Shown here in pieces: positions 1 to 64,000 of a DNA stretch of 64,000 nucleotides. Location of the stretch: NCBI GenBank assembly GCA_027858235.1, contig JAQIDC010000055.1, positions 29,826 to 93,825 of the forward strand, read 5' to 3'. This DNA comes from Patescibacteria group bacterium (GTDB lineage Bacteria; Patescibacteriota; Patescibacteriia; Patescibacteriales; BM507). The notes under the pieces are model-generated. The model did not search any database. It had not been told where the DNA came from and saw only the letters and a list, made by a program, of their open reading frames with translations. Position 1 is the stretch's first letter; every line of letters begins with the position of its first letter. The position numbers and the translations under genes are program-made.

Positions 1-1170
1 TTTTTTAAAAGACTCTTTTCTAAACTCATCATAAGTTACAGTATTTCCATCCCGAGAAGACATAGCACCTCCAGGGAGCGTGACAAAATCATAATCCAGA
101 TGAACTAATTTTTGTTTATATCCCATTAGCTCAAGAACTTTGAAAAGTTGTTTGAAGTTTAATTTTTGTCTATTGTCGACAACATATATCGATTCGTCTA
201 ATTTATATTTCTCAATTTTATGACGAGCCAAAGGGATGTCGGCAACGGGATAGAGTGCCGTTCCATCGCTCCGCAAAAATAACATGACTCCTAGTCCATA
301 TTTTTCTAAATCTGCGATAACAGCTCCTTCACTTTCCTTTAAGAGTCCACTAGCTAACATTTCTTTAACTTGTTTTATCCCCTCTTCAATGAATTCACTC
401 TCATAAAAAACGTGTTCAATATTTATGCTCAATTCTTTATATATATTTTCAAGTTGTTCTATACTCCAAAGTCTTGTTTCTTTCCAGAGATCATACTCAG
501 GGCCTTCTCTTGATTCAATTTTTTTCATTATAAAAGAAACTGTTGCCTTCCCCACATCATTGTCTTTCAGCTCTTTTGACGCTCTAGCATAAATACCACC
601 CAAAAAGGCTCCTCTTTCTTTTGGAATTAATACATTTTTGTAAAATTCATTATATGCCCAAATAGTTTTTGCGGTATTGATACCAAAATCATTAATATAG
701 GATACAGGAACAACATCAAAACCATTGGCAGATAAAATCCTAGACACAGAATCTCCGAAGAACATATTTCTAAGGTGCCCAACGTGTGTTTCTTTGTGGG
801 TATTTAGATTTGAAAATTCCACCATAACCCTTTTCTTGTTTCCTGAATTGTTTATTCCAAATGTTTCTTTTTTTTCACTTATATTTTCAAAAATTTCTTT
901 AAACAATTTTGTTTTATCTAGAAAAAAATTGAGATATGGGCCAGTTGAAACAAGTGACAAAACATTATCAAAGTCATTCGCTAATTCTTTAACCAAAGCT
1001 TGGGAAAGTTCAGCTGGATTCTTCCCAAGCTCTTTGGCTAATTTAAAACAAGGCAAGCTTAAGTCACCCATCTCCTCATTGGGTGGATATGAAAAATCGG
1101 AGACAGCTAATATCTCTTTCCCATATTTATCATTTAATACATTGAGTATTTTAAATTTTATGTTCTCCAT
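1..1170 (-). CDS. argS: Arginine--tRNA ligase, first 390 codons (3' end runs off the left edge of the window)
   Basis: Absent from the ORF track because it is open at position 1. Reverse-strand translation from ATG at 1170 reads MENIKFKILNVLNDKYGKEILAVSDFSYPP...VMVEFSNLNTHKETHVGHLRNMFFGDS. The xHVGHLRN block is the class-I HIGH motif in the form typical of ArgRS. The start lies 1 nt after the stop of the upstream gene (1172). Confidence 0.85.
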   Translation of the reverse strand, partial: MENIKFKILNVLNDKYGKEILAVSDFSYPPNEEMGDLSLPCFKLAKELGKNPAELSQALVKELANDFDNVLSLVSTGPYLNFFLDKTKLFKEIFENISEKKETFGINNSGNKKRVMVEFSNLNTHKETHVGHLRNMFFGDSVSRILSANGFDVVPVSYINDFGINTAKTIWAYNEFYKNVLIPKERGAFLGGIYARASKELKDNDVGKATVSFIMKKIESREGPEYDLWKETRLWSIEQLENIYKELSINIEHVFYESEFIEEGIKQVKEMLASGLLKESEGAVIADLEKYGLGVMLFLRSDGTALYPVADIPLARHKIEKYKLDESIYVVDNRQKLNFKQLFKVLELMGYKQKLVHLDYDFVTLPGGAMSSRDGNTVTYDEFRKESFKK

Positions 1171-1171
1171 A

Positions 1172-1876
1172 TTAGTTAAAAATTCCGTCTTTTTTTATTT
1201 CTTTTTCCTCATGGTTCACCTCAGCTATCAATTTATTTCTAGATTTATAAAATTGTAAGGCAGTGAATACAAACATGCTGGCAAGCAAAATTCCTAAAAT
1301 ATTTATACCTGTTACTGCTATAAATTTATAAAAATAATCCAATTGTTTTAAAGTTAATGCTAAACCAGAAGCAGTTAAGGGAGGAATCAATGTTACAGTG
1401 ATAGCAATTCCTGGCAAAATAGAATTTAGGTCTGGTTTTATCCAAGTATAGCTTGCTGCAATCCCGGCTATGAATGAGATTACAAAAGTAATATAGCCGA
1501 TTTCCATATTTCCAAGAATCGTTATAGAGCTTATATCAAACTCGTTAAAATGCCCAACCAAAAATGCTATAAGCATAGACCAAAAGGCAGAATAAGCAAA
1601 TATTTTAAACGATCTCAAAATCACTTTAAAATTAAGAATAACCACTCCAAGAGAAATAGCCAAGATAGGTGAAAGAAGTGGTGTAACAAGCATTCCTCCT
1701 ATAACTAGAACAATATTGTCTAAAATCAATCCAAAAGAGACTATTAAAGAAGAAAGAACAACAAGTAAATAAAAATCAAACTTCGGGGCGCTTGATTCAA
1801 TAATTGTTTCACAAAAGTTATTCCTGTCTGACTGTTCAACTTTTAGAAAAGAGAAAATATCTAATACATTTTTCAT
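1172..1876 (-). CDS. Integral membrane protein, DUF389-like (multi-pass)
   Basis: 234-aa ORF with about 6 hydrophobic helices. The motif VIGGMLVTPLLSPIL resembles the DUF389 signature (GAMLIxPLMxPI). Tightly coupled to argS. Confidence 0.55.
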   Translation of the reverse strand: MKNVLDIFSFLKVEQSDRNNFCETIIESSAPKFDFYLLVVLSSLIVSFGLILDNIVLVIGGMLVTPLLSPILAISLGVVILNFKVILRSFKIFAYSAFWSMLIAFLVGHFNEFDISSITILGNMEIGYITFVISFIAGIAASYTWIKPDLNSILPGIAITVTLIPPLTASGLALTLKQLDYFYKFIAVTGINILGILLASMFVFTALQFYKSRNKLIAEVNHEEKEIKKDGIFN

Positions 1877-2012
1877 AATATACTGTTAACATATAACTAA
1901 ATTGTAGCCTATGTTGGCCATTTTGACAATCAGTAACTTAAAAAAATATTAAGCAACATTTCCATTTTTTTGTCTAATATAAGTAATAATTCTTCTCTTT
2001 TTTAATAAACCC

Positions 2013-2021
2013 TGCTATAAT
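2013..2021 (+). promoter_or_regulatory. Extended -10 promoter box TGCTATAAT for 2044..2550
   Basis: TGCTATAAT fits TGnTATAAT. It sits 23 nt upstream of the ATG at 2044, with AGGAG at 2031..2035 as the ribosome-binding site. Confidence 0.45.
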
Positions 2022-2043
2022 TCACATACAAGGAGAAAACAAT

Positions 2044-2550
2044 ATGAAGAATAATATTATACAAATTTTAATATTTGTTTTACTCATCTCTCCTCTTACA
2101 ACCAGAGCTGAAATAGACGTAAGCAGAATAGCTACTGAAAATGTAATTCATGATGCTCAAATATTTTTGGAATTACAAAATTTCGATGCTAGTTCTAGCC
2201 TTGGGGTTTTTGATATCTGGGTCAATCCTGGATCGCAATCCATAAATGCTAGTGGGCTTGTCCTGGGGTTTGCAACGAGCTCAATAAATATCTTAGGAAC
2301 ATTGAGCGGAAATTCTTTCTGTGATTTTTTTCTTGAGAATAATTTTAACAACAATACGGGCGAGTTAAGATTGAGCGGAATGAAGCCCTACCCTGGCGTA
2401 GCAACAACTAGTTTATTCGCGCAAATTATATTTGAAAAAATTGATAATGCAACAAGCACAATTTCTATTCTAGAAGATGAATCTATGGTTTTGGCTAATA
2501 ATGGATTTGCAACGAATGTGTTGGCTACTACGACTGATTTAAAACTATAG
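2044..2550 (+). CDS. Small secreted protein with cohesin-like domain
   Basis: Signal peptide MKNNIIQILIFVLLISPLTTRA. The body aligns by eye with the N-terminal domains of 3463..5202, 5227..6288 and 48479..50239 (GELRLSGMKPYPGVATTSLFAQIIF versus GGGIPRPGYTGSGGTLFSVTF). Has its own promoter, RBS and terminator. Confidence 0.55.
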   Translation: MKNNIIQILIFVLLISPLTTRAEIDVSRIATENVIHDAQIFLELQNFDASSSLGVFDIWVNPGSQSINASGLVLGFATSSINILGTLSGNSFCDFFLENNFNNNTGELRLSGMKPYPGVATTSLFAQIIFEKIDNATSTISILEDESMVLANNGFATNVLATTTDLKL

Positions 2551-2571
2551 ATGAAACTATTGTTATTTTAG

Positions 2572-2598
2572 GTATAGAGTTAATTCTATACTTTTTTT
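2572..2598 (+). terminator. Rho-independent terminator of 2044..2550
   Basis: Stem GTATAGA (2572..2578) pairs with TCTATAC (2585..2591), followed by TTTTTTT. Confidence 0.55.
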
Positions 2599-2911
2599 AA
2601 TTCAACTATGTGAACATTGGGAGTTTTTTGAGAAAAAAGAAAAACAGCTTTCTAATTCTTTATTATTAATGTGAGTATTGATAAATTTTGATAAGAGACG
2701 TGCGTAGAAAGCTCAATAAAATGTCCGCTGTTTGAGGAATGTAGTGTTAACGAAATGACGAGTTCGGAATTTTATTAGCTTTCATAGCTAAGTATCCAAA
2801 ATTTATCACTAGCGAACGATTTTGGTACTTTTTTAAAAAGTACTTAATAAAAAGGTTCTAACACAAGTTCAAATTGATACACTGTAATTCTCACTTATTA
2901 ACAGTGAGAAT

Positions 2912-3008
2912 AAAAACACACCCCGCCCATACGGGCACCCCTCTCAAGAGGGGATTTTTACAAATATCTTATTTCTGGATTCCGGACCCCTCCAGAGGCG
3001 GGCAGGCA
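2912..3008. repeat. Degenerate copy of the GC-rich palindromic element seen intact at 59100..59195
   Basis: 2912..2960 (AAAAACACACCCCG-n-CACCCCTCTCAAGAGGGGATTTTTA) matches the left arm of the 59.1-kb element. 2985..3008 (ACCCCTCCAGAGGCGGGCAGGCA) resembles a decayed right arm. Confidence 0.5.
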
Positions 3009-3408
3009 AGTCCGGAATGACAATGAAAAATTTCAAAAACTTTGATTTTGCTTGCCTTTGTGGACGTTGGAAAATTTTGGAGAAAAATGAAACGCCCGCC
3101 TGGCTCGAAGTTAACAACTTTATATAATCATAATGTTTAATATTGCTAGGCATGGACATTTTGTTTAATGTGTTAACGCCATTTCGGACAGGTAAAAATC
3201 TCTGTCCCGCCGCGGCGGGACTAGATTTTGTAGTGAAATGATCCAAAATTTTCTCAGGGAACGTTTTTGCTACTTTTCTTGCCCGATTCGCCCGCTGGCG
3301 AAGACAAAATGCCCTTGGGGTGAAAAAAGTCGAAAAAAATATCAAGATAATATTTTGCCTATTTCACTCGCTTTTGCCAAAATATTATTTTTTGAAAACC
3401 TATCACAA

Positions 3409-3448
3409 TAAAAAATAAAGTCGTACGAGTATACGACTTTATTTTTTA
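3409..3448 (-). terminator. Bidirectional rho-independent terminator downstream of 3463..5202
   Basis: Stem AAAGTCGTA (3417..3425) pairs with TACGACTTT (3432..3440). An A-run on the left and a T-run on the right flank it. It begins 23 nt past the stop at 3463. Confidence 0.6.
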
Positions 3449-3462
3449 TGTTTGAATTTTTT

Positions 3463-5202
3463 TTATTCTACTAAATCCTCAATATCTCTTATCTCCTTCA
3501 TGGTCTTCTTTTCCATGGTATCTATCTTTGATTTTAGAGCAGCTTGTGTTTCGTCTAACAGTTTCTTTTGGGCTACTGAAGATTTTCCTTTTTTAATCTC
3601 CGTGAAATCATTTTCAATCTCTTTCCTTAGTTCTTTAATATTTTCTCTCAAAACAACTTCAATCTCTGTAGCTTCTTTTTTGAGTTTTTTCTTTGTTAAC
3701 CTCGCCAGGAGTATAAACAAAATAATTATTAAAAGAATTAAAAACAGTAGACTAACAAAAACTGTAAAATAATTTACAACGAAGTCTCCTATTCTTGTGA
3801 ATATTGGAGGACTTACTAAAAATCCTATTTTTACACTGTTTTCACTGCTTAAGCCATTTGCATTTATTGCCTTGGCCCAGGCAACATAAGATCCATTTGA
3901 TAATTTATCCTCATTTATAATAAACCAATTTCCATCTTGATCTGATCTAGTGCTCTTAGTTAATAAAGTCCCTTCCTTCTGAATTGTTAATTCAATTTCT
4001 ACATTTGGTAGCGCTGTACCACTAACATACAATCTGTCAGAAGAGGTCATCTCAGATGGATAATTTACTATAACAGGAGTATCAATCGCATTAATATAGA
4101 ACTTTTGCTCTGAATAAGTTTCATTTCCAGCTGCATCAATAACTTTTACTAAAGCTGTATGCTCTCCTACTCCAAGCCCACTCACTCTCAATGTAGGGTC
4201 TTCTGGACTGGCTTCAAAAGCATTTTCAGTCAGATTGTCTATTGTTATTTGATAGGAGACTACTCCTGATAATTCATCCTTAGTTTCAAAAGAAAGTAGT
4301 GGCCAATCTTCTCCTTCTTCTTTCTTAACTTCTATTTCGAAAGGGAGAGGAGGAGAATTGTCAACTTGTATCTTGTAATGAGCTATAGTACCCCATCCAT
4401 CACCGTCTTTAAATTTTACATGTAGATAGAAAATTCCATCCTCTAAATCTGTGAATTCTTTTGTTTTAATTAAACCATCTGAAGTGTTTCCAGGGTTAGA
4501 ATCAGGAGAATCATTAAATAAATAACTTACACCACTTACTTCACTCGGGATATCCCATTCGAATTGGGCATCCTTATTTTTATACCATTTCTCCTGGTCA
4601 GGGTGAGTAACTGATATTATCTCTGGTTTTACTCTTTCCACTACTGCTGGTCTTGTTTCAACTGGTTTATTGTCTACTGGAGGATTTGCTGGAGCTATCA
4701 CTTTTGGTGAAATAGTATAACTTCCACTTCCCATACTAGCTAAAATATTTGTTCCTTTACCGTCATTGGCAAGAACCGCTCCTGAAGAAAATCTAACTTG
4801 AGCATTCTCGGCCTTTACTCCTTTAAAAGTAACTGAAAAAAGAGTTCCTCCTGAGCCGGTATAACCTGGTCTTGGAATGCCACCGCCAAAGTTTATTGAA
4901 GTACCCGTATCTGTTGGTTCTGCTGTCCAAAGATTAAATATTGAACCCGCCTTTGAGATACTAACCACATCCAATGAGTCTGTATCATAAACTACAGTCC
5001 CCTCAGCTGCATTTATAGAAACTCCATCAGAATTCACCTTCACCGTAACTGTAAAAGTAGAATTAATAACATGAGTGCCAGAAGAGGGGGTTAAATACAA
5101 TGAAGCACTTGCCGCTTGAACTGGCTTTGAATTAGATAGGCCCAATAATAACAATAATAAAACCGCAAAAAATAATTTTAATTTAAAAAATATTTTACTC
5201 AT
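3463..5202 (-). CDS. Membrane-anchored surface protein: signal peptide, cohesin-like domain, Ig-like domains, C-terminal TM helix plus charged coiled-coil tail
   Basis: 579 aa with a strong SD (GGGAGGT) before the ATG at 5202. N-terminus MSKIFFKLKLFFAVLLLLLLGL...VQAASASLYLTPSSG. Paralog of 48479..50239 along its whole length (GIFYLHVKFKDGDGWGTIAHYKIQVDNSPP versus GEWYIHVKYQNKAGWGMVAHKKFLVDTKSP). C-terminal helix VFVSLLFLILLIIILFILLA followed by a K/E-rich tail. Confidence 0.6.
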   Translation of the reverse strand: MSKIFFKLKLFFAVLLLLLLGLSNSKPVQAASASLYLTPSSGTHVINSTFTVTVKVNSDGVSINAAEGTVVYDTDSLDVVSISKAGSIFNLWTAEPTDTGTSINFGGGIPRPGYTGSGGTLFSVTFKGVKAENAQVRFSSGAVLANDGKGTNILASMGSGSYTISPKVIAPANPPVDNKPVETRPAVVERVKPEIISVTHPDQEKWYKNKDAQFEWDIPSEVSGVSYLFNDSPDSNPGNTSDGLIKTKEFTDLEDGIFYLHVKFKDGDGWGTIAHYKIQVDNSPPLPFEIEVKKEEGEDWPLLSFETKDELSGVVSYQITIDNLTENAFEASPEDPTLRVSGLGVGEHTALVKVIDAAGNETYSEQKFYINAIDTPVIVNYPSEMTSSDRLYVSGTALPNVEIELTIQKEGTLLTKSTRSDQDGNWFIINEDKLSNGSYVAWAKAINANGLSSENSVKIGFLVSPPIFTRIGDFVVNYFTVFVSLLFLILLIIILFILLARLTKKKLKKEATEIEVVLRENIKELRKEIENDFTEIKKGKSSVAQKKLLDETQAALKSKIDTMEKKTMKEIRDIEDLVE

Positions 5203-5226
5203 ACCTCCCTGTATTTAATTATTAAT

Positions 5227-6288
5227 TTAATTTTGTTCTTCTTTTTGTTTCTCCTCTAGAGAAGATTCTTTTTTACTTTTAATTTTTTGAAAAATATATC
5301 TCCCAATTTTATATAAAAAGAATATTGTTATTATTAACAATAACACACCAATGGTTATTATTAAATAGTCAAAATTCAGTGCTTTTTTAATATTGGGTTC
5401 TTCGGGAATGTATTCTACACTTCTTTCATTGCCTGCCTTATCAATGGCTTTTACTTTTATAATACTTCGTAGGCTTTGATCTGTGAGCAGAAAAGGAGTC
5501 TCTGCTATTTTCCACTTTGCCTCCTCTGATTTTACGAAAAGTTCCAATACCTTTTCTGTTAATGTTTTTTTAACTGAGAGACTTTTTGTTTCAATTAACT
5601 CATAGTGATCGATTCCACTCTGCTTGTCTATGCTAGAAAAAATAGCAAAATATTGACCCTGGTACATATTGTCTCTCTGATGCAATTCAATAACGAATGG
5701 TTCTGGTTTTGTTTTATCGCTTTTGATTAGTCTGTCATAGTCACCTACTTCAGCTCCAACTGTTTTATTTAAAACAAGACTTAAATTTTCAATCCTTAAT
5801 TTGTCCTCAGTTCCAAGGCCATCATTAATATATACTTTTGCATCTTCGAGCTTTATATCAAGAGTGTCTGGAATAGTGTCACCAACATAAAAACTAGGGA
5901 TTCTAAAAAGTATTCTTCCCACCAAATTACTATTACCGGGATCACCTGGTATTTTACCGCAATAACCACCAGGAATTCCTCCTGCCACATATAGCTCACC
6001 ACTATCATTTGCATCAAATACATCAGTTTCTGACGGTTGGTCCACCCAAACATTTAAGAGAGATTCTCCTGTTATAAAATCTTCTATATACAAAATACCA
6101 GTTGGAAATGTAATCTTAGCTTCTACCGTATTAATACAAACATCATCAATATCTAGACTAAAATTAACAGTAAAAGCATCACCAAGGTGGTATTCATTTT
6201 TTTGAGCATCAAGACTAAGTGAAGCAGCCTTAGTGTAGGCAGGAATAAGTAGGAATATAATCAATGTAGCGAATAAGTATTTTTTCAT
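5227..6288 (-). CDS. Membrane-anchored surface protein with cohesin-like N-terminal domain and C-terminal TM anchor
   Basis: 353 aa. Signal peptide MKKYLFATLIIFLLIPAYTKA. Contains ELYVAGGIPGGYCGKIPG...LVGRILFRIPS, the family motif. C-terminal helix LIITIGVLLLIITIFFLY followed by a K/E tail. Confidence 0.55.
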   Translation of the reverse strand: MKKYLFATLIIFLLIPAYTKAASLSLDAQKNEYHLGDAFTVNFSLDIDDVCINTVEAKITFPTGILYIEDFITGESLLNVWVDQPSETDVFDANDSGELYVAGGIPGGYCGKIPGDPGNSNLVGRILFRIPSFYVGDTIPDTLDIKLEDAKVYINDGLGTEDKLRIENLSLVLNKTVGAEVGDYDRLIKSDKTKPEPFVIELHQRDNMYQGQYFAIFSSIDKQSGIDHYELIETKSLSVKKTLTEKVLELFVKSEEAKWKIAETPFLLTDQSLRSIIKVKAIDKAGNERSVEYIPEEPNIKKALNFDYLIITIGVLLLIITIFFLYKIGRYIFQKIKSKKESSLEEKQKEEQN

Positions 6289-6300
6289 ATATATAATAAT

Positions 6301-6436
6301 TTTAAATTCTAAGCACTAAACCATAAACACTAAACAAATTATAAATTCTAATATTAAAATACTAAACTGTTTTAAACTTTTATGCTTGTAATTTTGAATT
6401 AGTTTAGAATTTTAATATTAGAATTTAGAGTTTTTT
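6301..6436. repeat. Long AT-rich intergenic palindrome (family copy 1)
   Basis: Perfect 18-bp inverted repeat AAATTCTAATATTAAAAT (6343..6360) / ATTTTAATATTAGAATTT (6409..6426), nested in imperfect TCTAAA/TTTAGA arms. The left arm carries TCTAAGCACTAAA and the centre carries CTGTTTTAAAC. It ends 3 nt from the stop at 6439. Confidence 0.75.
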
Positions 6437-6438
6437 CC

Positions 6439-7707
6439 TTAACCTGTCCAATAATACATCATTACAGAAAAATCAATTAAATCAACTACTCCATTTTGGT
6501 TTTGATCCGCACATTCATTATCTGTTCCCCAATGGTAAAGAAGTATAGAAAAATCTGTAATATTTACTCTCTCGTCACCATTTAAATCTGCTTCGGCACA
6601 AACAGCCTCTCCTCCAACCGTGCCAACAAAGAAACTAATAGACTTTGAAAAACCACTTTGCAGGGTATTGTCAGCTGAGGCAATAGTAAATAATGCTTTT
6701 GCAGTGTGAAACTCTTCTTCCAAGGGTTCTGTATTGAAAATTAATTCCCATTTTCCATCATCTGTACTTTCAATTGAATTGATAAATTCCTCTGGTGAAT
6801 TAATATGAACATTTACTCCTGATTCTGGAACTGTACTTCCAAAAACTGTTACTGTGTCTCCTCTTGTAACTGTTTTTTTATCTATATCTATTGTTGGGGA
6901 AATATACACCCCAGAGATATTGGTGACAGCTCCTAATGTTACTCTAAAAGTTAGAGAAAGCAAAGTCGATTTGAGACCAACGGGGTCTTCTGACCAAAAA
7001 CTAAAACTAGCAACACCAGCGGAAATTTCATCAGTTTCAAAATAGAAATTTGCCAATGTATCAGTTCTTGAAATACCTATAACCTTACCATCAAGAAGTA
7101 TTTGAACATCTGAATTTGGGTATGATTTGCCACGGACAATAACCTTGGTCTCGCCTGGTGGTACATCAGATCCAGGGTTAAAGCCGGTGGTTAATCCTGA
7201 ATTTCCACCAGTTGATCCTCCTCCACCTCCGCCAGAAGGGACATCAAAGCTTTCGCAATTTTCCAAACTAATACGACAATCAGCTGTACATATTAATGAA
7301 CCGGAGGTAAATCCAAAAGTGATACACGTCTGCTCATTATAATCAGCACCATCACATTCTTCAGAATCCTCCTTAATATTGTTTCCACAATTATAGCAAC
7401 CACTTGTGTCATAATCCGTGCAATCTGACAAGCAATCAAGATCGCCTGAATTATAATATTCTCCTGATGCGTATTCAAAGTCTAGACAAGTTAGTCCACT
7501 TACATCAATTGGAAATACAGGAGGGTCTCCTGGGTCACAAACCTCTAGTCCTTGGATAAAACCATCGCCACAAACCAGCAAAAGAGTAACGGAAGTCAAA
7601 AGGTTTTCCTGCGTTGCCGCCCTCAAACTAAATGGAGAAAGAACCAAGGAAAAAATGGCCAGATAAAATATAGAATACCTCAATTTTTCTTTTAACAAAG
7701 TTTGCAT
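6439..7707 (-). CDS. Secreted protein: Cys-rich repeats, Gly-rich linker, Ig-like domains, C-terminal dockerin
   Basis: 422 aa with a signal peptide. CGDGFIQGLEVCDPGD and CGNNIKEDSEECDGADYN resemble Myxococcus-type cysteine-rich repeats. There is a GGGGGGSTGG linker. The C-terminus DLNGDERVNITDFSILLYHW...DQNQNGVVDLIDFSVMMYYWTG is two EF-hand-like dockerin repeats. Confidence 0.7.
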   Translation of the reverse strand: MQTLLKEKLRYSIFYLAIFSLVLSPFSLRAATQENLLTSVTLLLVCGDGFIQGLEVCDPGDPPVFPIDVSGLTCLDFEYASGEYYNSGDLDCLSDCTDYDTSGCYNCGNNIKEDSEECDGADYNEQTCITFGFTSGSLICTADCRISLENCESFDVPSGGGGGGSTGGNSGLTTGFNPGSDVPPGETKVIVRGKSYPNSDVQILLDGKVIGISRTDTLANFYFETDEISAGVASFSFWSEDPVGLKSTLLSLTFRVTLGAVTNISGVYISPTIDIDKKTVTRGDTVTVFGSTVPESGVNVHINSPEEFINSIESTDDGKWELIFNTEPLEEEFHTAKALFTIASADNTLQSGFSKSISFFVGTVGGEAVCAEADLNGDERVNITDFSILLYHWGTDNECADQNQNGVVDLIDFSVMMYYWTG

Positions 7708-7727
7708 CAGGGGATATTGTAATAAAC

Positions 7728-8792
7728 TTATTTATGTCTTTCATTGTCTTGATATTTTGATGCTTTCTTGCCTATCCATTTCCAAAAACGGACTTTTCCT
7801 TCAGCAAAAGACGAACCAAGCAGACCAAAGACAAAACCAAGAGGTTTCCCTATGAGAAAATAGAGGACTAAAAGAAGATATCTCCAAGATTTAATCTTAA
7901 CGAGAAGAGCTAGAATTATTAATAATATAAAAGCATAAAGAGCCATTAGCATCCAAGGCCAAATCCCAAAATCAGGAGCAGCGGCTCCCATTTCTCCAGC
8001 TGGAGATATTGTGAATGTTTTATCATCAGTTTTAATAATTTCGTTATCTTTGTATACTTTTATTAAAGCCCAATATTGACCTGGATCTAGATTAACAGGG
8101 AAAGTCGCCTCAACATCGGCAACCTCAAAAGGACCAACTTTATCAAAGCTTTTATCATCTAATGAAGCTAGAGTTTTTTTCTTTGAGATATCGGTTATGT
8201 CAATATGGACCCTAGATGGTGCGACATCTAAATTCCCAAGATTCTCAAGAGTCATCACAGCCTTTAGCCTATAAAAAAACCATGAAAATATTTTCATATT
8301 CCATGGAAAACTTAACTGTTCAAAATTATCGATTTCAATTTTTCTGATTTTAAAATCAAAAATTGTTAAATTTGACACTGTTAAATCAATATCAACTCGG
8401 GCACCAAGGGCAATTGCAACTCCGCCAGTTTTTTTATCTTTTGGAGAAATTCTTATATTTATAAAACCTTTATAAACATCCAGGGTTGCATCTTGAGGAA
8501 CATCAACAACAACGACCATTAGAACCTGAAGTTTGCCTTTGGGTAGGTCAAAAATTTTTCCTTCTTTGATGGATATCCAAGAAGCAATCTCTGGGGCATT
8601 TATAACTACAGTTGCCTCTAAGTCTTCATCTGCTGCGGATCTCAACAGCGTGATTTGTTGTTCAAAGTGAGTCCCTGGAGTCAACTTATCTGATCTTACA
8701 TAGGGTGGTGAGATACCAAAACCAGCGCTAACAGCTGTAGCCTGAAAAAAAATAGATGAAACTATTAAGATTGATAGTAATTTTTTGAACAT
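7728..8792 (-). CDS. DUF916/DUF3324-like surface protein with C-terminal TM anchors
   Basis: 354 aa. Signal peptide ends ...ATAVSAGFGISPPYV. Shares motifs with 54202..57466 paralogs (ENLGNLDVAPSRVHIDITD versus NTGNVHLQPKGNIVIKD). Has C-terminal hydrophobic helices. Confidence 0.45.
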   Translation of the reverse strand: MFKKLLSILIVSSIFFQATAVSAGFGISPPYVRSDKLTPGTHFEQQITLLRSAADEDLEATVVINAPEIASWISIKEGKIFDLPKGKLQVLMVVVVDVPQDATLDVYKGFINIRISPKDKKTGGVAIALGARVDIDLTVSNLTIFDFKIRKIEIDNFEQLSFPWNMKIFSWFFYRLKAVMTLENLGNLDVAPSRVHIDITDISKKKTLASLDDKSFDKVGPFEVADVEATFPVNLDPGQYWALIKVYKDNEIIKTDDKTFTISPAGEMGAAAPDFGIWPWMLMALYAFILLIILALLVKIKSWRYLLLVLYFLIGKPLGFVFGLLGSSFAEGKVRFWKWIGKKASKYQDNERHK

Positions 8793-8943
8793 TAAATAAC
8801 TAAAATAACTAAAATATTTAGCATTACAATTTAAAAATAAATCATTTTTGAAAGTAAATTTTTTTACTAAAAATTAGCAAAAAACAGCTTATGAACTTTT
8901 CTACTGTTACTAATAATATACTATAAAACAAAAAATAAATCAA

Positions 8944-8976
8944 CAAAAAAGATGGTCTCATGTGACCATCTTTTTC
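8944..8976 (-). terminator. Rho-independent terminator downstream of 8997..10769
   Basis: Stem GATGGTC (8951..8957) pairs with GACCATC (8964..8970), extended by A/T runs on both sides. It lies 21 nt past the stop. Confidence 0.6.
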
Positions 8977-8996
8977 TATATATATTATAGTATTTT

Positions 8997-10769
8997 TTAC
9001 CACTCACCGGCTACATTATCATCAAGAACTGCTGTAAAAGTATTTAAGCCCGTGTAATCACCTGAGAGAATAATTGGAACTGCTATCCCCCAGTAAATAT
9101 CGTCTTCAACGTCTGTTACGCTTGTTGGTCTTGGCACAGCAGTATCAACAAGAATTTGTGAGGATGAGGCGATTGGAGTGCTTCCAACACCATAATCAAA
9201 ATTTGCTAAATCAAACTGCTGGTTTAAGGCAGGAATAGATTCTGGACCAATACCATCTCTAAGCATGTCTTCACCTATCAATTGAGTGTCTAGAGGGGTG
9301 TTCCCAGCATTAACAATAGTCGTAGTAGCATTGTCTGTGCCTGAATCAGTATTTGCGACTAAAGAGCCGTAGGCAATTTCAGCTTCATTTACTTCTATAC
9401 CCAAGGTAGCATTCAAATCTACTCCAGAAGAACTTGAGGCATAAGATGCCGCTTCATCAAAAGCTCTAATTGAAGCCAGCCAATCGGTATCCCAGTTTGG
9501 ATTTGCATCCAAGCCAGTACCACTTGTTGGGAGGGCAAAATATGCTAGATCTGCTGAGCATTGAACATCAACATCAACGTCAACTCCACCTGTACAACCA
9601 GTAACCGTACAAGCAACCGGAATCGGATAACAATCATTGTCATCTTGAGAACAATCAGCTCCACCAGTCGCATCAGACCAATAAATTGTCCCTGTTGCCG
9701 ATGATATATCGCCGCATCCATTATCATCTGTTACAGAAGTTGAGCTAGCATAAACAGCAATATTTGATGCTCCTTTTAGGTTTAAGGTAATTGGATTACC
9801 GTCATTTAGTAAAACTGAAGAGACTGACGGCGTAGCATTAGCGATAGTATAGTTGCTAGTTTGAGAATTTCCAGTTGATGGTAAATCCCCTTCATCTTTT
9901 ACAAAAGCCCAATAATTATAAGAAACATCATCTAGAGGGACCGTACTAGTCCAAGAGCAACTTGCATCTGGTGAGGTTGAAGTCGCTGTACAGAGAGTTG
10001 TTGCATCACATCCCGCCACTGTCCAAGAGTCAGTAGAACAAACATAGATAGATAAAACATCCACACCACCAACAATATCTGAATCAGTAGTTGAGGCTAG
10101 AAAAGTAAAATCATCACCTGGGACTTGATTGTCTACAGTTGTAGTAACCTCAGAGAACAATGGTGCATGATTTATATGAAAAGGTGTCCCAGGGTCTCCT
10201 GTTCCACTATTTGAAGAAACTGAACAAGCAGCTTCATCACTGTGATTATCACAAACATATGCAACCCAAGCCTGAGTCTCTGCTACTATAGAAGCTTCAA
10301 CGGTATACGAACAAGAAGCTTGCACGGTTGAAGAAGCTACTGCAGAAACACAAAATTGTTTTGCTCCTCCTCCAGTACAGCTTGGTGCTGATCCTCCAGC
10401 TCCAGGTGTTGCTCCATCTATATCACAAACTAGTAAATAGTAGTCATTGCTTTCAGCATCATCGCCAGTTCCTATAAAAGTTACATCGCTTCCTACATTC
10501 ACAGGAGAAGTTGAAGCTGAAGCTGGACTCTCTGCTGCGACCCCTGTAAATGTTGGGGGGGCGTTTTGAACAGTAACTGTTGTAGTCGCTGTATCATCGG
10601 TTTGTGCTTCCACTTCTGGAATATCAACGCTTATACCTATCCTATCTCCTGTTTTATTAACACCTATATCAAAATTAAAAACTAAACCAATCACTGACAT
10701 ACTCAACAAAGATAATATCAAGAAAAAAGGTAAAGAATGTTTAAATTTCTTTTTTATAATTTTAGCCAT
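8997..10769 (-). CDS. Secreted/anchored protein homologous to the C-terminal roughly 520 aa of the giant protein (free-standing 'tip' module)
   Basis: 590 aa with N-terminal signal-anchor LPFFLILSLLSMSVIGLVF. From QNAPPTFTG onward it aligns colinearly with the giant protein from NTAPAFTVNP to its end (HINHAPLF/VINHPPVF, SGTDNATTTIVNAGNTP/SGTDNATTTIVNLGNSP, DDIYWGIAVP/DQLFWGIGIP). Confidence 0.7.
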   Translation of the reverse strand: MAKIIKKKFKHSLPFFLILSLLSMSVIGLVFNFDIGVNKTGDRIGISVDIPEVEAQTDDTATTTVTVQNAPPTFTGVAAESPASASTSPVNVGSDVTFIGTGDDAESNDYYLLVCDIDGATPGAGGSAPSCTGGGAKQFCVSAVASSTVQASCSYTVEASIVAETQAWVAYVCDNHSDEAACSVSSNSGTGDPGTPFHINHAPLFSEVTTTVDNQVPGDDFTFLASTTDSDIVGGVDVLSIYVCSTDSWTVAGCDATTLCTATSTSPDASCSWTSTVPLDDVSYNYWAFVKDEGDLPSTGNSQTSNYTIANATPSVSSVLLNDGNPITLNLKGASNIAVYASSTSVTDDNGCGDISSATGTIYWSDATGGADCSQDDNDCYPIPVACTVTGCTGGVDVDVDVQCSADLAYFALPTSGTGLDANPNWDTDWLASIRAFDEAASYASSSSGVDLNATLGIEVNEAEIAYGSLVANTDSGTDNATTTIVNAGNTPLDTQLIGEDMLRDGIGPESIPALNQQFDLANFDYGVGSTPIASSSQILVDTAVPRPTSVTDVEDDIYWGIAVPIILSGDYTGLNTFTAVLDDNVAGEW

Positions 10770-10837
10770 GGGGACTATTTAAATTTTAATTAATAACTTA
10801 TATTTCTGTAGATATACTTATCCACAATATTAATATT

Positions 10838-10846
10838 ATTATAACA
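10838..10846 (-). promoter_or_regulatory. Extended -10 box TGTTATAAT (minus strand) for 8997..10769
   Basis: Plus-strand ATTATAACA is TGTTATAAT on the minus strand. TTGACA occurs a few nt upstream but is too close to act as a -35. Confidence 0.45.
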
Positions 10847-10887
10847 CATTTTGTCAAAAACCTACAATCATTATCTTAATAAAAATA

Positions 10888-11355
10888 TTAGCTAGCTTTA
10901 AAGCTTTTTACAACATCTTCTATGTTATCTATTATCTTATAATAAATATTATCATCTAAATTTTTTGTTTCATGCTCAGAAAATACAAAATCAGAAATAC
11001 TATTTGAGCCTATTATTTCATCTCCTTCTGAAAATTCTGATTTTTCTTTATGGAAAATACTAAATAAACTTATTTCATCACTTACTCCTCTCACAAAATA
11101 AAAAGTGACGGTATCCCCTTGTTCTTTTATCCTATAGTTTCCTTCCCAATAATCAGGGATGGCTAGGCTTGCTTTGTTTAAACCAGCAAGAAAAAAATTT
11201 ACACGAGAATATGTAGTTACGATTTCTGCATTCTCCTTCTCTGGAATACCCCAGGCTTCATTTTTTTGATTATTGTTTTTATTATTATAAGAAAAAAGTA
11301 GTAAAATTATTATTACTGTTAGTCCTAATGTAATTATTGCTTTTTTTATTGTCAT
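10888..11355 (-). CDS. Small N-terminally anchored hypothetical protein
   Basis: The ORF-track start at 11379 is TTG. The ATG at 11355 (MTIKKAIITLGLTVIIILLLF) lies 1 nt after the permease stop and gives a clean signal-anchor. No recognisable motif. Confidence 0.45.
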   Translation of the reverse strand: MTIKKAIITLGLTVIIILLLFSYNNKNNNQKNEAWGIPEKENAEIVTTYSRVNFFLAGLNKASLAIPDYWEGNYRIKEQGDTVTFYFVRGVSDEISLFSIFHKEKSEFSEGDEIIGSNSISDFVFSEHETKNLDDNIYYKIIDNIEDVVKSFKAS

Positions 11356-11356
11356 A

Positions 11357-12553
11357 TTAACTATATCTAATAGCTTCAAGTGGGCTAAGCTTGGCTGCTC
11401 TTTGGGCTGGGAAAAGGCCAGTTAAAAATCCCATTACAGCTGAAAATATTGCTATAAAAGTAAGGAAGGGTATCGGAAATCTAAACAGAGAGATTGCTGT
11501 CCCACCCATTTTGAGTGCAATTGAATTTAGGAGAAAATTAACAGCCAATCCACCACCAACTCCGATTCCCATCCCCACAATCCCTCCCAAAAATCCCATA
11601 ATAACTGACTCTGTTAAAAATAGAGTTTTAATGGCCGATGGTGACCCGCCTATGGTTCTCATAATTCCTATCTCTTTTGTGCGTTCCAAGAGCGTAACTG
11701 TCATGGTGTTAAACATACCAATGGCCGATACGATTAAAGCAATTCCACCAAAGGTAGCAAGAGTAGCCTGGATTCCTTTAAAAATTTTATTAGCCTGATC
11801 AACTGTTTTAGATAGGGCGGTTACCATAAATCCCTTGTCTAGAATTTGAGCTTCTGCCGTATCTAAAAATTCATTACTGACGATCTTCACTCTAGCTTTT
11901 TCATAATAAGGTATTGCAAAATTATCTTCAAACTCAGTTAATGGAATATAGGCAAACAATGAAGCCTGGTCATCAACAACAGCTGATATTATATATTCTC
12001 TAGACATTGGTACTTCAATAACATCTTCTGAGTCTAGTTTTGGAATAAATACTTTAAATCGAACCCCCTGACCGATAGCATCTTCTGGTTCTATTCCAAA
12101 AAGTTTTAAAACTGCGGCCGATATAGCAATTTTATTTTTGTCTCCCTCAACGTACATTGATCCTTCGGCTGCTATTACGCCAGCGTAAGAAAAGTATGCT
12201 GGTCTAGCTCCTTGCAACATAATACTTCCTGTTAAATCTCCCAAGGTAACGAGGGAAGTAAAACTAGCCATGGGTTCAACTGCTTCAACGTTGTCTAGCT
12301 GATAGAATTCTTCTACCATTTCATCATCAATAATAACTACTTTCGATGGAGGGGTTCCTACATTTAAACTGAGAAGTGCTTCGCCAAATACAATCTTTTC
12401 AAGCAATACTCCCTGCAAACCATACCCAAGGCCAACCAAAACAACTACGGCGGCAATACCAACCCCAATACCAACGATTGTCAACCAAGTCCTTGCTGGC
12501 TTGGTCTTAAACATTCTTGTTGACAATTTTAATGAATCTTGAACTCTAATCAT
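11357..12553 (-). CDS. ABC transporter permease, FtsX/MacB type (4 TM with large extracytoplasmic domain)
   Basis: 398 aa. N-terminus LSTRMFKTKPARTWLTIVGIGVGIAAVVVLVGLG, then a loop of about 220 aa, then a C-terminal FtsX-like 3-TM block (RTKEIGIMRTIGGSPSAI...). Confidence 0.8.
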   Translation of the reverse strand: MIRVQDSLKLSTRMFKTKPARTWLTIVGIGVGIAAVVVLVGLGYGLQGVLLEKIVFGEALLSLNVGTPPSKVVIIDDEMVEEFYQLDNVEAVEPMASFTSLVTLGDLTGSIMLQGARPAYFSYAGVIAAEGSMYVEGDKNKIAISAAVLKLFGIEPEDAIGQGVRFKVFIPKLDSEDVIEVPMSREYIISAVVDDQASLFAYIPLTEFEDNFAIPYYEKARVKIVSNEFLDTAEAQILDKGFMVTALSKTVDQANKIFKGIQATLATFGGIALIVSAIGMFNTMTVTLLERTKEIGIMRTIGGSPSAIKTLFLTESVIMGFLGGIVGMGIGVGGGLAVNFLLNSIALKMGGTAISLFRFPIPFLTFIAIFSAVMGFLTGLFPAQRAAKLSPLEAIRYS

Positions 12554-12566
12554 ATTTATATAAATA

Positions 12567-12692
12567 AACTCTAAATTCTAATATCTAAACTCTAAACAAT
12601 ATCTAAACTCAAAATTCTAATATCAAAACAGTTTTGAACATTTGTATTTTAACATTAGGATTTATTTAGGATTTAGGATTTAGTGCTTAGAT
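12567..12692. repeat. Long AT-rich intergenic palindrome (family copy 2)
   Basis: Left arm of TCTAAA-type units (12567..12620), centre AAACAGTTTTGAAC (12626..12639), and right arm TTAGGATTTATTTAGGATTTAGGATTTAGTGCTTAGA (12655..12692). Lies downstream of the stop at 12751. Confidence 0.7.
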
Positions 12693-12750
12693 TTTTTTAA
12701 ACATTAAATATCGTAAAATTTAATTAAAAACTATAAATTTAAAAATAAAC

Positions 12751-14073
12751 TTAATGGGCCGCCTTCACTTCAAGCCCTTGAGTAATTAATTTTTCAAAAT
12801 ATTCTGTCACATTTCTGGCGGACACTTTACTAAAACCGACTCCCCCTTTTTTTGTACTCGCTTTTAATTTCTTATAAAAATCTTCTTTACGGGAAACACC
12901 AGATATTCTCTCCCTAACAGCTTCTCGCATCATCCTTAGTCTGTAGGGGGTCATTTCTCCTTTATATTCTTCTAAAACATATTTAGTTAATTTATTTACT
13001 ACTCTGTCTTCCTTGGAAAAGAAAATATTGTGCTCAAATCTTCGTCTATATCTTCTAACATCTTCTGATTGATTTATAATATGTTCAACTTTTTCAGACA
13101 TTGTTTCAGAAACTGACTCAGATAAACCAACGCCTCCTTCTAAATATTTCCTTGAGAGTTCCTTCATAAATTCATCTTTGCCCATCTTCCTTTCAACCAT
13201 TTTCCCAATTAACTCTTCTAACCTTATTATCTTATCAAAGCTTATATCTTGTGTTAAATAATTTACTAAAGATTTTACCTTTAGTACAACAGGGGTGTCA
13301 TATGGATACATTTTTGAAAGCTGATCCATTTCTGAAACAAATGTTTTTTGTCTATCTACTTTTGCAATTTGTTTTTTGTCAGGATTTGGAACAATTCTTT
13401 TTAATTTACCATCTCCCATATAAAAAACTCGATGCGAATACATAAGCTGGGCAGCATTATGAGTGATTAAAATAATTGTTGTTTTTTCTGTTTCATTAAT
13501 TTCAGCCAACAAATCCATAACTTGCTTTGTCGAAACTGAATCGAGATTCCCCGTCGGTTCATCCGCTAGAAGAATCTTTGGATTATTTACCATTGCCCGA
13601 GCAACAGAAACCCTCTGCATCTGTCCACCAGAGAGATCGGCTGGGAATTTACCCCCTTGGCCAGTTAAACTTACTCTCTCTAGGAGCTCGTTTCCTCTTT
13701 TTTTTCTTTTTTTCTCATTGTATCCAAGAAAAGTTAAGGGCAGGGATATATTATCAATAACTGAAAGAGAATTTATTAAGAAAAATGCTTGATAAATAAT
13801 TCCAATGGTTTTCGCTTGAAAATCCACCATTTGATCTGGAGTATATGTATAGGGATTATCTCCATTCACATAAAGCTCCCCAGCTGAAGGTTCTAGAATT
13901 CCAAGGATAGAATAAAAAATAGTTGATTTACCACAACCAGAAGGACCAAAAAAAGATATAACCTCTCCTTCATATATTTCTGAAGTTACTCCCCTGGTTG
14001 CCTTAAATTCATTTTCCTTACCAAGGTTATAAGTAATTTCTAGGCCTTTAGTTTTAATTATTGGTTGTGGCAT
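12751..14073 (-). CDS. ABC transporter ATP-binding protein (MacB/LolD-like) with a roughly 210-aa C-terminal extension
   Basis: Walker A GPSGCGKST, signature LSGGQMQRVSVARA, Walker B ILLADEPTGNLD. Residues from about 230 to 440 are an extra helical, charged region containing an internal duplication. Confidence 0.85.
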   Translation of the reverse strand: MPQPIIKTKGLEITYNLGKENEFKATRGVTSEIYEGEVISFFGPSGCGKSTIFYSILGILEPSAGELYVNGDNPYTYTPDQMVDFQAKTIGIIYQAFFLINSLSVIDNISLPLTFLGYNEKKRKKRGNELLERVSLTGQGGKFPADLSGGQMQRVSVARAMVNNPKILLADEPTGNLDSVSTKQVMDLLAEINETEKTTIILITHNAAQLMYSHRVFYMGDGKLKRIVPNPDKKQIAKVDRQKTFVSEMDQLSKMYPYDTPVVLKVKSLVNYLTQDISFDKIIRLEELIGKMVERKMGKDEFMKELSRKYLEGGVGLSESVSETMSEKVEHIINQSEDVRRYRRRFEHNIFFSKEDRVVNKLTKYVLEEYKGEMTPYRLRMMREAVRERISGVSRKEDFYKKLKASTKKGGVGFSKVSARNVTEYFEKLITQGLEVKAAH

Positions 14074-14076
14074 ATT

Positions 14077-14155
14077 TTAGTTAAAAGTTAAAAGTGTAAA
14101 GTTAAAAGTTTTTTAAAATACTACTTTCAACTTTCATCTTTTAACTTTCTACTTA
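14077..14155. repeat. AT-rich intergenic palindrome (variant sequence, same placement)
   Basis: GTTAAAAGTTAAAAGTGTAAAGTTAAAAG pairs imperfectly with the reverse complement of TTTCAACTTTCATCTTTTAACTTTC. It fills the gap between the stop at 14159 and the start at 14073. Confidence 0.6.
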
Positions 14156-14158
14156 TTT

Positions 14159-15787
14159 CTACATTTTTATATTCTTAACCCATCCGAATGTTCCTTCGAA
14201 GTTCTTTAGAATTATATCAATAATACTTTCCTCTCTAGACGGAGTTAACATTGTAAAATCTTGAGATTTTGCCATATTTTGTGCATCATCATGGCAAACT
14301 ATCCAAAACTTGTATACATTAGCTGGAAGAAAGTTAGTAACGACCTGTACATGGTCAGACACATAGTCCTTTTCCTCTGGGAGTATTTCGTCTCCATCTA
14401 ATGACACAATGCCTCTGTGATAATTAAGCTGACATTTTGAGGCCTCATCGGTTTCATAGGAAATTATAGTCTGAACTTTATTGTCTGAACCTGGGTACAG
14501 GGTTGATTCTGTATTTACTTTTGTTATTAGTGGTGGTTCAGCATCCCTAGTTGTAATAAAAGTTAGGGGGTCGGAAACAGATTTTTCATTTTGTTCATTT
14601 TCTACTGTAACGACCACGGAGTAATAGGTATCAAAAATAAGATTATTTAATTTAATCATATGACTACTTAAATAAGCTGACTGACCTTCTAACTTGGACT
14701 CTCCTGTATTTAGGTTTGTGTATTCTATGATAGCAGCAGTTGGGATATTCGTTGAAAAAGCTATGGTTGCCGAAGTTTCCTCTACTTTAGAAAGACTTAA
14801 GTTCTGAATAATCGGCAAGACAGACTTGGTCATAAATGTGCCGTCACTGCTTTTGGCTTCTTGATCTAGAATGGTTTTTGAGGATACTTGAAAATGATAA
14901 GTAGTGGCTGGCTCTAATCCAGTTATTTCAATTCTATGCTCCAAAACAGTTTCATCTGGCTCTCCTTCATTCCAGGTGTATGGATCATCAGCTTCATAAT
15001 TAAAGGTTTCATCAAGAGCAAGAGATACTATTGAGTTTGCCTCTTTGTTTGTTTGCCAATAAATAATTGCATAATCTGTTCCCACTTCAATATTAGCATT
15101 GTCTAGTATGATAGATAGTTCGCTCGCAACATCCTCGGCAACAGCCTGAATATGCTCTTCAATAATTTCCAATGTTTTCTCTTCTTGCACTTGTTCTATT
15201 TTTTCTAGAATTTGCATTAAGAGTTCTTTCTCTTCTATCTCTTCTACTTCCTCGAGTTGTTCCATGTCAACGTCAATTTTAACATTTCCCTCTTGATCAA
15301 CTCCTGAAATATCGTCTCCAAACATTTCTGAACAAACCGACAAAATATCATCTTCTAGGTTCCCGTAGGCATAGTCCCTGTCGTATTCAGTTTGGAAAGT
15401 AAAGTCATTGGATAATTTTTGATTACCAGACTCGTCGGTAGAAGTAATCCTAAAAAAATACTGCATATTAGGGATAAGATCCGCCAAAAGTATCTCGTGT
15501 TCTGTTTTATCAAAATGAGGGCTCCTCGAAACTCCGTAATTTTTATCTAAACCATAATTAATTAATGAATCTGTTTCTTCATCTGTTTTCCATTTAATTA
15601 AAGTGGATGTCGCGGTAACATCAGAAACTACTATTTCAGAAATATCTGGAGTGGTCTCGTCATCAGCAGCCTCTGCCAAATTTACTTTTTGCATTTGCAT
15701 AAATACAAAAATACCCAAACCTAAAACTAATAGACTGGCTACTACAAACATTACTAGATTTACGATAAAAAATTGTTTTGCTTTCAT
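14159..15787 (-). CDS. N-terminally anchored protein with about four FN3-like domains and an acidic coiled-coil spacer
   Basis: 542 aa with a strong SD (AAGGAGGAA). TM helix FFIVNLVMFVVASLLVLGLGIFVF. The FN3-like block SDVTATSTLIKWKTDEETDSLINYG...YFFRITSTDESGN recurs (ATIAFSTN..., AIIYWQTN...). The central segment is E-rich (EQLEEVEEIEEKELL). Confidence 0.6.
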   Translation of the reverse strand: MKAKQFFIVNLVMFVVASLLVLGLGIFVFMQMQKVNLAEAADDETTPDISEIVVSDVTATSTLIKWKTDEETDSLINYGLDKNYGVSRSPHFDKTEHEILLADLIPNMQYFFRITSTDESGNQKLSNDFTFQTEYDRDYAYGNLEDDILSVCSEMFGDDISGVDQEGNVKIDVDMEQLEEVEEIEEKELLMQILEKIEQVQEEKTLEIIEEHIQAVAEDVASELSIILDNANIEVGTDYAIIYWQTNKEANSIVSLALDETFNYEADDPYTWNEGEPDETVLEHRIEITGLEPATTYHFQVSSKTILDQEAKSSDGTFMTKSVLPIIQNLSLSKVEETSATIAFSTNIPTAAIIEYTNLNTGESKLEGQSAYLSSHMIKLNNLIFDTYYSVVVTVENEQNEKSVSDPLTFITTRDAEPPLITKVNTESTLYPGSDNKVQTIISYETDEASKCQLNYHRGIVSLDGDEILPEEKDYVSDHVQVVTNFLPANVYKFWIVCHDDAQNMAKSQDFTMLTPSREESIIDIILKNFEGTFGWVKNIKM

Positions 15788-15809
15788 TTCCTCCTTGGGT
15801 TATTTATTC

Positions 15810-15818
15810 ATTATAACA
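15810..15818 (-). promoter_or_regulatory. Extended -10 box TGTTATAAT (minus strand) between the giant gene and 14159..15787
   Basis: Plus-strand ATTATAACA, 23 nt upstream of the ATG at 15787. Confidence 0.4.
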
Positions 15819-15844
15819 GATTTTATGTTTATTTTAAAAATTAT

Positions 15845-18800
15845 TTAATATAATTGCCAATCATCAACGTCAAGCTTAACTGAAAAGTCATTTTGTCCAT
15901 TGTATACTGAGGCATATGCTCCATTAGGAATACCTATTCCCCAGAAAAGCTGATCGCTAATTTCACTAGAGTTAATTGGGTTTGGAGTTACTGTATTTAC
16001 ATCTGTTCCGATTGTTAAAAGATCTACTCCACTAGACCAAGTAAAATTACTCAGATCCCATTCTATATTTTTTGCCGGAATTGTCCCGGATGGGTTCCCA
16101 AACATATCAGTTCCAGACAAGGTAGTATCGATTGGTGAATTCCCTAGATTTACAATTGTGGTTGTAGCATTGTCAGTTCCAGAGTTTTCACCCACAAAAA
16201 GATTTGATCCAAAATCAATAATATCTTCATTCACATTTAGGGCTATTGTTGTATTTAGCTCTACCCCAGACGAGGAAGTGGCCGCATAAGAAGATCCGTC
16301 GTAAATACTAATATATGAAAGCCAATTATAAATTGACCAAGGATTGTTTTCAGAGTCATCCGTTGGAGCTGCAAAATATTCCAGGGTTGTACTACAGGTA
16401 TAGGAAGCGCTCGGGTCATCATCCCCGGTACAACCAGTTTTTGAACAAGATAGTGGATTTATCTGATAGCACACACTATCATTAGGAGTGCAATTAAATC
16501 CGCTGGCAACATCCGACATATATATTGCAGCAGATGCTCCAATTAAGCCAGCATCACATCCGTTTTGGTCTGTCACTGAAGCAAGAACAGTATTTATCGG
16601 AGTTCCTCCAGCTCCTTTCATATTAAGTGTTATAGCGGAACCGCTATTTAGAATCAATGAACCAAGAACTGGGGCAACGTTATTTATTGTATAGGTATTG
16701 GTTCTGAAATTATCTACTGATGCCAATCCATTACTGTCAAAAATAAAAGCATTGTAAGTGTAATCTCCTTGCAGAGTTGGAGCAGTGTCAGTAAATGAGC
16801 AAGAAACATTATCTGTTGTGGTTGCATAAGAACAAATTGTATCAGTAGGACCGCCTCCACAACCAGCTACCCCGGCTGTATTCCCAATACAAACATAAAA
16901 GGAAAGGATATCGTCTCCACCCAAAGTATCTGAATCATTTGATGTGCTTGTTATCGTGAAGCTTGACCCAGGGTCGTTATTGTTATCAGAAGTTATAACA
17001 GCAGAAAATACTGGTGGGTGATTTATTACAAATGGACTGTCATTGGCGCTAGCTGTTCCTGATCCCTGTGAAGAAAGAGAACATTTGGCATTTCCTACAC
17101 CAGCATATTTATCGCAGACAAAAGCAAACCATTCAAGTGATTCTGTGCTGGTGGCTGTGGTATAGGCACAAAAAGCTTCGTCTGTGCTTGAAGCCAAGTC
17201 CGAAACACACCATTCTCCTCCACGACAAATTGGAGGACCATCATTTCCTGATCGGATGCTATCAGTCTGACAAATTGCTAAATAATAATCATCTGTTTCA
17301 ATATCATCGGCAGTTGCTGTAAAAGTGACATCTTCTCCAAAATTTGTTGGAGTGTTGGTTGCTGAATTATTATCACTTGGATTGACCGTAAATGCTGGAG
17401 CAGTATTTGAAATACCGGCTAATGTTAACTCCGGATAAATATTATAGGAATCTAAGTCTGTTCCGGAATTCGTAACTCGAAAACAATAAGTTCCTGCCGT
17501 ATAGGCATCGACAGTTGCTCTAATGCTATATTCTAACTCAGTATATCTATTTTCGATTAAACTAATATTACCAGATGAATTTGAAGGGTCCTCCACCATC
17601 GTTCCAGCCACAAAAGTATATTCCTCAATATTAGATAGTTGTGCTGTTGTCGGATCACTATCAACAAAATTAGAGCTCGCTGCCATTTCCCATTCTTCTG
17701 TTGTTGCGCCAACTGGGATAGTCACCCATCCACCTGGGTCAGAAGAACAACCAGTTGTTGTATAGGCATATTCAATTTGATAATCATAATTTGATGCAGC
17801 GCCACCACCAATATTAGCTACCTCAATTCTCAGTCTAGTTGTGCTTCCAATCTCAAGAGCTATACCGGTTAAAGGGTCCCCATCATCTTCTAACTCTCTC
17901 CAAGTGGCCGTGGTCTCAGAACCATCATCATTTCTAAATCTATAATGAATTTGTTTAACATTTGGATCGGCTGGGGAAAAGCTAGTATTAAAATAATCTG
18001 AAGAAAATGTAGTTGATGATGCAACATCTTGATACACTCTCCAAAAAGTTTGATTGGAAACATTATAATGCTCTGTTAAAGCTGAATTAATACTTCCTGT
18101 TATGTCAAAATCCGTATTAACTGTACTGGTGGCGTTAGTAGAAACAGTTACCCAGGAATTTGTAGAACCAAAACGATAAACCTGCAAAATAACATCAGCA
18201 TCTGTTCCCGCTATACCAGACTGACCATTCCAAGTGACACTAATAGCGTCTGTATCGTTAGTATGCTTGGTGACAAAATTATAAATTGGATATTCTGAAC
18301 TAGTAGTAATGCTATCACGAACACCATTGTCAGAGGCGATGTCAGAATAACCGTTTGGATCTAGGTAATAAGTTAAATCACTTGAAGCAATTGGTAAACT
18401 GGCTATGCTTATTTTTGAATATTTAATAATTTCGGTAGCGATTGTTGAGAAAGTTAAATAAGAAGAATAATTATCCAATGCCTTATCCCCAGTTAAATTA
18501 TAAAGACGTAGACGATAAGTCTTTCCAGCGAGAGCATTGCTGGTTTCAAGGGCAAAAACAAACTCTGTATAGAAACCATTACCCAAAGTAAAGACTCCTG
18601 TCTGATCAGAGCCCTCATGCCAACTTCCATTTATCCAAGTATTGGCATTAAGGGCAGCTTTAGCAGAACTTATAAAATTTCCGTTGGAACCAGATAATCC
18701 TTGTGAATATGAAACTTGAGTTTCTGCCCCAACATTAACCCAAGTTCCAGGGCTGTCGGTTTGATTTTCGTATTGAATCTGATAAGTGGTATTTAGAGCA

Positions 18801-21800
18801 ACATCCCCCCCTGTATTCTCTAGTTGAAGTCGACCATTAAATCTTTCTCCTAAATTAATATTAGCCAAACTAGTATCAATTGCAGACGCTCCTGTATTTG
18901 CATTTACTGTTGCCCCATCATCATTTTCAATAATATATGAAGACTGCTCAAGATAAGGAGCTTGATTGGTGGTAATAGTGACTTGTGTTGAGCTTGCTCT
19001 ACTTCCGGCTAAATCATAAGCCCAGATATTTATATAATAAGTTGTATTAGCCTCGAGACTGTAAATCGTTGTATCACTGGCCCCGCTATAATTTATAGCA
19101 GACAAATTAGCGTCGGTATGTTCGGCATTGAGTTCACTAACTGGTGAAGTAGTTGAATAAAATATTTTATATTCGGAAAAATTAAGTTCAGTGGTTTGTG
19201 CACCAAAATTTAGAATAACACTACTGCTAGTTTTTGTCTGTTCTGTTAGAGCTCCTGGCGCTGTTGGTGGAGTAGCATCAACTTTAAAATTTGGAGTAGC
19301 TAGGTTATATTTAACCCAGTTGGAACACTTCGCTTGGTCATCACAAGCAATGACCTGCCATTTATATCCAGTCGCTGAATCTGGGACAGAAGGAATACTA
19401 ACTTTATCAGAAAATTTTGTGACAGAATAATCTCCAGCCGAGCTTGATGCTACAAACCAAATTCTTGAAGCACAACTTCCAAAAGCTGTCCCCCAGACGC
19501 AAGCGCTCCCAGGCTCCTGAGTGCTTAGTTCAAACGAAGAAGCGTTTGCTATCAATTGAATATAGAGACTAATCACTTCACTGGTATCTGGGTCATTGGC
19601 AGCTGCCTCAAGATAAACCTCATTTGTACTTGACCAATCTCCATTTGGAATAGTGGTGGTCGCGTCAGATTCATACTGAACTAAAAGAGTCGGAGTGGAT
19701 GGAGCAGAATTTCTTTTGGCGAATGAAAAACTTGTTGCATCATCGTCATAATCGCTCGGGGTAATTCCGGTCGCAATTGAAGTCCAAATTTGATTGGAAC
19801 TTGGATTGTCGGTACTATTGTAAAAACGACCATTAAAACCATCCCAAAATACGGCCGAATAATCACTAGTGCTATTTTGATAAATTGCAACAAACTCATC
19901 CTCGTTGGGATCAATGCCTGTTCTTACCCTTGACCAAGTTGCGGCAGATGATCCTGGGACAGCGGTGTCAGTAGCATCTAGAGAATTAGCGCTAGCATCT
20001 AGATTTCTATATTTTGGTGTAGCACTAGTGTTTTCATTCCAAAGAGCAACTGCGGAGTCTGCCGCATAGAAAACTAAATCATAGGGTTTTTGAGAATTGT
20101 TTGTATAAGAATAGGCGTTGCTGCCTGAAATGTTATCTCCATTTGTTGGAGTTGACCAAACAGGAGCCCCAGTTGAAATGTCGACTTCGTAAACATTTGC
20201 TTCTCCATTTTGGTCATCACCAATATAATAAGCCACGCCATCCGACTCGGGGTTGGAAGCAAATTCACCGTGAACAAAAGCCCCTGCCCAAGTTACAGGA
20301 CTTGTAGCCTCCGTTCCATAATTAATAGTTGTGTTTGTTACAACAAAATATTTTGCTTTTGTAGAAGCAGCCGTATCTGAATTTGAATAATTAAGAGCGC
20401 CCTTTGTGTTGTCGCTTGGATTAAAATAAGCCTCACCAACATAGTTTGCCAATTCTCCTTCTTCGCCTGAATGTTCTGTCCAGGTTGTCCAAGAATTTGC
20501 ATAAGTCGAACCACCGTAATAATACGCACTTCCCACATTTCCATAATAATTATGGCCAGCTGCTCTATGGTAATGATTATCAAAAGTCATGAGAACATAG
20601 TTGTCTGTCCCTGGTCTTCTTTCAAGTCTGCATCCATTCATGATTTCTCCTGGGTCTGGTCCGTTCGATTCTGTTGTCCAACCACTTGAGTTCCAGGAAT
20701 AAACCTGCGTTCCGTTTGTAGAATTATTATTTCTAAGCACAAAGAATTCGCTTTCAGAAAGAGAACCAAGACAAGCTGATAATTTATCAGCGTCTGTCGC
20801 AACTGCCGAAGCCGAACCAAGCTGAGACGTGTTAACAAAATCATCTGCAGCGTAACGATAAACTGTTCCCCACCATTCTTGGTTTGTTCCATCCCAAGTT
20901 TTCACTACTACTAAAATTTTGGCTCCATCATCTGAACGGATTGAGTCTATATGTCGGATGTTATCTCCAGATGCTGACCCAAGTGTTGGCCCAGTTTGCT
21001 CCGTGCTCCAAGCTGAACCATCCCAATATCTATAGAAAAGACTTTGCGTATTTTTGGTATAGAAAAATACCCCCGGGGTGGAAGATATCGGGTCGGTCGT
21101 AATAGCCACCTCTGTTGAGCTTGCCTTATTCCCCGCCTCATCATAAGCCCAAATATTTATATAGTATTGAGTATTTGAAAGAAGGTCAGAAATTGATGTG
21201 ATAGAGACGCTATTATAATCAATGAAAGATAGACTTGTGTCCGCGTGTTCAGCATCAGTCTCTGCTACCGGGGTTGTGGTTGAATAAAATATTTTATATT
21301 CAGTAAAATTGATTTCATCGGTTGATGTTCCAAAGGTCATCGTAATATTGGAACTATTTTTACTTGATTCGACTAATGCTCCTGGAGGTGAAGGTGCTGT
21401 ATCATCAACTTTAAAGTTTGGAATAACTGTATTGTAGGTGCTCCAATCACTAACACACCCTCCATCATCATCACACGCAAAAACTTGCCACTTATACCCT
21501 CCACTTGAATCTGGGATATCTGTTATGCTGGTCGTAGCATAAAAAGATGTAACGCTATAATTCCCTGGAGTGGAAGTTGAAGTAAACCAAATATTAGAAG
21601 CACAGGTCGTGTAATCAGTTCCCCAAACACATGCACCAGTCGGCTCAGTAGTCGCTGTTGTAAAAGTACCGCTTGAATCAATTAATTCAAAATAAATAGT
21701 TAAAATTTCTGAACTATCTTGATCATTGGCCCAAGCTGACAAATAAATATCATCGTTATTTATCCAAGCTCCATTTGTAATTAAAGTAGTTTCGTCATTC

Positions 21801-24800
21801 CAATATTGATCTCCAACCACTAAAGTGTTAGGAAGATAATTTGTTGTCACCACTAACTCAGTCGAACTAGCATTGTTCCCGTTATTATCGTAAGCCCAAA
21901 TATTAAAATAATAAGTAACTCCAGGAGTTAGCCCACTAATTGTTGTTGTAGCTGCAAAATTAAAATCAATATCTAGCAAATTAGAATCAATTTGTTCATC
22001 TCCATCTTCTGAAACAGGGCTTGTGGTAGCATAAAATATTTTATAATTTGCAAAATTATTTTCTTCTGTTTTTGCTCCAAAATTTAGAACAATACTTTCA
22101 CTATTTTTCTGATTTAGGGTAAGTGCTCCTGGGGCCGTTGGGTCCACAGTGTCAAGCAAGACTAGCTTTGTACTCGGAGTAGACTGGTCAGCGATACCAT
22201 CATTAATCGTTGACCTAATACAATAAGTTCCTTCCACATCTGGAACATCTGTTTTAGCAAGCCAATCAAAGGCAACATAGTTTTCTCCTGGTGCAGTCCA
22301 AATCCAACCAGTTGACGAACCTACTTGATAGACCAAGTTATTGTCAACTTTAGGGTCTCCATAGTCAGCAGAAGTATAGGCATCACGAGAATCAATTGTA
22401 GCTATATTAGGAGTAGTAAAATAACAAACCGCTCCTGCCACATACTCTATTTTGGCTCGCAAGGTATTGTCATTATCAGCATCATCAGCTTGTAGCAAAA
22501 TATCTACTGCTCCCGTACCATCTAATTTCTGGATTGTAGAAACCATAGAACCGGTTGGAATTGTAAATGAACTCGTGGTTGTTGTTGCTAGCTCAATAGT
22601 CGAGCTAGCGCTGTTGCCGGCCTTGTCGTATGCCCAAAGATTTATTACATAAGCAGTCCCAGCAGACAAACTCCCAATATCAACAGAAGGAGTTCCATTA
22701 TAATTTTGATAATCTAGAACGCTTGGGTTTAAATATTCCAAATCTAATTCAGTAACCCCCGACGAACCTTCTTTATAAAATACTTTATATTCTAGAAAAT
22801 TAATTTCAGTAGTTGATGCTCCAAGTCCAACCGTAATACTAGTTGGAGTAACACTTATGTCGGTCAAAGAACCAGGTGCTGTTGGCGGAATAGTATCAAT
22901 TTGAAAATTTGGATTCGCTCCTGGCACAACCCAAGTAGAACATTCTCCATCAGCATCGCATGAAAGAACTTGCCATTTATATGAACCGTCTGGAATGGCA
23001 GTAACACTGGTAGTTCCAATATAGGGATCATATCTGAAAAAATCTGGAGAGCTAGTTGCAACATACCAAATATATGAAGGGCAAGACTCATAGGCAGTTC
23101 CATAAACACAAGCTCCAACGGGAGTTGAAGTAGATGTTGTAAAGAAATTAGTATTGTCAATTACTTCATAATAAAGTGTAATTGTTTCAGCCACATCAGG
23201 GTCAGTTGCTTGCGCTACCAATTTAACATTATTTTCACTTATCCAGTTTTGATTGTTTATCACAGTAACTTCATCGTCTAAAAATTGTCCTAAATCCGTA
23301 GGAGTAGTTGGAGCAGTATTGGCTGGGGAAGTTGTCAATTTTGGATAGCCATCTGTATTGTAGTTTGTAAATATTGTATCGTCTGATTCTACCATTCGAA
23401 AACAATAATTTGCACTCGAGCTAGCATTGTTATCGTAAAGAACCCAGTCCCATTCAGCCAGCTCTCCTTTGGCGACATGATTAATCACAACAGCACTTGG
23501 ATTTTCTTCTTCGTATGTTTCTATTACAGTAGAAGATGCGAGTAGAGTCGACGAAGCAGAAACTCCATCAGAAACGCTCGGGTTGTTATAAGCCTCCCAG
23601 GCTTCACCGCTTCCAATATCTCCAACATCAGTCCAAGTTCCAACAGCTGTGCAATCAGCATCTTTTCCAAATTGTAATTTAAAACTCTTTGATGAAGTAG
23701 CCAAATCTTCTTTGCTTACCGCAACATTCATTCTCAATCTAAGAGTATCAGCTAAATAAACTTGAGAAATAGATGTATTTTCTAAGGCTTTGCTTGTAAG
23801 CGGAATTTCTGAATCAATATTCTCATACCAACGCCAATCATTTTGAGTAAACTCTGGAGGAGGAGGTGCGTACTGATATGTATAAGATAATATTCCATTC
23901 ATCTTGGCTCCTCCTGTTCCGCTCCCTACTCCATTATTTGAATAACAAGCTGTATACTGAGTACTATTAACCGCCAAAAGAGCAGAGGAAACATCCTTGT
24001 AAAAACGAGAAAATGCATTTGCGCTATCAACTCCTGTTAGATAAGTATTTGTACAAGTTGGTGTCGTAGTAGAAATATTTGCGTCCAGAGAAGCATTTGC
24101 ACCAGTTACAGTGCCCCCACTATCTGAAATCAAATAACTTGGTTCGAGATGTCCCCCTAGCATAGTCTTTGTTCCAACTATTTCTGGAGCCACTATTCTT
24201 GCTACAGTACTGGTTGATGATTGAGAATTTCCGTTTTCACTACTTTGACCAGCATATAAATTAATGTTACTTAAATATCCATTAGATTCATCTGTATAAA
24301 TATAGGTAATCATAAGCTCAGCAGAAACGCCCGCCTGACTGGCTGAACTATTGGTTGTGTTTACTGTAACAGTCTTTGGAGTAACACCGTTGGCGAGAGC
24401 AAGCTCAGCATAATCAGATGATGGGATAATATGATAAATGTCGAATGTTGGATTAACTGCCACTGGTGCAGGGTCGTAATTATAAACATAGTTTCCTGAC
24501 TGAAGATTTGTTCCAACCTGTGATGAAACTGTTACTGAACTTCCTCCGGCAACATAATTACTACTGACTATTCTAACCCAGGCATCTTTAATTGTAACTA
24601 CTCCACTTGATGCTCCGTTTTCAGGGAAATATACATCAGCTGAAGAATTTGAAAGAGCTGTGCTCGCCCCGTTATTTGTTACTCCTAGAGGAAATGAAAC
24701 CGTTCTTGTTTTTGTCGCCTCCGTACTTGAGGAAATATATGTCATTGCCACTTCCCCTCCCATTAAAAAATAATTGTAAGCAAGGGAAGAATTAGGATGC

Positions 24801-27800
24801 ATCTCTAGACTTTGGGCAACATTTGGAGTGAGCCCTGGAACAGACCCGAAGTAGTATGACAATGGCTTTGACTGAGAGCCGGCGTTTGCAACCTCATGAA
24901 TTACCGTAGCGGAATTAATATTATAAGTCTCAATATTTACATCGAAATCTATGTCATCAGACTTTGTAGAATTATTATGATCATTTACAATCTGTCCTAC
25001 GAACCAATCAGAAATACTTGAACCATATTCAGGAATATCCATTTGATAGGAAAAAGTTGGGCAGTCTGTATTTAGAGTACACCCGTTAGCTTGAGAGCTT
25101 AGTCTCGTTCCGCTGTGCCCCGCAACATCTGAATCAAGTGGGTAGTAAACTGTATTAGTAACATTACTTGTAACAGAATCATCGTAGACATAAGTTACTA
25201 CTAATTTAGCTGAAGCATAGGAGATGGAATTGGAGGCTCCTCCTCTTTCAATTCGATACCCAATTTGTCCTTCCATGTTTGCGCTCGCCCCAGCATATGC
25301 TGCCAACTGAGTTTCACTGGTGACGTCATAGAGTAATCTAATCTGATTTGATTCAGTTTCATCGTAAACCAAAACTGTATTCTCATCTTTTAAAATCCTA
25401 TTTGTTCCCGAGAATGCATCTGCTGTACAAGGCTCAACGCAAGTATCAAAAGCTAAATTATAACCACTATAATTTCCTGCATTATTTGTATAAGCCTCAA
25501 ACTGAGCCTCAAAAATTATATAGGCGTTTTTAATCTCTACATCAGACTCCCCTAGTAAAAAATTAAAGGTCGAAAAAGTATTATCTGTATCAGAATTATC
25601 ACCAGTAGATCCATTACCATAATTTATGCCTGCAAAGTATGTAACTGTTTTGGCTTTTCTTGGCTTTGCTTCTTGAGTAGCATAGCTCACTTCTGTGGAA
25701 CTCGCTTTATTCCCATAATCATCATAAGCCCAAATATTAAAAATATAGCTTGTTTCTGGCTCGAGGTCATTTACTCTTGTGGTGAGTGTTCCATTAAAAT
25801 TTAAGTCTAATAAATCTTCATCGCTGTGTTCAGAATCAGATTCAGTAACACCGCTAGTTCCTTCTTTGTAAAATATTTTATAATGACTAAAATTACTATC
25901 AGTTGTTGTTGCTCCAAAAGTTAAAGTAACACTTGTGTCAGTAGAAGTTGACAGAGAAAGTGCTCCTGGTGCATCCGGGGAAACATTGTCAATTAAAAGA
26001 GTTGATGTTGCTGAAATAGTTTGATTAGCATTGTCATCATTGGCAGTTACTTGAATACAATAAATTCCATCCGCAGCAGTAAGATCATCTTTCGTATCCC
26101 AGTCAAATAGAACTGAGTTTGATCCAGAGGCAGTTGTAACCCAACCAGTACTTGTTCCAACTTGATAAGTGCTAGAATTATCAATTATTACCGAATCGAA
26201 ATCAGCTGAAATATTTCCTGATGTTTCGTCCAAGGTCGGGTCTAGCGGCGTCCCAAAAGTACAGGCCGAGCCTGATTCATAGTCAATCCTAACTCGAACA
26301 TCATCATCATTCCCGTCATCAACTTCAATAGATATATCAACGATACCAGTAGCATCTGTTTTTTGAGCAACAGAATTAACTGAAGAAATTGGAGGAACTA
26401 ATTGAGCATTCGTTGTAGCCGTAACCTCCGTGGCCGCCGCTACTAAATTTCCATAATCATCATAAGCCCAAATATTAAAAACATACTGCGTGCTCGGAAA
26501 AAGGTCTGGAATATTTACAGTACTGGCCCCGTTATAATTAGCTAAATCCATGTCGGTATTTGTAAAAGATTCATCTGTAACTACAACTCCTGAAGATCCT
26601 TCTTTATAATAAATAATATACTTATCAAAATTTGTATCACTAGAGACGGCTCCAAAATTGAGAGTTACCGAAGTCCCATCAACTGAGTTGTTTGTCAGGG
26701 CCCCAGGTGTAGTTGGATTAACATTATCAACCGTAACAGTTTGAACAGCCGATGTTGTTTGGTCTACTGTTCCATCATTTGCTGTTAAGCGCAAACAATA
26801 ATCTCCATTCCCTGTTGAAACATCTGTTTGAGAGTCCCAATCAAACAAAACAGAATTAGTTCCGGAGGCTGTTTCGATCCAAGCTGTCGCATTACCGATT
26901 TGATAAATATTTGAGTTAAGAACATTAGGATCGCCAAAATCAGCACTAGTATCTCCATCAACCTCACTTAAGGTAGGATCAGCCGTAGTTCCGAAAGGAC
27001 AAGCCCCAGCAGAATATTCAATTTGAGCACTAACATTATCATCATCGGGGTCATCAATTTCTATCGAAACATCGACGACTCCACTGGCATCAGTTTTTTG
27101 AGCGGCACTATTAAAACTCCCTGTTGGGGGGTCATTTGGAACAGAATAATCAACTTGTATCCTCACCTGATCAACATATAATTCCCTAGGTTGACCATTG
27201 TTGGTGTTGCTGCCATAGATTCTTACATCTAGGTTTTGAATGTCAGACCAAGTCCAAGTTCCTGGAGCTTGAGCATCATTTGTTATATCAAAATAAAAAG
27301 TAGTTCCTGAATCAGTAGTCCCCATAGTAGCCCCTGTTAATGTTTGGGTAGATCCACTGGTGCTTCCACTAAACCTAGGAACAAGGTAGGCGCTAACGTC
27401 AGCAGATTCAGCATAAGCCTCAATTCCAATTTCGACACTATTTATAGTATATGTTTCAGAAGGAACTGAATTGGCATTTGCTTCTAAATAATTCGCAGAA
27501 TCATCAACATTTCTTCTCGGAATATCTCTCTTGGCATATGTACCATCAACCGAATCCCAAGCATTGGCAGAATTTATCCAACCAATACTTGTACCTCCAT
27601 CATATTCATAAACAGCATCAGAAGCTATTTGCCATTTCCTAGCCTCGAAAAATATTGTACTTCCTTTTTCATTGGCTACTTGAGCTGGTCCCAATAAAAA
27701 GAACTCTGGAGAAACATCAGGGGCATCAAAAACATATTTTAAATCATATGTTCCCCCAGACTGCCAATCAACTTCCCAAACAATTACTTTTTCATTCTCA

Positions 27801-29872
27801 TGTTGCACCACCTGCGAATCTCCTTCTAGAGATTTTATTTTAAAACTACTTGGAATGAATTCTCTGAATTGTCCCTTAAAATCACTCTCGGGGGAGACTC
27901 TTATATTCATTTCGTAATCAGCAATAGGATATATTCTAGTAGGTCCAATTCTCTCTATTGCAAATTCAACATTACTTCTAACTTCTACGCTATCAGTAAT
28001 CTCATAAATTCCATTTTCTGTCTCTGCTGTAAGTCTTAACTCATACTCCCCTATTGCAGATAAACCATAATACGCAAAATAATCTGGGCTATCAATTACA
28101 TTGTCTGGTCCACAAAGTGGATTTCTTTTTAAAAGACCATTGTCAGTTCCAAGTCTTACAATTTCTCCACCAGGAGAAACTACCTCTAATAACAAATCGG
28201 CATCACAAATTGTATGCCCCTCATTGTCTAGAACTGCCATTTGAAAATAAGCCACTTCTTCAGACTCAAAGATTGATTTATTAATATTTAGAGCAAGTAC
28301 ACCCCAAGTAAAATCTTGGATATAACTTAAAATAAAATTCCCATCATTTACAAGTACTTCGATTGAATATTCCCCTGGCTCAAATTGACGAATATTATCA
28401 TCAATACTTATTTCAAACTGACCATTTTGCAGATATGTTACAATGGGTTTTAATTTATTTTTATTCTTTTGAGCATCTAGGAGATTGGCTTCAATCTTTA
28501 TGTCCTTATACTCATCAACAAAAATACCAGCTAAACCAGCTCCGAGTTTCTTAAATAATCCTTTTCTCGTTTTCTTATATTCAAATACATATTCTGGACT
28601 ATTGTCTTTTGTAAAATACTTAATATCATCTAGAGCATTTATTTCTCTGTCAATATTTTCATCTTCACTGGCTGGAATTAAGCTCTGATCTTCCTCTATC
28701 GAAGAGTCTTCATTTGCTTCTTCATAGTCAAGTTCAATCCAAAGAGCGTCAATAAATAGATTGGTTCTTCTACTTCCCCTATCCTCAAGTATTTTACCTT
28801 CATACCTTACTTTAATTTGCAGGTCCGAAAGATTATTTATCTCGTCAAGGATATATACTGGGAAAGTAAAATAATCTTCTTTATCTGAATTGGCGATTTT
28901 TTTATCTATATTCAAACTAGCAATAGTTTTCCAATCTAGTCCATCAAAAGAATATTCAAAAATGATTTTATCATCTTTAATATTACTGAAGGCCGCCAAA
29001 GATGTTTTTAGAGATACTTGATTTATAGAATCCCTAGAGTAATCCACCGGAAGAGAAAATCCTGAGACCAAAAGAGAATTATTTATAAAATTCTCATCTA
29101 TTGAAGTGGGAGCTTCGTCTTGTGCACGAGCAAAATTAAGCTCAAACGTTTTGAAGATAGATTTGAATCCTTTAAAAATAGAGCTGACCTCATCTATCTC
29201 ATCTTTAGTCTCTTCTTTCTCCTCCTTAACTTCGACTGGCTCTTTTTTGATAATGTCTTCACTACCAATCTCTATCACTTCCTCAACTGGCTCATCAGAA
29301 GATTCTTCTTTGGTACTTTCTTTGAGCAATTCTTCTTTATCAGATTCTTCAATTATTTCCTCAATATTCTCCTCCTCATCTTTCTCGGTCTCATCTTTGA
29401 AACTTGTCTCTTTTTCAACAACAAAATCATCCTCGCTCAATTCATCCTCCTTGTCTTGATTAGTTTCATCTAGATAATTTTCATCGTCAAAAATATTGTC
29501 TTCAAAATCAACATCTTCCTGGAACTCTTCTTCTGCTCCTAGAACTTCTCCTGTGTTAGTGTCATCTTCTTTGGTCGATGAAAAAGAAATAAAAGCAGAA
29601 TTTGTAGAGCTAAATTTATCAAAAGAATCCTCGAATGAAAGATCTTGAAACAAAATATTACTTGGTTTTTGCCAAGATAGTTCATGTTCATTAAACTCAG
29701 TATTAAATGTATCGGGAAAAATATTTATCTGTGTATTAAAAGCACTAGCCGTAAACAAATATTTATGTGAGTAATTTCCAAAAAACAACAAAAATAGAGC
29801 AAGGAAAACTAGCTTAAATACCAAAGATTTTGATTTTGATTTTCGAAGAATTCGCATGGGGACAAATATCAA
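15845..29872 (-). CDS. Giant surface protein (about 4670 aa): signal-anchor, acidic spacer, six FN3 domains interleaved with three other repeated module types, beta-propeller-like segment, C-terminal tip module
   Basis: A single uninterrupted 14-kb ORF. The track start at 29872 is TTG, and the ATG at 29857 (MRILRKSKSKSLVFKLVFLALFLLFF) is the more likely start. FN3 signature ...NFxxYKIFYKEGSSGV...YxFNIWAYDxxGNxASST occurs six times. See findings for the module map. Confidence 0.9.
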   Translation of the reverse strand: MIFVPMRILRKSKSKSLVFKLVFLALFLLFFGNYSHKYLFTASAFNTQINIFPDTFNTEFNEHELSWQKPSNILFQDLSFEDSFDKFSSTNSAFISFSSTKEDDTNTGEVLGAEEEFQEDVDFEDNIFDDENYLDETNQDKEDELSEDDFVVEKETSFKDETEKDEEENIEEIIEESDKEELLKESTKEESSDEPVEEVIEIGSEDIIKKEPVEVKEEKEETKDEIDEVSSIFKGFKSIFKTFELNFARAQDEAPTSIDENFINNSLLVSGFSLPVDYSRDSINQVSLKTSLAAFSNIKDDKIIFEYSFDGLDWKTIASLNIDKKIANSDKEDYFTFPVYILDEINNLSDLQIKVRYEGKILEDRGSRRTNLFIDALWIELDYEEANEDSSIEEDQSLIPASEDENIDREINALDDIKYFTKDNSPEYVFEYKKTRKGLFKKLGAGLAGIFVDEYKDIKIEANLLDAQKNKNKLKPIVTYLQNGQFEISIDDNIRQFEPGEYSIEVLVNDGNFILSYIQDFTWGVLALNINKSIFESEEVAYFQMAVLDNEGHTICDADLLLEVVSPGGEIVRLGTDNGLLKRNPLCGPDNVIDSPDYFAYYGLSAIGEYELRLTAETENGIYEITDSVEVRSNVEFAIERIGPTRIYPIADYEMNIRVSPESDFKGQFREFIPSSFKIKSLEGDSQVVQHENEKVIVWEVDWQSGGTYDLKYVFDAPDVSPEFFLLGPAQVANEKGSTIFFEARKWQIASDAVYEYDGGTSIGWINSANAWDSVDGTYAKRDIPRRNVDDSANYLEANANSVPSETYTINSVEIGIEAYAESADVSAYLVPRFSGSTSGSTQTLTGATMGTTDSGTTFYFDITNDAQAPGTWTWSDIQNLDVRIYGSNTNNGQPRELYVDQVRIQVDYSVPNDPPTGSFNSAAQKTDASGVVDVSIEIDDPDDDNVSAQIEYSAGACPFGTTADPTLSEVDGDTSADFGDPNVLNSNIYQIGNATAWIETASGTNSVLFDWDSQTDVSTGNGDYCLRLTANDGTVDQTTSAVQTVTVDNVNPTTPGALTNNSVDGTSVTLNFGAVSSDTNFDKYIIYYKEGSSGVVVTDESFTNTDMDLANYNGASTVNIPDLFPSTQYVFNIWAYDDYGNLVAAATEVTATTNAQLVPPISSVNSVAQKTDATGIVDISIEVDDGNDDDVRVRIDYESGSACTFGTPLDPTLDETSGNISADFDSVIIDNSSTYQVGTSTGWVTTASGSNSVLFDWDTKDDLTAADGIYCIQVTANDDNANQTISATSTLLIDNVSPDAPGALSLSTSTDTSVTLTFGATTTDSNFSHYKIFYKEGTSGVTESDSEHSDEDLLDLNFNGTLTTRVNDLEPETSYIFNIWAYDDYGNKASSTEVSYATQEAKPRKAKTVTYFAGINYGNGSTGDNSDTDNTFSTFNFLLGESDVEIKNAYIIFEAQFEAYTNNAGNYSGYNLAFDTCVEPCTADAFSGTNRILKDENTVLVYDETESNQIRLLYDVTSETQLAAYAGASANMEGQIGYRIERGGASNSISYASAKLVVTYVYDDSVTSNVTNTVYYPLDSDVAGHSGTRLSSQANGCTLNTDCPTFSYQMDIPEYGSSISDWFVGQIVNDHNNSTKSDDIDFDVNIETYNINSATVIHEVANAGSQSKPLSYYFGSVPGLTPNVAQSLEMHPNSSLAYNYFLMGGEVAMTYISSSTEATKTRTVSFPLGVTNNGASTALSNSSADVYFPENGASSGVVTIKDAWVRIVSSNYVAGGSSVTVSSQVGTNLQSGNYVYNYDPAPVAVNPTFDIYHIIPSSDYAELALANGVTPKTVTVNTTNSSASQAGVSAELMITYIYTDESNGYLSNINLYAGQSSENGNSQSSTSTVARIVAPEIVGTKTMLGGHLEPSYLISDSGGTVTGANASLDANISTTTPTCTNTYLTGVDSANAFSRFYKDVSSALLAVNSTQYTACYSNNGVGSGTGGAKMNGILSYTYQYAPPPPEFTQNDWRWYENIDSEIPLTSKALENTSISQVYLADTLRLRMNVAVSKEDLATSSKSFKLQFGKDADCTAVGTWTDVGDIGSGEAWEAYNNPSVSDGVSASSTLLASSTVIETYEEENPSAVVINHVAKGELAEWDWVLYDNNASSSANYCFRMVESDDTIFTNYNTDGYPKLTTSPANTAPTTPTDLGQFLDDEVTVINNQNWISENNVKLVAQATDPDVAETITLYYEVIDNTNFFTTSTSTPVGACVYGTAYESCPSYIWYVATSSPDFFRYDPYIGTTSVTAIPDGSYKWQVLSCDADGECSTWVVPGANPNFQIDTIPPTAPGSLTDISVTPTSITVGLGASTTEINFLEYKVFYKEGSSGVTELDLEYLNPSVLDYQNYNGTPSVDIGSLSAGTAYVINLWAYDKAGNSASSTIELATTTTSSFTIPTGSMVSTIQKLDGTGAVDILLQADDADNDNTLRAKIEYVAGAVCYFTTPNIATIDSRDAYTSADYGDPKVDNNLVYQVGSSTGWIWTAPGENYVAFDWLAKTDVPDVEGTYCIRSTINDGIADQSTPSTKLVLLDTVDPTAPGALTLNQKNSESIVLNFGAKTEENNFANYKIFYATTSPVSEDGDEQIDSNLLDIDFNFAATTTISGLTPGVTYYFNIWAYDNNGNNASSTELVVTTNYLPNTLVVGDQYWNDETTLITNGAWINNDDIYLSAWANDQDSSEILTIYFELIDSSGTFTTATTEPTGACVWGTDYTTCASNIWFTSTSTPGNYSVTSFYATTSITDIPDSSGGYKWQVFACDDDGGCVSDWSTYNTVIPNFKVDDTAPSPPGALVESSKNSSNITMTFGTSTDEINFTEYKIFYSTTTPVAETDAEHADTSLSFIDYNSVSITSISDLLSNTQYYINIWAYDEAGNKASSTEVAITTDPISSTPGVFFYTKNTQSLFYRYWDGSAWSTEQTGPTLGSASGDNIRHIDSIRSDDGAKILVVVKTWDGTNQEWWGTVYRYAADDFVNTSQLGSASAVATDADKLSACLGSLSESEFFVLRNNNSTNGTQVYSWNSSGWTTESNGPDPGEIMNGCRLERRPGTDNYVLMTFDNHYHRAAGHNYYGNVGSAYYYGGSTYANSWTTWTEHSGEEGELANYVGEAYFNPSDNTKGALNYSNSDTAASTKAKYFVVTNTTINYGTEATSPVTWAGAFVHGEFASNPESDGVAYYIGDDQNGEANVYEVDISTGAPVWSTPTNGDNISGSNAYSYTNNSQKPYDLVFYAADSAVALWNENTSATPKYRNLDASANSLDATDTAVPGSSAATWSRVRTGIDPNEDEFVAIYQNSTSDYSAVFWDGFNGRFYNSTDNPSSNQIWTSIATGITPSDYDDDATSFSFAKRNSAPSTPTLLVQYESDATTTIPNGDWSSTNEVYLEAAANDPDTSEVISLYIQLIANASSFELSTQEPGSACVWGTAFGSCASRIWFVASSSAGDYSVTKFSDKVSIPSVPDSATGYKWQVIACDDQAKCSNWVKYNLATPNFKVDATPPTAPGALTEQTKTSSSVILNFGAQTTELNFSEYKIFYSTTSPVSELNAEHTDANLSAINYSGASDTTIYSLEANTTYYINIWAYDLAGSRASSTQVTITTNQAPYLEQSSYIIENDDGATVNANTGASAIDTSLANINLGERFNGRLQLENTGGDVALNTTYQIQYENQTDSPGTWVNVGAETQVSYSQGLSGSNGNFISSAKAALNANTWINGSWHEGSDQTGVFTLGNGFYTEFVFALETSNALAGKTYRLRLYNLTGDKALDNYSSYLTFSTIATEIIKYSKISIASLPIASSDLTYYLDPNGYSDIASDNGVRDSITTSSEYPIYNFVTKHTNDTDAISVTWNGQSGIAGTDADVILQVYRFGSTNSWVTVSTNATSTVNTDFDITGSINSALTEHYNVSNQTFWRVYQDVASSTTFSSDYFNTSFSPADPNVKQIHYRFRNDDGSETTATWRELEDDGDPLTGIALEIGSTTRLRIEVANIGGGAASNYDYQIEYAYTTTGCSSDPGGWVTIPVGATTEEWEMAASSNFVDSDPTTAQLSNIEEYTFVAGTMVEDPSNSSGNISLIENRYTELEYSIRATVDAYTAGTYCFRVTNSGTDLDSYNIYPELTLAGISNTAPAFTVNPSDNNSATNTPTNFGEDVTFTATADDIETDDYYLAICQTDSIRSGNDGPPICRGGEWCVSDLASSTDEAFCAYTTATSTESLEWFAFVCDKYAGVGNAKCSLSSQGSGTASANDSPFVINHPPVFSAVITSDNNNDPGSSFTITSTSNDSDTLGGDDILSFYVCIGNTAGVAGCGGGPTDTICSYATTTDNVSCSFTDTAPTLQGDYTYNAFIFDSNGLASVDNFRTNTYTINNVAPVLGSLILNSGSAITLNMKGAGGTPINTVLASVTDQNGCDAGLIGASAAIYMSDVASGFNCTPNDSVCYQINPLSCSKTGCTGDDDPSASYTCSTTLEYFAAPTDDSENNPWSIYNWLSYISIYDGSSYAATSSSGVELNTTIALNVNEDIIDFGSNLFVGENSGTDNATTTIVNLGNSPIDTTLSGTDMFGNPSGTIPAKNIEWDLSNFTWSSGVDLLTIGTDVNTVTPNPINSSEISDQLFWGIGIPNGAYASVYNGQNDFSVKLDVDDWQLY

Positions 29873-29963
29873 GAAAAGATTAAATTTTTACGCTAAAATT
29901 AGCAGTTAAACTACTAAAAGATTCTAACTGTTTTTCGCAGTATTTTTATATATATTTAGAAAT

Positions 29964-29972
29964 ATTATACCA
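29964..29972 (-). promoter_or_regulatory. Extended -10 box TGGTATAAT (minus strand) for the giant gene
   Basis: Plus-strand ATTATACCA, about 90-110 nt upstream of the candidate starts. Confidence 0.4.
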
Positions 29973-30077
29973 CATTTACCTACTTATTTACAATAATTTT
30001 TTCTATTTTAGCGTATATAATTTATTAATTCATAAACTTTTTTATTTAGGAAATTAGATATATTATTATTTAAGAAA

Positions 30078-30114
30078 ACAAAAAATCTCCAATCATGAGG
30101 TTTGGAGATTTTTA
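30078..30114 (-). terminator. Bidirectional rho-independent terminator downstream of the pilin gene
   Basis: Stem ATCTCCAA (30085..30092) pairs with TTGGAGAT (30102..30109), flanked by an A-run and a T-run. It lies 25 nt past the stop at 30134. Confidence 0.65.
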
Positions 30115-30133
30115 TAATTTTTACTATCAATAT

Positions 30134-30655
30134 CTATCTACTTGCTTCAATCATTTGAACTTCAGAATTAGAACCGAGTTCCTCATAACATGATCCGACT
30201 GAAATTTGACCTGAATTAAATTTATATAAATAGTAACCAGTCATCGCAAAGGAAGCATCAGCTGAACCAGGATCAACAGGAACATCTGCTATATAACCCT
30301 CATCTATTAAGTCATATAATTCGACACAAGCATCCTGGAGAGTGACTGAAGGATTAGCACAGGCTGTATTACACCCCGTTGTCGCATCTCCTACTTGATA
30401 ATAAGTATTATCAGTCATTGCCATTATATTGGCGTGATAATCACCTTTATTGTCAACCTGATCCAACTTAATAGCAGAGAGTAAAGAACTTACATCGGAA
30501 GAGCGAACAGCGTTCCTTGAATCCTGAAACCGTGCCATTGGATTTAGGGCGACCATTACGATCCCTGCCAGAATTGCTAAAACAGCGATTACAATTAATA
30601 GCTCTACTAAAGTAAAACCATTTTTAATTTTTAATTTAAACTTCTCTTTTCCCAT
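30134..30655 (-). CDS. Type IV pilin-like protein (likely major pilin)
   Basis: Prepilin class-III leader MGKEKFKLKIKNG/FTLVELLIVIAVLAILAGIV with Glu at +5. 173 aa, Cys pairs in the C-terminal half, last gene of the pilus operon with its own terminator. Confidence 0.8.
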   Translation of the reverse strand: MGKEKFKLKIKNGFTLVELLIVIAVLAILAGIVMVALNPMARFQDSRNAVRSSDVSSLLSAIKLDQVDNKGDYHANIMAMTDNTYYQVGDATTGCNTACANPSVTLQDACVELYDLIDEGYIADVPVDPGSADASFAMTGYYLYKFNSGQISVGSCYEELGSNSEVQMIEASR

Positions 30656-30713
30656 ATTTTTATTATTTATAATAAACTACTCTAATTTTAACACAATTAT
30701 CACTTTTTTAAAA

Positions 30714-32549
30714 TTAATCAATAATATTTACAAAATAATCTGATATCCAAACCAAACTACCATCTTCTAAAATTAAATTTGCCCACGAGTCAAGCTCTCT
30801 TATAAAATCATATGTTTCTCCCTCAACAGCTTTTGCTACAACTGAAAAGTTTGTTCCAGGTCCTTTTCTAATATTAATTAGCTTGCCATTAGTATTTATA
30901 ATCAAGGCTCTTTTTTTTGTAACATCTTCAAGCTCATATATTTCAATATCATCATTGTGGCTTATTTCTACCTTAATTTTTGATTTATAGAGTGTTGGAA
31001 AAGCAGTGCTTTCGATTAAATCTTCTTTTATTATATTCATTTCATAGTCGACCGAACCTTTCAATTTGTCTGAAATTTTCTTTTTGATAATTTCATTCAA
31101 ATCGTTTTTATCTCCAATAAACCAATCTGTTTCTAGGGGGAAAATCAAAGATTCATTATTTAGAACATCGCCAAGGGGTTCTTCCCAATAAAATTCATTC
31201 TCTTTGCTTTCTATAGAAAGATTCTCTTTCGCTTTTTTTAGAATATCCTCCTTTGTGCTTGGTATATCAAAAGTCATTTTATATAATCTCCCTCCAATTT
31301 CATTTTCTCTTAAGATATCATCTGCAGCGAGATGAACATCATAATAATACGTAGTTTTATATAAATATTTTTGGGGCTCAATTTGAACAATATTGTCTGA
31401 TTCTTTGTTTGAAAAATAAAAATAATACGATGAAGACAGAATGAAAAAAGACAACAAAATTATAAGCAGGTATACAAAAATATATTTTTTAATACCCAAA
31501 TTTTTATAAAAAGAAAAATTAATTATATTAAGAGTCATCCTTCTCTTCTTAAAACAAAGGTCTTGACCATTAAATTCACCTCTTGCAAGAGCTAGGCTAG
31601 AACAATACAGGGGTTTTATTTTATATTCTTTTAACTGTTTAGTGGGAAGAATAAAATTAAACTCTAAATCGTCTATTTCTTTTTTTAAATACTTATCAAT
31701 CCCCTTTACGCCAGTCAATTCTCCAAACAAATATATTTCTTTTATTTCCCTCCCTGTTAATTCCTTAATATACAAAATACTTGACTCTAGTTCACTAAGT
31801 ATTGGGTATAAAAAATTTCTAAGTAAAGAACTTTTTTCATTTTTTTCAAAGATATCAATGTCATTAAAAGTATCCAAATCTAGTTCATTAAACAATTCGT
31901 AATCCAAATTAATTTTATAACTGTAAATAATCTGATTTTCTAAAAAAACAGATATACCAGTTTCGCTAAAATCGATACTGAGTATTAATATGTTGTTATT
32001 ATTTCTTTCTATAGTTTGATTTAGAGCGATATCTTTTGGTACAAAACAACTAATATTATATCCCATCTTTTTAAAAAATATATCCCAATCATTGACATAA
32101 GTTTTCTCGAGGGCAAGAGTATAAATTAAAACTTCACCTTTATTACTACCTTTAATATTTTCAATATCATGTATGTGCTTATATAATATTTGATATTTTT
32201 CAATTTTTTTTGGTAACTTTTTACTTAGCTTTTCAGCAATTGTCTTGTCAGAATTTTTATTCTCTAAATCTAGGGTTAACAAATGTGAATACAAATTGTC
32301 TTCTTGAACTCCAAAAATTATATTTCCTTTTTTCAACTTTCCATGTATACCAGCACCTAATAGCCCTTCAATTATTTTTTTCAACTTTACCTTATCTACA
32401 ATGTTTCCATTTTGAACAATCCCGCTTTCGATTCTACTTTTAGCAAAATTACTAACAACACCATGGCTAGCAGCAAAAGACATCTCAAGTATTTCAATCG
32501 AGTTGTCACTTATATTAATTCCTAATTTTCTTTTTTCAAATAGTTGCAT
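30714..32549 (-). CDS. PilM-like actin-fold protein fused to a TM segment, an extracytoplasmic region and a C-terminal SH3b-like domain
   Basis: 611 aa. The N-terminus KLGINISDNSIEILEM... is a PilM-like start. TM YIFVYLLIILLSFFILSSSYYFYF sits mid-protein. The C-terminus LINIRKGPGTNFSVVAKAVEGETYDFIRELDSWANLILEDGSLVWISDYF is typical of bacterial SH3. Confidence 0.6.
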   Translation of the reverse strand: MQLFEKRKLGINISDNSIEILEMSFAASHGVVSNFAKSRIESGIVQNGNIVDKVKLKKIIEGLLGAGIHGKLKKGNIIFGVQEDNLYSHLLTLDLENKNSDKTIAEKLSKKLPKKIEKYQILYKHIHDIENIKGSNKGEVLIYTLALEKTYVNDWDIFFKKMGYNISCFVPKDIALNQTIERNNNNILILSIDFSETGISVFLENQIIYSYKINLDYELFNELDLDTFNDIDIFEKNEKSSLLRNFLYPILSELESSILYIKELTGREIKEIYLFGELTGVKGIDKYLKKEIDDLEFNFILPTKQLKEYKIKPLYCSSLALARGEFNGQDLCFKKRRMTLNIINFSFYKNLGIKKYIFVYLLIILLSFFILSSSYYFYFSNKESDNIVQIEPQKYLYKTTYYYDVHLAADDILRENEIGGRLYKMTFDIPSTKEDILKKAKENLSIESKENEFYWEEPLGDVLNNESLIFPLETDWFIGDKNDLNEIIKKKISDKLKGSVDYEMNIIKEDLIESTAFPTLYKSKIKVEISHNDDIEIYELEDVTKKRALIINTNGKLINIRKGPGTNFSVVAKAVEGETYDFIRELDSWANLILEDGSLVWISDYFVNIID

Positions 32550-32927
32550 TTACTTAAGATTATATGAGATTATTTTTATCTCATCTGTATATGATATAAG
32601 GACTTCAATTTCTCTATAATAATTATTTATATTAGCTTTAATGTTTAATATTTTTAACCCAGAAACATTGTCTATATTTATTATACACAATCCTTCATTA
32701 AGGGACAAAGAAAAGTCTTCAAGTTCGAGAGAGTTATCACCCTGGATCCTTCCTAAAACATCTTCTAAACAAGAATCTGCTAGATACAAAGATTCTTTGC
32801 TCCCAATGTAATCACTTGACATTTCGAGGTCCCCAAGAGCCAGAAAACTGGCAGTTGTTGCCATTAGTAAAGAAGTAACCGAGATTATTACTACTAAAAA
32901 TATTGTGCTTAATCCCCTCTTATTCAT
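32550..32927 (-). CDS. Minor pilin-like protein (PilX-like, no Glu5)
   Basis: 125 aa. MNKRGLSTIFLVVIISVTSLLMATTASFLAL is an N-terminal hydrophobic helix. Abuts the neighbouring genes. Confidence 0.45.
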   Translation of the reverse strand: MNKRGLSTIFLVVIISVTSLLMATTASFLALGDLEMSSDYIGSKESLYLADSCLEDVLGRIQGDNSLELEDFSLSLNEGLCIINIDNVSGLKILNIKANINNYYREIEVLISYTDEIKIISYNLK

Positions 32928-32929
32928 AA

Positions 32930-33430
32930 TTATCGAGTGGTAAATGAATTATAATATTTCTTTGTATATTCAAACTCTTTTGAGGTTCCATTTCTGGCCT
33001 CGAGAGTAAATGATATCTTTATGTTTGTTTTATCAGAAACGCTCGCAAAAAATTCTAATTGATTTATGTCTATTCTATCCGATGTTAAAGCATATGAACT
33101 AGCTCCAATTTCTTCAACATAAAATTTCCTGTTATCAATATAGAACTTTAAATTAGGGTTAGCTTCTGGCATATCAAGAATCAAAGTAGAGCTTGCAATA
33201 TTTTCAGTAGGATAGATTATATTTTCTGAATTTATTATATTCTTTTCCAGAACACTAAAAATAAACCTAGATTCATTCTCAAGGTTAGAGATAACATTAT
33301 TTTTTATATTAACTACATTAATCATCAAAATATATGACACTAGGGCTGTGATTGAAACAGAAAAAACAGCAATGTATACTATCACTTCCACCAATGTAAT
33401 CCCTTTGTTGTTTTTAGGAGCCCTATTCAT
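32930..33430 (-). CDS. Minor pilin / pseudopilin
   Basis: 166 aa. MNRAPKNNKG/ITLVEVIVYIAVFSV is a prepilin-type N-terminus with Glu5. Confidence 0.6.
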   Translation of the reverse strand: MNRAPKNNKGITLVEVIVYIAVFSVSITALVSYILMINVVNIKNNVISNLENESRFIFSVLEKNIINSENIIYPTENIASSTLILDMPEANPNLKFYIDNRKFYVEEIGASSYALTSDRIDINQLEFFASVSDKTNIKISFTLEARNGTSKEFEYTKKYYNSFTTR

Positions 33431-34390
33431 TTATTTATAATATATTTTTATTTTTTCAAAAGAAGGTGTTTGAGATATCTCTCCTTCCATAATTACTTTA
33501 TATTTTATCCATTTATCTTCATTATGATTTATATTAATTAGCTCACCTTCTGAATTCTCAAAATAATCACTTTCATCTCCGTCTTCTCCCTCTGGCCCAG
33601 ACCAAGTATTTGACCAATTAACTGGTGTTCCTCCTGAATCACTAGCAGTTTTTATTTGCACTCTTATCTTGCAATCATTACAAGTTTCAGGAATATTTTC
33701 CTCCCACAAAAGACTAGAAAAAATTCCTAAGTCGACTGCTCCAAAGGCTGATGATTCAAGGCTTCCGTCTAGTGCAAAAGTGCTAGTGCTTATTTCTTCC
33801 AAACTCAAAGAGTTATCTGCTAGAATATTCAGCGACTGAAAATATTCATCACCATTAAGAAGTATTTCTTGTCCTGAATTTCCCAACCATGAATCTTGCT
33901 CCCATATTTTTGATTGCCAGTTAGTAAAAATAACACTATTGTTAACTGACAATGTCTTGAGATTGTCTTGCCAGGAGACTATTGAATCAAGGGCAAGAGA
34001 ATTAATATCTAGGATTGCGTTAGCATCCAGAGAATCTACAATATTCCCCAACTGATCTCTATATATAGGGCTAAAATCAATATATCTAATAAATTTTTCT
34101 AATCCCTCCCCTGTTCCTTCTCCAGCCAAAGACCATCCATTCTCAAAAACAAGAGCGCTTTTCATAAACCTAAGTTCATTCCAAGCATTACCCCTTATGC
34201 CTCTTGTCGCTTCTAACCCTTCTTGACTCAAATTGCTAGCAAATGAATAATCTGCCCCTTTTTGTAAAACTGAGATACTTCCCAGAATCATAGAGACAAG
34301 AGCAGAAGCAAAAATAACAAAAATTGCGACTGAAATAAGAACTTCAATCAAAATAAAACCACTAAATTTACTAATTTTTTTATTCATCAT
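33431..34390 (-). CDS. Minor pilin / pseudopilin (large, PilV/PilW-like)
   Basis: 319 aa. MMNKKISKFSG/FILIEVLISVAIFVIFASAL. The stop codon directly abuts the next gene's start codon. Confidence 0.6.
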   Translation of the reverse strand: MMNKKISKFSGFILIEVLISVAIFVIFASALVSMILGSISVLQKGADYSFASNLSQEGLEATRGIRGNAWNELRFMKSALVFENGWSLAGEGTGEGLEKFIRYIDFSPIYRDQLGNIVDSLDANAILDINSLALDSIVSWQDNLKTLSVNNSVIFTNWQSKIWEQDSWLGNSGQEILLNGDEYFQSLNILADNSLSLEEISTSTFALDGSLESSAFGAVDLGIFSSLLWEENIPETCNDCKIRVQIKTASDSGGTPVNWSNTWSGPEGEDGDESDYFENSEGELININHNEDKWIKYKVIMEGEISQTPSFEKIKIYYK

Positions 34391-34860
34391 TCAATAAATA
34401 TCGCTCCAAATTTATTTATTCTTATACTTTTTTCATTCGCCCCTTCCGGTGAAAACAAGAACACCACTTCATTGTCGGGAGTACCCGAGCCAAGCAAAAA
34501 ATTTATATCAGTGTTTTCTGCAGGAGAAACAAGTTCCAGGGAACTATTGAAGCTAATTTCAAAATCTTCATTCAAAACCCTGGTCTGGAAAGAATTACCT
34601 TTATAAAAAACAAATTTGTTAGCAACTACATCCAGATATGCCCCAAAAGAAGAATCATTAAGAGAAGAAAAACTTTTCTGTCTGGTTCTTTTAAGTAAAT
34701 TTTCAATTTCAAGCATGCTACTGCGTGAATAGGTCTTGTTTGAAAAATGAGAATAAACAGGAAAGGAAACTAGGCCCAAACTACCAATAATTGCAATAAC
34801 AATCAAAAGTTCAATTAAAGTAAACCCGCCTTTTCTAATTTTTCTAGAAGAAATAAACAT
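34387..34860 (-). CDS. Minor pilin / pseudopilin (GspH/FimT-like)
   Basis: 157 aa. MFISSRKIRKGG/FTLIELLIVIAIIGSLG. ATGA overlap with the downstream gene. Confidence 0.65.
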   Translation of the reverse strand: MFISSRKIRKGGFTLIELLIVIAIIGSLGLVSFPVYSHFSNKTYSRSSMLEIENLLKRTRQKSFSSLNDSSFGAYLDVVANKFVFYKGNSFQTRVLNEDFEISFNSSLELVSPAENTDINFLLGSGTPDNEVVFLFSPEGANEKSIRINKFGAIFIE

Positions 34861-34864
34861 ATGA

Positions 34865-35944
34865 CTATTTGTAAACTGATCCGGTTATTTGATATATAGG
34901 GCTTATTATTGATATAGCCAACCAGCCGACGATAAGTCCTACAAAGATAAGCAAAAAAGGTTCTATTAAAACAGAGATTCTTTTAGTTGCTTGGTCTAGT
35001 TTTGCTTCATTTATCTGGGCGAGTTTTTCAAGAGTTTCTTCAAGACTACCAGCCTTCTCTGCTACCCTAATCATAGAAAGACTCAATTTTGAAAAATATT
35101 TTTCATACTCAGCCATAGCCTCTGATAGTTTATTTCCGCCAGATACTTTTAAAGAAATTTCTTTTAAATAATTTTTATAATAAATATTATTTAGAGTCTC
35201 ACTTGTTACAAGAAGTGCCTCGTCAATAGATATACCGCTCTTCAATAGAGAACTTAGAGTTCTTGAAAATCTGGCAATATTAGAATAATGAGAAATATTT
35301 TTTACTAGAGGGGTATATAAAACAAGTAAATGACTAATTGGTTTAATAAACTTTTGTCTGAGTAGCCATGTCAAAAAAACAAGAGAGCCAAAAGTTTGAA
35401 TTAGAAATAATATAATATTATTTTCAACATAATTTGAAAAACTTATCAAAAACCTAGTTGATGCAGGCAAATCAACTCTTAATCCTTCAAAAATTGGTGT
35501 TATTTTCGGTAAAACAAAAATGGATAAACCGATTCCCAAAATAAAGCTCATGGCCAGGACAACTCCAGGATAGACCATGGCATTTTTAATCTTGTCACTT
35601 AGCTCTTTTTCTTTTTCTAGCTGAATACCCAAATTAGAAAGATTTTCCTCCAGACTCCCAGATAATTCTCCTGCCCTAACTATAGAAATAAATAAATTGG
35701 AAAATATTTTTGGGTGTCTAGTAAAAGATTCAGCCAGACTGTTCCCAGCGGAAACAGAATCTGAGATATCTTGATTAATAATTTTTAAAAGTCCCCTAGA
35801 TTGATCGCCAATTACGTCTAAACTTTCTACAATAGAGAGGCCTGAGCGCAACATCATAGAAAGATTACTCACAAAAAAAGACTTATCAGACAAGTTAAGT
35901 CTTCCAAAATATTTTATTTTTTTGTTTCCTCCTCTTGTGTTCAT
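34865..35944 (-). CDS. pilC: Type IV pilus / T2SS platform protein (GspF/PilC family)
   Basis: 359 aa with two T2SS-F-like repeats (MLRSGLSIVESLDVI and LLKSGISIDEALLVT) and 3 TM segments. Confidence 0.8.
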   Translation of the reverse strand: MNTRGGNKKIKYFGRLNLSDKSFFVSNLSMMLRSGLSIVESLDVIGDQSRGLLKIINQDISDSVSAGNSLAESFTRHPKIFSNLFISIVRAGELSGSLEENLSNLGIQLEKEKELSDKIKNAMVYPGVVLAMSFILGIGLSIFVLPKITPIFEGLRVDLPASTRFLISFSNYVENNIILFLIQTFGSLVFLTWLLRQKFIKPISHLLVLYTPLVKNISHYSNIARFSRTLSSLLKSGISIDEALLVTSETLNNIYYKNYLKEISLKVSGGNKLSEAMAEYEKYFSKLSLSMIRVAEKAGSLEETLEKLAQINEAKLDQATKRISVLIEPFLLIFVGLIVGWLAISIISPIYQITGSVYK

Positions 35945-35947
35945 AAT

Positions 35948-37630
35948 TTAATCTTTAGCAACTCTCAAAATTTCACCTAAGCTTGTTTCCCCATTTAATA
36001 CTTTTTCTATTCCGTCTTCCATCATAGTCTTCATTCCTTGTTTTCGAGCTAATTCTTTTATTTCATCGCTAGATGCTTTATTTATTATCAACTCCCTAAT
36101 TTCATCTGTTATTTCAAGTATTTCAAAAATACCTATCCTGCCTTTATAACCTGTGTTAGTGCAAAGTTTACAGCCGCTCCCTTTGTAAAAAATAAGAGAA
36201 GAAAGTTTTTTCCCTTTTAAGTCCATTGCCTTGAGTAATGATTTATCTGATTTAAATATTTTTTCTTCTTCTTTACCCAGAGAATATGAAACTCGACACT
36301 TCTCACATAATTTCCTAACAAGTCTTTGCCCAATAATGATGTTAACAGTAGAAGCTATTAAAAATGTCTCAACTTTCATATCATCAAGACGAGGCAAGGT
36401 CGTTGCAGCATCATTGGCATGCATGGTAGACAGAACCAAATGACCAGTCATGGCAGAATTAATAGCAATTTCTGCTGTTTCTGCGTCTCTAATTTCACCA
36501 ACCATTATAATATCGGGGTCTTGTCTAACTATTGCTCTTAGACCGGAAGCAAAACCAAGATTAGTTTTTTTGTTGACCTGAATTTGATTTACTCTCTCAA
36601 TATCATATTCCACTGGGTCTTCAATTGTTGAGATATTTACTTCTTCGGTGTTCAGAACTTTAAGCAATTCATAGATAGTTGTTGTTTTACCTGATCCTGT
36701 AGGGCCTGTAACCATTATTAAGCCATGTGGACTTTTTAAATTATTGTCTATTATTGCTAAATCTCTTTTTGAGAATCCAAGACTTGATAATTTTTTTTGC
36801 CTATTTCCAGAAGCAAGAAGTCTCATAACCACTTTTTCACCGGAAGTAATCGGAATAATAGAAACCCTCAAATCAACTGTCTCTCTGTTAATGTTAAATT
36901 GAAAACTTCCATCTTGGGCTGCAAAATGCTCATCTGTCCTTAACTTTGATAATATTTTTATACGACTTATTATTGAATCAAGATATTTTTTTGGTAGCTC
37001 AACTATTTCATGCATCACACCATCTATCCTAAAACGAATAGCAACCTTCTCTTTATAGGGTTCTATATGTAAATCTGAGGCCTTAGAAAAATATGCGTAC
37101 TCCAAAAGTGTTTCGATTATTATTGTATTGGTTTGTGATATTTCTCCACTCTTTTTATCTTTATCTAAATTATTAAAAAGCTCATCAAATGAAGTCTTTA
37201 TATCCTTTTTATATAAAACTAAACTGCCTTCAAAATCTCTCCTACTTATATAAAAAGGAACTATCTTCTTATCTAAAAATCTTTCTAAATTATGAATAGT
37301 TTCAATGTCACTAGGCTCCAGAAGGCCTGCCGATATTTTATTTCCACTTTTAGAAAATAAAATTACTCCCATTTTTCTGGCCACTGGCTCCTCAAGTAGC
37401 CCCAGAGTGTCAATATCAATCTTTTCCTTCCTTAAATTAACAAAAGAATAGCCCATTTTCTGCGCTATCAATAATCCAATTTCTTCATCTTTAATTAAAT
37501 CCTTATCGATTAAATAATGACAAATTTTTTCACTATCTTCTCCTAATTTTTTTTTTGCTCTCGAATAATCATCTTCACTAATATAGCCTGGTTCAACAAG
37601 AATTTCTCTTAATTTTATTTCACTTATCAT
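35948..37630 (-). CDS. pilB: Type IV pilus assembly ATPase (GspE/PilB family)
   Basis: 560 aa. Walker A GPTGSGKTTT, VGEIRD Asp box, HLVLSTMHAN His box, tetracysteine CEKC...CKLC. Confidence 0.9.
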   Translation of the reverse strand: MISEIKLREILVEPGYISEDDYSRAKKKLGEDSEKICHYLIDKDLIKDEEIGLLIAQKMGYSFVNLRKEKIDIDTLGLLEEPVARKMGVILFSKSGNKISAGLLEPSDIETIHNLERFLDKKIVPFYISRRDFEGSLVLYKKDIKTSFDELFNNLDKDKKSGEISQTNTIIIETLLEYAYFSKASDLHIEPYKEKVAIRFRIDGVMHEIVELPKKYLDSIISRIKILSKLRTDEHFAAQDGSFQFNINRETVDLRVSIIPITSGEKVVMRLLASGNRQKKLSSLGFSKRDLAIIDNNLKSPHGLIMVTGPTGSGKTTTIYELLKVLNTEEVNISTIEDPVEYDIERVNQIQVNKKTNLGFASGLRAIVRQDPDIIMVGEIRDAETAEIAINSAMTGHLVLSTMHANDAATTLPRLDDMKVETFLIASTVNIIIGQRLVRKLCEKCRVSYSLGKEEEKIFKSDKSLLKAMDLKGKKLSSLIFYKGSGCKLCTNTGYKGRIGIFEILEITDEIRELIINKASSDEIKELARKQGMKTMMEDGIEKVLNGETSLGEILRVAKD

Positions 37631-37640
37631 ATAAAGAAAA

Positions 37641-38039
37641 TTATTTAACAGTCTTCCTAATTTTTTTCACGATATCAGCTATTGTAAAGTTCGCTTTTAT
37701 TAAATAATCATCGGCTCCTAGGGACATACATTCTTCAATATTTTCTTCTGCTGAAAAATTGGTAAGCATAATTATTTTTATTTTATTTTTATTTTTAAAG
37801 TCTTTGGTTTTTTTCAAGACCTCTACTCCGTTTATCTTTGGCATCATTATATCAAGGAGAACTATATCTGGAATGTTCTTTTTCATTAATTTTATTCCTT
37901 CATCGCCGTCAAGGGCCATAAGAACCTCAAAACCAGCTTTCTTCAATCCGAACTTCAGGGCTTGCGACAATAATAAAGAATCTTCTACAACAAGAACAAG
38001 TGTAGGAGAGTTTTTTTCGATTTTTTTTAAATTTTTCAT
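37641..38039 (-). CDS. Single-domain response regulator (CheY/PilG-PilH-like)
   Basis: 132 aa. VLVVEDS...DIVLLDIMMPKINGVEVL...IIMLTN is a REC domain with no output domain. Confidence 0.85.
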   Translation of the reverse strand: MKNLKKIEKNSPTLVLVVEDSLLLSQALKFGLKKAGFEVLMALDGDEGIKLMKKNIPDIVLLDIMMPKINGVEVLKKTKDFKNKNKIKIIMLTNFSAEENIEECMSLGADDYLIKANFTIADIVKKIRKTVK

Positions 38040-38054
38040 AATTGTAATGAATTG

Positions 38055-38435
38055 TTAGTCAAGAATTTTCTTGATTTTATCCACTACCTCTCCTAATGAA
38101 TAATTTGATTTAATCATATAATCAGTTGCTCCAAGCTCTTGTCCCTTCAAAATATCTGATTCTTGTCCAAGGTTGGACAATATTACAACTGGTATTTTTT
38201 TTAATAACTTTTCCTTTTTTAAGGCTGTTAAAACCTCAAAACCATTCATCTCGGGCATTATAACATCAAGCAATATTATATTTGGTTTATTTTTTTTAGC
38301 TAAATCTAGTGCCTTTTTCCCATTTTCAGCATGAATAACTTCATAACCAGCCCTTGCTAATCCATCCTTATAGGCAAGAGAAATAAATTTATCATCTTCA
38401 GCTAAGAGTACTATCTGTTTTTTAATTTCCTTCAT
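38055..38435 (-). CDS. Single-domain response regulator (CheY/PilG-PilH-like)
   Basis: 126 aa. VLLAEDD...NIILLDVIMPEMNGFEVL...VVILSN is a REC domain only. Confidence 0.85.
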   Translation of the reverse strand: MKEIKKQIVLLAEDDKFISLAYKDGLARAGYEVIHAENGKKALDLAKKNKPNIILLDVIMPEMNGFEVLTALKKEKLLKKIPVVILSNLGQESDILKGQELGATDYMIKSNYSLGEVVDKIKKILD

Positions 38436-38470
38436 ATTTATTTATTATACAATTTTATTAGTTTTATTTT

Positions 38471-38479
38471 ATTATAGCA
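38471..38479 (-). promoter_or_regulatory. Extended -10 box TGCTATAAT (minus strand) ahead of the REC-REC-pilus operon
   Basis: Plus-strand ATTATAGCA, in the 72-bp gap between the kinase stop (38508) and the REC start (38435). Confidence 0.45.
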
Positions 38480-38507
38480 TTATTCTATGTATTTATTAAT
38501 TTGCAAT

Positions 38508-41500
38508 TTATGAAATAGACAAGCCACGCTCTCCTTCTTTTTTCTTCATTCCTTTCTTTGGCAATGAAACAAAAAAAGTTGTTCCTTTACCCTTTATTGA
38601 TTTAAACCAAATTTTCCCCCCAGATGACTCTATTATCATTTTGGATACATAAAGACCAAGCCCTGTCCCTTCTGTTGCAACCTTAACAGCATTGTCTGCC
38701 CTAAAAAATTTTTCAAAAATTCTATTTTGCACCTTTTTAGGAATTCCTATCCCAGAATCACTAACCGTGACAATAAAATTATCTTTATTTTCTTTTACTA
38801 GAACCGTAACTTTCCCGCCATTTTTTGTATATCTTATCGCGTTTGTTAGTAAATTATGATAAACTTGCCTAACAAGACCCTTGTCTAGGGGGATAAGTGC
38901 TAAGTTCTTTTTTGCTCTATAATTTATTTTTACCTTTTTAATCGCTGCCAAAGGTTTCGCTTCTGCCAACAAAGAAATTAAAAATTTATCCAAATCAACA
39001 GGCTCTGGATTTATCATTAACCTGCCAGACTCTATCCTTGTAACATTCAAGAGGTCGTTAACCAGTCCCACCATTCGCTCTGTTGAATCATATACATTTG
39101 AAAGATATTCTTTTTGTTCTTTAGACATTTTCCCCACCTGTTCATTTATTAACATTTCTGTAAATAACTTAATCGCTGTTAAAGGAGTCCTTAATTGATG
39201 TGAAGCCACAGAAACAAACTCTGTTTTCATTTTATCTATATATTTAAGATGGGTTACATCTTGCATAATAATTGCTGAACCGATGATTTTATTTTTATAA
39301 TCGTGAATAGGTGTAATCAAGACTTGATAAATATATTCTGTCTTATTTTTTTCTAAAATCAATTCTTCTATTTTGGTTAACTTGCCTTTTCCGAGTGCTT
39401 TTTTTACATATTCTTTTATTTCATAAGACTCAGTTTTAGTGAAAAAATCTTCCAATCCCTTTCCATCAGAAGATATTCCACAAAAGTTTTCACCTGCGGG
39501 GTTTATTAAACTCAAATTAAAATTTAAATCAAACATTAAAATACCATTACTAAGACTTCTTACCAAAGATTCTGTTTTTGACTGTTGAGTTTTATTTAGT
39601 AGCTGGGCATTAGCAAGAGCAATGGAAAAATTAGAAGTAAGTGTATCTAGATAAGATCTTATATCATCGGGAAAAGCATTTTTCTCCTTGGAGCACAGAT
39701 GAATAAAACCTAGTTTCTTTTTACCAACTTTCAAATCTAAAAACAATTCAGATTCAATTTTAAAAGAATATTTTTCATGTGCGTTTTTCGAAGTTTTATA
39801 TTTTTGAACTTTGGCATTATTTTTTTCTAGAGATAAAAAATCAATATTATTAATATTTTTTGATATTTTTTTAATAATTTCATTATCTAAATTAAATGAA
39901 AACTTATTTTTTTGATATGAACGATAAAATACATCTTCTCTGAAATCGTTAAGCTTTAGAAAAAAAGTAATAGCCTCAGTTTTGGTGTTTTCCATTAAAT
40001 AGCTTTTCACTTTAAGAACAAGAGTTTCAGTCTCAAACACACTCGCAAATTCGCTACTAAGTATGGCTAAGGATCCTAGCTCCTTACCTCTTTTTTTAAG
40101 ATCTTCATTATATTTTTCTAATTGTTCCTGTGTCTCTGATACATCTTCAAGAATATTTAGGGTAGCAAGTCTTTGAATCTCTTGATTCTTTTTATCATCT
40201 TCTGCTTTGTCAAGCAAAGATTTTAGTTCACTATTTTTCCCACTTAACTCATTTTTTAATATTCTTTCTTCGCTCACATCTCTAAAAATTCCATGCAAAA
40301 AGAATTGATTGGTATTTCTATTTTCTATACTAAATTCTCCTTGTAAATAGACCTTTTTTTTGCTTAAATCAAATAATTCTAACTCAATTTTAATATTGAA
40401 AACATTTTTACCTATCCCTGCAATATTTCCCTGATACTGAATATAACTTTTATCATTCATTATGTCTTTTATGTAAAACCCATCATTCTTTCCAAATCTT
40501 TTTTTAAATGCTTCATTTGAGAATTCAATTCTTCCTTTTTCGTCTAAAGTAAAAATATAATCGTTCGTATTTTTAAAAATATCTTTATATTTTTTTTCTG
40601 CAAGACGGACCAATAAATTATCAATAAAATAATTTGATATCAGGTAAAAAAGAAGCATGAAAAAAAGAGTTATGATATAGGAAGTGATGGCTATATCAAA
40701 AATAATTTTCTCTACGGATGAATATTCTTCTATAACACCAACATTCCATCCAGGGACGTTTATGCTTTTAAATTTCAAGAAATAATATCCGTCCACACCA
40801 CTATAGAGATTATTGTTTTTCAATTCAAAAGCGAGGGAAGGAATTTCGTCCTCCTTATAAATACAATCATCTTCATTAACAGACTCCCTGCATGTGTCGT
40901 CAAATAATGATTTATCTTCTATCTCTTTTTGGGTAGAGGCAAAAATTACTCCTTCTGGAGACAATAAAAATAAGTCACTTTTTGATGCAAAAAAATCATC
41001 AAAAATAGCTGGTGACGTTTTTGCAACCACCACTGCGATTATTTTATTGTTCAATAAAATTGGCGAAGCAAAATAAGCCCCCTTTGCCCCAGAAGTAATT
41101 CCTTTTGCAAAATAAACTGAATCAGCTCCTTTTATTGCTTCTTGAAAATAAGGTCTAAAAGAATAATTTTTTCCTAAAAAGCTAACGTCACTGTTCCTAT
41201 TAGAGCTAACAATTGCATTGCCATCAAAGTCCATAATATAAAGGATATCAATCCCAGAAGCCTTTATGTAGTCATCAACGTCTTTATATAGTGGACTATT
41301 AATATTATTTGCCTCATTCTCAACAAGAAGAGAAGAACTAGTAGCAGAATAATAAGAAGACAAAAAATCTTTTAATAGTCTATTTTGAGCAAATATCCGA
41401 GAAAAACTACTATATGCATTACTATGGTTATTAAAATTAGCCACTCCAGCATCAACCTCAGCCTCTCTATATACAAGAAGTTTGTTGCGATACTTATTTT

Positions 41501-42260
41501 TTGAGTCAATAATATATGAGTTCAAAAAAATAATACCTCCAATAAAAATTATAAAAAAAATAAAAAAAGTTTTTCTGGTTGACGACCAAAAAGGACCCCC
41601 ATCTTTAAAGGAAACATCCTTTATAAAATTATTTATTAACAAAAAGGAAGTTAAATAAAACAGAATAGAGCTAAAACCGAAATATACATACTGATAATAT
41701 TGATTTTCAAACAAGGCCGTATTTCTTCCAAAAAACAAAAACGATAAAGTTATTATAAAAATAACTGCTAAAAGATTATTTAAACTTAGCCCGTGATTTT
41801 TATCATCATTTTCTTTGCAATCTAGGTAGAAATAATATGCCCCTAGCAATCCGACGCTGAAAACGAAAAGTGGAACTAACTCTTTATGATAAAAAAGTGA
41901 AACAAAAAACAACAAGAGAAGAAGAAATTTGATAAATATTACTTTTCTTTTTTCAAGATTATAAAAATTTGAAATTTTTTTTAAATTTTCAAAAAATAAA
42001 TAAAAAATAAGGAAACAAGAAGCGACTGCTAATATTTGTTTTATATATGAAAAAATTAATTCGTTTGTCTGTAAAAAGACAAAAGAAAATTCTTTAATTC
42101 CATACATAAACAACCAAAATGATAAAATAGCGAAAATCTTATTTTTATTCTGCTTTCTTTTAAGAAAAACAAAACCAAAAATTGTTGAAGAAACAAAAAA
42201 AGACAAAACATAAATTATCTTCAAAAAATCAATATCAATTTGGAAATATAAATCAAACAT
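38508..42260 (-). CDS. Large hybrid-architecture sensor histidine kinase (multi-TM N-terminus, Cache-like extracytoplasmic domain, PAS/GAF region, HisKA, HATPase_c)
   Basis: 1250 aa with about 7 N-terminal TM helices. Cache-like block FLGKNYSFRPYFQEAIKG...AYFASPI. H-box SVASHQLRTPLTAI. ATPase motifs NLLTNAIRYT, DSGIGI, GTGLGLYV. Confidence 0.85.
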   Translation of the reverse strand: MFDLYFQIDIDFLKIIYVLSFFVSSTIFGFVFLKRKQNKNKIFAILSFWLFMYGIKEFSFVFLQTNELIFSYIKQILAVASCFLIFYLFFENLKKISNFYNLEKRKVIFIKFLLLLLFFVSLFYHKELVPLFVFSVGLLGAYYFYLDCKENDDKNHGLSLNNLLAVIFIITLSFLFFGRNTALFENQYYQYVYFGFSSILFYLTSFLLINNFIKDVSFKDGGPFWSSTRKTFFIFFIIFIGGIIFLNSYIIDSKNKYRNKLLVYREAEVDAGVANFNNHSNAYSSFSRIFAQNRLLKDFLSSYYSATSSSLLVENEANNINSPLYKDVDDYIKASGIDILYIMDFDGNAIVSSNRNSDVSFLGKNYSFRPYFQEAIKGADSVYFAKGITSGAKGAYFASPILLNNKIIAVVVAKTSPAIFDDFFASKSDLFLLSPEGVIFASTQKEIEDKSLFDDTCRESVNEDDCIYKEDEIPSLAFELKNNNLYSGVDGYYFLKFKSINVPGWNVGVIEEYSSVEKIIFDIAITSYIITLFFMLLFYLISNYFIDNLLVRLAEKKYKDIFKNTNDYIFTLDEKGRIEFSNEAFKKRFGKNDGFYIKDIMNDKSYIQYQGNIAGIGKNVFNIKIELELFDLSKKKVYLQGEFSIENRNTNQFFLHGIFRDVSEERILKNELSGKNSELKSLLDKAEDDKKNQEIQRLATLNILEDVSETQEQLEKYNEDLKKRGKELGSLAILSSEFASVFETETLVLKVKSYLMENTKTEAITFFLKLNDFREDVFYRSYQKNKFSFNLDNEIIKKISKNINNIDFLSLEKNNAKVQKYKTSKNAHEKYSFKIESELFLDLKVGKKKLGFIHLCSKEKNAFPDDIRSYLDTLTSNFSIALANAQLLNKTQQSKTESLVRSLSNGILMFDLNFNLSLINPAGENFCGISSDGKGLEDFFTKTESYEIKEYVKKALGKGKLTKIEELILEKNKTEYIYQVLITPIHDYKNKIIGSAIIMQDVTHLKYIDKMKTEFVSVASHQLRTPLTAIKLFTEMLINEQVGKMSKEQKEYLSNVYDSTERMVGLVNDLLNVTRIESGRLMINPEPVDLDKFLISLLAEAKPLAAIKKVKINYRAKKNLALIPLDKGLVRQVYHNLLTNAIRYTKNGGKVTVLVKENKDNFIVTVSDSGIGIPKKVQNRIFEKFFRADNAVKVATEGTGLGLYVSKMIIESSGGKIWFKSIKGKGTTFFVSLPKKGMKKKEGERGLSIS

Positions 42261-42266
42261 ATTTTC

Positions 42267-43538
42267 TTATTCAGTTTTTTTTAATTTTTTAATTTCATTC
42301 TTCAAGTCTATCATTCTTAATTCTCTGTTGACTGCAATGTTATTAAATACTTCTAGCTCATTATTTCTTTTTTCTAAATCTTCTTTCTTTCTTTCCATTT
42401 CAGTGATATCTTCAACGATTATTAAAACACTCGGAGAATCTACCTCTCCCACTGGCAGCCCAATAAAATTTCTCATTGTCTCTTTTTTCCCAATAACAGA
42501 AGTATATTTTATTGCCTCCATTCTAAACTTATTCCCATCAAAACAGCTCTTTATTTTATCTAAAAGCCCAATATTTTCATATGGTGCGTGTTTTAAAAAA
42601 TTTATACTAACAAAATTATCAAATGTTCTCCCGGACATCTCAATCATTTTTTGATTAACATAGATAGCTCTCCCCTCTTTATTAATAACAAACATTCCTA
42701 CGGGAGAATTTTCTAAAATATCTTTATTCAATCTATTAATATTAACCAATTCTGTCTCTCTTTTTCTGGAGTCTGTTATATCGTGAGCTATTCCACATAT
42801 TCCAATTATCTCACCCTTTTTATCAATAAGTGGAGTTTTTGTTTTTTGAAAAATTCTTTCTTCTTCATTAATTTTTTTTACAACATCTTCTTTTATTGTC
42901 TCTCCTAATAATACTCTATTGTCAAGATCTTTAATTTTACTTATTTCACTCTTTGAATAAATACTAGAATCATCTTTCCCAATTAACTTTGAATTTTCTT
43001 TTTTAAAATACTTTTCCGCAACCGTATTTATGCGTGTGTATTTTAAATTTTTATCTTTTGTAAAAATAACATCTTGCACCGAATTAACCATAGAAGATAA
43101 GATTGTCTCACTCTCACTTAATAACATTTTATCATTTTTTTCTTCTGTTATATCAATATGATATTCGACAATTTTAGTTAGCTTTTTCGCTTTATTAAAA
43201 ATAGGGTAAGCCATCAATCTAACATTAATATCTTTCCCGTTTTTGTCCTTATGTAAGTGTTCAAGAACAACTAGTTTTTTCGTTTTTTTTACTTCTCTTA
43301 CGGGGCATACATGATCAAGCTCTGAGCAAGGTTTTTTTGAACCATGAGATAACTCATGACAAAACAGACTATTTTTATTGATGTTTTTCTTAATTTTAAC
43401 ATTAGTAAAAGAAATACTATAATCATCGACGTTTATTATATAAAATGGATATGGGAAAAATTCAAAAAGTTTTTTAAACTCTGGAAGATTATCTTTTCTT
43501 AGCTCATTCCTGTTATTTTTGCTATTTTTTTTAATCAT
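42267..43538 (-). CDS. PAS-domain protein without transmitter domain; Cys/His-rich N-terminal PAS-like segment; C-terminal coiled coil
   Basis: 423 aa with repeated PAS-like blocks (VQDVIFTKDKNLKYTRINT..., SPVGMFVINKEGRAIYVNQ...). No H-box or ATPase motifs. Contains CHELSHGSKKPCSELDHVCP. Confidence 0.6.
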   Translation of the reverse strand: MIKKNSKNNRNELRKDNLPEFKKLFEFFPYPFYIINVDDYSISFTNVKIKKNINKNSLFCHELSHGSKKPCSELDHVCPVREVKKTKKLVVLEHLHKDKNGKDINVRLMAYPIFNKAKKLTKIVEYHIDITEEKNDKMLLSESETILSSMVNSVQDVIFTKDKNLKYTRINTVAEKYFKKENSKLIGKDDSSIYSKSEISKIKDLDNRVLLGETIKEDVVKKINEEERIFQKTKTPLIDKKGEIIGICGIAHDITDSRKRETELVNINRLNKDILENSPVGMFVINKEGRAIYVNQKMIEMSGRTFDNFVSINFLKHAPYENIGLLDKIKSCFDGNKFRMEAIKYTSVIGKKETMRNFIGLPVGEVDSPSVLIIVEDITEMERKKEDLEKRNNELEVFNNIAVNRELRMIDLKNEIKKLKKTE

Positions 43539-43636
43539 AATTACTTATAAAATAAATAAAAAAGCCCAAAAAATAACTTTCTTGTTTTTGGTGTATTTTT
43601 AATTCCTCCTTCATACTTTGTTTATCTTATATAACT

Positions 43637-43645
43637 ATTATAACA
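43637..43645 (-). promoter_or_regulatory. Extended -10 box TGTTATAAT (minus strand) ahead of 42267..43538
   Basis: Plus-strand ATTATAACA, about 100 nt upstream of the ATG at 43538. Confidence 0.4.
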
Positions 43646-43671
43646 TAGATGGGTATTAATTAACAAAAATA

Positions 43672-45804
43672 TCAAAGTATTCTAAATTCTAAAAAAACAC
43701 TAGTTCCTACTCCAATTTTACTTTCTAATTTTATTTTTATTCCATACACATCTGCTATTTTTTTTGCAATAACCAATCCAAGTCCAGTCCCTTCAATGTC
43801 TGTATTGTTTGAATTTCTAGGTCTATAAAATCTTGTAAATACTTTGGATTGATCTTCACTTTCTATTCCAACCCCATTGTCAGATACTTCTAAAACAGCT
43901 TTTTTAGAATTTATTCTTTTTAATTTTATTTCAATTTTTTTCTTTTTCTTTATTCCAATATATTTTGCTGAATTACTTACCAAATTCGTAATTAATTCTT
44001 CAATTTTATCGCTATTGGCGCTTATATTTATTCTAGGATCTACTGAAACATTAAACTTAATTTCCTTTTCATTCATAACAACATTAAAATATTCTCCCAA
44101 TTCCTCAACCATCTTAGTCAAATTTAATTTTTGCATCTTCAGGGTTTCACTGTTATTATCCAATCTAGCTAACTTCAAAATATCATAAATAAACTTTGAT
44201 AATTTGTTGATGGAATTTTCAAACTTTTTCAAGCTTTTTTCATCTCCTGTCTCTTTTCTCACTATATCGAGGTCACCCTTCAAGACCGTTAGAGGGGTTT
44301 GCAGACGATGAGCAATTTCTAACATCATTTGTTTTTGCTCTTTTTGAAGTCCTTCGATTTTTGCAGTTCTTAAACTAACTTTTTCTTCTAAGTTTTTTGA
44401 ATAATCTTGAACTTGTTTATATAGTTTAGCCTTTTCCATAGCAACAGCAGCTTGCAATGAGATAGCTTTTAGAAGAGTCTTATCTTCACTATTATAAGAA
44501 TCACCTGATTTTTTATTTCCAAGTAAAAAATAACCTAATATTTTTTTATTTATTTTTATTTTTAAAAAGAATTCAATTTTATTTTTTTCAGCAATTTTTA
44601 ATAAAATATTACAAGAACCTCTCATTTCAAAATCCAAACCCTTGGTCTCTTTAATCTCTTTTATTTCCCAAATACTCACCAGTAAAGAATCCACGCTATT
44701 GAGACATTTAAAATTTTCCTTGTTTCTCATATCAATAACTTCAGCTAAGTCAATATTATTATCAGTTGATAATAATATTACATTTTCAACCTTTAATATG
44801 CCTTTTAGTTTTTCTAAAAATTCCTCTATTAAAGTATCGAGCTTAATATTTTTATTTAAAACTTCACTTAATTCATTCATGGCAGTTGGAAGATCGTAAG
44901 AATCTTTATAAAAGAATTTATCTGTGGCCCTTTTAAAAAACTTCTCGAGATAAGGAACGCCATAAATCCCTAAAACAATTGTAAAGATTGTAGCGATAAT
45001 AGATTTTGTATTAGGGTTTGATTCTAAAAATATATTTAATACGAAAATTAATGATAAATAAAAAGAAATTATGACACTCAATATAATTGAGTAGTTTAAA
45101 CTTTTTTGAATTACTAATTTAACATCTAATAAATTATGCTTAATAATTGAGTATGCAATCAAAAATACCATAACGAATGAAAATATTGGTCCTAAATTAT
45201 TAAAATTAAATATTCCAAAAAATACTGGTAAAAATAAATTTGTTGTTAAAAATGTTACAATAAATATCCACTGCCCCAACATTATATAAAAAATCTGTTT
45301 TCTTAAAACCCCCTCGGATTTAATAAATTTGAAGCTTATAGCTCCTAGAGTAAGGGAAAACATAAGAATTACATAGACTGTAAACAACCCAATAACCGGT
45401 CCGAGTTCTCCGCCAATAAAACCATTCCCAACTTCTACTGTCTTTACCATTTTACTTGTTAGGGTAAGTAAAAATAAAGTGGTGGAGAAAAAAACAAGCG
45501 GATATTCCCAAAACTTTTTTATCCTTTTTCCTGCTGGGAATGAAATAGAAAAATAAAAAAGCGCCGTAGCCATAACGACGCCAAAAGAAAATGCCAATCT
45601 ACTCCAGATTATTTGAGGCCAGACACCTAGAATAGTTAAAAACAATGAAAGATTCCAAAAGGCCAAAGACAAAGAAAAAGATGAATATAAAAATTTCAAA
45701 AACGGTTTTGAGCTTCTAAACCATACGATTAAGGCCATTAATGAATTTACTACAAAAACCGTTAATTGCAAAAGTAAAATAATATTTAAATAAAGGCTAT
45801 TCAT
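43672..45804 (-). CDS. Sensor histidine kinase (multi-TM N-terminal sensor, GAF-like region, HisKA, HATPase_c)
   Basis: 710 aa with about 8 TM helices. H-box EIAHRLQTPLTVL. ATPase motifs NLVSNSAKY, DNGVGI, GTGLGLVIAKK. ATGA overlap with the upstream gene. Confidence 0.85.
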   Translation of the reverse strand: MNSLYLNIILLLQLTVFVVNSLMALIVWFRSSKPFLKFLYSSFSLSLAFWNLSLFLTILGVWPQIIWSRLAFSFGVVMATALFYFSISFPAGKRIKKFWEYPLVFFSTTLFLLTLTSKMVKTVEVGNGFIGGELGPVIGLFTVYVILMFSLTLGAISFKFIKSEGVLRKQIFYIMLGQWIFIVTFLTTNLFLPVFFGIFNFNNLGPIFSFVMVFLIAYSIIKHNLLDVKLVIQKSLNYSIILSVIISFYLSLIFVLNIFLESNPNTKSIIATIFTIVLGIYGVPYLEKFFKRATDKFFYKDSYDLPTAMNELSEVLNKNIKLDTLIEEFLEKLKGILKVENVILLSTDNNIDLAEVIDMRNKENFKCLNSVDSLLVSIWEIKEIKETKGLDFEMRGSCNILLKIAEKNKIEFFLKIKINKKILGYFLLGNKKSGDSYNSEDKTLLKAISLQAAVAMEKAKLYKQVQDYSKNLEEKVSLRTAKIEGLQKEQKQMMLEIAHRLQTPLTVLKGDLDIVRKETGDEKSLKKFENSINKLSKFIYDILKLARLDNNSETLKMQKLNLTKMVEELGEYFNVVMNEKEIKFNVSVDPRINISANSDKIEELITNLVSNSAKYIGIKKKKKIEIKLKRINSKKAVLEVSDNGVGIESEDQSKVFTRFYRPRNSNNTDIEGTGLGLVIAKKIADVYGIKIKLESKIGVGTSVFLEFRIL

Positions 45805-47051
45805 ATTTTTCTAAGTAGAGGAATTGATAATGTATTGTGATAATTTTTAACCGAACCTAAAATTGATATTTTCCAATTATCAATTAAGAGTAAATTGACA
45901 AGTTCTTCTTGACAGGCCAAACACCAATAAGTATATCCATTTTCCTTGCTCCAAATTTTTGCAGCCGAGCAAAGTAATAGAAAAAATTTTGAACCTCGAT
46001 ATTTACCTTTTATAGCGACCCTTGAGGCCTCTAGAATTTTACTTCTATCTATATTCCCCAATAAGTCAAATTCTTCTTCCATTAAGAATCCTCTAGGTGT
46101 ATCTTTTATTAATCTTACAGTTCCAATTATACCATCTGAGCTTAGCATTATAAAGGTTGTTGAAAAATCATCATAATAATCAATTTCTTGCCTATTGGGA
46201 TAATCGCAAGAATTAAGAGAATTTATGTCATTACAATATACATCAAAACGCAAAGAATACGACGCCACCAAGTCCTCTTCTGTAACTGCCTTACTGACAT
46301 AAAAAAACTCATTGTCACACTCTACAACCAACACTTTTATCGCTCTTATCAAGATATCGCTATCACCATAAACTTCTTCGCTCATAATTACTCTAAAACC
46401 AAATTTTTCAAGCATTTCAGTTAATTCTTCTTTATTAAAAAAATGATATATCTGATTTCTACCTAAATATTTAATAACAAAAAAATTAAAAAATAACACA
46501 AACAAAAAAGGTGGCAAGAACCAAAGAAAAGAAAAATAAAAATTAATCTTATCCTTCATATTCTTTTTTTTTAACATTGAAAAATTTTCTTTTAAAACAT
46601 CAATAATGCTCGGGTTCTTTTTTGGATTTACCAAAATCAAATCCCCACCTAGGCGTAATTTTTTGTAAATATTCTTTAAAAAGATTTCAGAGTCATTTAA
46701 AGTATATAACACATTTATACAATACACTAGATCAAGAGAAGAATCTTTTACAAAAATATTGTGATTTAAATCATCCAAAGCAAACCTGGAGAATGGATTA
46801 AACGAATTTTTTATTTTTGCAAACAGAAGCATGACCCTTGAATTGTCAATTCCTAAAAAATCATATGGTTTTTTATGATTCTTTTTAATCACTCTCGCCA
46901 AATTGCCAGTTCCACAACCAAAATCAACAATTCTTTTTTGATTGCAATCAACCATACTTGATATTTTTTCAAGCATTGATTGGTAAGGTAACAAAAACAA
47001 AATAGAGTCGTAAAATAACGCATAAACTTCCCATAGTATTTTTCTCATCAT
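45801..47051 (-). CDS. Fusion protein: class-I SAM methyltransferase, TM segment, GNAT-type N-acyl amino acid synthase/autoinducer-synthase-like domain
   Basis: 416 aa with SD AAGGAGAG. Motif I is IVDFGCGTGNLA. TM FYFSFLWFLPPFLFVLFFNFFVI. The C-terminal half (YSLRFDVYCNDINSL...QEIDYYDDFSTTFIMLS.DGIIGTVRLI...) follows the FeeM/NasY-type pattern. Confidence 0.55.
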   Translation of the reverse strand: MMRKILWEVYALFYDSILFLLPYQSMLEKISSMVDCNQKRIVDFGCGTGNLARVIKKNHKKPYDFLGIDNSRVMLLFAKIKNSFNPFSRFALDDLNHNIFVKDSSLDLVYCINVLYTLNDSEIFLKNIYKKLRLGGDLILVNPKKNPSIIDVLKENFSMLKKKNMKDKINFYFSFLWFLPPFLFVLFFNFFVIKYLGRNQIYHFFNKEELTEMLEKFGFRVIMSEEVYGDSDILIRAIKVLVVECDNEFFYVSKAVTEEDLVASYSLRFDVYCNDINSLNSCDYPNRQEIDYYDDFSTTFIMLSSDGIIGTVRLIKDTPRGFLMEEEFDLLGNIDRSKILEASRVAIKGKYRGSKFFLLLCSAAKIWSKENGYTYWCLACQEELVNLLLIDNWKISILGSVKNYHNTLSIPLLRKI

Positions 47052-47183
47052 ATTTCTCTCCTTGTGAAGTGGGTTTATAATGCTATTGTTTTTTCTCCTT
47101 TATGAAACAATAGCTTTTAAAAAGAACCATGTTGCTTTTAATTATACAACATGAAGATAAAATAAATCTAAATTTTTTTAAAA

Positions 47184-47214
47184 TAAAAAAAGAAGGTGTT
47201 TTACCTTCTTTTTT
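47184..47214 (-). terminator. Bidirectional rho-independent terminator downstream of the OmpR-type regulator gene
   Basis: Stem AGAAGGT (47191..47197) pairs with ACCTTCT (47203..47209), flanked by an A-run and a T-run. It lies 16 nt past the stop at 47230. Confidence 0.6.
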
Positions 47215-47229
47215 AGAACAATTATACTT

Positions 47230-47901
47230 TTATTTCAAATCAATCTTATACCCAATACCTGCCACTGTATATATTAATTTCTTTTTACCTTTTACATCAA
47301 TTTTTTTTCTCAAACTAGCAATGTGTGATTCAATTGTGTTTGAAAAATAATCAACACTCATATCCCAAACATTTTCAAGAAGCATATTGCGAGACAAGAC
47401 TATTCCTGCATTCTTTACTAGGTATTTTAAAAGCATATATTCTTTTTTGGTTAAGGTTATTTTTTTATCTCCACGAGAAACTTCATGTCTTGCGATATCA
47501 ATAGTTAAGTCATCGATATTAATAATTTCATTTTCAACTTTTTCTGGCCTTCGTAGTAGTGCATTAATTCTGGCTAAAAGTTCGCTAACTTCAAATGGTT
47601 TTGTGAGATAATCATCTGCACCCGAGTTTAGTAAATCTACTTTTGTGGTCGTTTCAGAATTTACAGAGACCATTAGTATAGGAACACTCCTACCATCATT
47701 TCTAATTTCACGACAAACTTGTTGACCAGGTTTTTTTGGCATAACATTGTCAAGTAGAATAATATCATAATTATTCGTACGTGCCTTGAAAGAACCATCC
47801 TCTCCATTCATCGCTACATCAACTATAAAATGTTCTTTCTCCAAACTTTTTTTGATAAAATTAGAAATTTGTTTTTCATCTTCAACAACTAATACTTTCA
47901 T
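47230..47901 (-). CDS. OmpR-family response regulator (REC plus winged-helix DNA-binding domain)
   Basis: MKVLVVEDEKQ...DIILLDNVMPKKPG...LTKKEYMLLKYLVKNAGIVLSR...TVAGIGYKI. The track start at 47943 is GTG and adds 14 implausible residues, so the ATG at 47901 is preferred. Confidence 0.85.
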   Translation of the reverse strand: MKVLVVEDEKQISNFIKKSLEKEHFIVDVAMNGEDGSFKARTNNYDIILLDNVMPKKPGQQVCREIRNDGRSVPILMVSVNSETTTKVDLLNSGADDYLTKPFEVSELLARINALLRRPEKVENEIINIDDLTIDIARHEVSRGDKKITLTKKEYMLLKYLVKNAGIVLSRNMLLENVWDMSVDYFSNTIESHIASLRKKIDVKGKKKLIYTVAGIGYKIDLK

Positions 47902-47995
47902 AAAATTAAAATTATTATTAATGTTATAAATTAATTGTAGCACAAATAAAAAATAATAAAAATGCTAAAAATTCATTGTGTAATATTTTTTTATT

Positions 47996-48004
47996 TGTTA
48001 TAAT
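47996..48004 (+). promoter_or_regulatory. Extended -10 box TGTTATAAT (plus strand) for 48055..48327
   Basis: Exact TGTTATAAT, 51 nt upstream of the ATG, with GAGGAGGTG as RBS at 48040..48048. Confidence 0.5.
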
Positions 48005-48054
48005 TAAAATATAATTTTATTTTAAAATATTTTAAGAAGAGAGGAGGTGATAAT

Positions 48055-48327
48055 ATGGCAACAAAGAAAAAAGCAGTAAAAAAGAAAGTAGCTAAAAAAC
48101 CAGCGAACAAAAAGGTGGTTAAAAAAGTAGTTAAAAAAGCTGCTCCAAAAAAGAAGGTGGTTAAGAAAGTAGTTAAAAAAGCTGCTCCAAAAAAGAAAGT
48201 GGTAAAAAAAGCTGCTCCAAAGAAAAAAGCTGCTCCAAAAAAGAAAGTAGCTAAAAAACCAGCAAAGAAGAAAACTGTTAAAAAAGCTGCTCCAAAGAAA
48301 AGAGTAGTTAAGAAAAAAAAGAAATAG
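48055..48327 (+). CDS. Lys/Ala/Val-rich histone-H1-like basic protein
   Basis: 90 aa made almost entirely of KKAAPKKKVVKK-type repeats. Has a strong RBS, its own promoter box and a terminator. The underlying DNA is an imperfect tandem repeat of about 42 nt. Confidence 0.65.
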   Translation: MATKKKAVKKKVAKKPANKKVVKKVVKKAAPKKKVVKKVVKKAAPKKKVVKKAAPKKKAAPKKKVAKKPAKKKTVKKAAPKKRVVKKKKK

Positions 48328-48373
48328 TCTTCATATAATTTAGTTTTAATACTAAAAATCTAGGGAGAAAAAA

Positions 48374-48407
48374 GAAAACGTTTCAATTAGAAACGTTTTC
48401 TTTTTTT
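48374..48407 (+). terminator. Rho-independent terminator of 48055..48327
   Basis: Stem GAAAACGTTT (48374..48383) pairs with AAACGTTTTC (48391..48400), followed by TTTTTTT. Confidence 0.7.
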
Positions 48408-48478
48408 GCAAGAATTTTCTATGTTGTTTTCTCGAATTTAAAAAGTAACGTTGCTTTTTAAATAATGTGGTGAGTTCT

Positions 48479-50239
48479 TTATTTTGTTTTCCTTTTTAAA
48501 TAAATCTCTTTATTTACATCCTCAATTTCTTTTCCAATAAACTCTTCTGAAATATCTAGAGCATCTTGTAGCTTATCCTTTACTCTTTTCTCTGACTCAG
48601 AAAGACCTGTTTTTTTATCAGCTAATTCCATTAGTTCTTCAACTTCCTCACGTAGGGCAGTAAATATTTCTCCTAATTTTAATTTTGCTTCATCTGTTTC
48701 TCGGGCTATTCTTATTCTTTCTTCTCCAAACTTGTGTTTAATAAACCAAATATATGTTATTAATCCTAGTATTATTAAAAGTAAGATTAAAATAATCACT
48801 AAACCATAAGATTCTATTATGCTTGGAGCTATTACTACCAAAATGTGTTTGGATGTTTTGAAACTTTGGGCCCCTCTATCATCAACAATCCAAGCCTGAA
48901 TTTCGTAATTTCCTTTTTCTAATTTTTCTTTATGAAAATATGACCAATTACCCTCTTCATCTGTTCTGGTTGTAAATACTTTAATGTCTTTATCAGATGT
49001 CCCTATACTTATATTTATATTTACAGATGGATAAAATGATTTTCCTCGTATAACCAACTCTTCATTTGTTTTTATTATATTTGGGATGTCTGAAATTATA
49101 GGTGATTTCAATGGTTCAACAAAAAAGTCAATAGAAGAAGAAGCAATATTCTGAGCATTGTCATAAATTATCAATTGGATATTGTGTTCACCTGGATCGA
49201 CCCTGTCCATCTTATACCTTCCATTTGAAATCATTCCCGTTTCAAGAGTCTTAACTTCGTCTCCTTTAACAAGTTCGTAATAAGCTATTCCTGAAGTTTC
49301 ATCGCTAGCATTAAAAACAAGTTCTGGTGAGGGATTGTTGTCATCTCCATCATTATCAACTCTAACACCATTTAAAATAGGTGATTTTGTATCAACTAAG
49401 AACTTTTTGTGAGCAACCATTCCCCATCCTGCTTTATTCTGATATTTAACGTGTATATACCATTCTCCATCCTCAACATCATCAAACTTTTTAGTTTCGA
49501 TAATTCCATCAGGAATTGGTCCTGGGTCAGATTCGGCTTCGTCTGTTATGGATATACTTACCCCGGTCAGCTCAGCTAGCATTTTCCATGAAAATTCAGG
49601 ATCATTATTTGAATACCACACATCATCTTCTTTGTGCGTCTTTGAGTTAATTTCTGGTTTTGGAGGCAATATTCCACGAACAACTTCTTTTTCTTCTGGT
49701 TCAGGTTTAGTTGGTTCAGGTTTTGGCTCTTCTTCTTTTGGCTCTATCAAAACATAGGTAGCATTACCATAACCCTCGACAACGTCCGTGCCTTTTCCAT
49801 CTTGGGCTAAAACAGATCCAGAAGAAAAAGTAACCGAAGTATTGCCTGCTTTTTTAACATTGAAAACAATAGAAAAAATTAAACCAGCATTGCCTGTATA
49901 GGCACCTGGCAAACCTCCCCCGTATGAAATAGTACCAGCTGAATTTGAATAAGTTGGGTCAGTTACCCATAATTTAAAAATAGTTCCAGAATCAGAAAGT
50001 CTAGAAACACTTAAATATTCTGGATCAAATTTTAAACTTCCCTCTGAGGCATTAATACCAGGACTTCCTCCGCTATTAACCATTACTTTTGCAGTTATTG
50101 TCCCACCCTGAGTGTATTCACCACTAGATGGAGACAAAAACAAAGTTGCCCCCGCAGCATTAACAGTGGCACTAAAAAGTGGTAATAAATTAATAACAAA
50201 AAATGCTATTAATATAAATAAAAATTTTATCCTCCTCAT
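48479..50239 (-). CDS. Membrane-anchored surface protein with cohesin-like domain (paralog of 3463..5202)
   Basis: 586 aa. Signal peptide, then AAGATLFLSPSSGEYTQGGTITAKVMVNSGGSPGINASEGSLKFDPEYL...GGGLPGAYTGNAGLIFSIVF. C-terminal TM LVIILILLLIILGLITYIWFI plus a coiled-coil tail. Confidence 0.6.
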   Translation of the reverse strand: MRRIKFLFILIAFFVINLLPLFSATVNAAGATLFLSPSSGEYTQGGTITAKVMVNSGGSPGINASEGSLKFDPEYLSVSRLSDSGTIFKLWVTDPTYSNSAGTISYGGGLPGAYTGNAGLIFSIVFNVKKAGNTSVTFSSGSVLAQDGKGTDVVEGYGNATYVLIEPKEEEPKPEPTKPEPEEKEVVRGILPPKPEINSKTHKEDDVWYSNNDPEFSWKMLAELTGVSISITDEAESDPGPIPDGIIETKKFDDVEDGEWYIHVKYQNKAGWGMVAHKKFLVDTKSPILNGVRVDNDGDDNNPSPELVFNASDETSGIAYYELVKGDEVKTLETGMISNGRYKMDRVDPGEHNIQLIIYDNAQNIASSSIDFFVEPLKSPIISDIPNIIKTNEELVIRGKSFYPSVNINISIGTSDKDIKVFTTRTDEEGNWSYFHKEKLEKGNYEIQAWIVDDRGAQSFKTSKHILVVIAPSIIESYGLVIILILLLIILGLITYIWFIKHKFGEERIRIARETDEAKLKLGEIFTALREEVEELMELADKKTGLSESEKRVKDKLQDALDISEEFIGKEIEDVNKEIYLKRKTK

Positions 50240-50251
50240 ATTTTAAAACTT

Positions 50252-50689
50252 TTAAACTTTTTGAATTTCTATTTTCATTTTACCTTTTTGTAATCTTAGA
50301 AAAGGCAATTTCAAAACCAAAATTCCATTTTTAACCTTAGCATCAATTTTAGAAACATCAACTTCTTGTGGTAGAATGATTTGTCTGTAAAACGAACCCC
50401 AAGAACATTCTTGTCTTAAGTAATTCTTAGCGTCTTCTTCTACATCAATCAAGGGCAACATCCTTTTTCCCTTTAGCGTTAAGACATCATTCTCATTCTC
50501 GATGGAAATATCAAGAGTTTGAACATTAATCCCTGCTACCAAAGCAATAATGTAAATTTCTTCCTTTGTTTGAAAAATATCTACATCAAGCTGCATAAAC
50601 CCTTGAGGTTTTTTTTCTTTTTTTGGTTCTTCTTTCTTCGTGTGCTCGTCTGATTCTATTTTGTCTTTAATTTTATCTAGAAAGCCCAT
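50252..50689 (-). CDS. Small heat-shock protein (Hsp20/alpha-crystallin family)
   Basis: 145 aa with SD AAAGGAG. Contains DVDIFQTKEEIYIIALVAGI...LTLKGKR...GSFYRQIILPQEVDVSKIDAKVKNGILVLKLP, an alpha-crystallin domain pattern. Confidence 0.85.
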   Translation of the reverse strand: MGFLDKIKDKIESDEHTKKEEPKKEKKPQGFMQLDVDIFQTKEEIYIIALVAGINVQTLDISIENENDVLTLKGKRMLPLIDVEEDAKNYLRQECSWGSFYRQIILPQEVDVSKIDAKVKNGILVLKLPFLRLQKGKMKIEIQKV

Positions 50690-50876
50690 ATTCTCCTTTA
50701 ATGTGAGTTACAAAATAGATTGCTTAACGAAATTTTTATTTTTTGAGAAAATTTTTTCAATAATTTTTGAGATTTAGCATCGCTAAGTCGAAAATATTTT
50801 TGTAGAAATTTACCGAAAAATAAAGATTGCAGTAGTAAGCTATTTTGTAATTCGCATTATAATAATTATTTTCTAT

Positions 50877-50885
50877 ATTATAACA
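50877..50885 (-). promoter_or_regulatory. Extended -10 box TGTTATAAT (minus strand) for hsp20, implying a leader of about 180 nt
   Basis: Plus-strand ATTATAACA at 50877..50885. The hsp20 ATG is at 50689. Confidence 0.45.
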
Positions 50886-50911
50886 CAATCTAAAAAATTT
50901 ATCCAAATTTT

Positions 50912-50975
50912 TAAAACTGTTTTGAATTTATTATTTTGAAAATTTTAGTTTGTTTAGAATTTAAAATTTAGTGCT
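50912..50975. repeat. AT-rich intergenic palindrome family, half copy (centre plus right arm)
   Basis: Centre AAAACTGTTTTGAAT (50912..50926). Right arm TTAGTTTGTTTAGAATTTAAAATTTAGTGCTTAGGATTTG ends 14 nt from the stop at 50989. Confidence 0.6.
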
Positions 50976-50988
50976 TAGGATTTGTTCC

Positions 50989-52761
50989 CTATCCTGTCCA
51001 ATAAAACATCATAATAGAAAAATCGGTCAAATCAACATTCCCTGAATCATTTTGATCTGCGCATGCATTGTCTGTATTCCACCAATAAAGCATAATAGAA
51101 AAATCGGTAATGTTTACCTTCCCATCGCCATTAAGATCTCCGTTGGCACACTCAGTTGTTTGTTCTTCTACCTGTTCACCTACTCCAATATTTATTATGC
51201 CCGAGAATTCCGAATAGCCTAAACCCTCCTTGTATGATCTGGCTTTTAATCTATATTGCCCGCCAAATGCTTCGTCCGTATTTAAGATAATATTCCAAAG
51301 ACCCAGAGAATCAACATCTGCTTGTTGTTTTATAATTTCCTCTTCTCTGAGAGCTCTTTCGAGATAGGGATAAAACCATACTTCTGTAAAAGTGCTGGCC
51401 GCCCCATAGCCGTGCAATGCCATTGAATTCCCTGGGTCAACTTCCATAATACTTGTATTGAGGGTTGGTGATATGAAAATATCTGAAACAGCTGATTTGG
51501 TCCCCTCTTCAACATAAAAGGTTGTGTTATAAGTTAATGAATTTTTTCCTTCACGATCAGCTGCCCAAATGCCAAAAGTATAAACTCCACGAGGAAGCTC
51601 ATCTATCCCAAGACTAAAAACCCCAACACTATTTGCTAAAACATTTTGACTGGCTACTCCATCGACTAGCAGATAAACTCTGCTGCCTGGGTATGCAAAG
51701 CCTGAAAACTCAACTGCCGGGTCAGCTAGAGGGACATCATATGGATCAAGTGTACCAGAAGTGACGCCTGTTCCTCCTCCGCCGCCACCATCAGTTCCGC
51801 CATCATCAACAAGTTCATCTCCAATGCCATCCTCTGTAGATGTAGAATCACTATCCCCTGTTCCAACTTCCCCCTCAACTGATTCAACATAAAAAAGAAT
51901 TACATAGTCATCAATATCATCAACAGCATATTGATCTCGACATCGTATATAATATGCATGAAAACCACCAGTAAGGGCTGTTAGAGTTTCTGAATGAAAA
52001 TAGTTCCCAGTATATCCAAAATCATCTGTCATTGAAGTAAAGGGAGTATTTGAAGCTGTCGAATAACGACAATCAGCACTATAATTGCTTACTAAAGACA
52101 TAATGGTTGAAACAGTTCCAAAAGCAAGTGTTCCCGAAGGAGAACCACGTGATCTTATTTTTGGCATATACGATGAAACTGTTACAGCCTCTACTATTGC
52201 TACCATTGGTTCTGCTCTATCTAGAAGATTATTAGAGCTATCAAAAGTTTCAACCTCAAGTCCATAGGAGCCTGCATCTCCTGGATTGATAATATATGTA
52301 TCTCCAAATTCTTCATGGACAGCAATGTCACCAATTTTTATTTGAACATAAGCTCCGGCTGGAATACCTAAATTATTTCGAAGGGTTATTTCAATCGCGG
52401 AGGTAGTTGCTGACCCTGTTATTGAAACTCCATCAGCGGTAAAAATAGGAAAAGAAAACAAATTTCTTTCAACATACCCAGTATCTCTATCTGTTGAAGT
52501 TGCTAAATCAATATCAGTATAATCAAGAGCAACTGGGATTAAAAAAAAGTTATCTTCTGGAGAAATTTTTATTTTCCCACTTGGCGGAATAGCTTCTGTT
52601 GTCCTAAATTTTATTGTATGATTTGCTTGATATCCTGGACGAGAAGTAGTAATATAGTCACTAATTTGTGTTAAATTTTTTGCTTCAATTTTAGGAGCAA
52701 CAGAAAAAACCATCACTGATAGCAATAAAATAATTTTAATTTTCCTATACAATTTATTCAC
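50989..52761 (-). CDS. Secreted chimeric protein: N-terminal domain of the 57742/59343 subunit family, Gly-rich linker, Ig-like domains, C-terminal dockerin
   Basis: The track start at 52848 is TTG and overlaps the upstream gene. GTG at 52761 gives VNKLYRKIKIILLLSVMVFSVAPKIEA, a clean signal peptide. ISDYITTSRPGYQANHTIKFRTT aligns with VSDTISTSAPTTLANHTVGFTT. C-terminus DLNGDGKVNITDFSIMLYWW...DQNDSGNVDLTDFSIMMFYWTG. Confidence 0.7.
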   Translation of the reverse strand: MNKLYRKIKIILLLSVMVFSVAPKIEAKNLTQISDYITTSRPGYQANHTIKFRTTEAIPPSGKIKISPEDNFFLIPVALDYTDIDLATSTDRDTGYVERNLFSFPIFTADGVSITGSATTSAIEITLRNNLGIPAGAYVQIKIGDIAVHEEFGDTYIINPGDAGSYGLEVETFDSSNNLLDRAEPMVAIVEAVTVSSYMPKIRSRGSPSGTLAFGTVSTIMSLVSNYSADCRYSTASNTPFTSMTDDFGYTGNYFHSETLTALTGGFHAYYIRCRDQYAVDDIDDYVILFYVESVEGEVGTGDSDSTSTEDGIGDELVDDGGTDGGGGGGTGVTSGTLDPYDVPLADPAVEFSGFAYPGSRVYLLVDGVASQNVLANSVGVFSLGIDELPRGVYTFGIWAADREGKNSLTYNTTFYVEEGTKSAVSDIFISPTLNTSIMEVDPGNSMALHGYGAASTFTEVWFYPYLERALREEEIIKQQADVDSLGLWNIILNTDEAFGGQYRLKARSYKEGLGYSEFSGIINIGVGEQVEEQTTECANGDLNGDGKVNITDFSIMLYWWNTDNACADQNDSGNVDLTDFSIMMFYWTG

Positions 52762-52783
52762 TCTGTAAAAAATATTTAATTTC

Positions 52784-53200
52784 CTAATTACTGACGTGTT
52801 GTCTCGGCATTGTATTGGACTTCTTTTTTCTCCGCCAATCCATAACAAAGTTAATCAAAATAAGTAAAAATAAAACAACTATTCCTATTATCATCCCCCA
52901 GATTACTTTATTTTGTAGGACTGAGCTTGCAGATTTCAAATCTGTTTCTCTTTTGTCTAATTGAGACTCTCTGGTGTTTAGCCAATCTTCCTTGTCCTTC
53001 AATTGAAGGGCCAGTGTATTCATCGGGTTTGGAGGGACAGAAGCTGAAGAGCCTATCCCAACCGCTCGGGAGAAATTTGCTCCCAAATATTTTGTATAAT
53101 CAATTGGACTAACACCGACAGTATGCAAAAACGAAAATAATATAAAAGAAAATAATAATATTCTAAATTTATGAATATGTTTTACAGTTTTTTTTAACAC
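52784..53200 (-). CDS. Small bitopic membrane protein with coiled-coil ectodomain (hypothetical)
   Basis: 138 aa with a GTG start. N-terminal helix FRILLFSFILFSFL, central coiled coil (QLKDKEDWLNTRESQLDKRETDLK), and C-terminal helix MIIGIVVLFLLILINFV. Confidence 0.4.
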   Translation of the reverse strand: MLKKTVKHIHKFRILLFSFILFSFLHTVGVSPIDYTKYLGANFSRAVGIGSSASVPPNPMNTLALQLKDKEDWLNTRESQLDKRETDLKSASSVLQNKVIWGMIIGIVVLFLLILINFVMDWRRKKKSNTMPRQHVSN

Positions 53201-53211
53201 AAATTTTAATT

Positions 53212-53336
53212 TAAATTCTAACCACTAAATTCTAAACAAATTCTAATTTTTAAAACCCAAATTTCTAAAGCTGTTTTGAATTTTAAATTTAATTTTTTGT
53301 ATTTATTTAGGATTTAGTTATTAGAGTTTAGAGTTT
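53212..53336. repeat. Long AT-rich intergenic palindrome (family copy)
   Basis: Left arm TAAATTCTAACCACTAAATTCTAAACAAATTCTAA..., centre AAAGCTGTTTTGAAT (53268..53282), and right arm ...TTTAGGATTTAGTTATTAGAGTTTAGAG. It ends 10 nt from the stop at 53346. Confidence 0.7.
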
Positions 53337-53345
53337 TTTATCTAT

Positions 53346-54185
53346 TTACTTCACGCATCTAAATCCAACACCAATACCAATATAGGAAGGCTGGGAAACC
53401 AAATATGCAGAATATACTCCTGCCTCTTCTTCATTTGAATAAAAACCACCACGAGCAACTCCTCTCACTCCAGTGTTTTTAATCCAGAAATAATCATTTT
53501 TATAATTATCACTAGGGCTATCACTAATTTCAATTGCTATTCCATCAGCATTAGCTTCATATACAAAACCTTGACTAGGGAGTATTTCACCATTCAATTT
53601 TCCGTCACTTATCGTTTCGTCTGTCCACTCCCAAACATTCCCGATCATATCAAAAGCACCAAAAGAAGAAACACAAGTCTCACCACTACCAGTAAGCCCT
53701 GGTTGGTTCTTCCAGTTTTCCGCTACCTGGCAATCGCTAGTTAGCCACAATGAATTCTTATCTGGTGTCCCCAGTGAAGCGCTTAGCCATTCTTTATTAG
53801 AAGGAAGTCTTTTCCCGGCACGTGCGCAAGCCTCTCTGGCTTGGGTTTGAGAAATATAAACCCAAGGGATAGCTCCTTCAGCTGAGGCTGGTTTACAATC
53901 AGCATTTGTCATATTAAGTCTAGAATCTCTTTGACTACCAGTATCTTTGTTTGGACAACCATTTCCAGCTGATGCTTCATATTTATCAATACAAAAACCA
54001 CCACCAGAGGAAGGGATATAGGCCATATCAGAAGGACAAAGAGAAGATTCTTTCTCACCACCCAAAAGTGAATCGCTTGCTTTAATCCCAGCGGTCGCTA
54101 AAACAACCGCTAAAACAGAAATAATAATTTCTCTTTTCCCAATAAAGCTCTTTTTCTTTTTTGTTAAATCTATTGTTTGCGACAT
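53346..54185 (-). CDS. N-terminally anchored FGE/SUMF1-domain (C-type-lectin-fold) protein
   Basis: 279 aa. TM IIISVLAVVLATAGI. Motifs FCIDKYEAS, RLPSNKEWLSAS, GNVWEWTDE, ARGGFYS and GFRCVK are the hallmark blocks of the formylglycine-generating-enzyme fold. Confidence 0.75.
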   Translation of the reverse strand: MSQTIDLTKKKKSFIGKREIIISVLAVVLATAGIKASDSLLGGEKESSLCPSDMAYIPSSGGGFCIDKYEASAGNGCPNKDTGSQRDSRLNMTNADCKPASAEGAIPWVYISQTQAREACARAGKRLPSNKEWLSASLGTPDKNSLWLTSDCQVAENWKNQPGLTGSGETCVSSFGAFDMIGNVWEWTDETISDGKLNGEILPSQGFVYEANADGIAIEISDSPSDNYKNDYFWIKNTGVRGVARGGFYSNEEEAGVYSAYLVSQPSYIGIGVGFRCVK

Positions 54186-54201
54186 CTCTTTTGTCTATTT
54201 T

Positions 54202-55320
54202 TTATTTATTTTTTTCCTGTTCTGAATTTGTCGAAGAATTATTAATTATCTCTTTTAAATCAACTACGTCACTCCTATTATTCTTTTTTTTCATTGGGGT
54301 TTGTGTTATTTTTTCCTCTCCTGCTTGCCCTGAGCTTATTGAAGGGTGCTGAGCTTTTATTCTCTCTATTTCTTTTTGATTTTGTCTAATTGTTTTTCTG
54401 ATATAAAACTTAATCATTAAAAAAATTAACAATAAAAATCCTAATATACTTCCCAAAACTATAGAAACAATTTTAAAATCTATATACCAGAAATAAAATG
54501 TCCTAGTATCAACTTCGGTTGTTTGCTCTCCATAATGGACAGTGATAACGGCATTGTATTTCCCCATTTTAAAAATTCCTGATTCACCTTCCCACGAAAA
54601 ATCCCAAGATTTTGTGCTCTTCGGCAAGACATTTCCGTAGGCTGTGTCTTTGTTTATATCAATAACATCTTTTTCGTTACCAAACATATCCTTGATTACA
54701 ATATTGCCTTTCGGTTGCAAATGAACATTACCTGTATTTTCAAATCGGAGCTTAAAATTGACCTTCGGCTCTTTATAATAAGTTTTATTGGTGCTAAATT
54801 CTCTTATCTTTCCTTCCTCAATAACATCCCCAGAGATATTTACTAAAATAAGTGAAGATATCATTGAAGAAATACTTAATCCTGAACCATAAATATCCTC
54901 ATTTGGTTTAGTCCCTACCAATACAGCCGCATAATGCCCTCCTGGTTCTGCCGTTTCTGGAACTTCAATTTCAAAAGGTATTTCAACGCTACCATAAGGT
55001 GCTATTTCAAAAGGACCATCTTGAATATCCATCCATTGTCTCAAAAACCCAGATTTACTCCCCTCTCCTTCTGACTCTTCATTTGAGATTAATTCAACTC
55101 CTCCCTCTGTGCTACTTCTAAAATCTTTTATATCAGTATATACAACCAGCTTTTCTTTATTATTGTTAACGAGCTTTACTGTGCTAAGCCATCTCTCCCC
55201 AGGATTCATATTATTTTTTATGAGAGGTGGAGTTAAGGTCATTTTCAAACTATCCTCTTGAGCAAGGACAGCAGAAGAAAAAAACAAAGACAGAATTATT
55301 ATAAATAGATATTTTTTCAT
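54202..55320 (-). CDS. DUF916/DUF3324-like surface protein with C-terminal TM anchor (paralog 1 of 3)
   Basis: 372 aa with a signal peptide. Contains PGGHYAAVLVGTKP and ENTGNVHLQPKGNIVIKDMFGNE. C-terminal helix IVSIVLGSILGFLLLIFLMI plus a cytoplasmic tail. Confidence 0.5.
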   Translation of the reverse strand: MKKYLFIIILSLFFSSAVLAQEDSLKMTLTPPLIKNNMNPGERWLSTVKLVNNNKEKLVVYTDIKDFRSSTEGGVELISNEESEGEGSKSGFLRQWMDIQDGPFEIAPYGSVEIPFEIEVPETAEPGGHYAAVLVGTKPNEDIYGSGLSISSMISSLILVNISGDVIEEGKIREFSTNKTYYKEPKVNFKLRFENTGNVHLQPKGNIVIKDMFGNEKDVIDINKDTAYGNVLPKSTKSWDFSWEGESGIFKMGKYNAVITVHYGEQTTEVDTRTFYFWYIDFKIVSIVLGSILGFLLLIFLMIKFYIRKTIRQNQKEIERIKAQHPSISSGQAGEEKITQTPMKKKNNRSDVVDLKEIINNSSTNSEQEKNK

Positions 55321-56349
55321 TTATTTTGATTTTAAATTTATTATTTTTTCCTCCTTGCTTCCTTCTTTTATAACCTTTATTCTTTCGGGCATTGCCTTGC
55401 TTTCGGAGTGTTTGTAATGATATGTTCTTTTAAAAATAAGCGCACTTAAAAGAATTATAAAAAGTGAAATTCCTATTCCAAAAAAAAGCAAGAAAGGAAG
55501 AGTCGCTACAATAACATAAACAGTATCTTGAATCTCTTTTGAAATTTTTTCTCCATATTCAATTTCCATTCTAGCTTTATATTTTCCGGTTTTTAGATTA
55601 TTATTCCCCCTAAGTTCAAGAGTAAAAATTTTGCCAGCTGCAGCAGTTTTAAATTCTGGATTTATACTGATAATATCTACCTCTTCACCTCTCTTATTAT
55701 ACAAATAAACATTCCCTTTCGGGGCCAAGTCAACATTGCCTGAATTATTTAGTTCCAAAAATAAAACTGGCCTAGGGTCAATAAATATTTTTTTACTTGG
55801 ATAATATTTTAATATACTAGCCTTTTCAATCGTCTGATCTTCAACTTTTAAATTAATAAAAAGTTTTGGCGGACTTGTTTTGACTGCATTTTCTTCAGCT
55901 TCCACCCGATGGGCTCCATGGGCAAAGGTGATACTTACAAAATATTCATCAGGGATAGCATCATGGCTTACATCAATTTTAATTGGCAGGGTATATTCTT
56001 CTCCAGGGGATATGTCAATGGCATTTCTCTTAATACTTATCCATTTAGTCATTAAATATTCTCTATCGAGCAATCCTTCTGAGATTTTTTTTTCACCTTC
56101 GTCCAAGTCTTCGAGTAAGGGATAAATATTTAACTTATGCGTGGTGTTATTTTTTAAAACTACACTATATTCAAGCATTGCTCTTGGGGCAACTGAATCA
56201 TCAATAACCTTTGGTTCTAATGATAGATCTCCCTCTTTTTGGGCATGGGCAATGTTACAAAGTAAAGAAGGTGAATCACAATATGAGAGAAGCCGACCTG
56301 GGGCAAAAGAAAATACAAATATAATTATAATAATAAATATTTTTTTCAT
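55321..56349 (-). CDS. DUF916/DUF3324-like surface protein with C-terminal TM anchor (paralog 2 of 3)
   Basis: The ATG at 56349 (MKKIFIIIIIFVFSF) is preferred over the TTG at 56361. Contains NNSGNVDLAPKGNVYLYNKRGEE and C-terminal helix LPFLLFFGIGISLFIILLSALIF. The stop abuts the next start. Confidence 0.5.
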   Translation of the reverse strand: MKKIFIIIIIFVFSFAPGRLLSYCDSPSLLCNIAHAQKEGDLSLEPKVIDDSVAPRAMLEYSVVLKNNTTHKLNIYPLLEDLDEGEKKISEGLLDREYLMTKWISIKRNAIDISPGEEYTLPIKIDVSHDAIPDEYFVSITFAHGAHRVEAEENAVKTSPPKLFINLKVEDQTIEKASILKYYPSKKIFIDPRPVLFLELNNSGNVDLAPKGNVYLYNKRGEEVDIISINPEFKTAAAGKIFTLELRGNNNLKTGKYKARMEIEYGEKISKEIQDTVYVIVATLPFLLFFGIGISLFIILLSALIFKRTYHYKHSESKAMPERIKVIKEGSKEEKIINLKSK

Positions 56350-56353
56350 GTTC

Positions 56354-57466
56354 TTAAGCAAAGACTATTAAATAAACTATTCCTATCAAAAGAATTACCG
56401 AAATTACAACCACTGAAACAATTAATACAAGATGAGTGGTTGGAGATGGCCCTTCATATGTTTTTACATATTTAACTTCAGCCAAACCAGCCACCTCCAT
56501 CGCTTTTTTAATAGCTTTGTTTTTATACATTCTTAAAAGAAGCCAAATGATAATAGCGAGGAATATTATTGCAGTCACAATGGCAGAAATAATTTTCCAG
56601 GGTAAAATCCAAAAAGATCGTTCAGCATAAAGAGTCTGCATCCCTTGTCCACCCATCCCCGTTGGAGTCCCGTAAGTTAGGCCCAGAGTTGCGGTATATC
56701 TACCAACGGCCATATCACCTATCCAATTATGTTCAAATCTTCTAAAAGTTTTTGGCAAAATATTGGAAACCTTTTCGTTAAATATTATTTCTTCTACTGT
56801 TTTTCCTATTTGATTTTTAATCGTGATTGTGCCAACTGGGGCTCCGTGAACATTCCCTTTGTTTTCAAGTCTACTAGTAAACTTAATATCAAAAGGAGTA
56901 TTATAATACTCCTTGTCAGTGCTAAATTCTCTAACAGTTATCTCTTCATTGGCATCGCCTTTTACTTGAAATAATATCAGGGTTGCAGCCTGTTGTCCTA
57001 TAGACATTCCCGCTCCTCTATTTTCAGAGTCTTGTTTAAACTCAGGCGGTTTTGTTCCGAAAACTACAGCACCATAATACCCCCCAGGTCCAACTTCCAT
57101 TGGGACTCTGACAAAAAATGGGATATCCTTTGATTCATTTGGCAAAAATGAAATTCCGCTGGTAGCTACCTCAATCCAAGAAGCCAGAAAAGAACCGCTC
57201 TCACTACCTGGTTCAATAAGTTTAGCTTGACCTAATTCTCCCTCAGCCTTAAAATCTCTTAAAAAAACAAATATTTCTCTTGGAGCCTCTGATTCATTTG
57301 TGACTGTAACAAACTTTGAAATAACTTGCCCAGGATCAACCAAGTCTTCAATTCTTACTGGCGATATTTTTATTCCATCTTCACTTTGAGCAAAAACTTT
57401 TTGGCCTAAAAAAAATGAAAAGAGAAAAGATAAAACAAAAAATGCTACAAAATACTTTTTAGTCAT
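56354..57466 (-). CDS. DUF916/DUF3324-like surface protein with C-terminal TM anchors (paralog 3 of 3)
   Basis: 370 aa. Signal peptide ...VFAQSEDGIKISPVRIEDLVDPGQ. Contains PGGYYGAVVFGTKP and ENKGNVHGAPVGTITIKNQIGKT. Two C-terminal helices. Confidence 0.5.
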   Translation of the reverse strand: MTKKYFVAFFVLSFLFSFFLGQKVFAQSEDGIKISPVRIEDLVDPGQVISKFVTVTNESEAPREIFVFLRDFKAEGELGQAKLIEPGSESGSFLASWIEVATSGISFLPNESKDIPFFVRVPMEVGPGGYYGAVVFGTKPPEFKQDSENRGAGMSIGQQAATLILFQVKGDANEEITVREFSTDKEYYNTPFDIKFTSRLENKGNVHGAPVGTITIKNQIGKTVEEIIFNEKVSNILPKTFRRFEHNWIGDMAVGRYTATLGLTYGTPTGMGGQGMQTLYAERSFWILPWKIISAIVTAIIFLAIIIWLLLRMYKNKAIKKAMEVAGLAEVKYVKTYEGPSPTTHLVLIVSVVVISVILLIGIVYLIVFA

Positions 57467-57654
57467 TTCAAAAAAATAGTTACACTCAAAAATAAGCTAA
57501 TAACAAGTGAAAAAATATATATTTCCTTCGAGTTAGCCCCTTAAAATAAATGTAAATATATTAATAATTTATTATATAATTTATCTATATTTTACCAATT
57601 TTTAGCCATTTTTACAAACGACTAAACATGCAACAAAATTCCGAATTCCGCATT

Positions 57655-57689
57655 ATAAAAAAATCGGACTATTATAGTCCGATTTTTTT
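57655..57689 (-). terminator. Bidirectional rho-independent terminator downstream of 57742..58782
   Basis: Stem ATCGGACTA pairs with TAGTCCGAT (57663..57683), flanked by an A-run and a T-run. Confidence 0.65.
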
Positions 57690-57690
57690 A

Positions 57691-57736
57691 TGTTACACGT
57701 TATGTGTTACTTGTTCTGTGTTACATGTTATGTGAT
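57691..57736. repeat. Tandem GTTACAYGTTATG-type units (3 copies) immediately 3' of the stop at 57742
   Basis: TGTTACACGTTATG TGTTACTTGTTCTG TGTTACATGTTATG. The same unit recurs at 59294..59320 after the paralog's stop. Confidence 0.7.
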
Positions 57737-57741
57737 ATCAA

Positions 57742-58782
57742 CTAATAAGTTGGAGTCGCAATATAAGTTAATGTAGTACTATAATCACCTGCTTCTTGCA
57801 AAGCATCGATTTCAACTGAATATGCTATATTGGATAAACCTTTATCGGCTGTTCCACTTGAAGATGGACCATCGTGAGCCATAATAACAGACGATGTACC
57901 AACTGATAATCCGGTATAAAATCCATTAGTATAATTGACCACGCCATTGAGTCCATCACTATCATCAGTTGCAACACCAATGTGCCCCCAAGTAGTTATG
58001 TCAGCTAAGTCTCCAGTCGGAGATGCCCAATCTGTTGGGGTGGTGGTTGCCGAACCTTCAACAAAACTATCAATGATAGCCCCCGCTGCAGTTCTGAAGT
58101 CATCATTTTGGGTTACAGTTACCTGGAAACCAGCAGATGCATTTGTTGTTACTCCTAGTTGTTGACCAACAACATACTGTGTCCCTGGCAAAATATCACC
58201 AAAAGGAGTTGTTGTTGCAGTTGAGGTTGCTGTAATCGTGTCTCCGTTTACCGTTTGACCAGCATCTACACCTGCAACTGCAAATGTTAGAGTTGAGTCA
58301 ACGTGAGCAGTAACAGTTACGGTATCAATAATAGCAATTTTTACTATTGATGATTCTTGTAAGACATCAGTGCTAAGGTATGTTCTAACCTCAATGTCGT
58401 AAATTCCTGCTGTAGGATTTGTGACAGCATCCACTAGAAAGGTGTATGGAGTAGAACTAGCAAGAACACCAGTAAAGGTACATCTTGCAATTTCTGTTGA
58501 TTGCACACTTTTTGTAGTGGTTGCTGTTGCTGGACAAGTGATATTGTCAACAAGAACATTTCCAAAAGTAGCGGGTACTTCAACTTCAACATAGCCACCA
58601 GCATCAAGATCAACGCCTGTTGTGAAACCAACAGTATGATTAGCTAGAGTAGTTGGAGCTGAAGTTGAGATTGTATCACTAACGGCCGATAGTGATGCAG
58701 CCTGAACCATCGGGATGTAAGCGTATGACGACATCATTGAAAATACAACAATAAGCGTCAGTACTTTTCTTAATTTTTTCAT
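57742..58782 (-). CDS. Secreted subunit-like protein (T/A/V/G-rich) sharing the C-terminal domain of giant protein 2; ends ...QEAGDYSTTLTYIATPTY
   Basis: The ATG at 58782 (MKKLRKVLTLIVVFSMM...VQAAS) matches the paralog's start, whereas the track start at 58839 is TTG. The N-terminal domain is shared with 50989..52761. The C-terminal roughly 190 aa are shared with 59343..60437 and 61083..64000. Confidence 0.6.
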   Translation of the reverse strand: MKKLRKVLTLIVVFSMMSSYAYIPMVQAASLSAVSDTISTSAPTTLANHTVGFTTGVDLDAGGYVEVEVPATFGNVLVDNITCPATATTTKSVQSTEIARCTFTGVLASSTPYTFLVDAVTNPTAGIYDIEVRTYLSTDVLQESSIVKIAIIDTVTVTAHVDSTLTFAVAGVDAGQTVNGDTITATSTATTTPFGDILPGTQYVVGQQLGVTTNASAGFQVTVTQNDDFRTAAGAIIDSFVEGSATTTPTDWASPTGDLADITTWGHIGVATDDSDGLNGVVNYTNGFYTGLSVGTSSVIMAHDGPSSSGTADKGLSNIAYSVEIDALQEAGDYSTTLTYIATPTY

Positions 58783-58913
58783 GGGAATTGAAAATATTAA
58801 TTTTTTAATTTTTTTGTTTAAAAACAAGCTTGTTTTCAATTGTCTATTTTACCGAGTCGACCTTTTGCCGCATGGGGATCACGAAGCAGGCTCAGTCCAA
58901 AACAATTATTGTT

Positions 58914-58922
58914 ATTATAACA
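58914..58922 (-). promoter_or_regulatory. Extended -10 box TGTTATAAT (minus strand) for 57742..58782
   Basis: Plus-strand ATTATAACA. It implies a leader of about 125 nt to the ATG at 58782. Confidence 0.45.
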
Positions 58923-59049
58923 TGTTTTTAACATTTTATTAACCGCTTGCGCACAAAGATAAATTTTTTATAAAATTTTATAAAAATACTTCATATTAGC
59001 TCATTTTTATTGGTTATAAAATTTATATATTGCTAATATAAACCAAAAT

Positions 59050-59088
59050 AAAATATCCTGTGGAAAAAGTTTATCCACAGGATATTTT
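59050..59088. other. Perfect 15-bp stem hairpin in the intergenic region
   Basis: AAAATATCCTGTGGA (59050..59064) pairs with TCCACAGGATATTTT (59074..59088) around a 9-nt loop. Confidence 0.7.
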
Positions 59089-59099
59089 ATTGTTATTTT

Positions 59100-59195
59100 A
59101 AAAACACACCCCGTCAGCAAAGCTGCCACCCCTCTCAAGAGGGGATTTTTATTCCCCTCTTGAGAGGGGTGGCACGAAGTGACGGGGTGTGTTTT
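59100..59195. repeat. 95-bp GC-rich near-perfect palindrome (REP/MITE-like or strong bidirectional terminator)
   Basis: AAAACACACCCCGTCA pairs with TGACGGGGTGTGTTTT (16 bp). TGCCACCCCTCTCAAGAGGGGA pairs with TCCCCTCTTGAGAGGGGTGGCA (22 bp) around the loop TTTTTAT. Each arm also contains its own CCCCTC/GAGGGG mini-hairpin. Confidence 0.8.
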
Positions 59196-59253
59196 ATAGA
59201 AAAATAAATAATTAAAAGACTCTAAATCAAATTCAGAATGACTTAGATAAAAT

Positions 59254-59287
59254 ACAAAAAAACTAGACCCCCAGTAGAGGTCTAGTT
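59254..59287 (-). terminator. Rho-independent terminator downstream of 59343..60437
   Basis: Stem ACTAGACC (59262..59269) pairs with GGTCTAGT (59279..59286), followed on the minus strand by TTTTTTGTATTTT. Confidence 0.6.
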
Positions 59288-59293
59288 TATATT

Positions 59294-59320
59294 TGTTACA
59301 TGTTATGCGTTACATGCTAT
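59294..59320. repeat. Tandem GTTACAYGYTATG-type units (2 copies) 3' of the stop at 59343
   Basis: TGTTACATGTTATG CGTTACATGCTAT. Same motif and same placement as 57691..57736. Confidence 0.7.
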
Positions 59321-59342
59321 ATAATTTTGCTTGTCTGGCTAT

Positions 59343-60437
59343 TTAGTAAGTAGGTGTTGCGATATATGTAAGGACTGTTTCATAGTCACCCGCTTCCTGT
59401 AATGCAGATATTTCAGTTGTATATGCTACATAGGTCATCCCTTTGTCGATAGTTGACCCATCAGCAGAAGCATCATGGTACATTACCTCAACTGCATTAG
59501 CTGAACCGTATCCATCAAAACCGACATATAGTCCACTATCAAATGTTGCCCCGAAAGTATCTCCTGCTGCCAGGGATAAATCATCTGATGTTAATCCCAT
59601 GTGACCATATGTATTAAATTCATCAATAGTCCCCGCTGGCGAAACCCATGCTTGAGGAGTGGTTGTACCAGTACCGTCTAGAGCATCCCTAAAACTATTG
59701 ATTGTTGAATCACCATCTGATCTTAACTCATCATCTTGATAAACAACTACCGAGTAACCATCATCAGCATTTGTAACAACTTTTAACTCTTGGCAAAGAG
59801 TACTTGACGCAGTCGTACTTAAGGTTCCGAAATCTAGTAGAGTAGATGAAGCAGAAGTATCAATCCCGCAAGTAACACCATTTACTACAGCTGCTGTAGA
59901 CGTTCCTGAAATTGTGAAATTAAGAGTAGATGTAACTCTAGCTGTCATCAAGACATTATCTACAATCGCTGTCATGACATCAATTTGGTCATATACAGTA
60001 CCAGCTCCATCGGATGATTTAATCGTTGTTGTATACATATCAGCGACTGGGTTTGTAACATCAGCAATCGTTAACACATTTACTGTTCCTGTGGCGATAG
60101 TCGTGGTAGCGGCCACAATACATGTAGTTACATTCGATGCAACTTCTGCAAGAGCATCAAAACCAGTAGGACATGTAACATCTCCTGGTACATAACCATC
60201 AAACAAAGCATCCATTGTAATCTCCACTTCGTCACCAGTTACTAATTCAGTGGCTATATTTGTAAATGTGAATTCATGATCTGAAAGTGCTCCTGGGTCA
60301 GAATCTGTCAATGTTTCCTTTGCATCAACCAAGGCATTGACCGCATTAGCGTATGGTATCGCCGGATAGGCTCCATACATTGTCATCATCGATAGCATCA
60401 CTATCCCGATGACTATTTTTTTTCTAAGTTTTTTCAT
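59343..60437 (-). CDS. Secreted subunit-like protein, paralog of 57742..58782; ends ...QEAGDYETVLTYIATPTY
   Basis: 364 aa. MKKLRKKIVIGIVMLSMMTMYGAYPAIPYANA is the signal peptide. Both domains align with 57742..58782. Confidence 0.6.
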   Translation of the reverse strand: MKKLRKKIVIGIVMLSMMTMYGAYPAIPYANAVNALVDAKETLTDSDPGALSDHEFTFTNIATELVTGDEVEITMDALFDGYVPGDVTCPTGFDALAEVASNVTTCIVAATTTIATGTVNVLTIADVTNPVADMYTTTIKSSDGAGTVYDQIDVMTAIVDNVLMTARVTSTLNFTISGTSTAAVVNGVTCGIDTSASSTLLDFGTLSTTASSTLCQELKVVTNADDGYSVVVYQDDELRSDGDSTINSFRDALDGTGTTTPQAWVSPAGTIDEFNTYGHMGLTSDDLSLAAGDTFGATFDSGLYVGFDGYGSANAVEVMYHDASADGSTIDKGMTYVAYTTEISALQEAGDYETVLTYIATPTY

Positions 60438-60955
60438 ATTTTTGTTTTAGTTTTTATTTTTTATATATAAGGATTTAAATCTAATGTTAAGGTGCTATGT
60501 TATTAGCACTTCATGTTTGAATTCGACCTTTTTATTTGAAAGCAAATATAAAAAAATGCTTTCTGTGTTAAACAAAAAGCATTTTTTTATATAAAATATC
60601 AATATTTTATACGATTTGTGTGTTTCTAGAGGAATTCTAGATTTTTTTGCTTTTTGTTTTTATTTTGAGTCTTGCTACTTCTAGCAATATTTTTTTGATT
60701 GATTTGATTGTCAACGATCTGTGTCTTTTTTTAACTTATATTACCATTATACACTATATACTAGTTTTAGTCAATATCAGGAAGTTTATGACTTTGATAA
60801 ACTGCTAATATTAAATGATATTATTATAAATCATGATTTTAACTTTTTTTTAACAAATAGTTATCAACAAGTTATTTTAGCTCTATTTTAATATATATTT
60901 TATTTCTAAAATTATGTTTTATAACATGTTTTATTATTTTTGTATATAAAATGAA

Positions 60956-61076
60956 AACCATAAGCACTAAATTCTAAACAAATACAAAAATCAAAACCAT
61001 AAACAATTTACACCATATTTTTTTTGAATTTAATCTTTTGATATTGTTTAGGGCTTAGACATTAGAGTTTAGAATT
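60956..61076. repeat. Long AT-rich intergenic palindrome (family copy)
   Basis: Left arm AACCATAAGCACTAAATTCTAAACAAA..., right arm ...TGTTTAGGGCTTAGACATTAGAGTTTAGAATTTTT. It ends 7 nt from the stop at 61083. Confidence 0.7.
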
Positions 61077-61082
61077 TTTCAC

Positions 61083-64000
61083 TTAGTAAAATGCTGGCAC
61101 AAGTATATAGACTATACTAGTTTCATAGTCTCCTGCTGCCTGATTTTCTGTAATATTAGTTCTATAAACCATGTCTACTTCTTCATTTGTAACTGGAATA
61201 TGACTGTACGAGACTTCTTCCATGCTTATACTTAATTGAGCGTAGGTATTATTTGGTGAAAATCTAGATGGAGATACCCCTGAAAGAGTGTCATCTCCAG
61301 TGTGGTAACCAAAAGCGCTAGGATCAGGCAAAAGGGGCCAAGATGCTGGAGCTGAATTTATAGCAGAAACAGGCTCAATTAAATCTCCACTGTTGCTTAT
61401 TAAATCTTGAGTATAATAAACAAATAGCTGGTATCCAGTGCCTGCATTTGTGCTAATATTAAACCTTTGTACACCAATTGAGTCAGCCCCAGGTGCCAGG
61501 GTTCCGAAAGGGATACTAGACGGGGTTGTACTAATATTGGCTGTAATTCCCTCTGTGGAGCCACCAGACGAAAAGCCGGTCACTGAATAGTCTATACTTC
61601 CTACTGTTGTTATTAAACTAGGGTATGTGTTAAGACTTCCTTTTGCAATTGCCTCTAGAGCATTATTATCATAGGCACGAAAATAATAGGTAACAAAGTT
61701 TGTAGCACCATTATTTCTAATTGTAAATTCCCATTCACCTATATCACCAGCTGGCAAATCATAAGTCGTAGTTGAAATACCTGATTCATTATGCGTTCCG
61801 CCTATTATAACCCCAGGAATTGTGGTTGTGCTAATTACGTCATTGTCTTCATCTACACCATCCCCATAAGTCCAAGCACTAATAGAGCCGATTTCACCAA
61901 CAAAATTAACATCTGACGAAAAATCAGAAAAAGTTGAATATTCCAGACGCACTTTTACATTATCACCAGTAATCCCTTCAATTTCTCTTATGGCTAATCT
62001 TAGCTTAATAGTTCCACCATCAGTAATGTCATTCGGACTAGTATTAAGACTAGCGGCACTAGTAGTTGGTGTTTCATTTTGTTCATCATGGTACCATTGC
62101 CAATCTTCAGTTTGAGCTTGATATTTTATTATCACTGTTACTTCAGTGTTTGACACTGCTTTGTTCCCAAAAGAATCATAGGCCCAAATTCTAAAAACAT
62201 ATTGATGATTAGTTAGGAGTCCGGTAATTGTTGTAGTTGTGGCTCCATTGTAATTTATAAATGCTAAATTTGAATCTGAAGTGCTTGCCCAAAGATTATC
62301 TGATTCTGTGACCCCAGAACTACCCTCTTTATAATAAATACGATAATCACTAAAATTAGTATCAAAAGTGGTAGTAGAAAGGCCCAAAGTGATACTATTG
62401 CTTGTTTTAGCAACTTCAAATAGATTTCCTGGAATGGTTGGATCAATATTATCTATAGTTAGAGTCGTTGTCGCTGGCAACACTTGCTCTTCAAAACTAT
62501 CAAAGGTTGTTAGTTGCAAGCAATAGTCTCCATCAGCCAGTGGAATATCCAGGTTTGTTGTCCAGTCAAAATTTACTGTATTAGCTCCTGCAGCAGTAAC
62601 AATCATTCCCGAAGATGTTCCTACTTGATAGGGGTAATTGTTATCTATTGCTGGTTGCCCAAAGTCAGCTATAATATTTATTAAATTTTCATCAAGCGTT
62701 GGGTCAAGTGGACTTGCAAAATTACAATCAAGACCGGAAACATATTCTATTTTCGCTTGATTTAAATCCCCACCAGCATCTTCAACATCAATAGATATGT
62801 CTACTATCCCAGTCCCATCTGTTTTTTGGACGGCCGAATTAAACCAAGCATTCGTTGGTGGAGCTAGGGTTAATTCAGGATATCTGTTGTAAATTTCAAC
62901 TGGTGTTCCTTCATTGGTTAGTCTGAAACAATAAACATTCCCAGCGCTAGAATAGATAGACGGTTGAAAAGCGTACTCCATTTCAGTATAATCTCCTGCA
63001 GCTAAATCTATGAGGCTTGAAGTACTGCCAGGATTTTCAACCATACTACCAGAAACAAAGCTATAAGCCTCTTCGTTTAGAAGTTGTTCAGTTGTTGGAG
63101 ATTGATCAATAAAATAAACACTATCAACCATTTCAAGATGTTCAAAACTGGCCGTATCTGGAATATCTATCCAAGTAGAAATGTTAGAACAAGTTGTTTC
63201 TTTTATCCCATACTCTAGTTCAAAACTATAAGCACTCATATCCACATCTCCTGTGTTGGCCATGGAAAGTCTTAATCTAATCGGCTCCTCTCGCCCAATA
63301 GGGACTGCAACCGTAGGGTCATTTACATCTTCATTTTCCCTCCAAGTAGCTGAGAGAATAATCGTTGTTGTTGTTGAAACTTCTGTGATTGCTTGTGATT
63401 TGTTGCCATAAGAATCATAGACCCAAATATTAAAAACATAATCACTATTTTGAGACAAGTTTACTATTGAGGTTGATGCAGTTCCATTATAATCAATAAA
63501 ACCTAGGTCAAGATCATTATATTGATTAAACTCTAAATCATTTTCAGTTACACCACTAACTGCTTTTTTATAAAATATTTTATACTCTGAAAAATTTGAA
63601 TCTGCACTAGCCGATCCAAAGTTCAAAACAACACTAAAGCCTGTTACACTCTCAACCCCTAAATTTCCTGGGGCTGTAGGGTTTGCATTATCAATATATA
63701 CTGTACTTGTTGCCGAAACCGCCTGATCATCAATACCATCATTAACCGTTAATTGCATACAGTAAACTCCGTCGGCACCTGGTAGTTGCGCCTGGGTTGG
63801 CCAATCGAAGTTGATAGTATTTGAACCACTTGATGTAATAATCCCCGTGCTTGTTCCAATTTGATAAATATTGTCATTTTCTATTCCAACAGTTCCATAA
63901 TCAGAGCTGATGTTTGTTTGCGTTTCATCTAGAGTTGGATCAAGAGGAACACCGAAATCACAAGTTGCTCCTAAAACATAGTCAAGCCTAGCAGTTGCTA
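61083..64000 (-). CDS. Second giant surface protein, C-terminal 970+ aa (5' end beyond the right edge of the window)
   Basis: The track ORF starts at an internal Met (63758), but the frame stays open to 64000. Upstream codons read ...NTINFDWPTQAQLPGADGVYC-MQLTVNDG, the middle of a module also found in the first giant protein. Contains 2 FN3 domains (NIWVYDSYGNKS, RIWAYDSFGNKA), 2 jelly-roll-like modules, and the C-terminal subunit domain ending AAGDYETSIVYILVPAFY. Confidence 0.85.
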   Translation of the reverse strand, partial: ATARLDYVLGATCDFGVPLDPTLDETQTNISSDYGTVGIENDNIYQIGTSTGIITSSGSNTINFDWPTQAQLPGADGVYCMQLTVNDGIDDQAVSATSTVYIDNANPTAPGNLGVESVTGFSVVLNFGSASADSNFSEYKIFYKKAVSGVTENDLEFNQYNDLDLGFIDYNGTASTSIVNLSQNSDYVFNIWVYDSYGNKSQAITEVSTTTTIILSATWRENEDVNDPTVAVPIGREEPIRLRLSMANTGDVDMSAYSFELEYGIKETTCSNISTWIDIPDTASFEHLEMVDSVYFIDQSPTTEQLLNEEAYSFVSGSMVENPGSTSSLIDLAAGDYTEMEYAFQPSIYSSAGNVYCFRLTNEGTPVEIYNRYPELTLAPPTNAWFNSAVQKTDGTGIVDISIDVEDAGGDLNQAKIEYVSGLDCNFASPLDPTLDENLINIIADFGQPAIDNNYPYQVGTSSGMIVTAAGANTVNFDWTTNLDIPLADGDYCLQLTTFDSFEEQVLPATTTLTIDNIDPTIPGNLFEVAKTSNSITLGLSTTTFDTNFSDYRIYYKEGSSGVTESDNLWASTSDSNLAFINYNGATTTTITGLLTNHQYVFRIWAYDSFGNKAVSNTEVTVIIKYQAQTEDWQWYHDEQNETPTTSAASLNTSPNDITDGGTIKLRLAIREIEGITGDNVKVRLEYSTFSDFSSDVNFVGEIGSISAWTYGDGVDEDNDVISTTTIPGVIIGGTHNESGISTTTYDLPAGDIGEWEFTIRNNGATNFVTYYFRAYDNNALEAIAKGSLNTYPSLITTVGSIDYSVTGFSSGGSTEGITANISTTPSSIPFGTLAPGADSIGVQRFNISTNAGTGYQLFVYYTQDLISNSGDLIEPVSAINSAPASWPLLPDPSAFGYHTGDDTLSGVSPSRFSPNNTYAQLSISMEEVSYSHIPVTNEEVDMVYRTNITENQAAGDYETSIVYILVPAFY

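Follow-up and report, generated by a model that had tools for sequence, protein, structure and literature searches.

A 64,000-nucleotide stretch of contig JAQIDC010000055.1 from a Patescibacteria group bacterium (the window) encodes on its minus strand a secreted protein whose N-terminal part resembles the neighbouring subunit proteins and whose C-terminal end is a dockerin. The locus thereby raises the question of what a protein that combines part of a pilin with a dockerin does for the cell.

Domain layout of the target protein

The reading frame enclosing the gene in the ORF list runs from 50989 to 52848 on the minus strand. Taking the GTG at 52761 as the start gives a protein of 590 aa with a Sec-type signal peptide, and the same start is found in the ortholog at locus L002. 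The AF2 model (mean pLDDT 90) bore out the following layout:

50989..52761, minus strand: target gene, secreted protein of 590 aa (ORF list, AF2, own HMMs, L002 ortholog)
52681..52761, minus strand: signal peptide, aa 1-27, MNKLYRKIKIILLLSVMVFSVAPKIEA / KNL, with the cleavage site predicted from the sequence
52195..52680, minus strand: pilin-type N-terminal beta-sandwich, aa 28-189 (hhalign, AF2 strands)
52156..52194, minus strand: linker, aa 190-202, VEAVTVSSYMPKI, candidate donor strand
51871..52155, minus strand: extra beta-sandwich ('mid') domain, aa 203-297 (hhalign, AF2, alignment)
51739..51870, minus strand: acidic and Gly-rich spacer, disordered, aa 298-341 (AF2 pLDDT <50)
51172..51738, minus strand: two Ig-like stalk domains, aa 342-530 (BLASTP, AF2, weak Big_6 match)
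50992..51150, minus strand: type I dockerin, aa 538-590, with calcium-binding repeats DLNGDGKVNITD and DQNDSGNVDLTD

In the model, the signal peptide, which aligns with those of the pilins, forms a helix (residues 2-20) and is followed by the beta-sandwich N-domain (28-189), the extended linker (190-202), a further beta-sandwich (203-292), the disordered Gly/acidic spacer (298-341), the two Ig-like domains and a two-helix dockerin. The beta-sandwich at aa 203-292 had not been singled out in the initial annotation. This mid domain carries the conserved pattern CRYS...YY[IV]RC and is present in about half of the target family; in the alignment it is missing from L004, P0002 and P0003.

The N-domain and linker are homologous to those of Pam-like pilins

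The Pam pilins PamA and PamB form donor-strand-exchange pili with the help of membrane-anchored chaperones, the linker reportedly being the strand that is donated to the C-domain of the neighbouring subunit (bioRxiv 10.64898/2026.03.03.709456). The neighbourhood of the target gene contains a set of genes of this kind:

61083..63998, minus strand: large tip-like protein that combines FN3 domains with a C-terminal Pam acceptor domain and lacks the donor motif
59343..60437, minus strand: second Pam-like pilin, 35% identical to the one at 57742 (NF058581 35 bits, model positions 3-148)
57742..58782, minus strand: Pam-like pilin with N-domain, linker and acceptor C-domain (NF058581 E 1e-5; AF2 mean pLDDT 94)
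54202..57466, minus strand: three chaperone-like paralogues, all with a TM helix at the C-terminus (ORFs, weak WxLIP_PGBD match, conserved synteny)
52784..53200, minus strand: small two-TM protein containing a coiled coil and the conserved motif [VI]GVSVSVPxNPxNxLAxQL (HMM synteny, family alignment)
50252..50689, minus strand: Hsp20 gene between the target and a cohesin gene (Pfam HSP20 56.5 bits)

A database copy of the first pilin (P0151, 100% identical) starts at the ATG at 58782. The window's pilins score 25-35 bits against NF058581 (NCBIfam CPR_Pam_pilin_C), for which the cut-off is 55, and the subunit family of the window belongs to the Pam pilins (PamA/PamB) as a distant Parcubacterial branch. 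The chaperone-like proteins are PamC/PamD-like in architecture, as compared via the description in the preprint. Between the stop of the small two-TM gene and the GTG of the target lie 22 nt.

We observed that residues 28-200 of the target are homologous to the N-terminal domain and linker strand of the neighbouring subunit proteins. Formal alignment upheld this proposal of the initial annotation: comparison of the target-family N-domain with 79 Pam-like pilins by hhalign gave a probability of 99.2% and an E-value of 1.2e-19 over 128 columns, spanning the mature N-terminus through the linker strand. For the single sequences, BLASTP aligned aa 1-199 of the target with aa 20-180 of 57742..58839 (25% identity, E 3e-10) and reproduced both of the N-domain motif matches that had been quoted. 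With the signal peptides removed, BLASTP keeps one 39-aa HSP (30.8 bits, E 5e-5; best of 200 shuffles 23.9 bits). The N-domain had also been said to align with the second subunit, 59343..60437, for which the pairwise comparison gave no significant match; this protein is tied to the target only transitively, through its 35% identity to 57742 (E 7e-56).

The AF2 strands of the target N-domain correspond to those of the pilin, with an insertion of about 40 aa relative to the pilins of the window, and the true pilins P0101 and P0136 have the same N-domain subtype as the target. Searches of the PDB with the pilin were not diagnostic: Foldseek of its AF2 model returned MSCRAMM, integrin, some chaperone-usher adhesins and BslA (one domain), and the sequence search returned nothing at E<=10.

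The homology reaches into the linker, where VEAVTVSSYMPKI of the target aligns with the donated linker strand of the pilins, IDTVTVTAHVDST. In both AF2 models an extended, partner-less stretch of 13 residues lies behind the last strand of the N-domain (target 190-202, pilin 152-164), and the inward-facing pattern of V193, V195, S197 and M199 in the target matches that of V155, V157, A159 and V161 in the pilin. Column statistics show I/V-x-x-V-x-V to be conserved in pilins and target family alike. In the target family, conservation is confined to the first half of the linker, V/I-x-P-V-x-[VML], whereas the T-A-x-V half, invariant in pilins, is degenerate; together with a proline at the third position in 63% of the members, this means that a full-length donor strand is not assured. 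When the linkers of cognate pilins and anchors were compared by eye across loci, there was no clear co-variation.

The acceptor domain is absent from the target

Neither NF058581 (no match at E<=0.1) nor our own pamCTD HMM, which matches both pilins of the window as well as the tip protein, detected an acceptor C-domain in the target. We also considered whether aa 203-297 might be a degenerate acceptor domain and rejected this, since hhalign against the pilin family gave a probability of only 0.85%. None of the Pam-named NCBIfam models was matched by the target, and over all proteins tested NF058581 and NF058579 were the only ones of these models to be matched. Lacking the C-terminal truncated Ig-like acceptor domain, the target cannot be a polymerising pilin.

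The tip-like protein, whose frame is still open at the end of the window, has the acceptor domain (pamCTD HMM E 2.5e-17, in addition to an NF058581 match) and reads YPSLIT where the pilins have the V-x-V-T-A-x-V linker. Its counterpart in locus L001 matches NF058579 PamT. With acceptor-only tip-like proteins, one of them matching PamT, the three classes of subunit are complementary, and the operon would hold every part that is logically needed: a tip with an acceptor only, shaft pilins with both donor and acceptor, and a base that has a donor only and an anchor.

The dockerin cassette and the membrane-anchored cohesin

Two further genes of the window bear on the C-terminal half of the target:

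6439..7707, minus strand: paralogous Ig-Ig-dockerin protein in which a Cys-rich N-terminal region replaces the pilin N-domain (BLASTP, Pfam dockerin 26.5 bits)
48479..50239, minus strand: membrane-anchored cohesin protein with signal peptide, cohesin, Ig-like domains, TM helix and cytoplasmic coiled coil

The same cassette of two Ig-like domains and a type I dockerin had been recognised in 6439..7707, and BLASTP agrees, aligning aa 342-590 of the target with aa 181-422 of that protein at 38% identity (E 9e-41); 6439..7707 is the source or a sister of the target's cassette. The dockerin itself scores 27.0 bits with Pfam PF00404 Dockerin_1 (cut-off 22.9, aa 541-585), shows two readable DxNxDGxVxxxD repeats and forms two helices in AF2. 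A PDB sequence search with the target returned weak dockerin matches (best E 0.027) and two weaker non-dockerin ones. In neither the target nor 6439..7707 did Pfam detect a catalytic (GH/CE/PL) or carbohydrate-binding module. The protein at 48479..50239, with a Pfam Cohesin match of 28.5 bits (cut-off 24.1) and Big_13, is the proposed receptor of the target's dockerin.

A large family with a constant place in the pilus operon

A word-seeded homologue search with the N-terminal half of the target returned just 3 proteins, and it was an exhaustive profile search that gave the family: 656 or more clusters at 50% identity, every one of them named 'hypothetical protein' only. The metagenome pattern scan used the N-domain alignment A2, the broader A6 being too diverse. 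Among the 150 best family representatives, the C-terminal end is a dockerin in 110 and a TM helix with a basic tail in 6; PG_binding_1 exceeds the Pfam cut-off in 3 (P0002, P0099 and P0138), and 2 are true pilins. Throughout these representatives the conserved module stops directly behind the linker, the rest being an interchangeable envelope anchor.

At every locus with upstream sequence (22/22), the target-type gene lies directly behind the small two-TM gene and within the pilin/chaperone cluster. These loci, which take in three that were seeded with pilins, come from distinct samples, and their gene order stays constant at identities down to about 35%; a fourth pilin-seeded locus has the same order as judged from called genes alone. 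The position of the Hsp20 gene is kept in L002, L003, L023, L024 and L025. Of the dockerin-type loci with 2 kb or more of downstream sequence, 12/14 have cohesin-TM genes directly downstream; L004 and L018 are dockerin-type loci with no cohesin gene nearby. Among the TM-type loci with downstream sequence, 0/2 have such genes.

Family size and conserved synteny led us to reject a recent chimera private to this genome. The initial annotation had explained the protein as a local domain shuffle joining two systems of the window; instead, the target-type gene belongs to the pilus operon itself, in which it is an old, conserved and widely distributed component, as the size of the family and the pilin-seeded loci indicate. 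The always adjacent small two-TM protein is, judging from synteny, a probable partner of the target.

A candidate base subunit

Of the pilin, the target has retained the N-domain and a portion of the donated linker but not the acceptor C-domain, which suggests a role as the last, cell-proximal subunit, one that caps and anchors the filament. We put the probability at roughly 55% that it is the chain-terminating anchor subunit of a Pam-type, that is donor-strand-exchange, pilus in this Parcubacteria-like CPR bacterium, where, as a functional analogue in split form, it would correspond to PamR or PapH. The filament polarity that this entails is adopted from the analogy to chaperone-usher pili and to the Pam model of the preprint, in which both the polarity and the terminator concept rest on AlphaFold models (bioRxiv 10.64898/2026.03.03.709456).

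After Sec export and cleavage of the signal peptide, the N-domain and linker (aa 190-199, VEAVTVSSYM) would dock onto the last pilin, the linker occupying its open C-domain groove and ousting the membrane-anchored chaperone. Because the target offers no acceptor C-domain of its own, no subunit could then be added and growth would stop. Behind the linker, the extra beta-sandwich, the 44-residue flexible spacer and the two Ig-like domains would form a stalk ending in the calcium-binding dockerin. Plugged into the cohesin of a type I membrane protein, either the one encoded two genes downstream (48479..50239) or a paralogue such as 3463..5202 or 5227..6288, the dockerin would fasten the finished filament to the cell.

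The initial annotation had proposed that a subunit-type head is presented on, or recruited to, the cohesin proteins. The proposed link to a membrane cohesin is backed by the gene order of 12/14 loci, but the kept donor part and the missing acceptor point to another role than that of a head merely displayed. In its general form, this view would make the pilin-like N-domain an independent surface module on a cohesin scaffold that is not strand-inserted into a filament; it might be an adhesin, a decoy or a platform on which chaperone-subunit complexes dock or nucleate. The dockerin and the cohesin-TM neighbours are solid, the donor-like linker is conserved in one half only and often contains a proline, and the nine tandem N-domains of P0004 (3077 aa) indicate that the domain can be a plain structural module; moreover, an insertion of about 350 aa inside the N-domain of P0037 and P0122 could be a binding module. 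It leaves unexplained, however, why the conserved module always stops exactly behind the linker, why the I/V-x-x-V-x-V register is retained and why the gene has a fixed single-copy place in the pilin/chaperone operon, and a nucleator should be of the acceptor type, for which the operon already has its tip-like proteins. We therefore regard a displayed head as rather unlikely.

A different division of labour would make the small two-TM protein the real PamR-like terminator and membrane tether and make the target an accessory that works with it, for instance one that spans the wall as a spacer, regulates length or provides a secondary link between the pilus base and the cohesin layer. Wherever a locus has upstream sequence, the small two-TM gene adjoins the target-type gene, and in most of these loci the two ORFs abut or overlap, that of the small gene being taken as the frame open between stops. 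The exported segment of the small protein, with the conserved beta-strand-like VGVSVSVP, a coiled coil and a TM helix, loosely recalls a strand plus TM arrangement. Yet the protein shows no homology to any Pam-named NCBIfam model, and its motif continues into PxNP and a helix. Nor does this view account for the swapping of dockerin, TM and PG-binding anchors in the target family, which argues that the target itself is what gets anchored. We consider such an arrangement quite improbable. A generic Ig-repeat surface protein, with a pilin likeness due to the shared beta-sandwich fold and a functionally meaningless co-location, would be in line with the Foldseek search of the whole AF2 model against the PDB (without PamA and PamB), which returned generic multi-Ig proteins only and was not diagnostic. 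Profile homology at E 1e-19 that reaches through the linker and a gene order invariant in 22 loci at identities to about 35% already disfavour this explanation, and we think it very improbable.

If the target is a donor-only base subunit, the interchangeable anchor of its family amounts to a natural swap experiment and points to anchoring as the conserved function. The odds seem to us even that many Parcubacteria-type CPR bacteria finish Pam-like pili with a donor-only subunit bearing a swappable anchor (dockerin/cohesin, its own TM helix or PG-binding). In that case the cohesin-dockerin pair, familiar from holding cellulosomes together, would serve as a non-covalent coupling of pilus to membrane that works with the small two-TM protein. 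In the literature, we found nothing relevant that links dockerins or cohesins to CPR pili, and we came upon no paper that describes such pilus anchoring.

Pam pili are abundant surface filaments and, in the sole cultured case, bring an ultra-small, parasitic CPR bacterium into contact with its host. For a filament assembled without an usher or an outer membrane, the way in which it is stopped and held on the cell has so far only been modelled, through PamR. An anchor role of the target would give a large unannotated family a concrete function, would extend the Pam system beyond Saccharimonadia and Microgenomatia into Parcubacteria-type genomes and would provide a function for the cohesin and dockerin genes that CPR genomes, puzzlingly, carry outside any cellulosome.

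Comparison with known systems

PamR of Ca. Mycosynbacter amalyticus (WP_260763282.1), which consists of an N-terminal strand, two FnIII (RbmA-like) domains and a C-terminal TM helix, has been proposed to tether the filament and stop its elongation, with its strand inserted into the last pilin (bioRxiv 10.64898/2026.03.03.709456). PamR and the target share a place in a pilin/chaperone operon with TM-anchored chaperones, Sec export, beta-sandwich domains, the absence of an acceptor domain and a tie to the membrane, which for the target is the proposed one. From PamR as described, the target differs in its complete pilin N-domain, which is followed by the strand, and in its long stalk; with a dockerin in place of the TM helix, anchoring would be split over two proteins. 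With pilins of the PamA, PamB and PamE kind (NF058581), the target has in common the signal peptide, the operon and an N-domain and linker that are homologous to those of the window's Pam-like pilins, but the C-terminal acceptor domain that defines such pilins is missing from it.

In chaperone-usher P pili, PapH is the terminator and anchor subunit at the cell-proximal end of the fibre; it retains a pilin fold, in the groove of which no strand exchange takes place, and remains at the outer-membrane usher. The same logic, in which a strand donor that cannot be extended ends the fibre, would apply to the target, although the two proteins have no sequence relationship and the target dispenses with the groove domain entirely. 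Furthermore, since the bacterium has no outer membrane, a dockerin-cohesin pair would hold the target on the cytoplasmic membrane.

Sortase-assembled pili of Gram-positive bacteria likewise end in a basal pilin, which links the fibre to the envelope by covalent sortase chemistry. The target family would resemble them in providing a dedicated last subunit, and its variants P0002, P0099 and P0138 would attach to the wall; it differs in having no LPXTG motif, with non-covalent strand donation and a dockerin, TM helix or PG-binding domain as the proposed means of attachment.

Finally, cellulosomal and non-cellulosomal cohesin-dockerin anchoring shares with the window a type I dockerin with two calcium-binding repeats and cohesins on cell-bound proteins. 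In contrast to scaffoldins anchored by SLH domains or sortase, the carriers in the window are TM proteins with a single cohesin, there is no glycoside hydrolase or CBM, and the cargo would be a pilus.

Results

Gene cluster and its relation to the Pam system

All large ORFs from 48.4 to 64 kb of the window lie on the minus strand, and the GC content is 26-40%. The parts list of this cluster is that of the Pam system described in a 2026 preprint (10.64898/2026.03.03.709456). There the PapD-like chaperones PamC and PamD each have a TM helix at the C-terminus; the models place PamT, which has an acceptor domain only, at the tip and cast PamR, which combines one strand with two FnIII domains and a TM helix, as terminator and membrane anchor.

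Pilus cluster of the window, in gene order
61083..63758 (-), tip-like protein, acceptor domain present, donor motif absent
59343..60437 (-) and 57742..58782 (-), two pilins with NF058581 matches
54202..57466 (-), three chaperone-like proteins, each ending in a TM helix
53346..54185 (-), FGE-sulfatase-like protein
52784..53200 (-), small two-TM protein
50989..52761 (-), target
50252..50689 (-), Hsp20
48479..50239 (-), cohesin-TM protein

NF058581 (CPR_Pam_pilin_C, 'Pam pilus system pilin subunit') matches the C-termini of both pilins and of the tip-like protein with E-values of 1e-5 to 1e-8, under the curated NCBIfam cut-off, and matches 78 of the 79 proteins in our pilin alignment. The tip-like protein extends past the window end, its N-terminus lying outside the sequence read. 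At the related locus L001 the tip-like protein (68-1351) also bears the Pam acceptor domain, and its aa 5-75, with repeated S-x-NY motifs, match NF058579 ('CPR_pilus_PamT') with 57.7 bits (cut-off 240).

The target ORF spans 50989..52848 (-). A GTG at 52761, 22 nt past the stop of the upstream gene and in agreement with the ortholog at locus L002, gives a 590-aa protein starting with a Sec-type signal peptide (MNKLYRKIKIILLLSVMVFSVAPKIEA followed by KNLTQ). A neighbouring pilin occurs with 100% identity as a 'hypothetical protein' in the MAG of a Patescibacteria group bacterium, and the nearest genome locus is that of Candidatus Parcubacteria bacterium BM507. The longest ORF of this pilin, 57742..58839 (-), begins at TTG 58839; ATG 58782 is the start in its identical database copy P0151 (346 aa) and in all homologues. 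In a Foldseek comparison, about 125-136 columns of the pilin AF2 model align with the biofilm hydrophobin of Bacillus, BslA (4bhu), with a TM-score of 0.60-0.66 normalised to BslA.

The chaperone-like proteins of this cluster and the one at 7728..8792 (-) have weak matches to Pfam WxLIP_PGBD (DUF916). In the WxL/Csc surface clusters of Firmicutes this is the 'WxL-interacting protein', with a TM helix at its end. Such a helix terminates the chaperone-like proteins as well, a hint that Pam systems and WxL clusters may be evolutionarily linked. Hsp20, normally cytoplasmic, sits between two exported proteins, and the FGE-like protein has a TM segment at its N-terminus. Both keep their positions in the pilus operon in L002, L003, L023 and L025; in L024 Hsp20 is kept and the FGE-like gene was not seen. 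Since PamA Ser356 is reported to carry a modification of unidentified kind (10.64898/2026.03.03.709456), the FGE-like enzyme might modify the pilins.

Homology of the two halves of the target

The initial annotation held that the N-domain of the target aligns with those of the two subunit-like proteins (the pilins) and that its C-terminal half aligns with 6439..7707. By BLASTP, target aa 1-199 match aa 20-180 of 57742..58839 with 25% identity (E 3e-10), and both motif pairs quoted in that annotation fall inside the alignment. Part of this score comes from the signal peptides; between the mature sequences a single 39-residue HSP is left (30.8 bits, E 5e-5; maximum of 200 shuffles, 23.9 bits). 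The decisive evidence is the profile-profile comparison (hhalign), which upholds the N-domain homology: over its N-terminal 173 residues the target family matches the 79-pilin alignment with 99.2% probability (E 1.2e-19, 128 columns), from the mature N-terminus through ...MVAIVEAVTVSSY opposite ...KIAIIDTVTVTAH. Pairwise comparison of the target with 59343..60437, itself 35% identical to 57742 over the whole length, gave no match. Target aa 342-590 align with aa 181-422 of 6439..7707 at 38% identity (E 9e-41, BLASTP), and Pfam places Dockerin_1 over threshold in both proteins and Cohesin over threshold in 48479..50239. Given these pairwise, profile and Pfam results the observation stands, the pairwise resemblance being to 57742 and not to 59343.

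Predicted anatomy and the donor-strand candidate

The AF2 model of the target was built from a 94-sequence alignment and has a mean pLDDT of 90; the pilin model has a pLDDT of 94.

Predicted segments (AF2) of target and pilin
Target 28-189, N-domain, beta-sandwich
Target 190-202, extended segment without partner (pLDDT about 74)
Target 203-292, second beta-sandwich
Target 298-341, disordered spacer
Target 342-530, two Ig-like domains (strands 349-417, 422-527)
Target 551-559 and 578-586, two dockerin helices
Pilin 30-151, N-domain
Pilin 152-164, extended segment equivalent to target 190-202, IDTVTVTAHVDST
Pilin 165-344, acceptor domain

Compared with the pilin family by hhalign (probability 0.85%), the second sandwich of the target is no hidden acceptor domain.

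In the pilin family no stretch is better conserved than the linker (V155 91%, V157 75%, T158 82%, A159 99%, V161 100%). In the target family it reads V190, x, P192 (63%), V193 (82%), x, V/M/L195 (74%) and is degenerate past position 195, followed by a PP motif; in the window target (VEAVTVSSYM) the four positions that face inward retain V, V, S and M. The register of the candidate donor strand is kept, with a family-wide constraint on the first half only, and we regard this strand as the weakest link of the mechanism proposed below. Neither a pamCTD HMM made in this analysis nor NF058581 found an acceptor domain anywhere in the target; with N-domain and linker kept, it therefore seems to retain the donating half of a pilin without the accepting half.

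A family with exchangeable anchors

When 1.84 billion representatives were searched exhaustively with a profile of N-domain and linker, 656 clusters matched at E<=1e-3, 126 of these at E<=1e-30, with the domain nearly always at residues about 30-200. Every database copy is annotated 'hypothetical protein'.

C-termini among the best 150 of the 656 clusters
Dockerin, 110 (74 with the full mid-Ig-Ig-dockerin layout)
Hydrophobic helix and basic tail, 6
PG_binding_1, 3 (over Pfam's cut-off)
True pilins with acceptor domain, 2
Other, 29 (mostly fragments; some full-length, e.g. P0004)

In the family members P0002, P0003 and L004 a low-complexity spacer begins right behind the linker strand. Together with the C-terminal types, this identifies the conserved unit as 'pilin N-domain plus linker', joined to swappable envelope anchors, a pattern expected of a protein that needs retention on the cell, unlike a tip adhesin. 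P0004 (3077 aa) has nine tandem pilin-type N-domains and a C-terminal TM helix and looks like a covalently 'pre-polymerised' stalk, and the dockerin-type P0037 and P0122 (about 1000 aa) carry a ~350-aa insertion within the N-domain. L004 (CAZMYO010000005.1), P0219 and P0222 lie on CPR-type operon contigs labelled 'uncultured Gammaproteobacteria' and 'Planctomycetes bacterium' MAGs, which is probably a binning error, not true spread beyond CPR.

Gene neighbourhood

We compared 26 loci (the window, 8 from protein look-ups or a genome scan, 14 from a metagenome scan and 3 pilin-seeded), classifying ORFs with HMMs made from the window and first relatives. In 22/22 loci having the target-type gene and upstream sequence, the small two-TM gene is its immediate upstream neighbour, and chaperone-like and acceptor-domain genes lie upstream wherever upstream sequence suffices. 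Where a dockerin-type locus extends 2 kb or more downstream, cohesin-TM genes follow in 12 of 14 cases (exceptions L004, L018); L007 and L008, the two loci of the TM type for which downstream sequence exists, have no cohesin gene. The target-type gene is present in every pilin-seeded locus, three of them with DNA and a fourth represented by called genes only. It therefore belongs to the core of this type of operon and is not an occasional passenger; that the co-location is incidental is disfavoured.

The small two-TM protein (52784..53200 (-); L001:5774-6160; L002:9474-9908) has about 130-145 aa and no family match. From an N-terminal TM it runs through the conserved exported motif [VI]GVSVSVPxNPxNxLAxQL and a coiled coil to a second TM helix, and it ends in an NFYLDxRxR tail. 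Its stop-to-stop frame touches or overlaps the target-type ORF in most loci; the gap in the window is 22 nt.

The window holds a second minus-strand cluster (2044..10769), whose order parallels that of chaperone, dockerin protein and cohesins and in which no recognisable pilin or small-TM gene is present.

Second cluster
8997..10769 (-), Thr/Ser-rich protein, 590 aa
7728..8792 (-), chaperone-like protein
6439..7707 (-), Cys-rich Ig-Ig-dockerin protein
5227..6288 (-) and 3463..5202 (-), two cohesin-TM proteins
2044..2550 (+), small cohesin-like ORF

A 90-aa ORF (48055..48327 (+)), flanked by the cohesin gene and a response regulator, consists almost wholly of KKAAPKKKVVKK-type repeats and resembles a basic protein of the histone H1 or HU-tail type. 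A giant 4675-aa ORF (15845..29872 (-)) has GC slightly above its surroundings; giant FN3-rich genes beside the pilus operon also occur in L023, L024 and L025.

Discussion

We propose, with a probability of roughly 0.55, that the target is the last pilus subunit, which would terminate the chain and anchor it to the cell by its dockerin binding a membrane cohesin. The homology, domain layout, anchor exchange across the family and gene order reported above are observed directly. By donor-strand exchange logic, from which we infer strand insertion, termination and filament polarity, a donor strand without a groove could take only the last, cell-proximal position, and a groove-less subunit would end polymerisation. 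The growing fibre would otherwise be retained only by membrane-anchored chaperones, and displacement of the last one would free it unless the terminator were anchored, which would explain anchor modules on a terminator. In the window the anchor would be split, the terminator carrying the dockerin and a type I membrane protein the cohesin; with these paired, the several Ig-like domains of both partners could bridge the wall.

The initial annotation suggested that the cohesin layer simply displays the N-domain. Such display fits the linker's weak second half and the tandem-repeat use of the N-domain in P0004, but the sharp module boundary behind the linker and the fixed operon position are left unexplained, and we consider it unlikely. 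We give slightly less credence still to the small two-TM protein being the true tether and the target an accessory, a reading in which the tether has a coiled coil, a TM helix and VGVSVSVPxNP as its conserved motif.

Our literature search found no paper tying cohesin or dockerin to CPR pili, and the Pam preprint (10.64898/2026.03.03.709456) mentions neither. The target is not a Pam pilin, the acceptor domain being absent by test. From PamR as published, the target differs in having a full N-domain before the strand and a dockerin, whereas the TM helix of PamR has no counterpart in it. In its proposed function, as the subunit closing the pilus, it would resemble both PamR and PapH.
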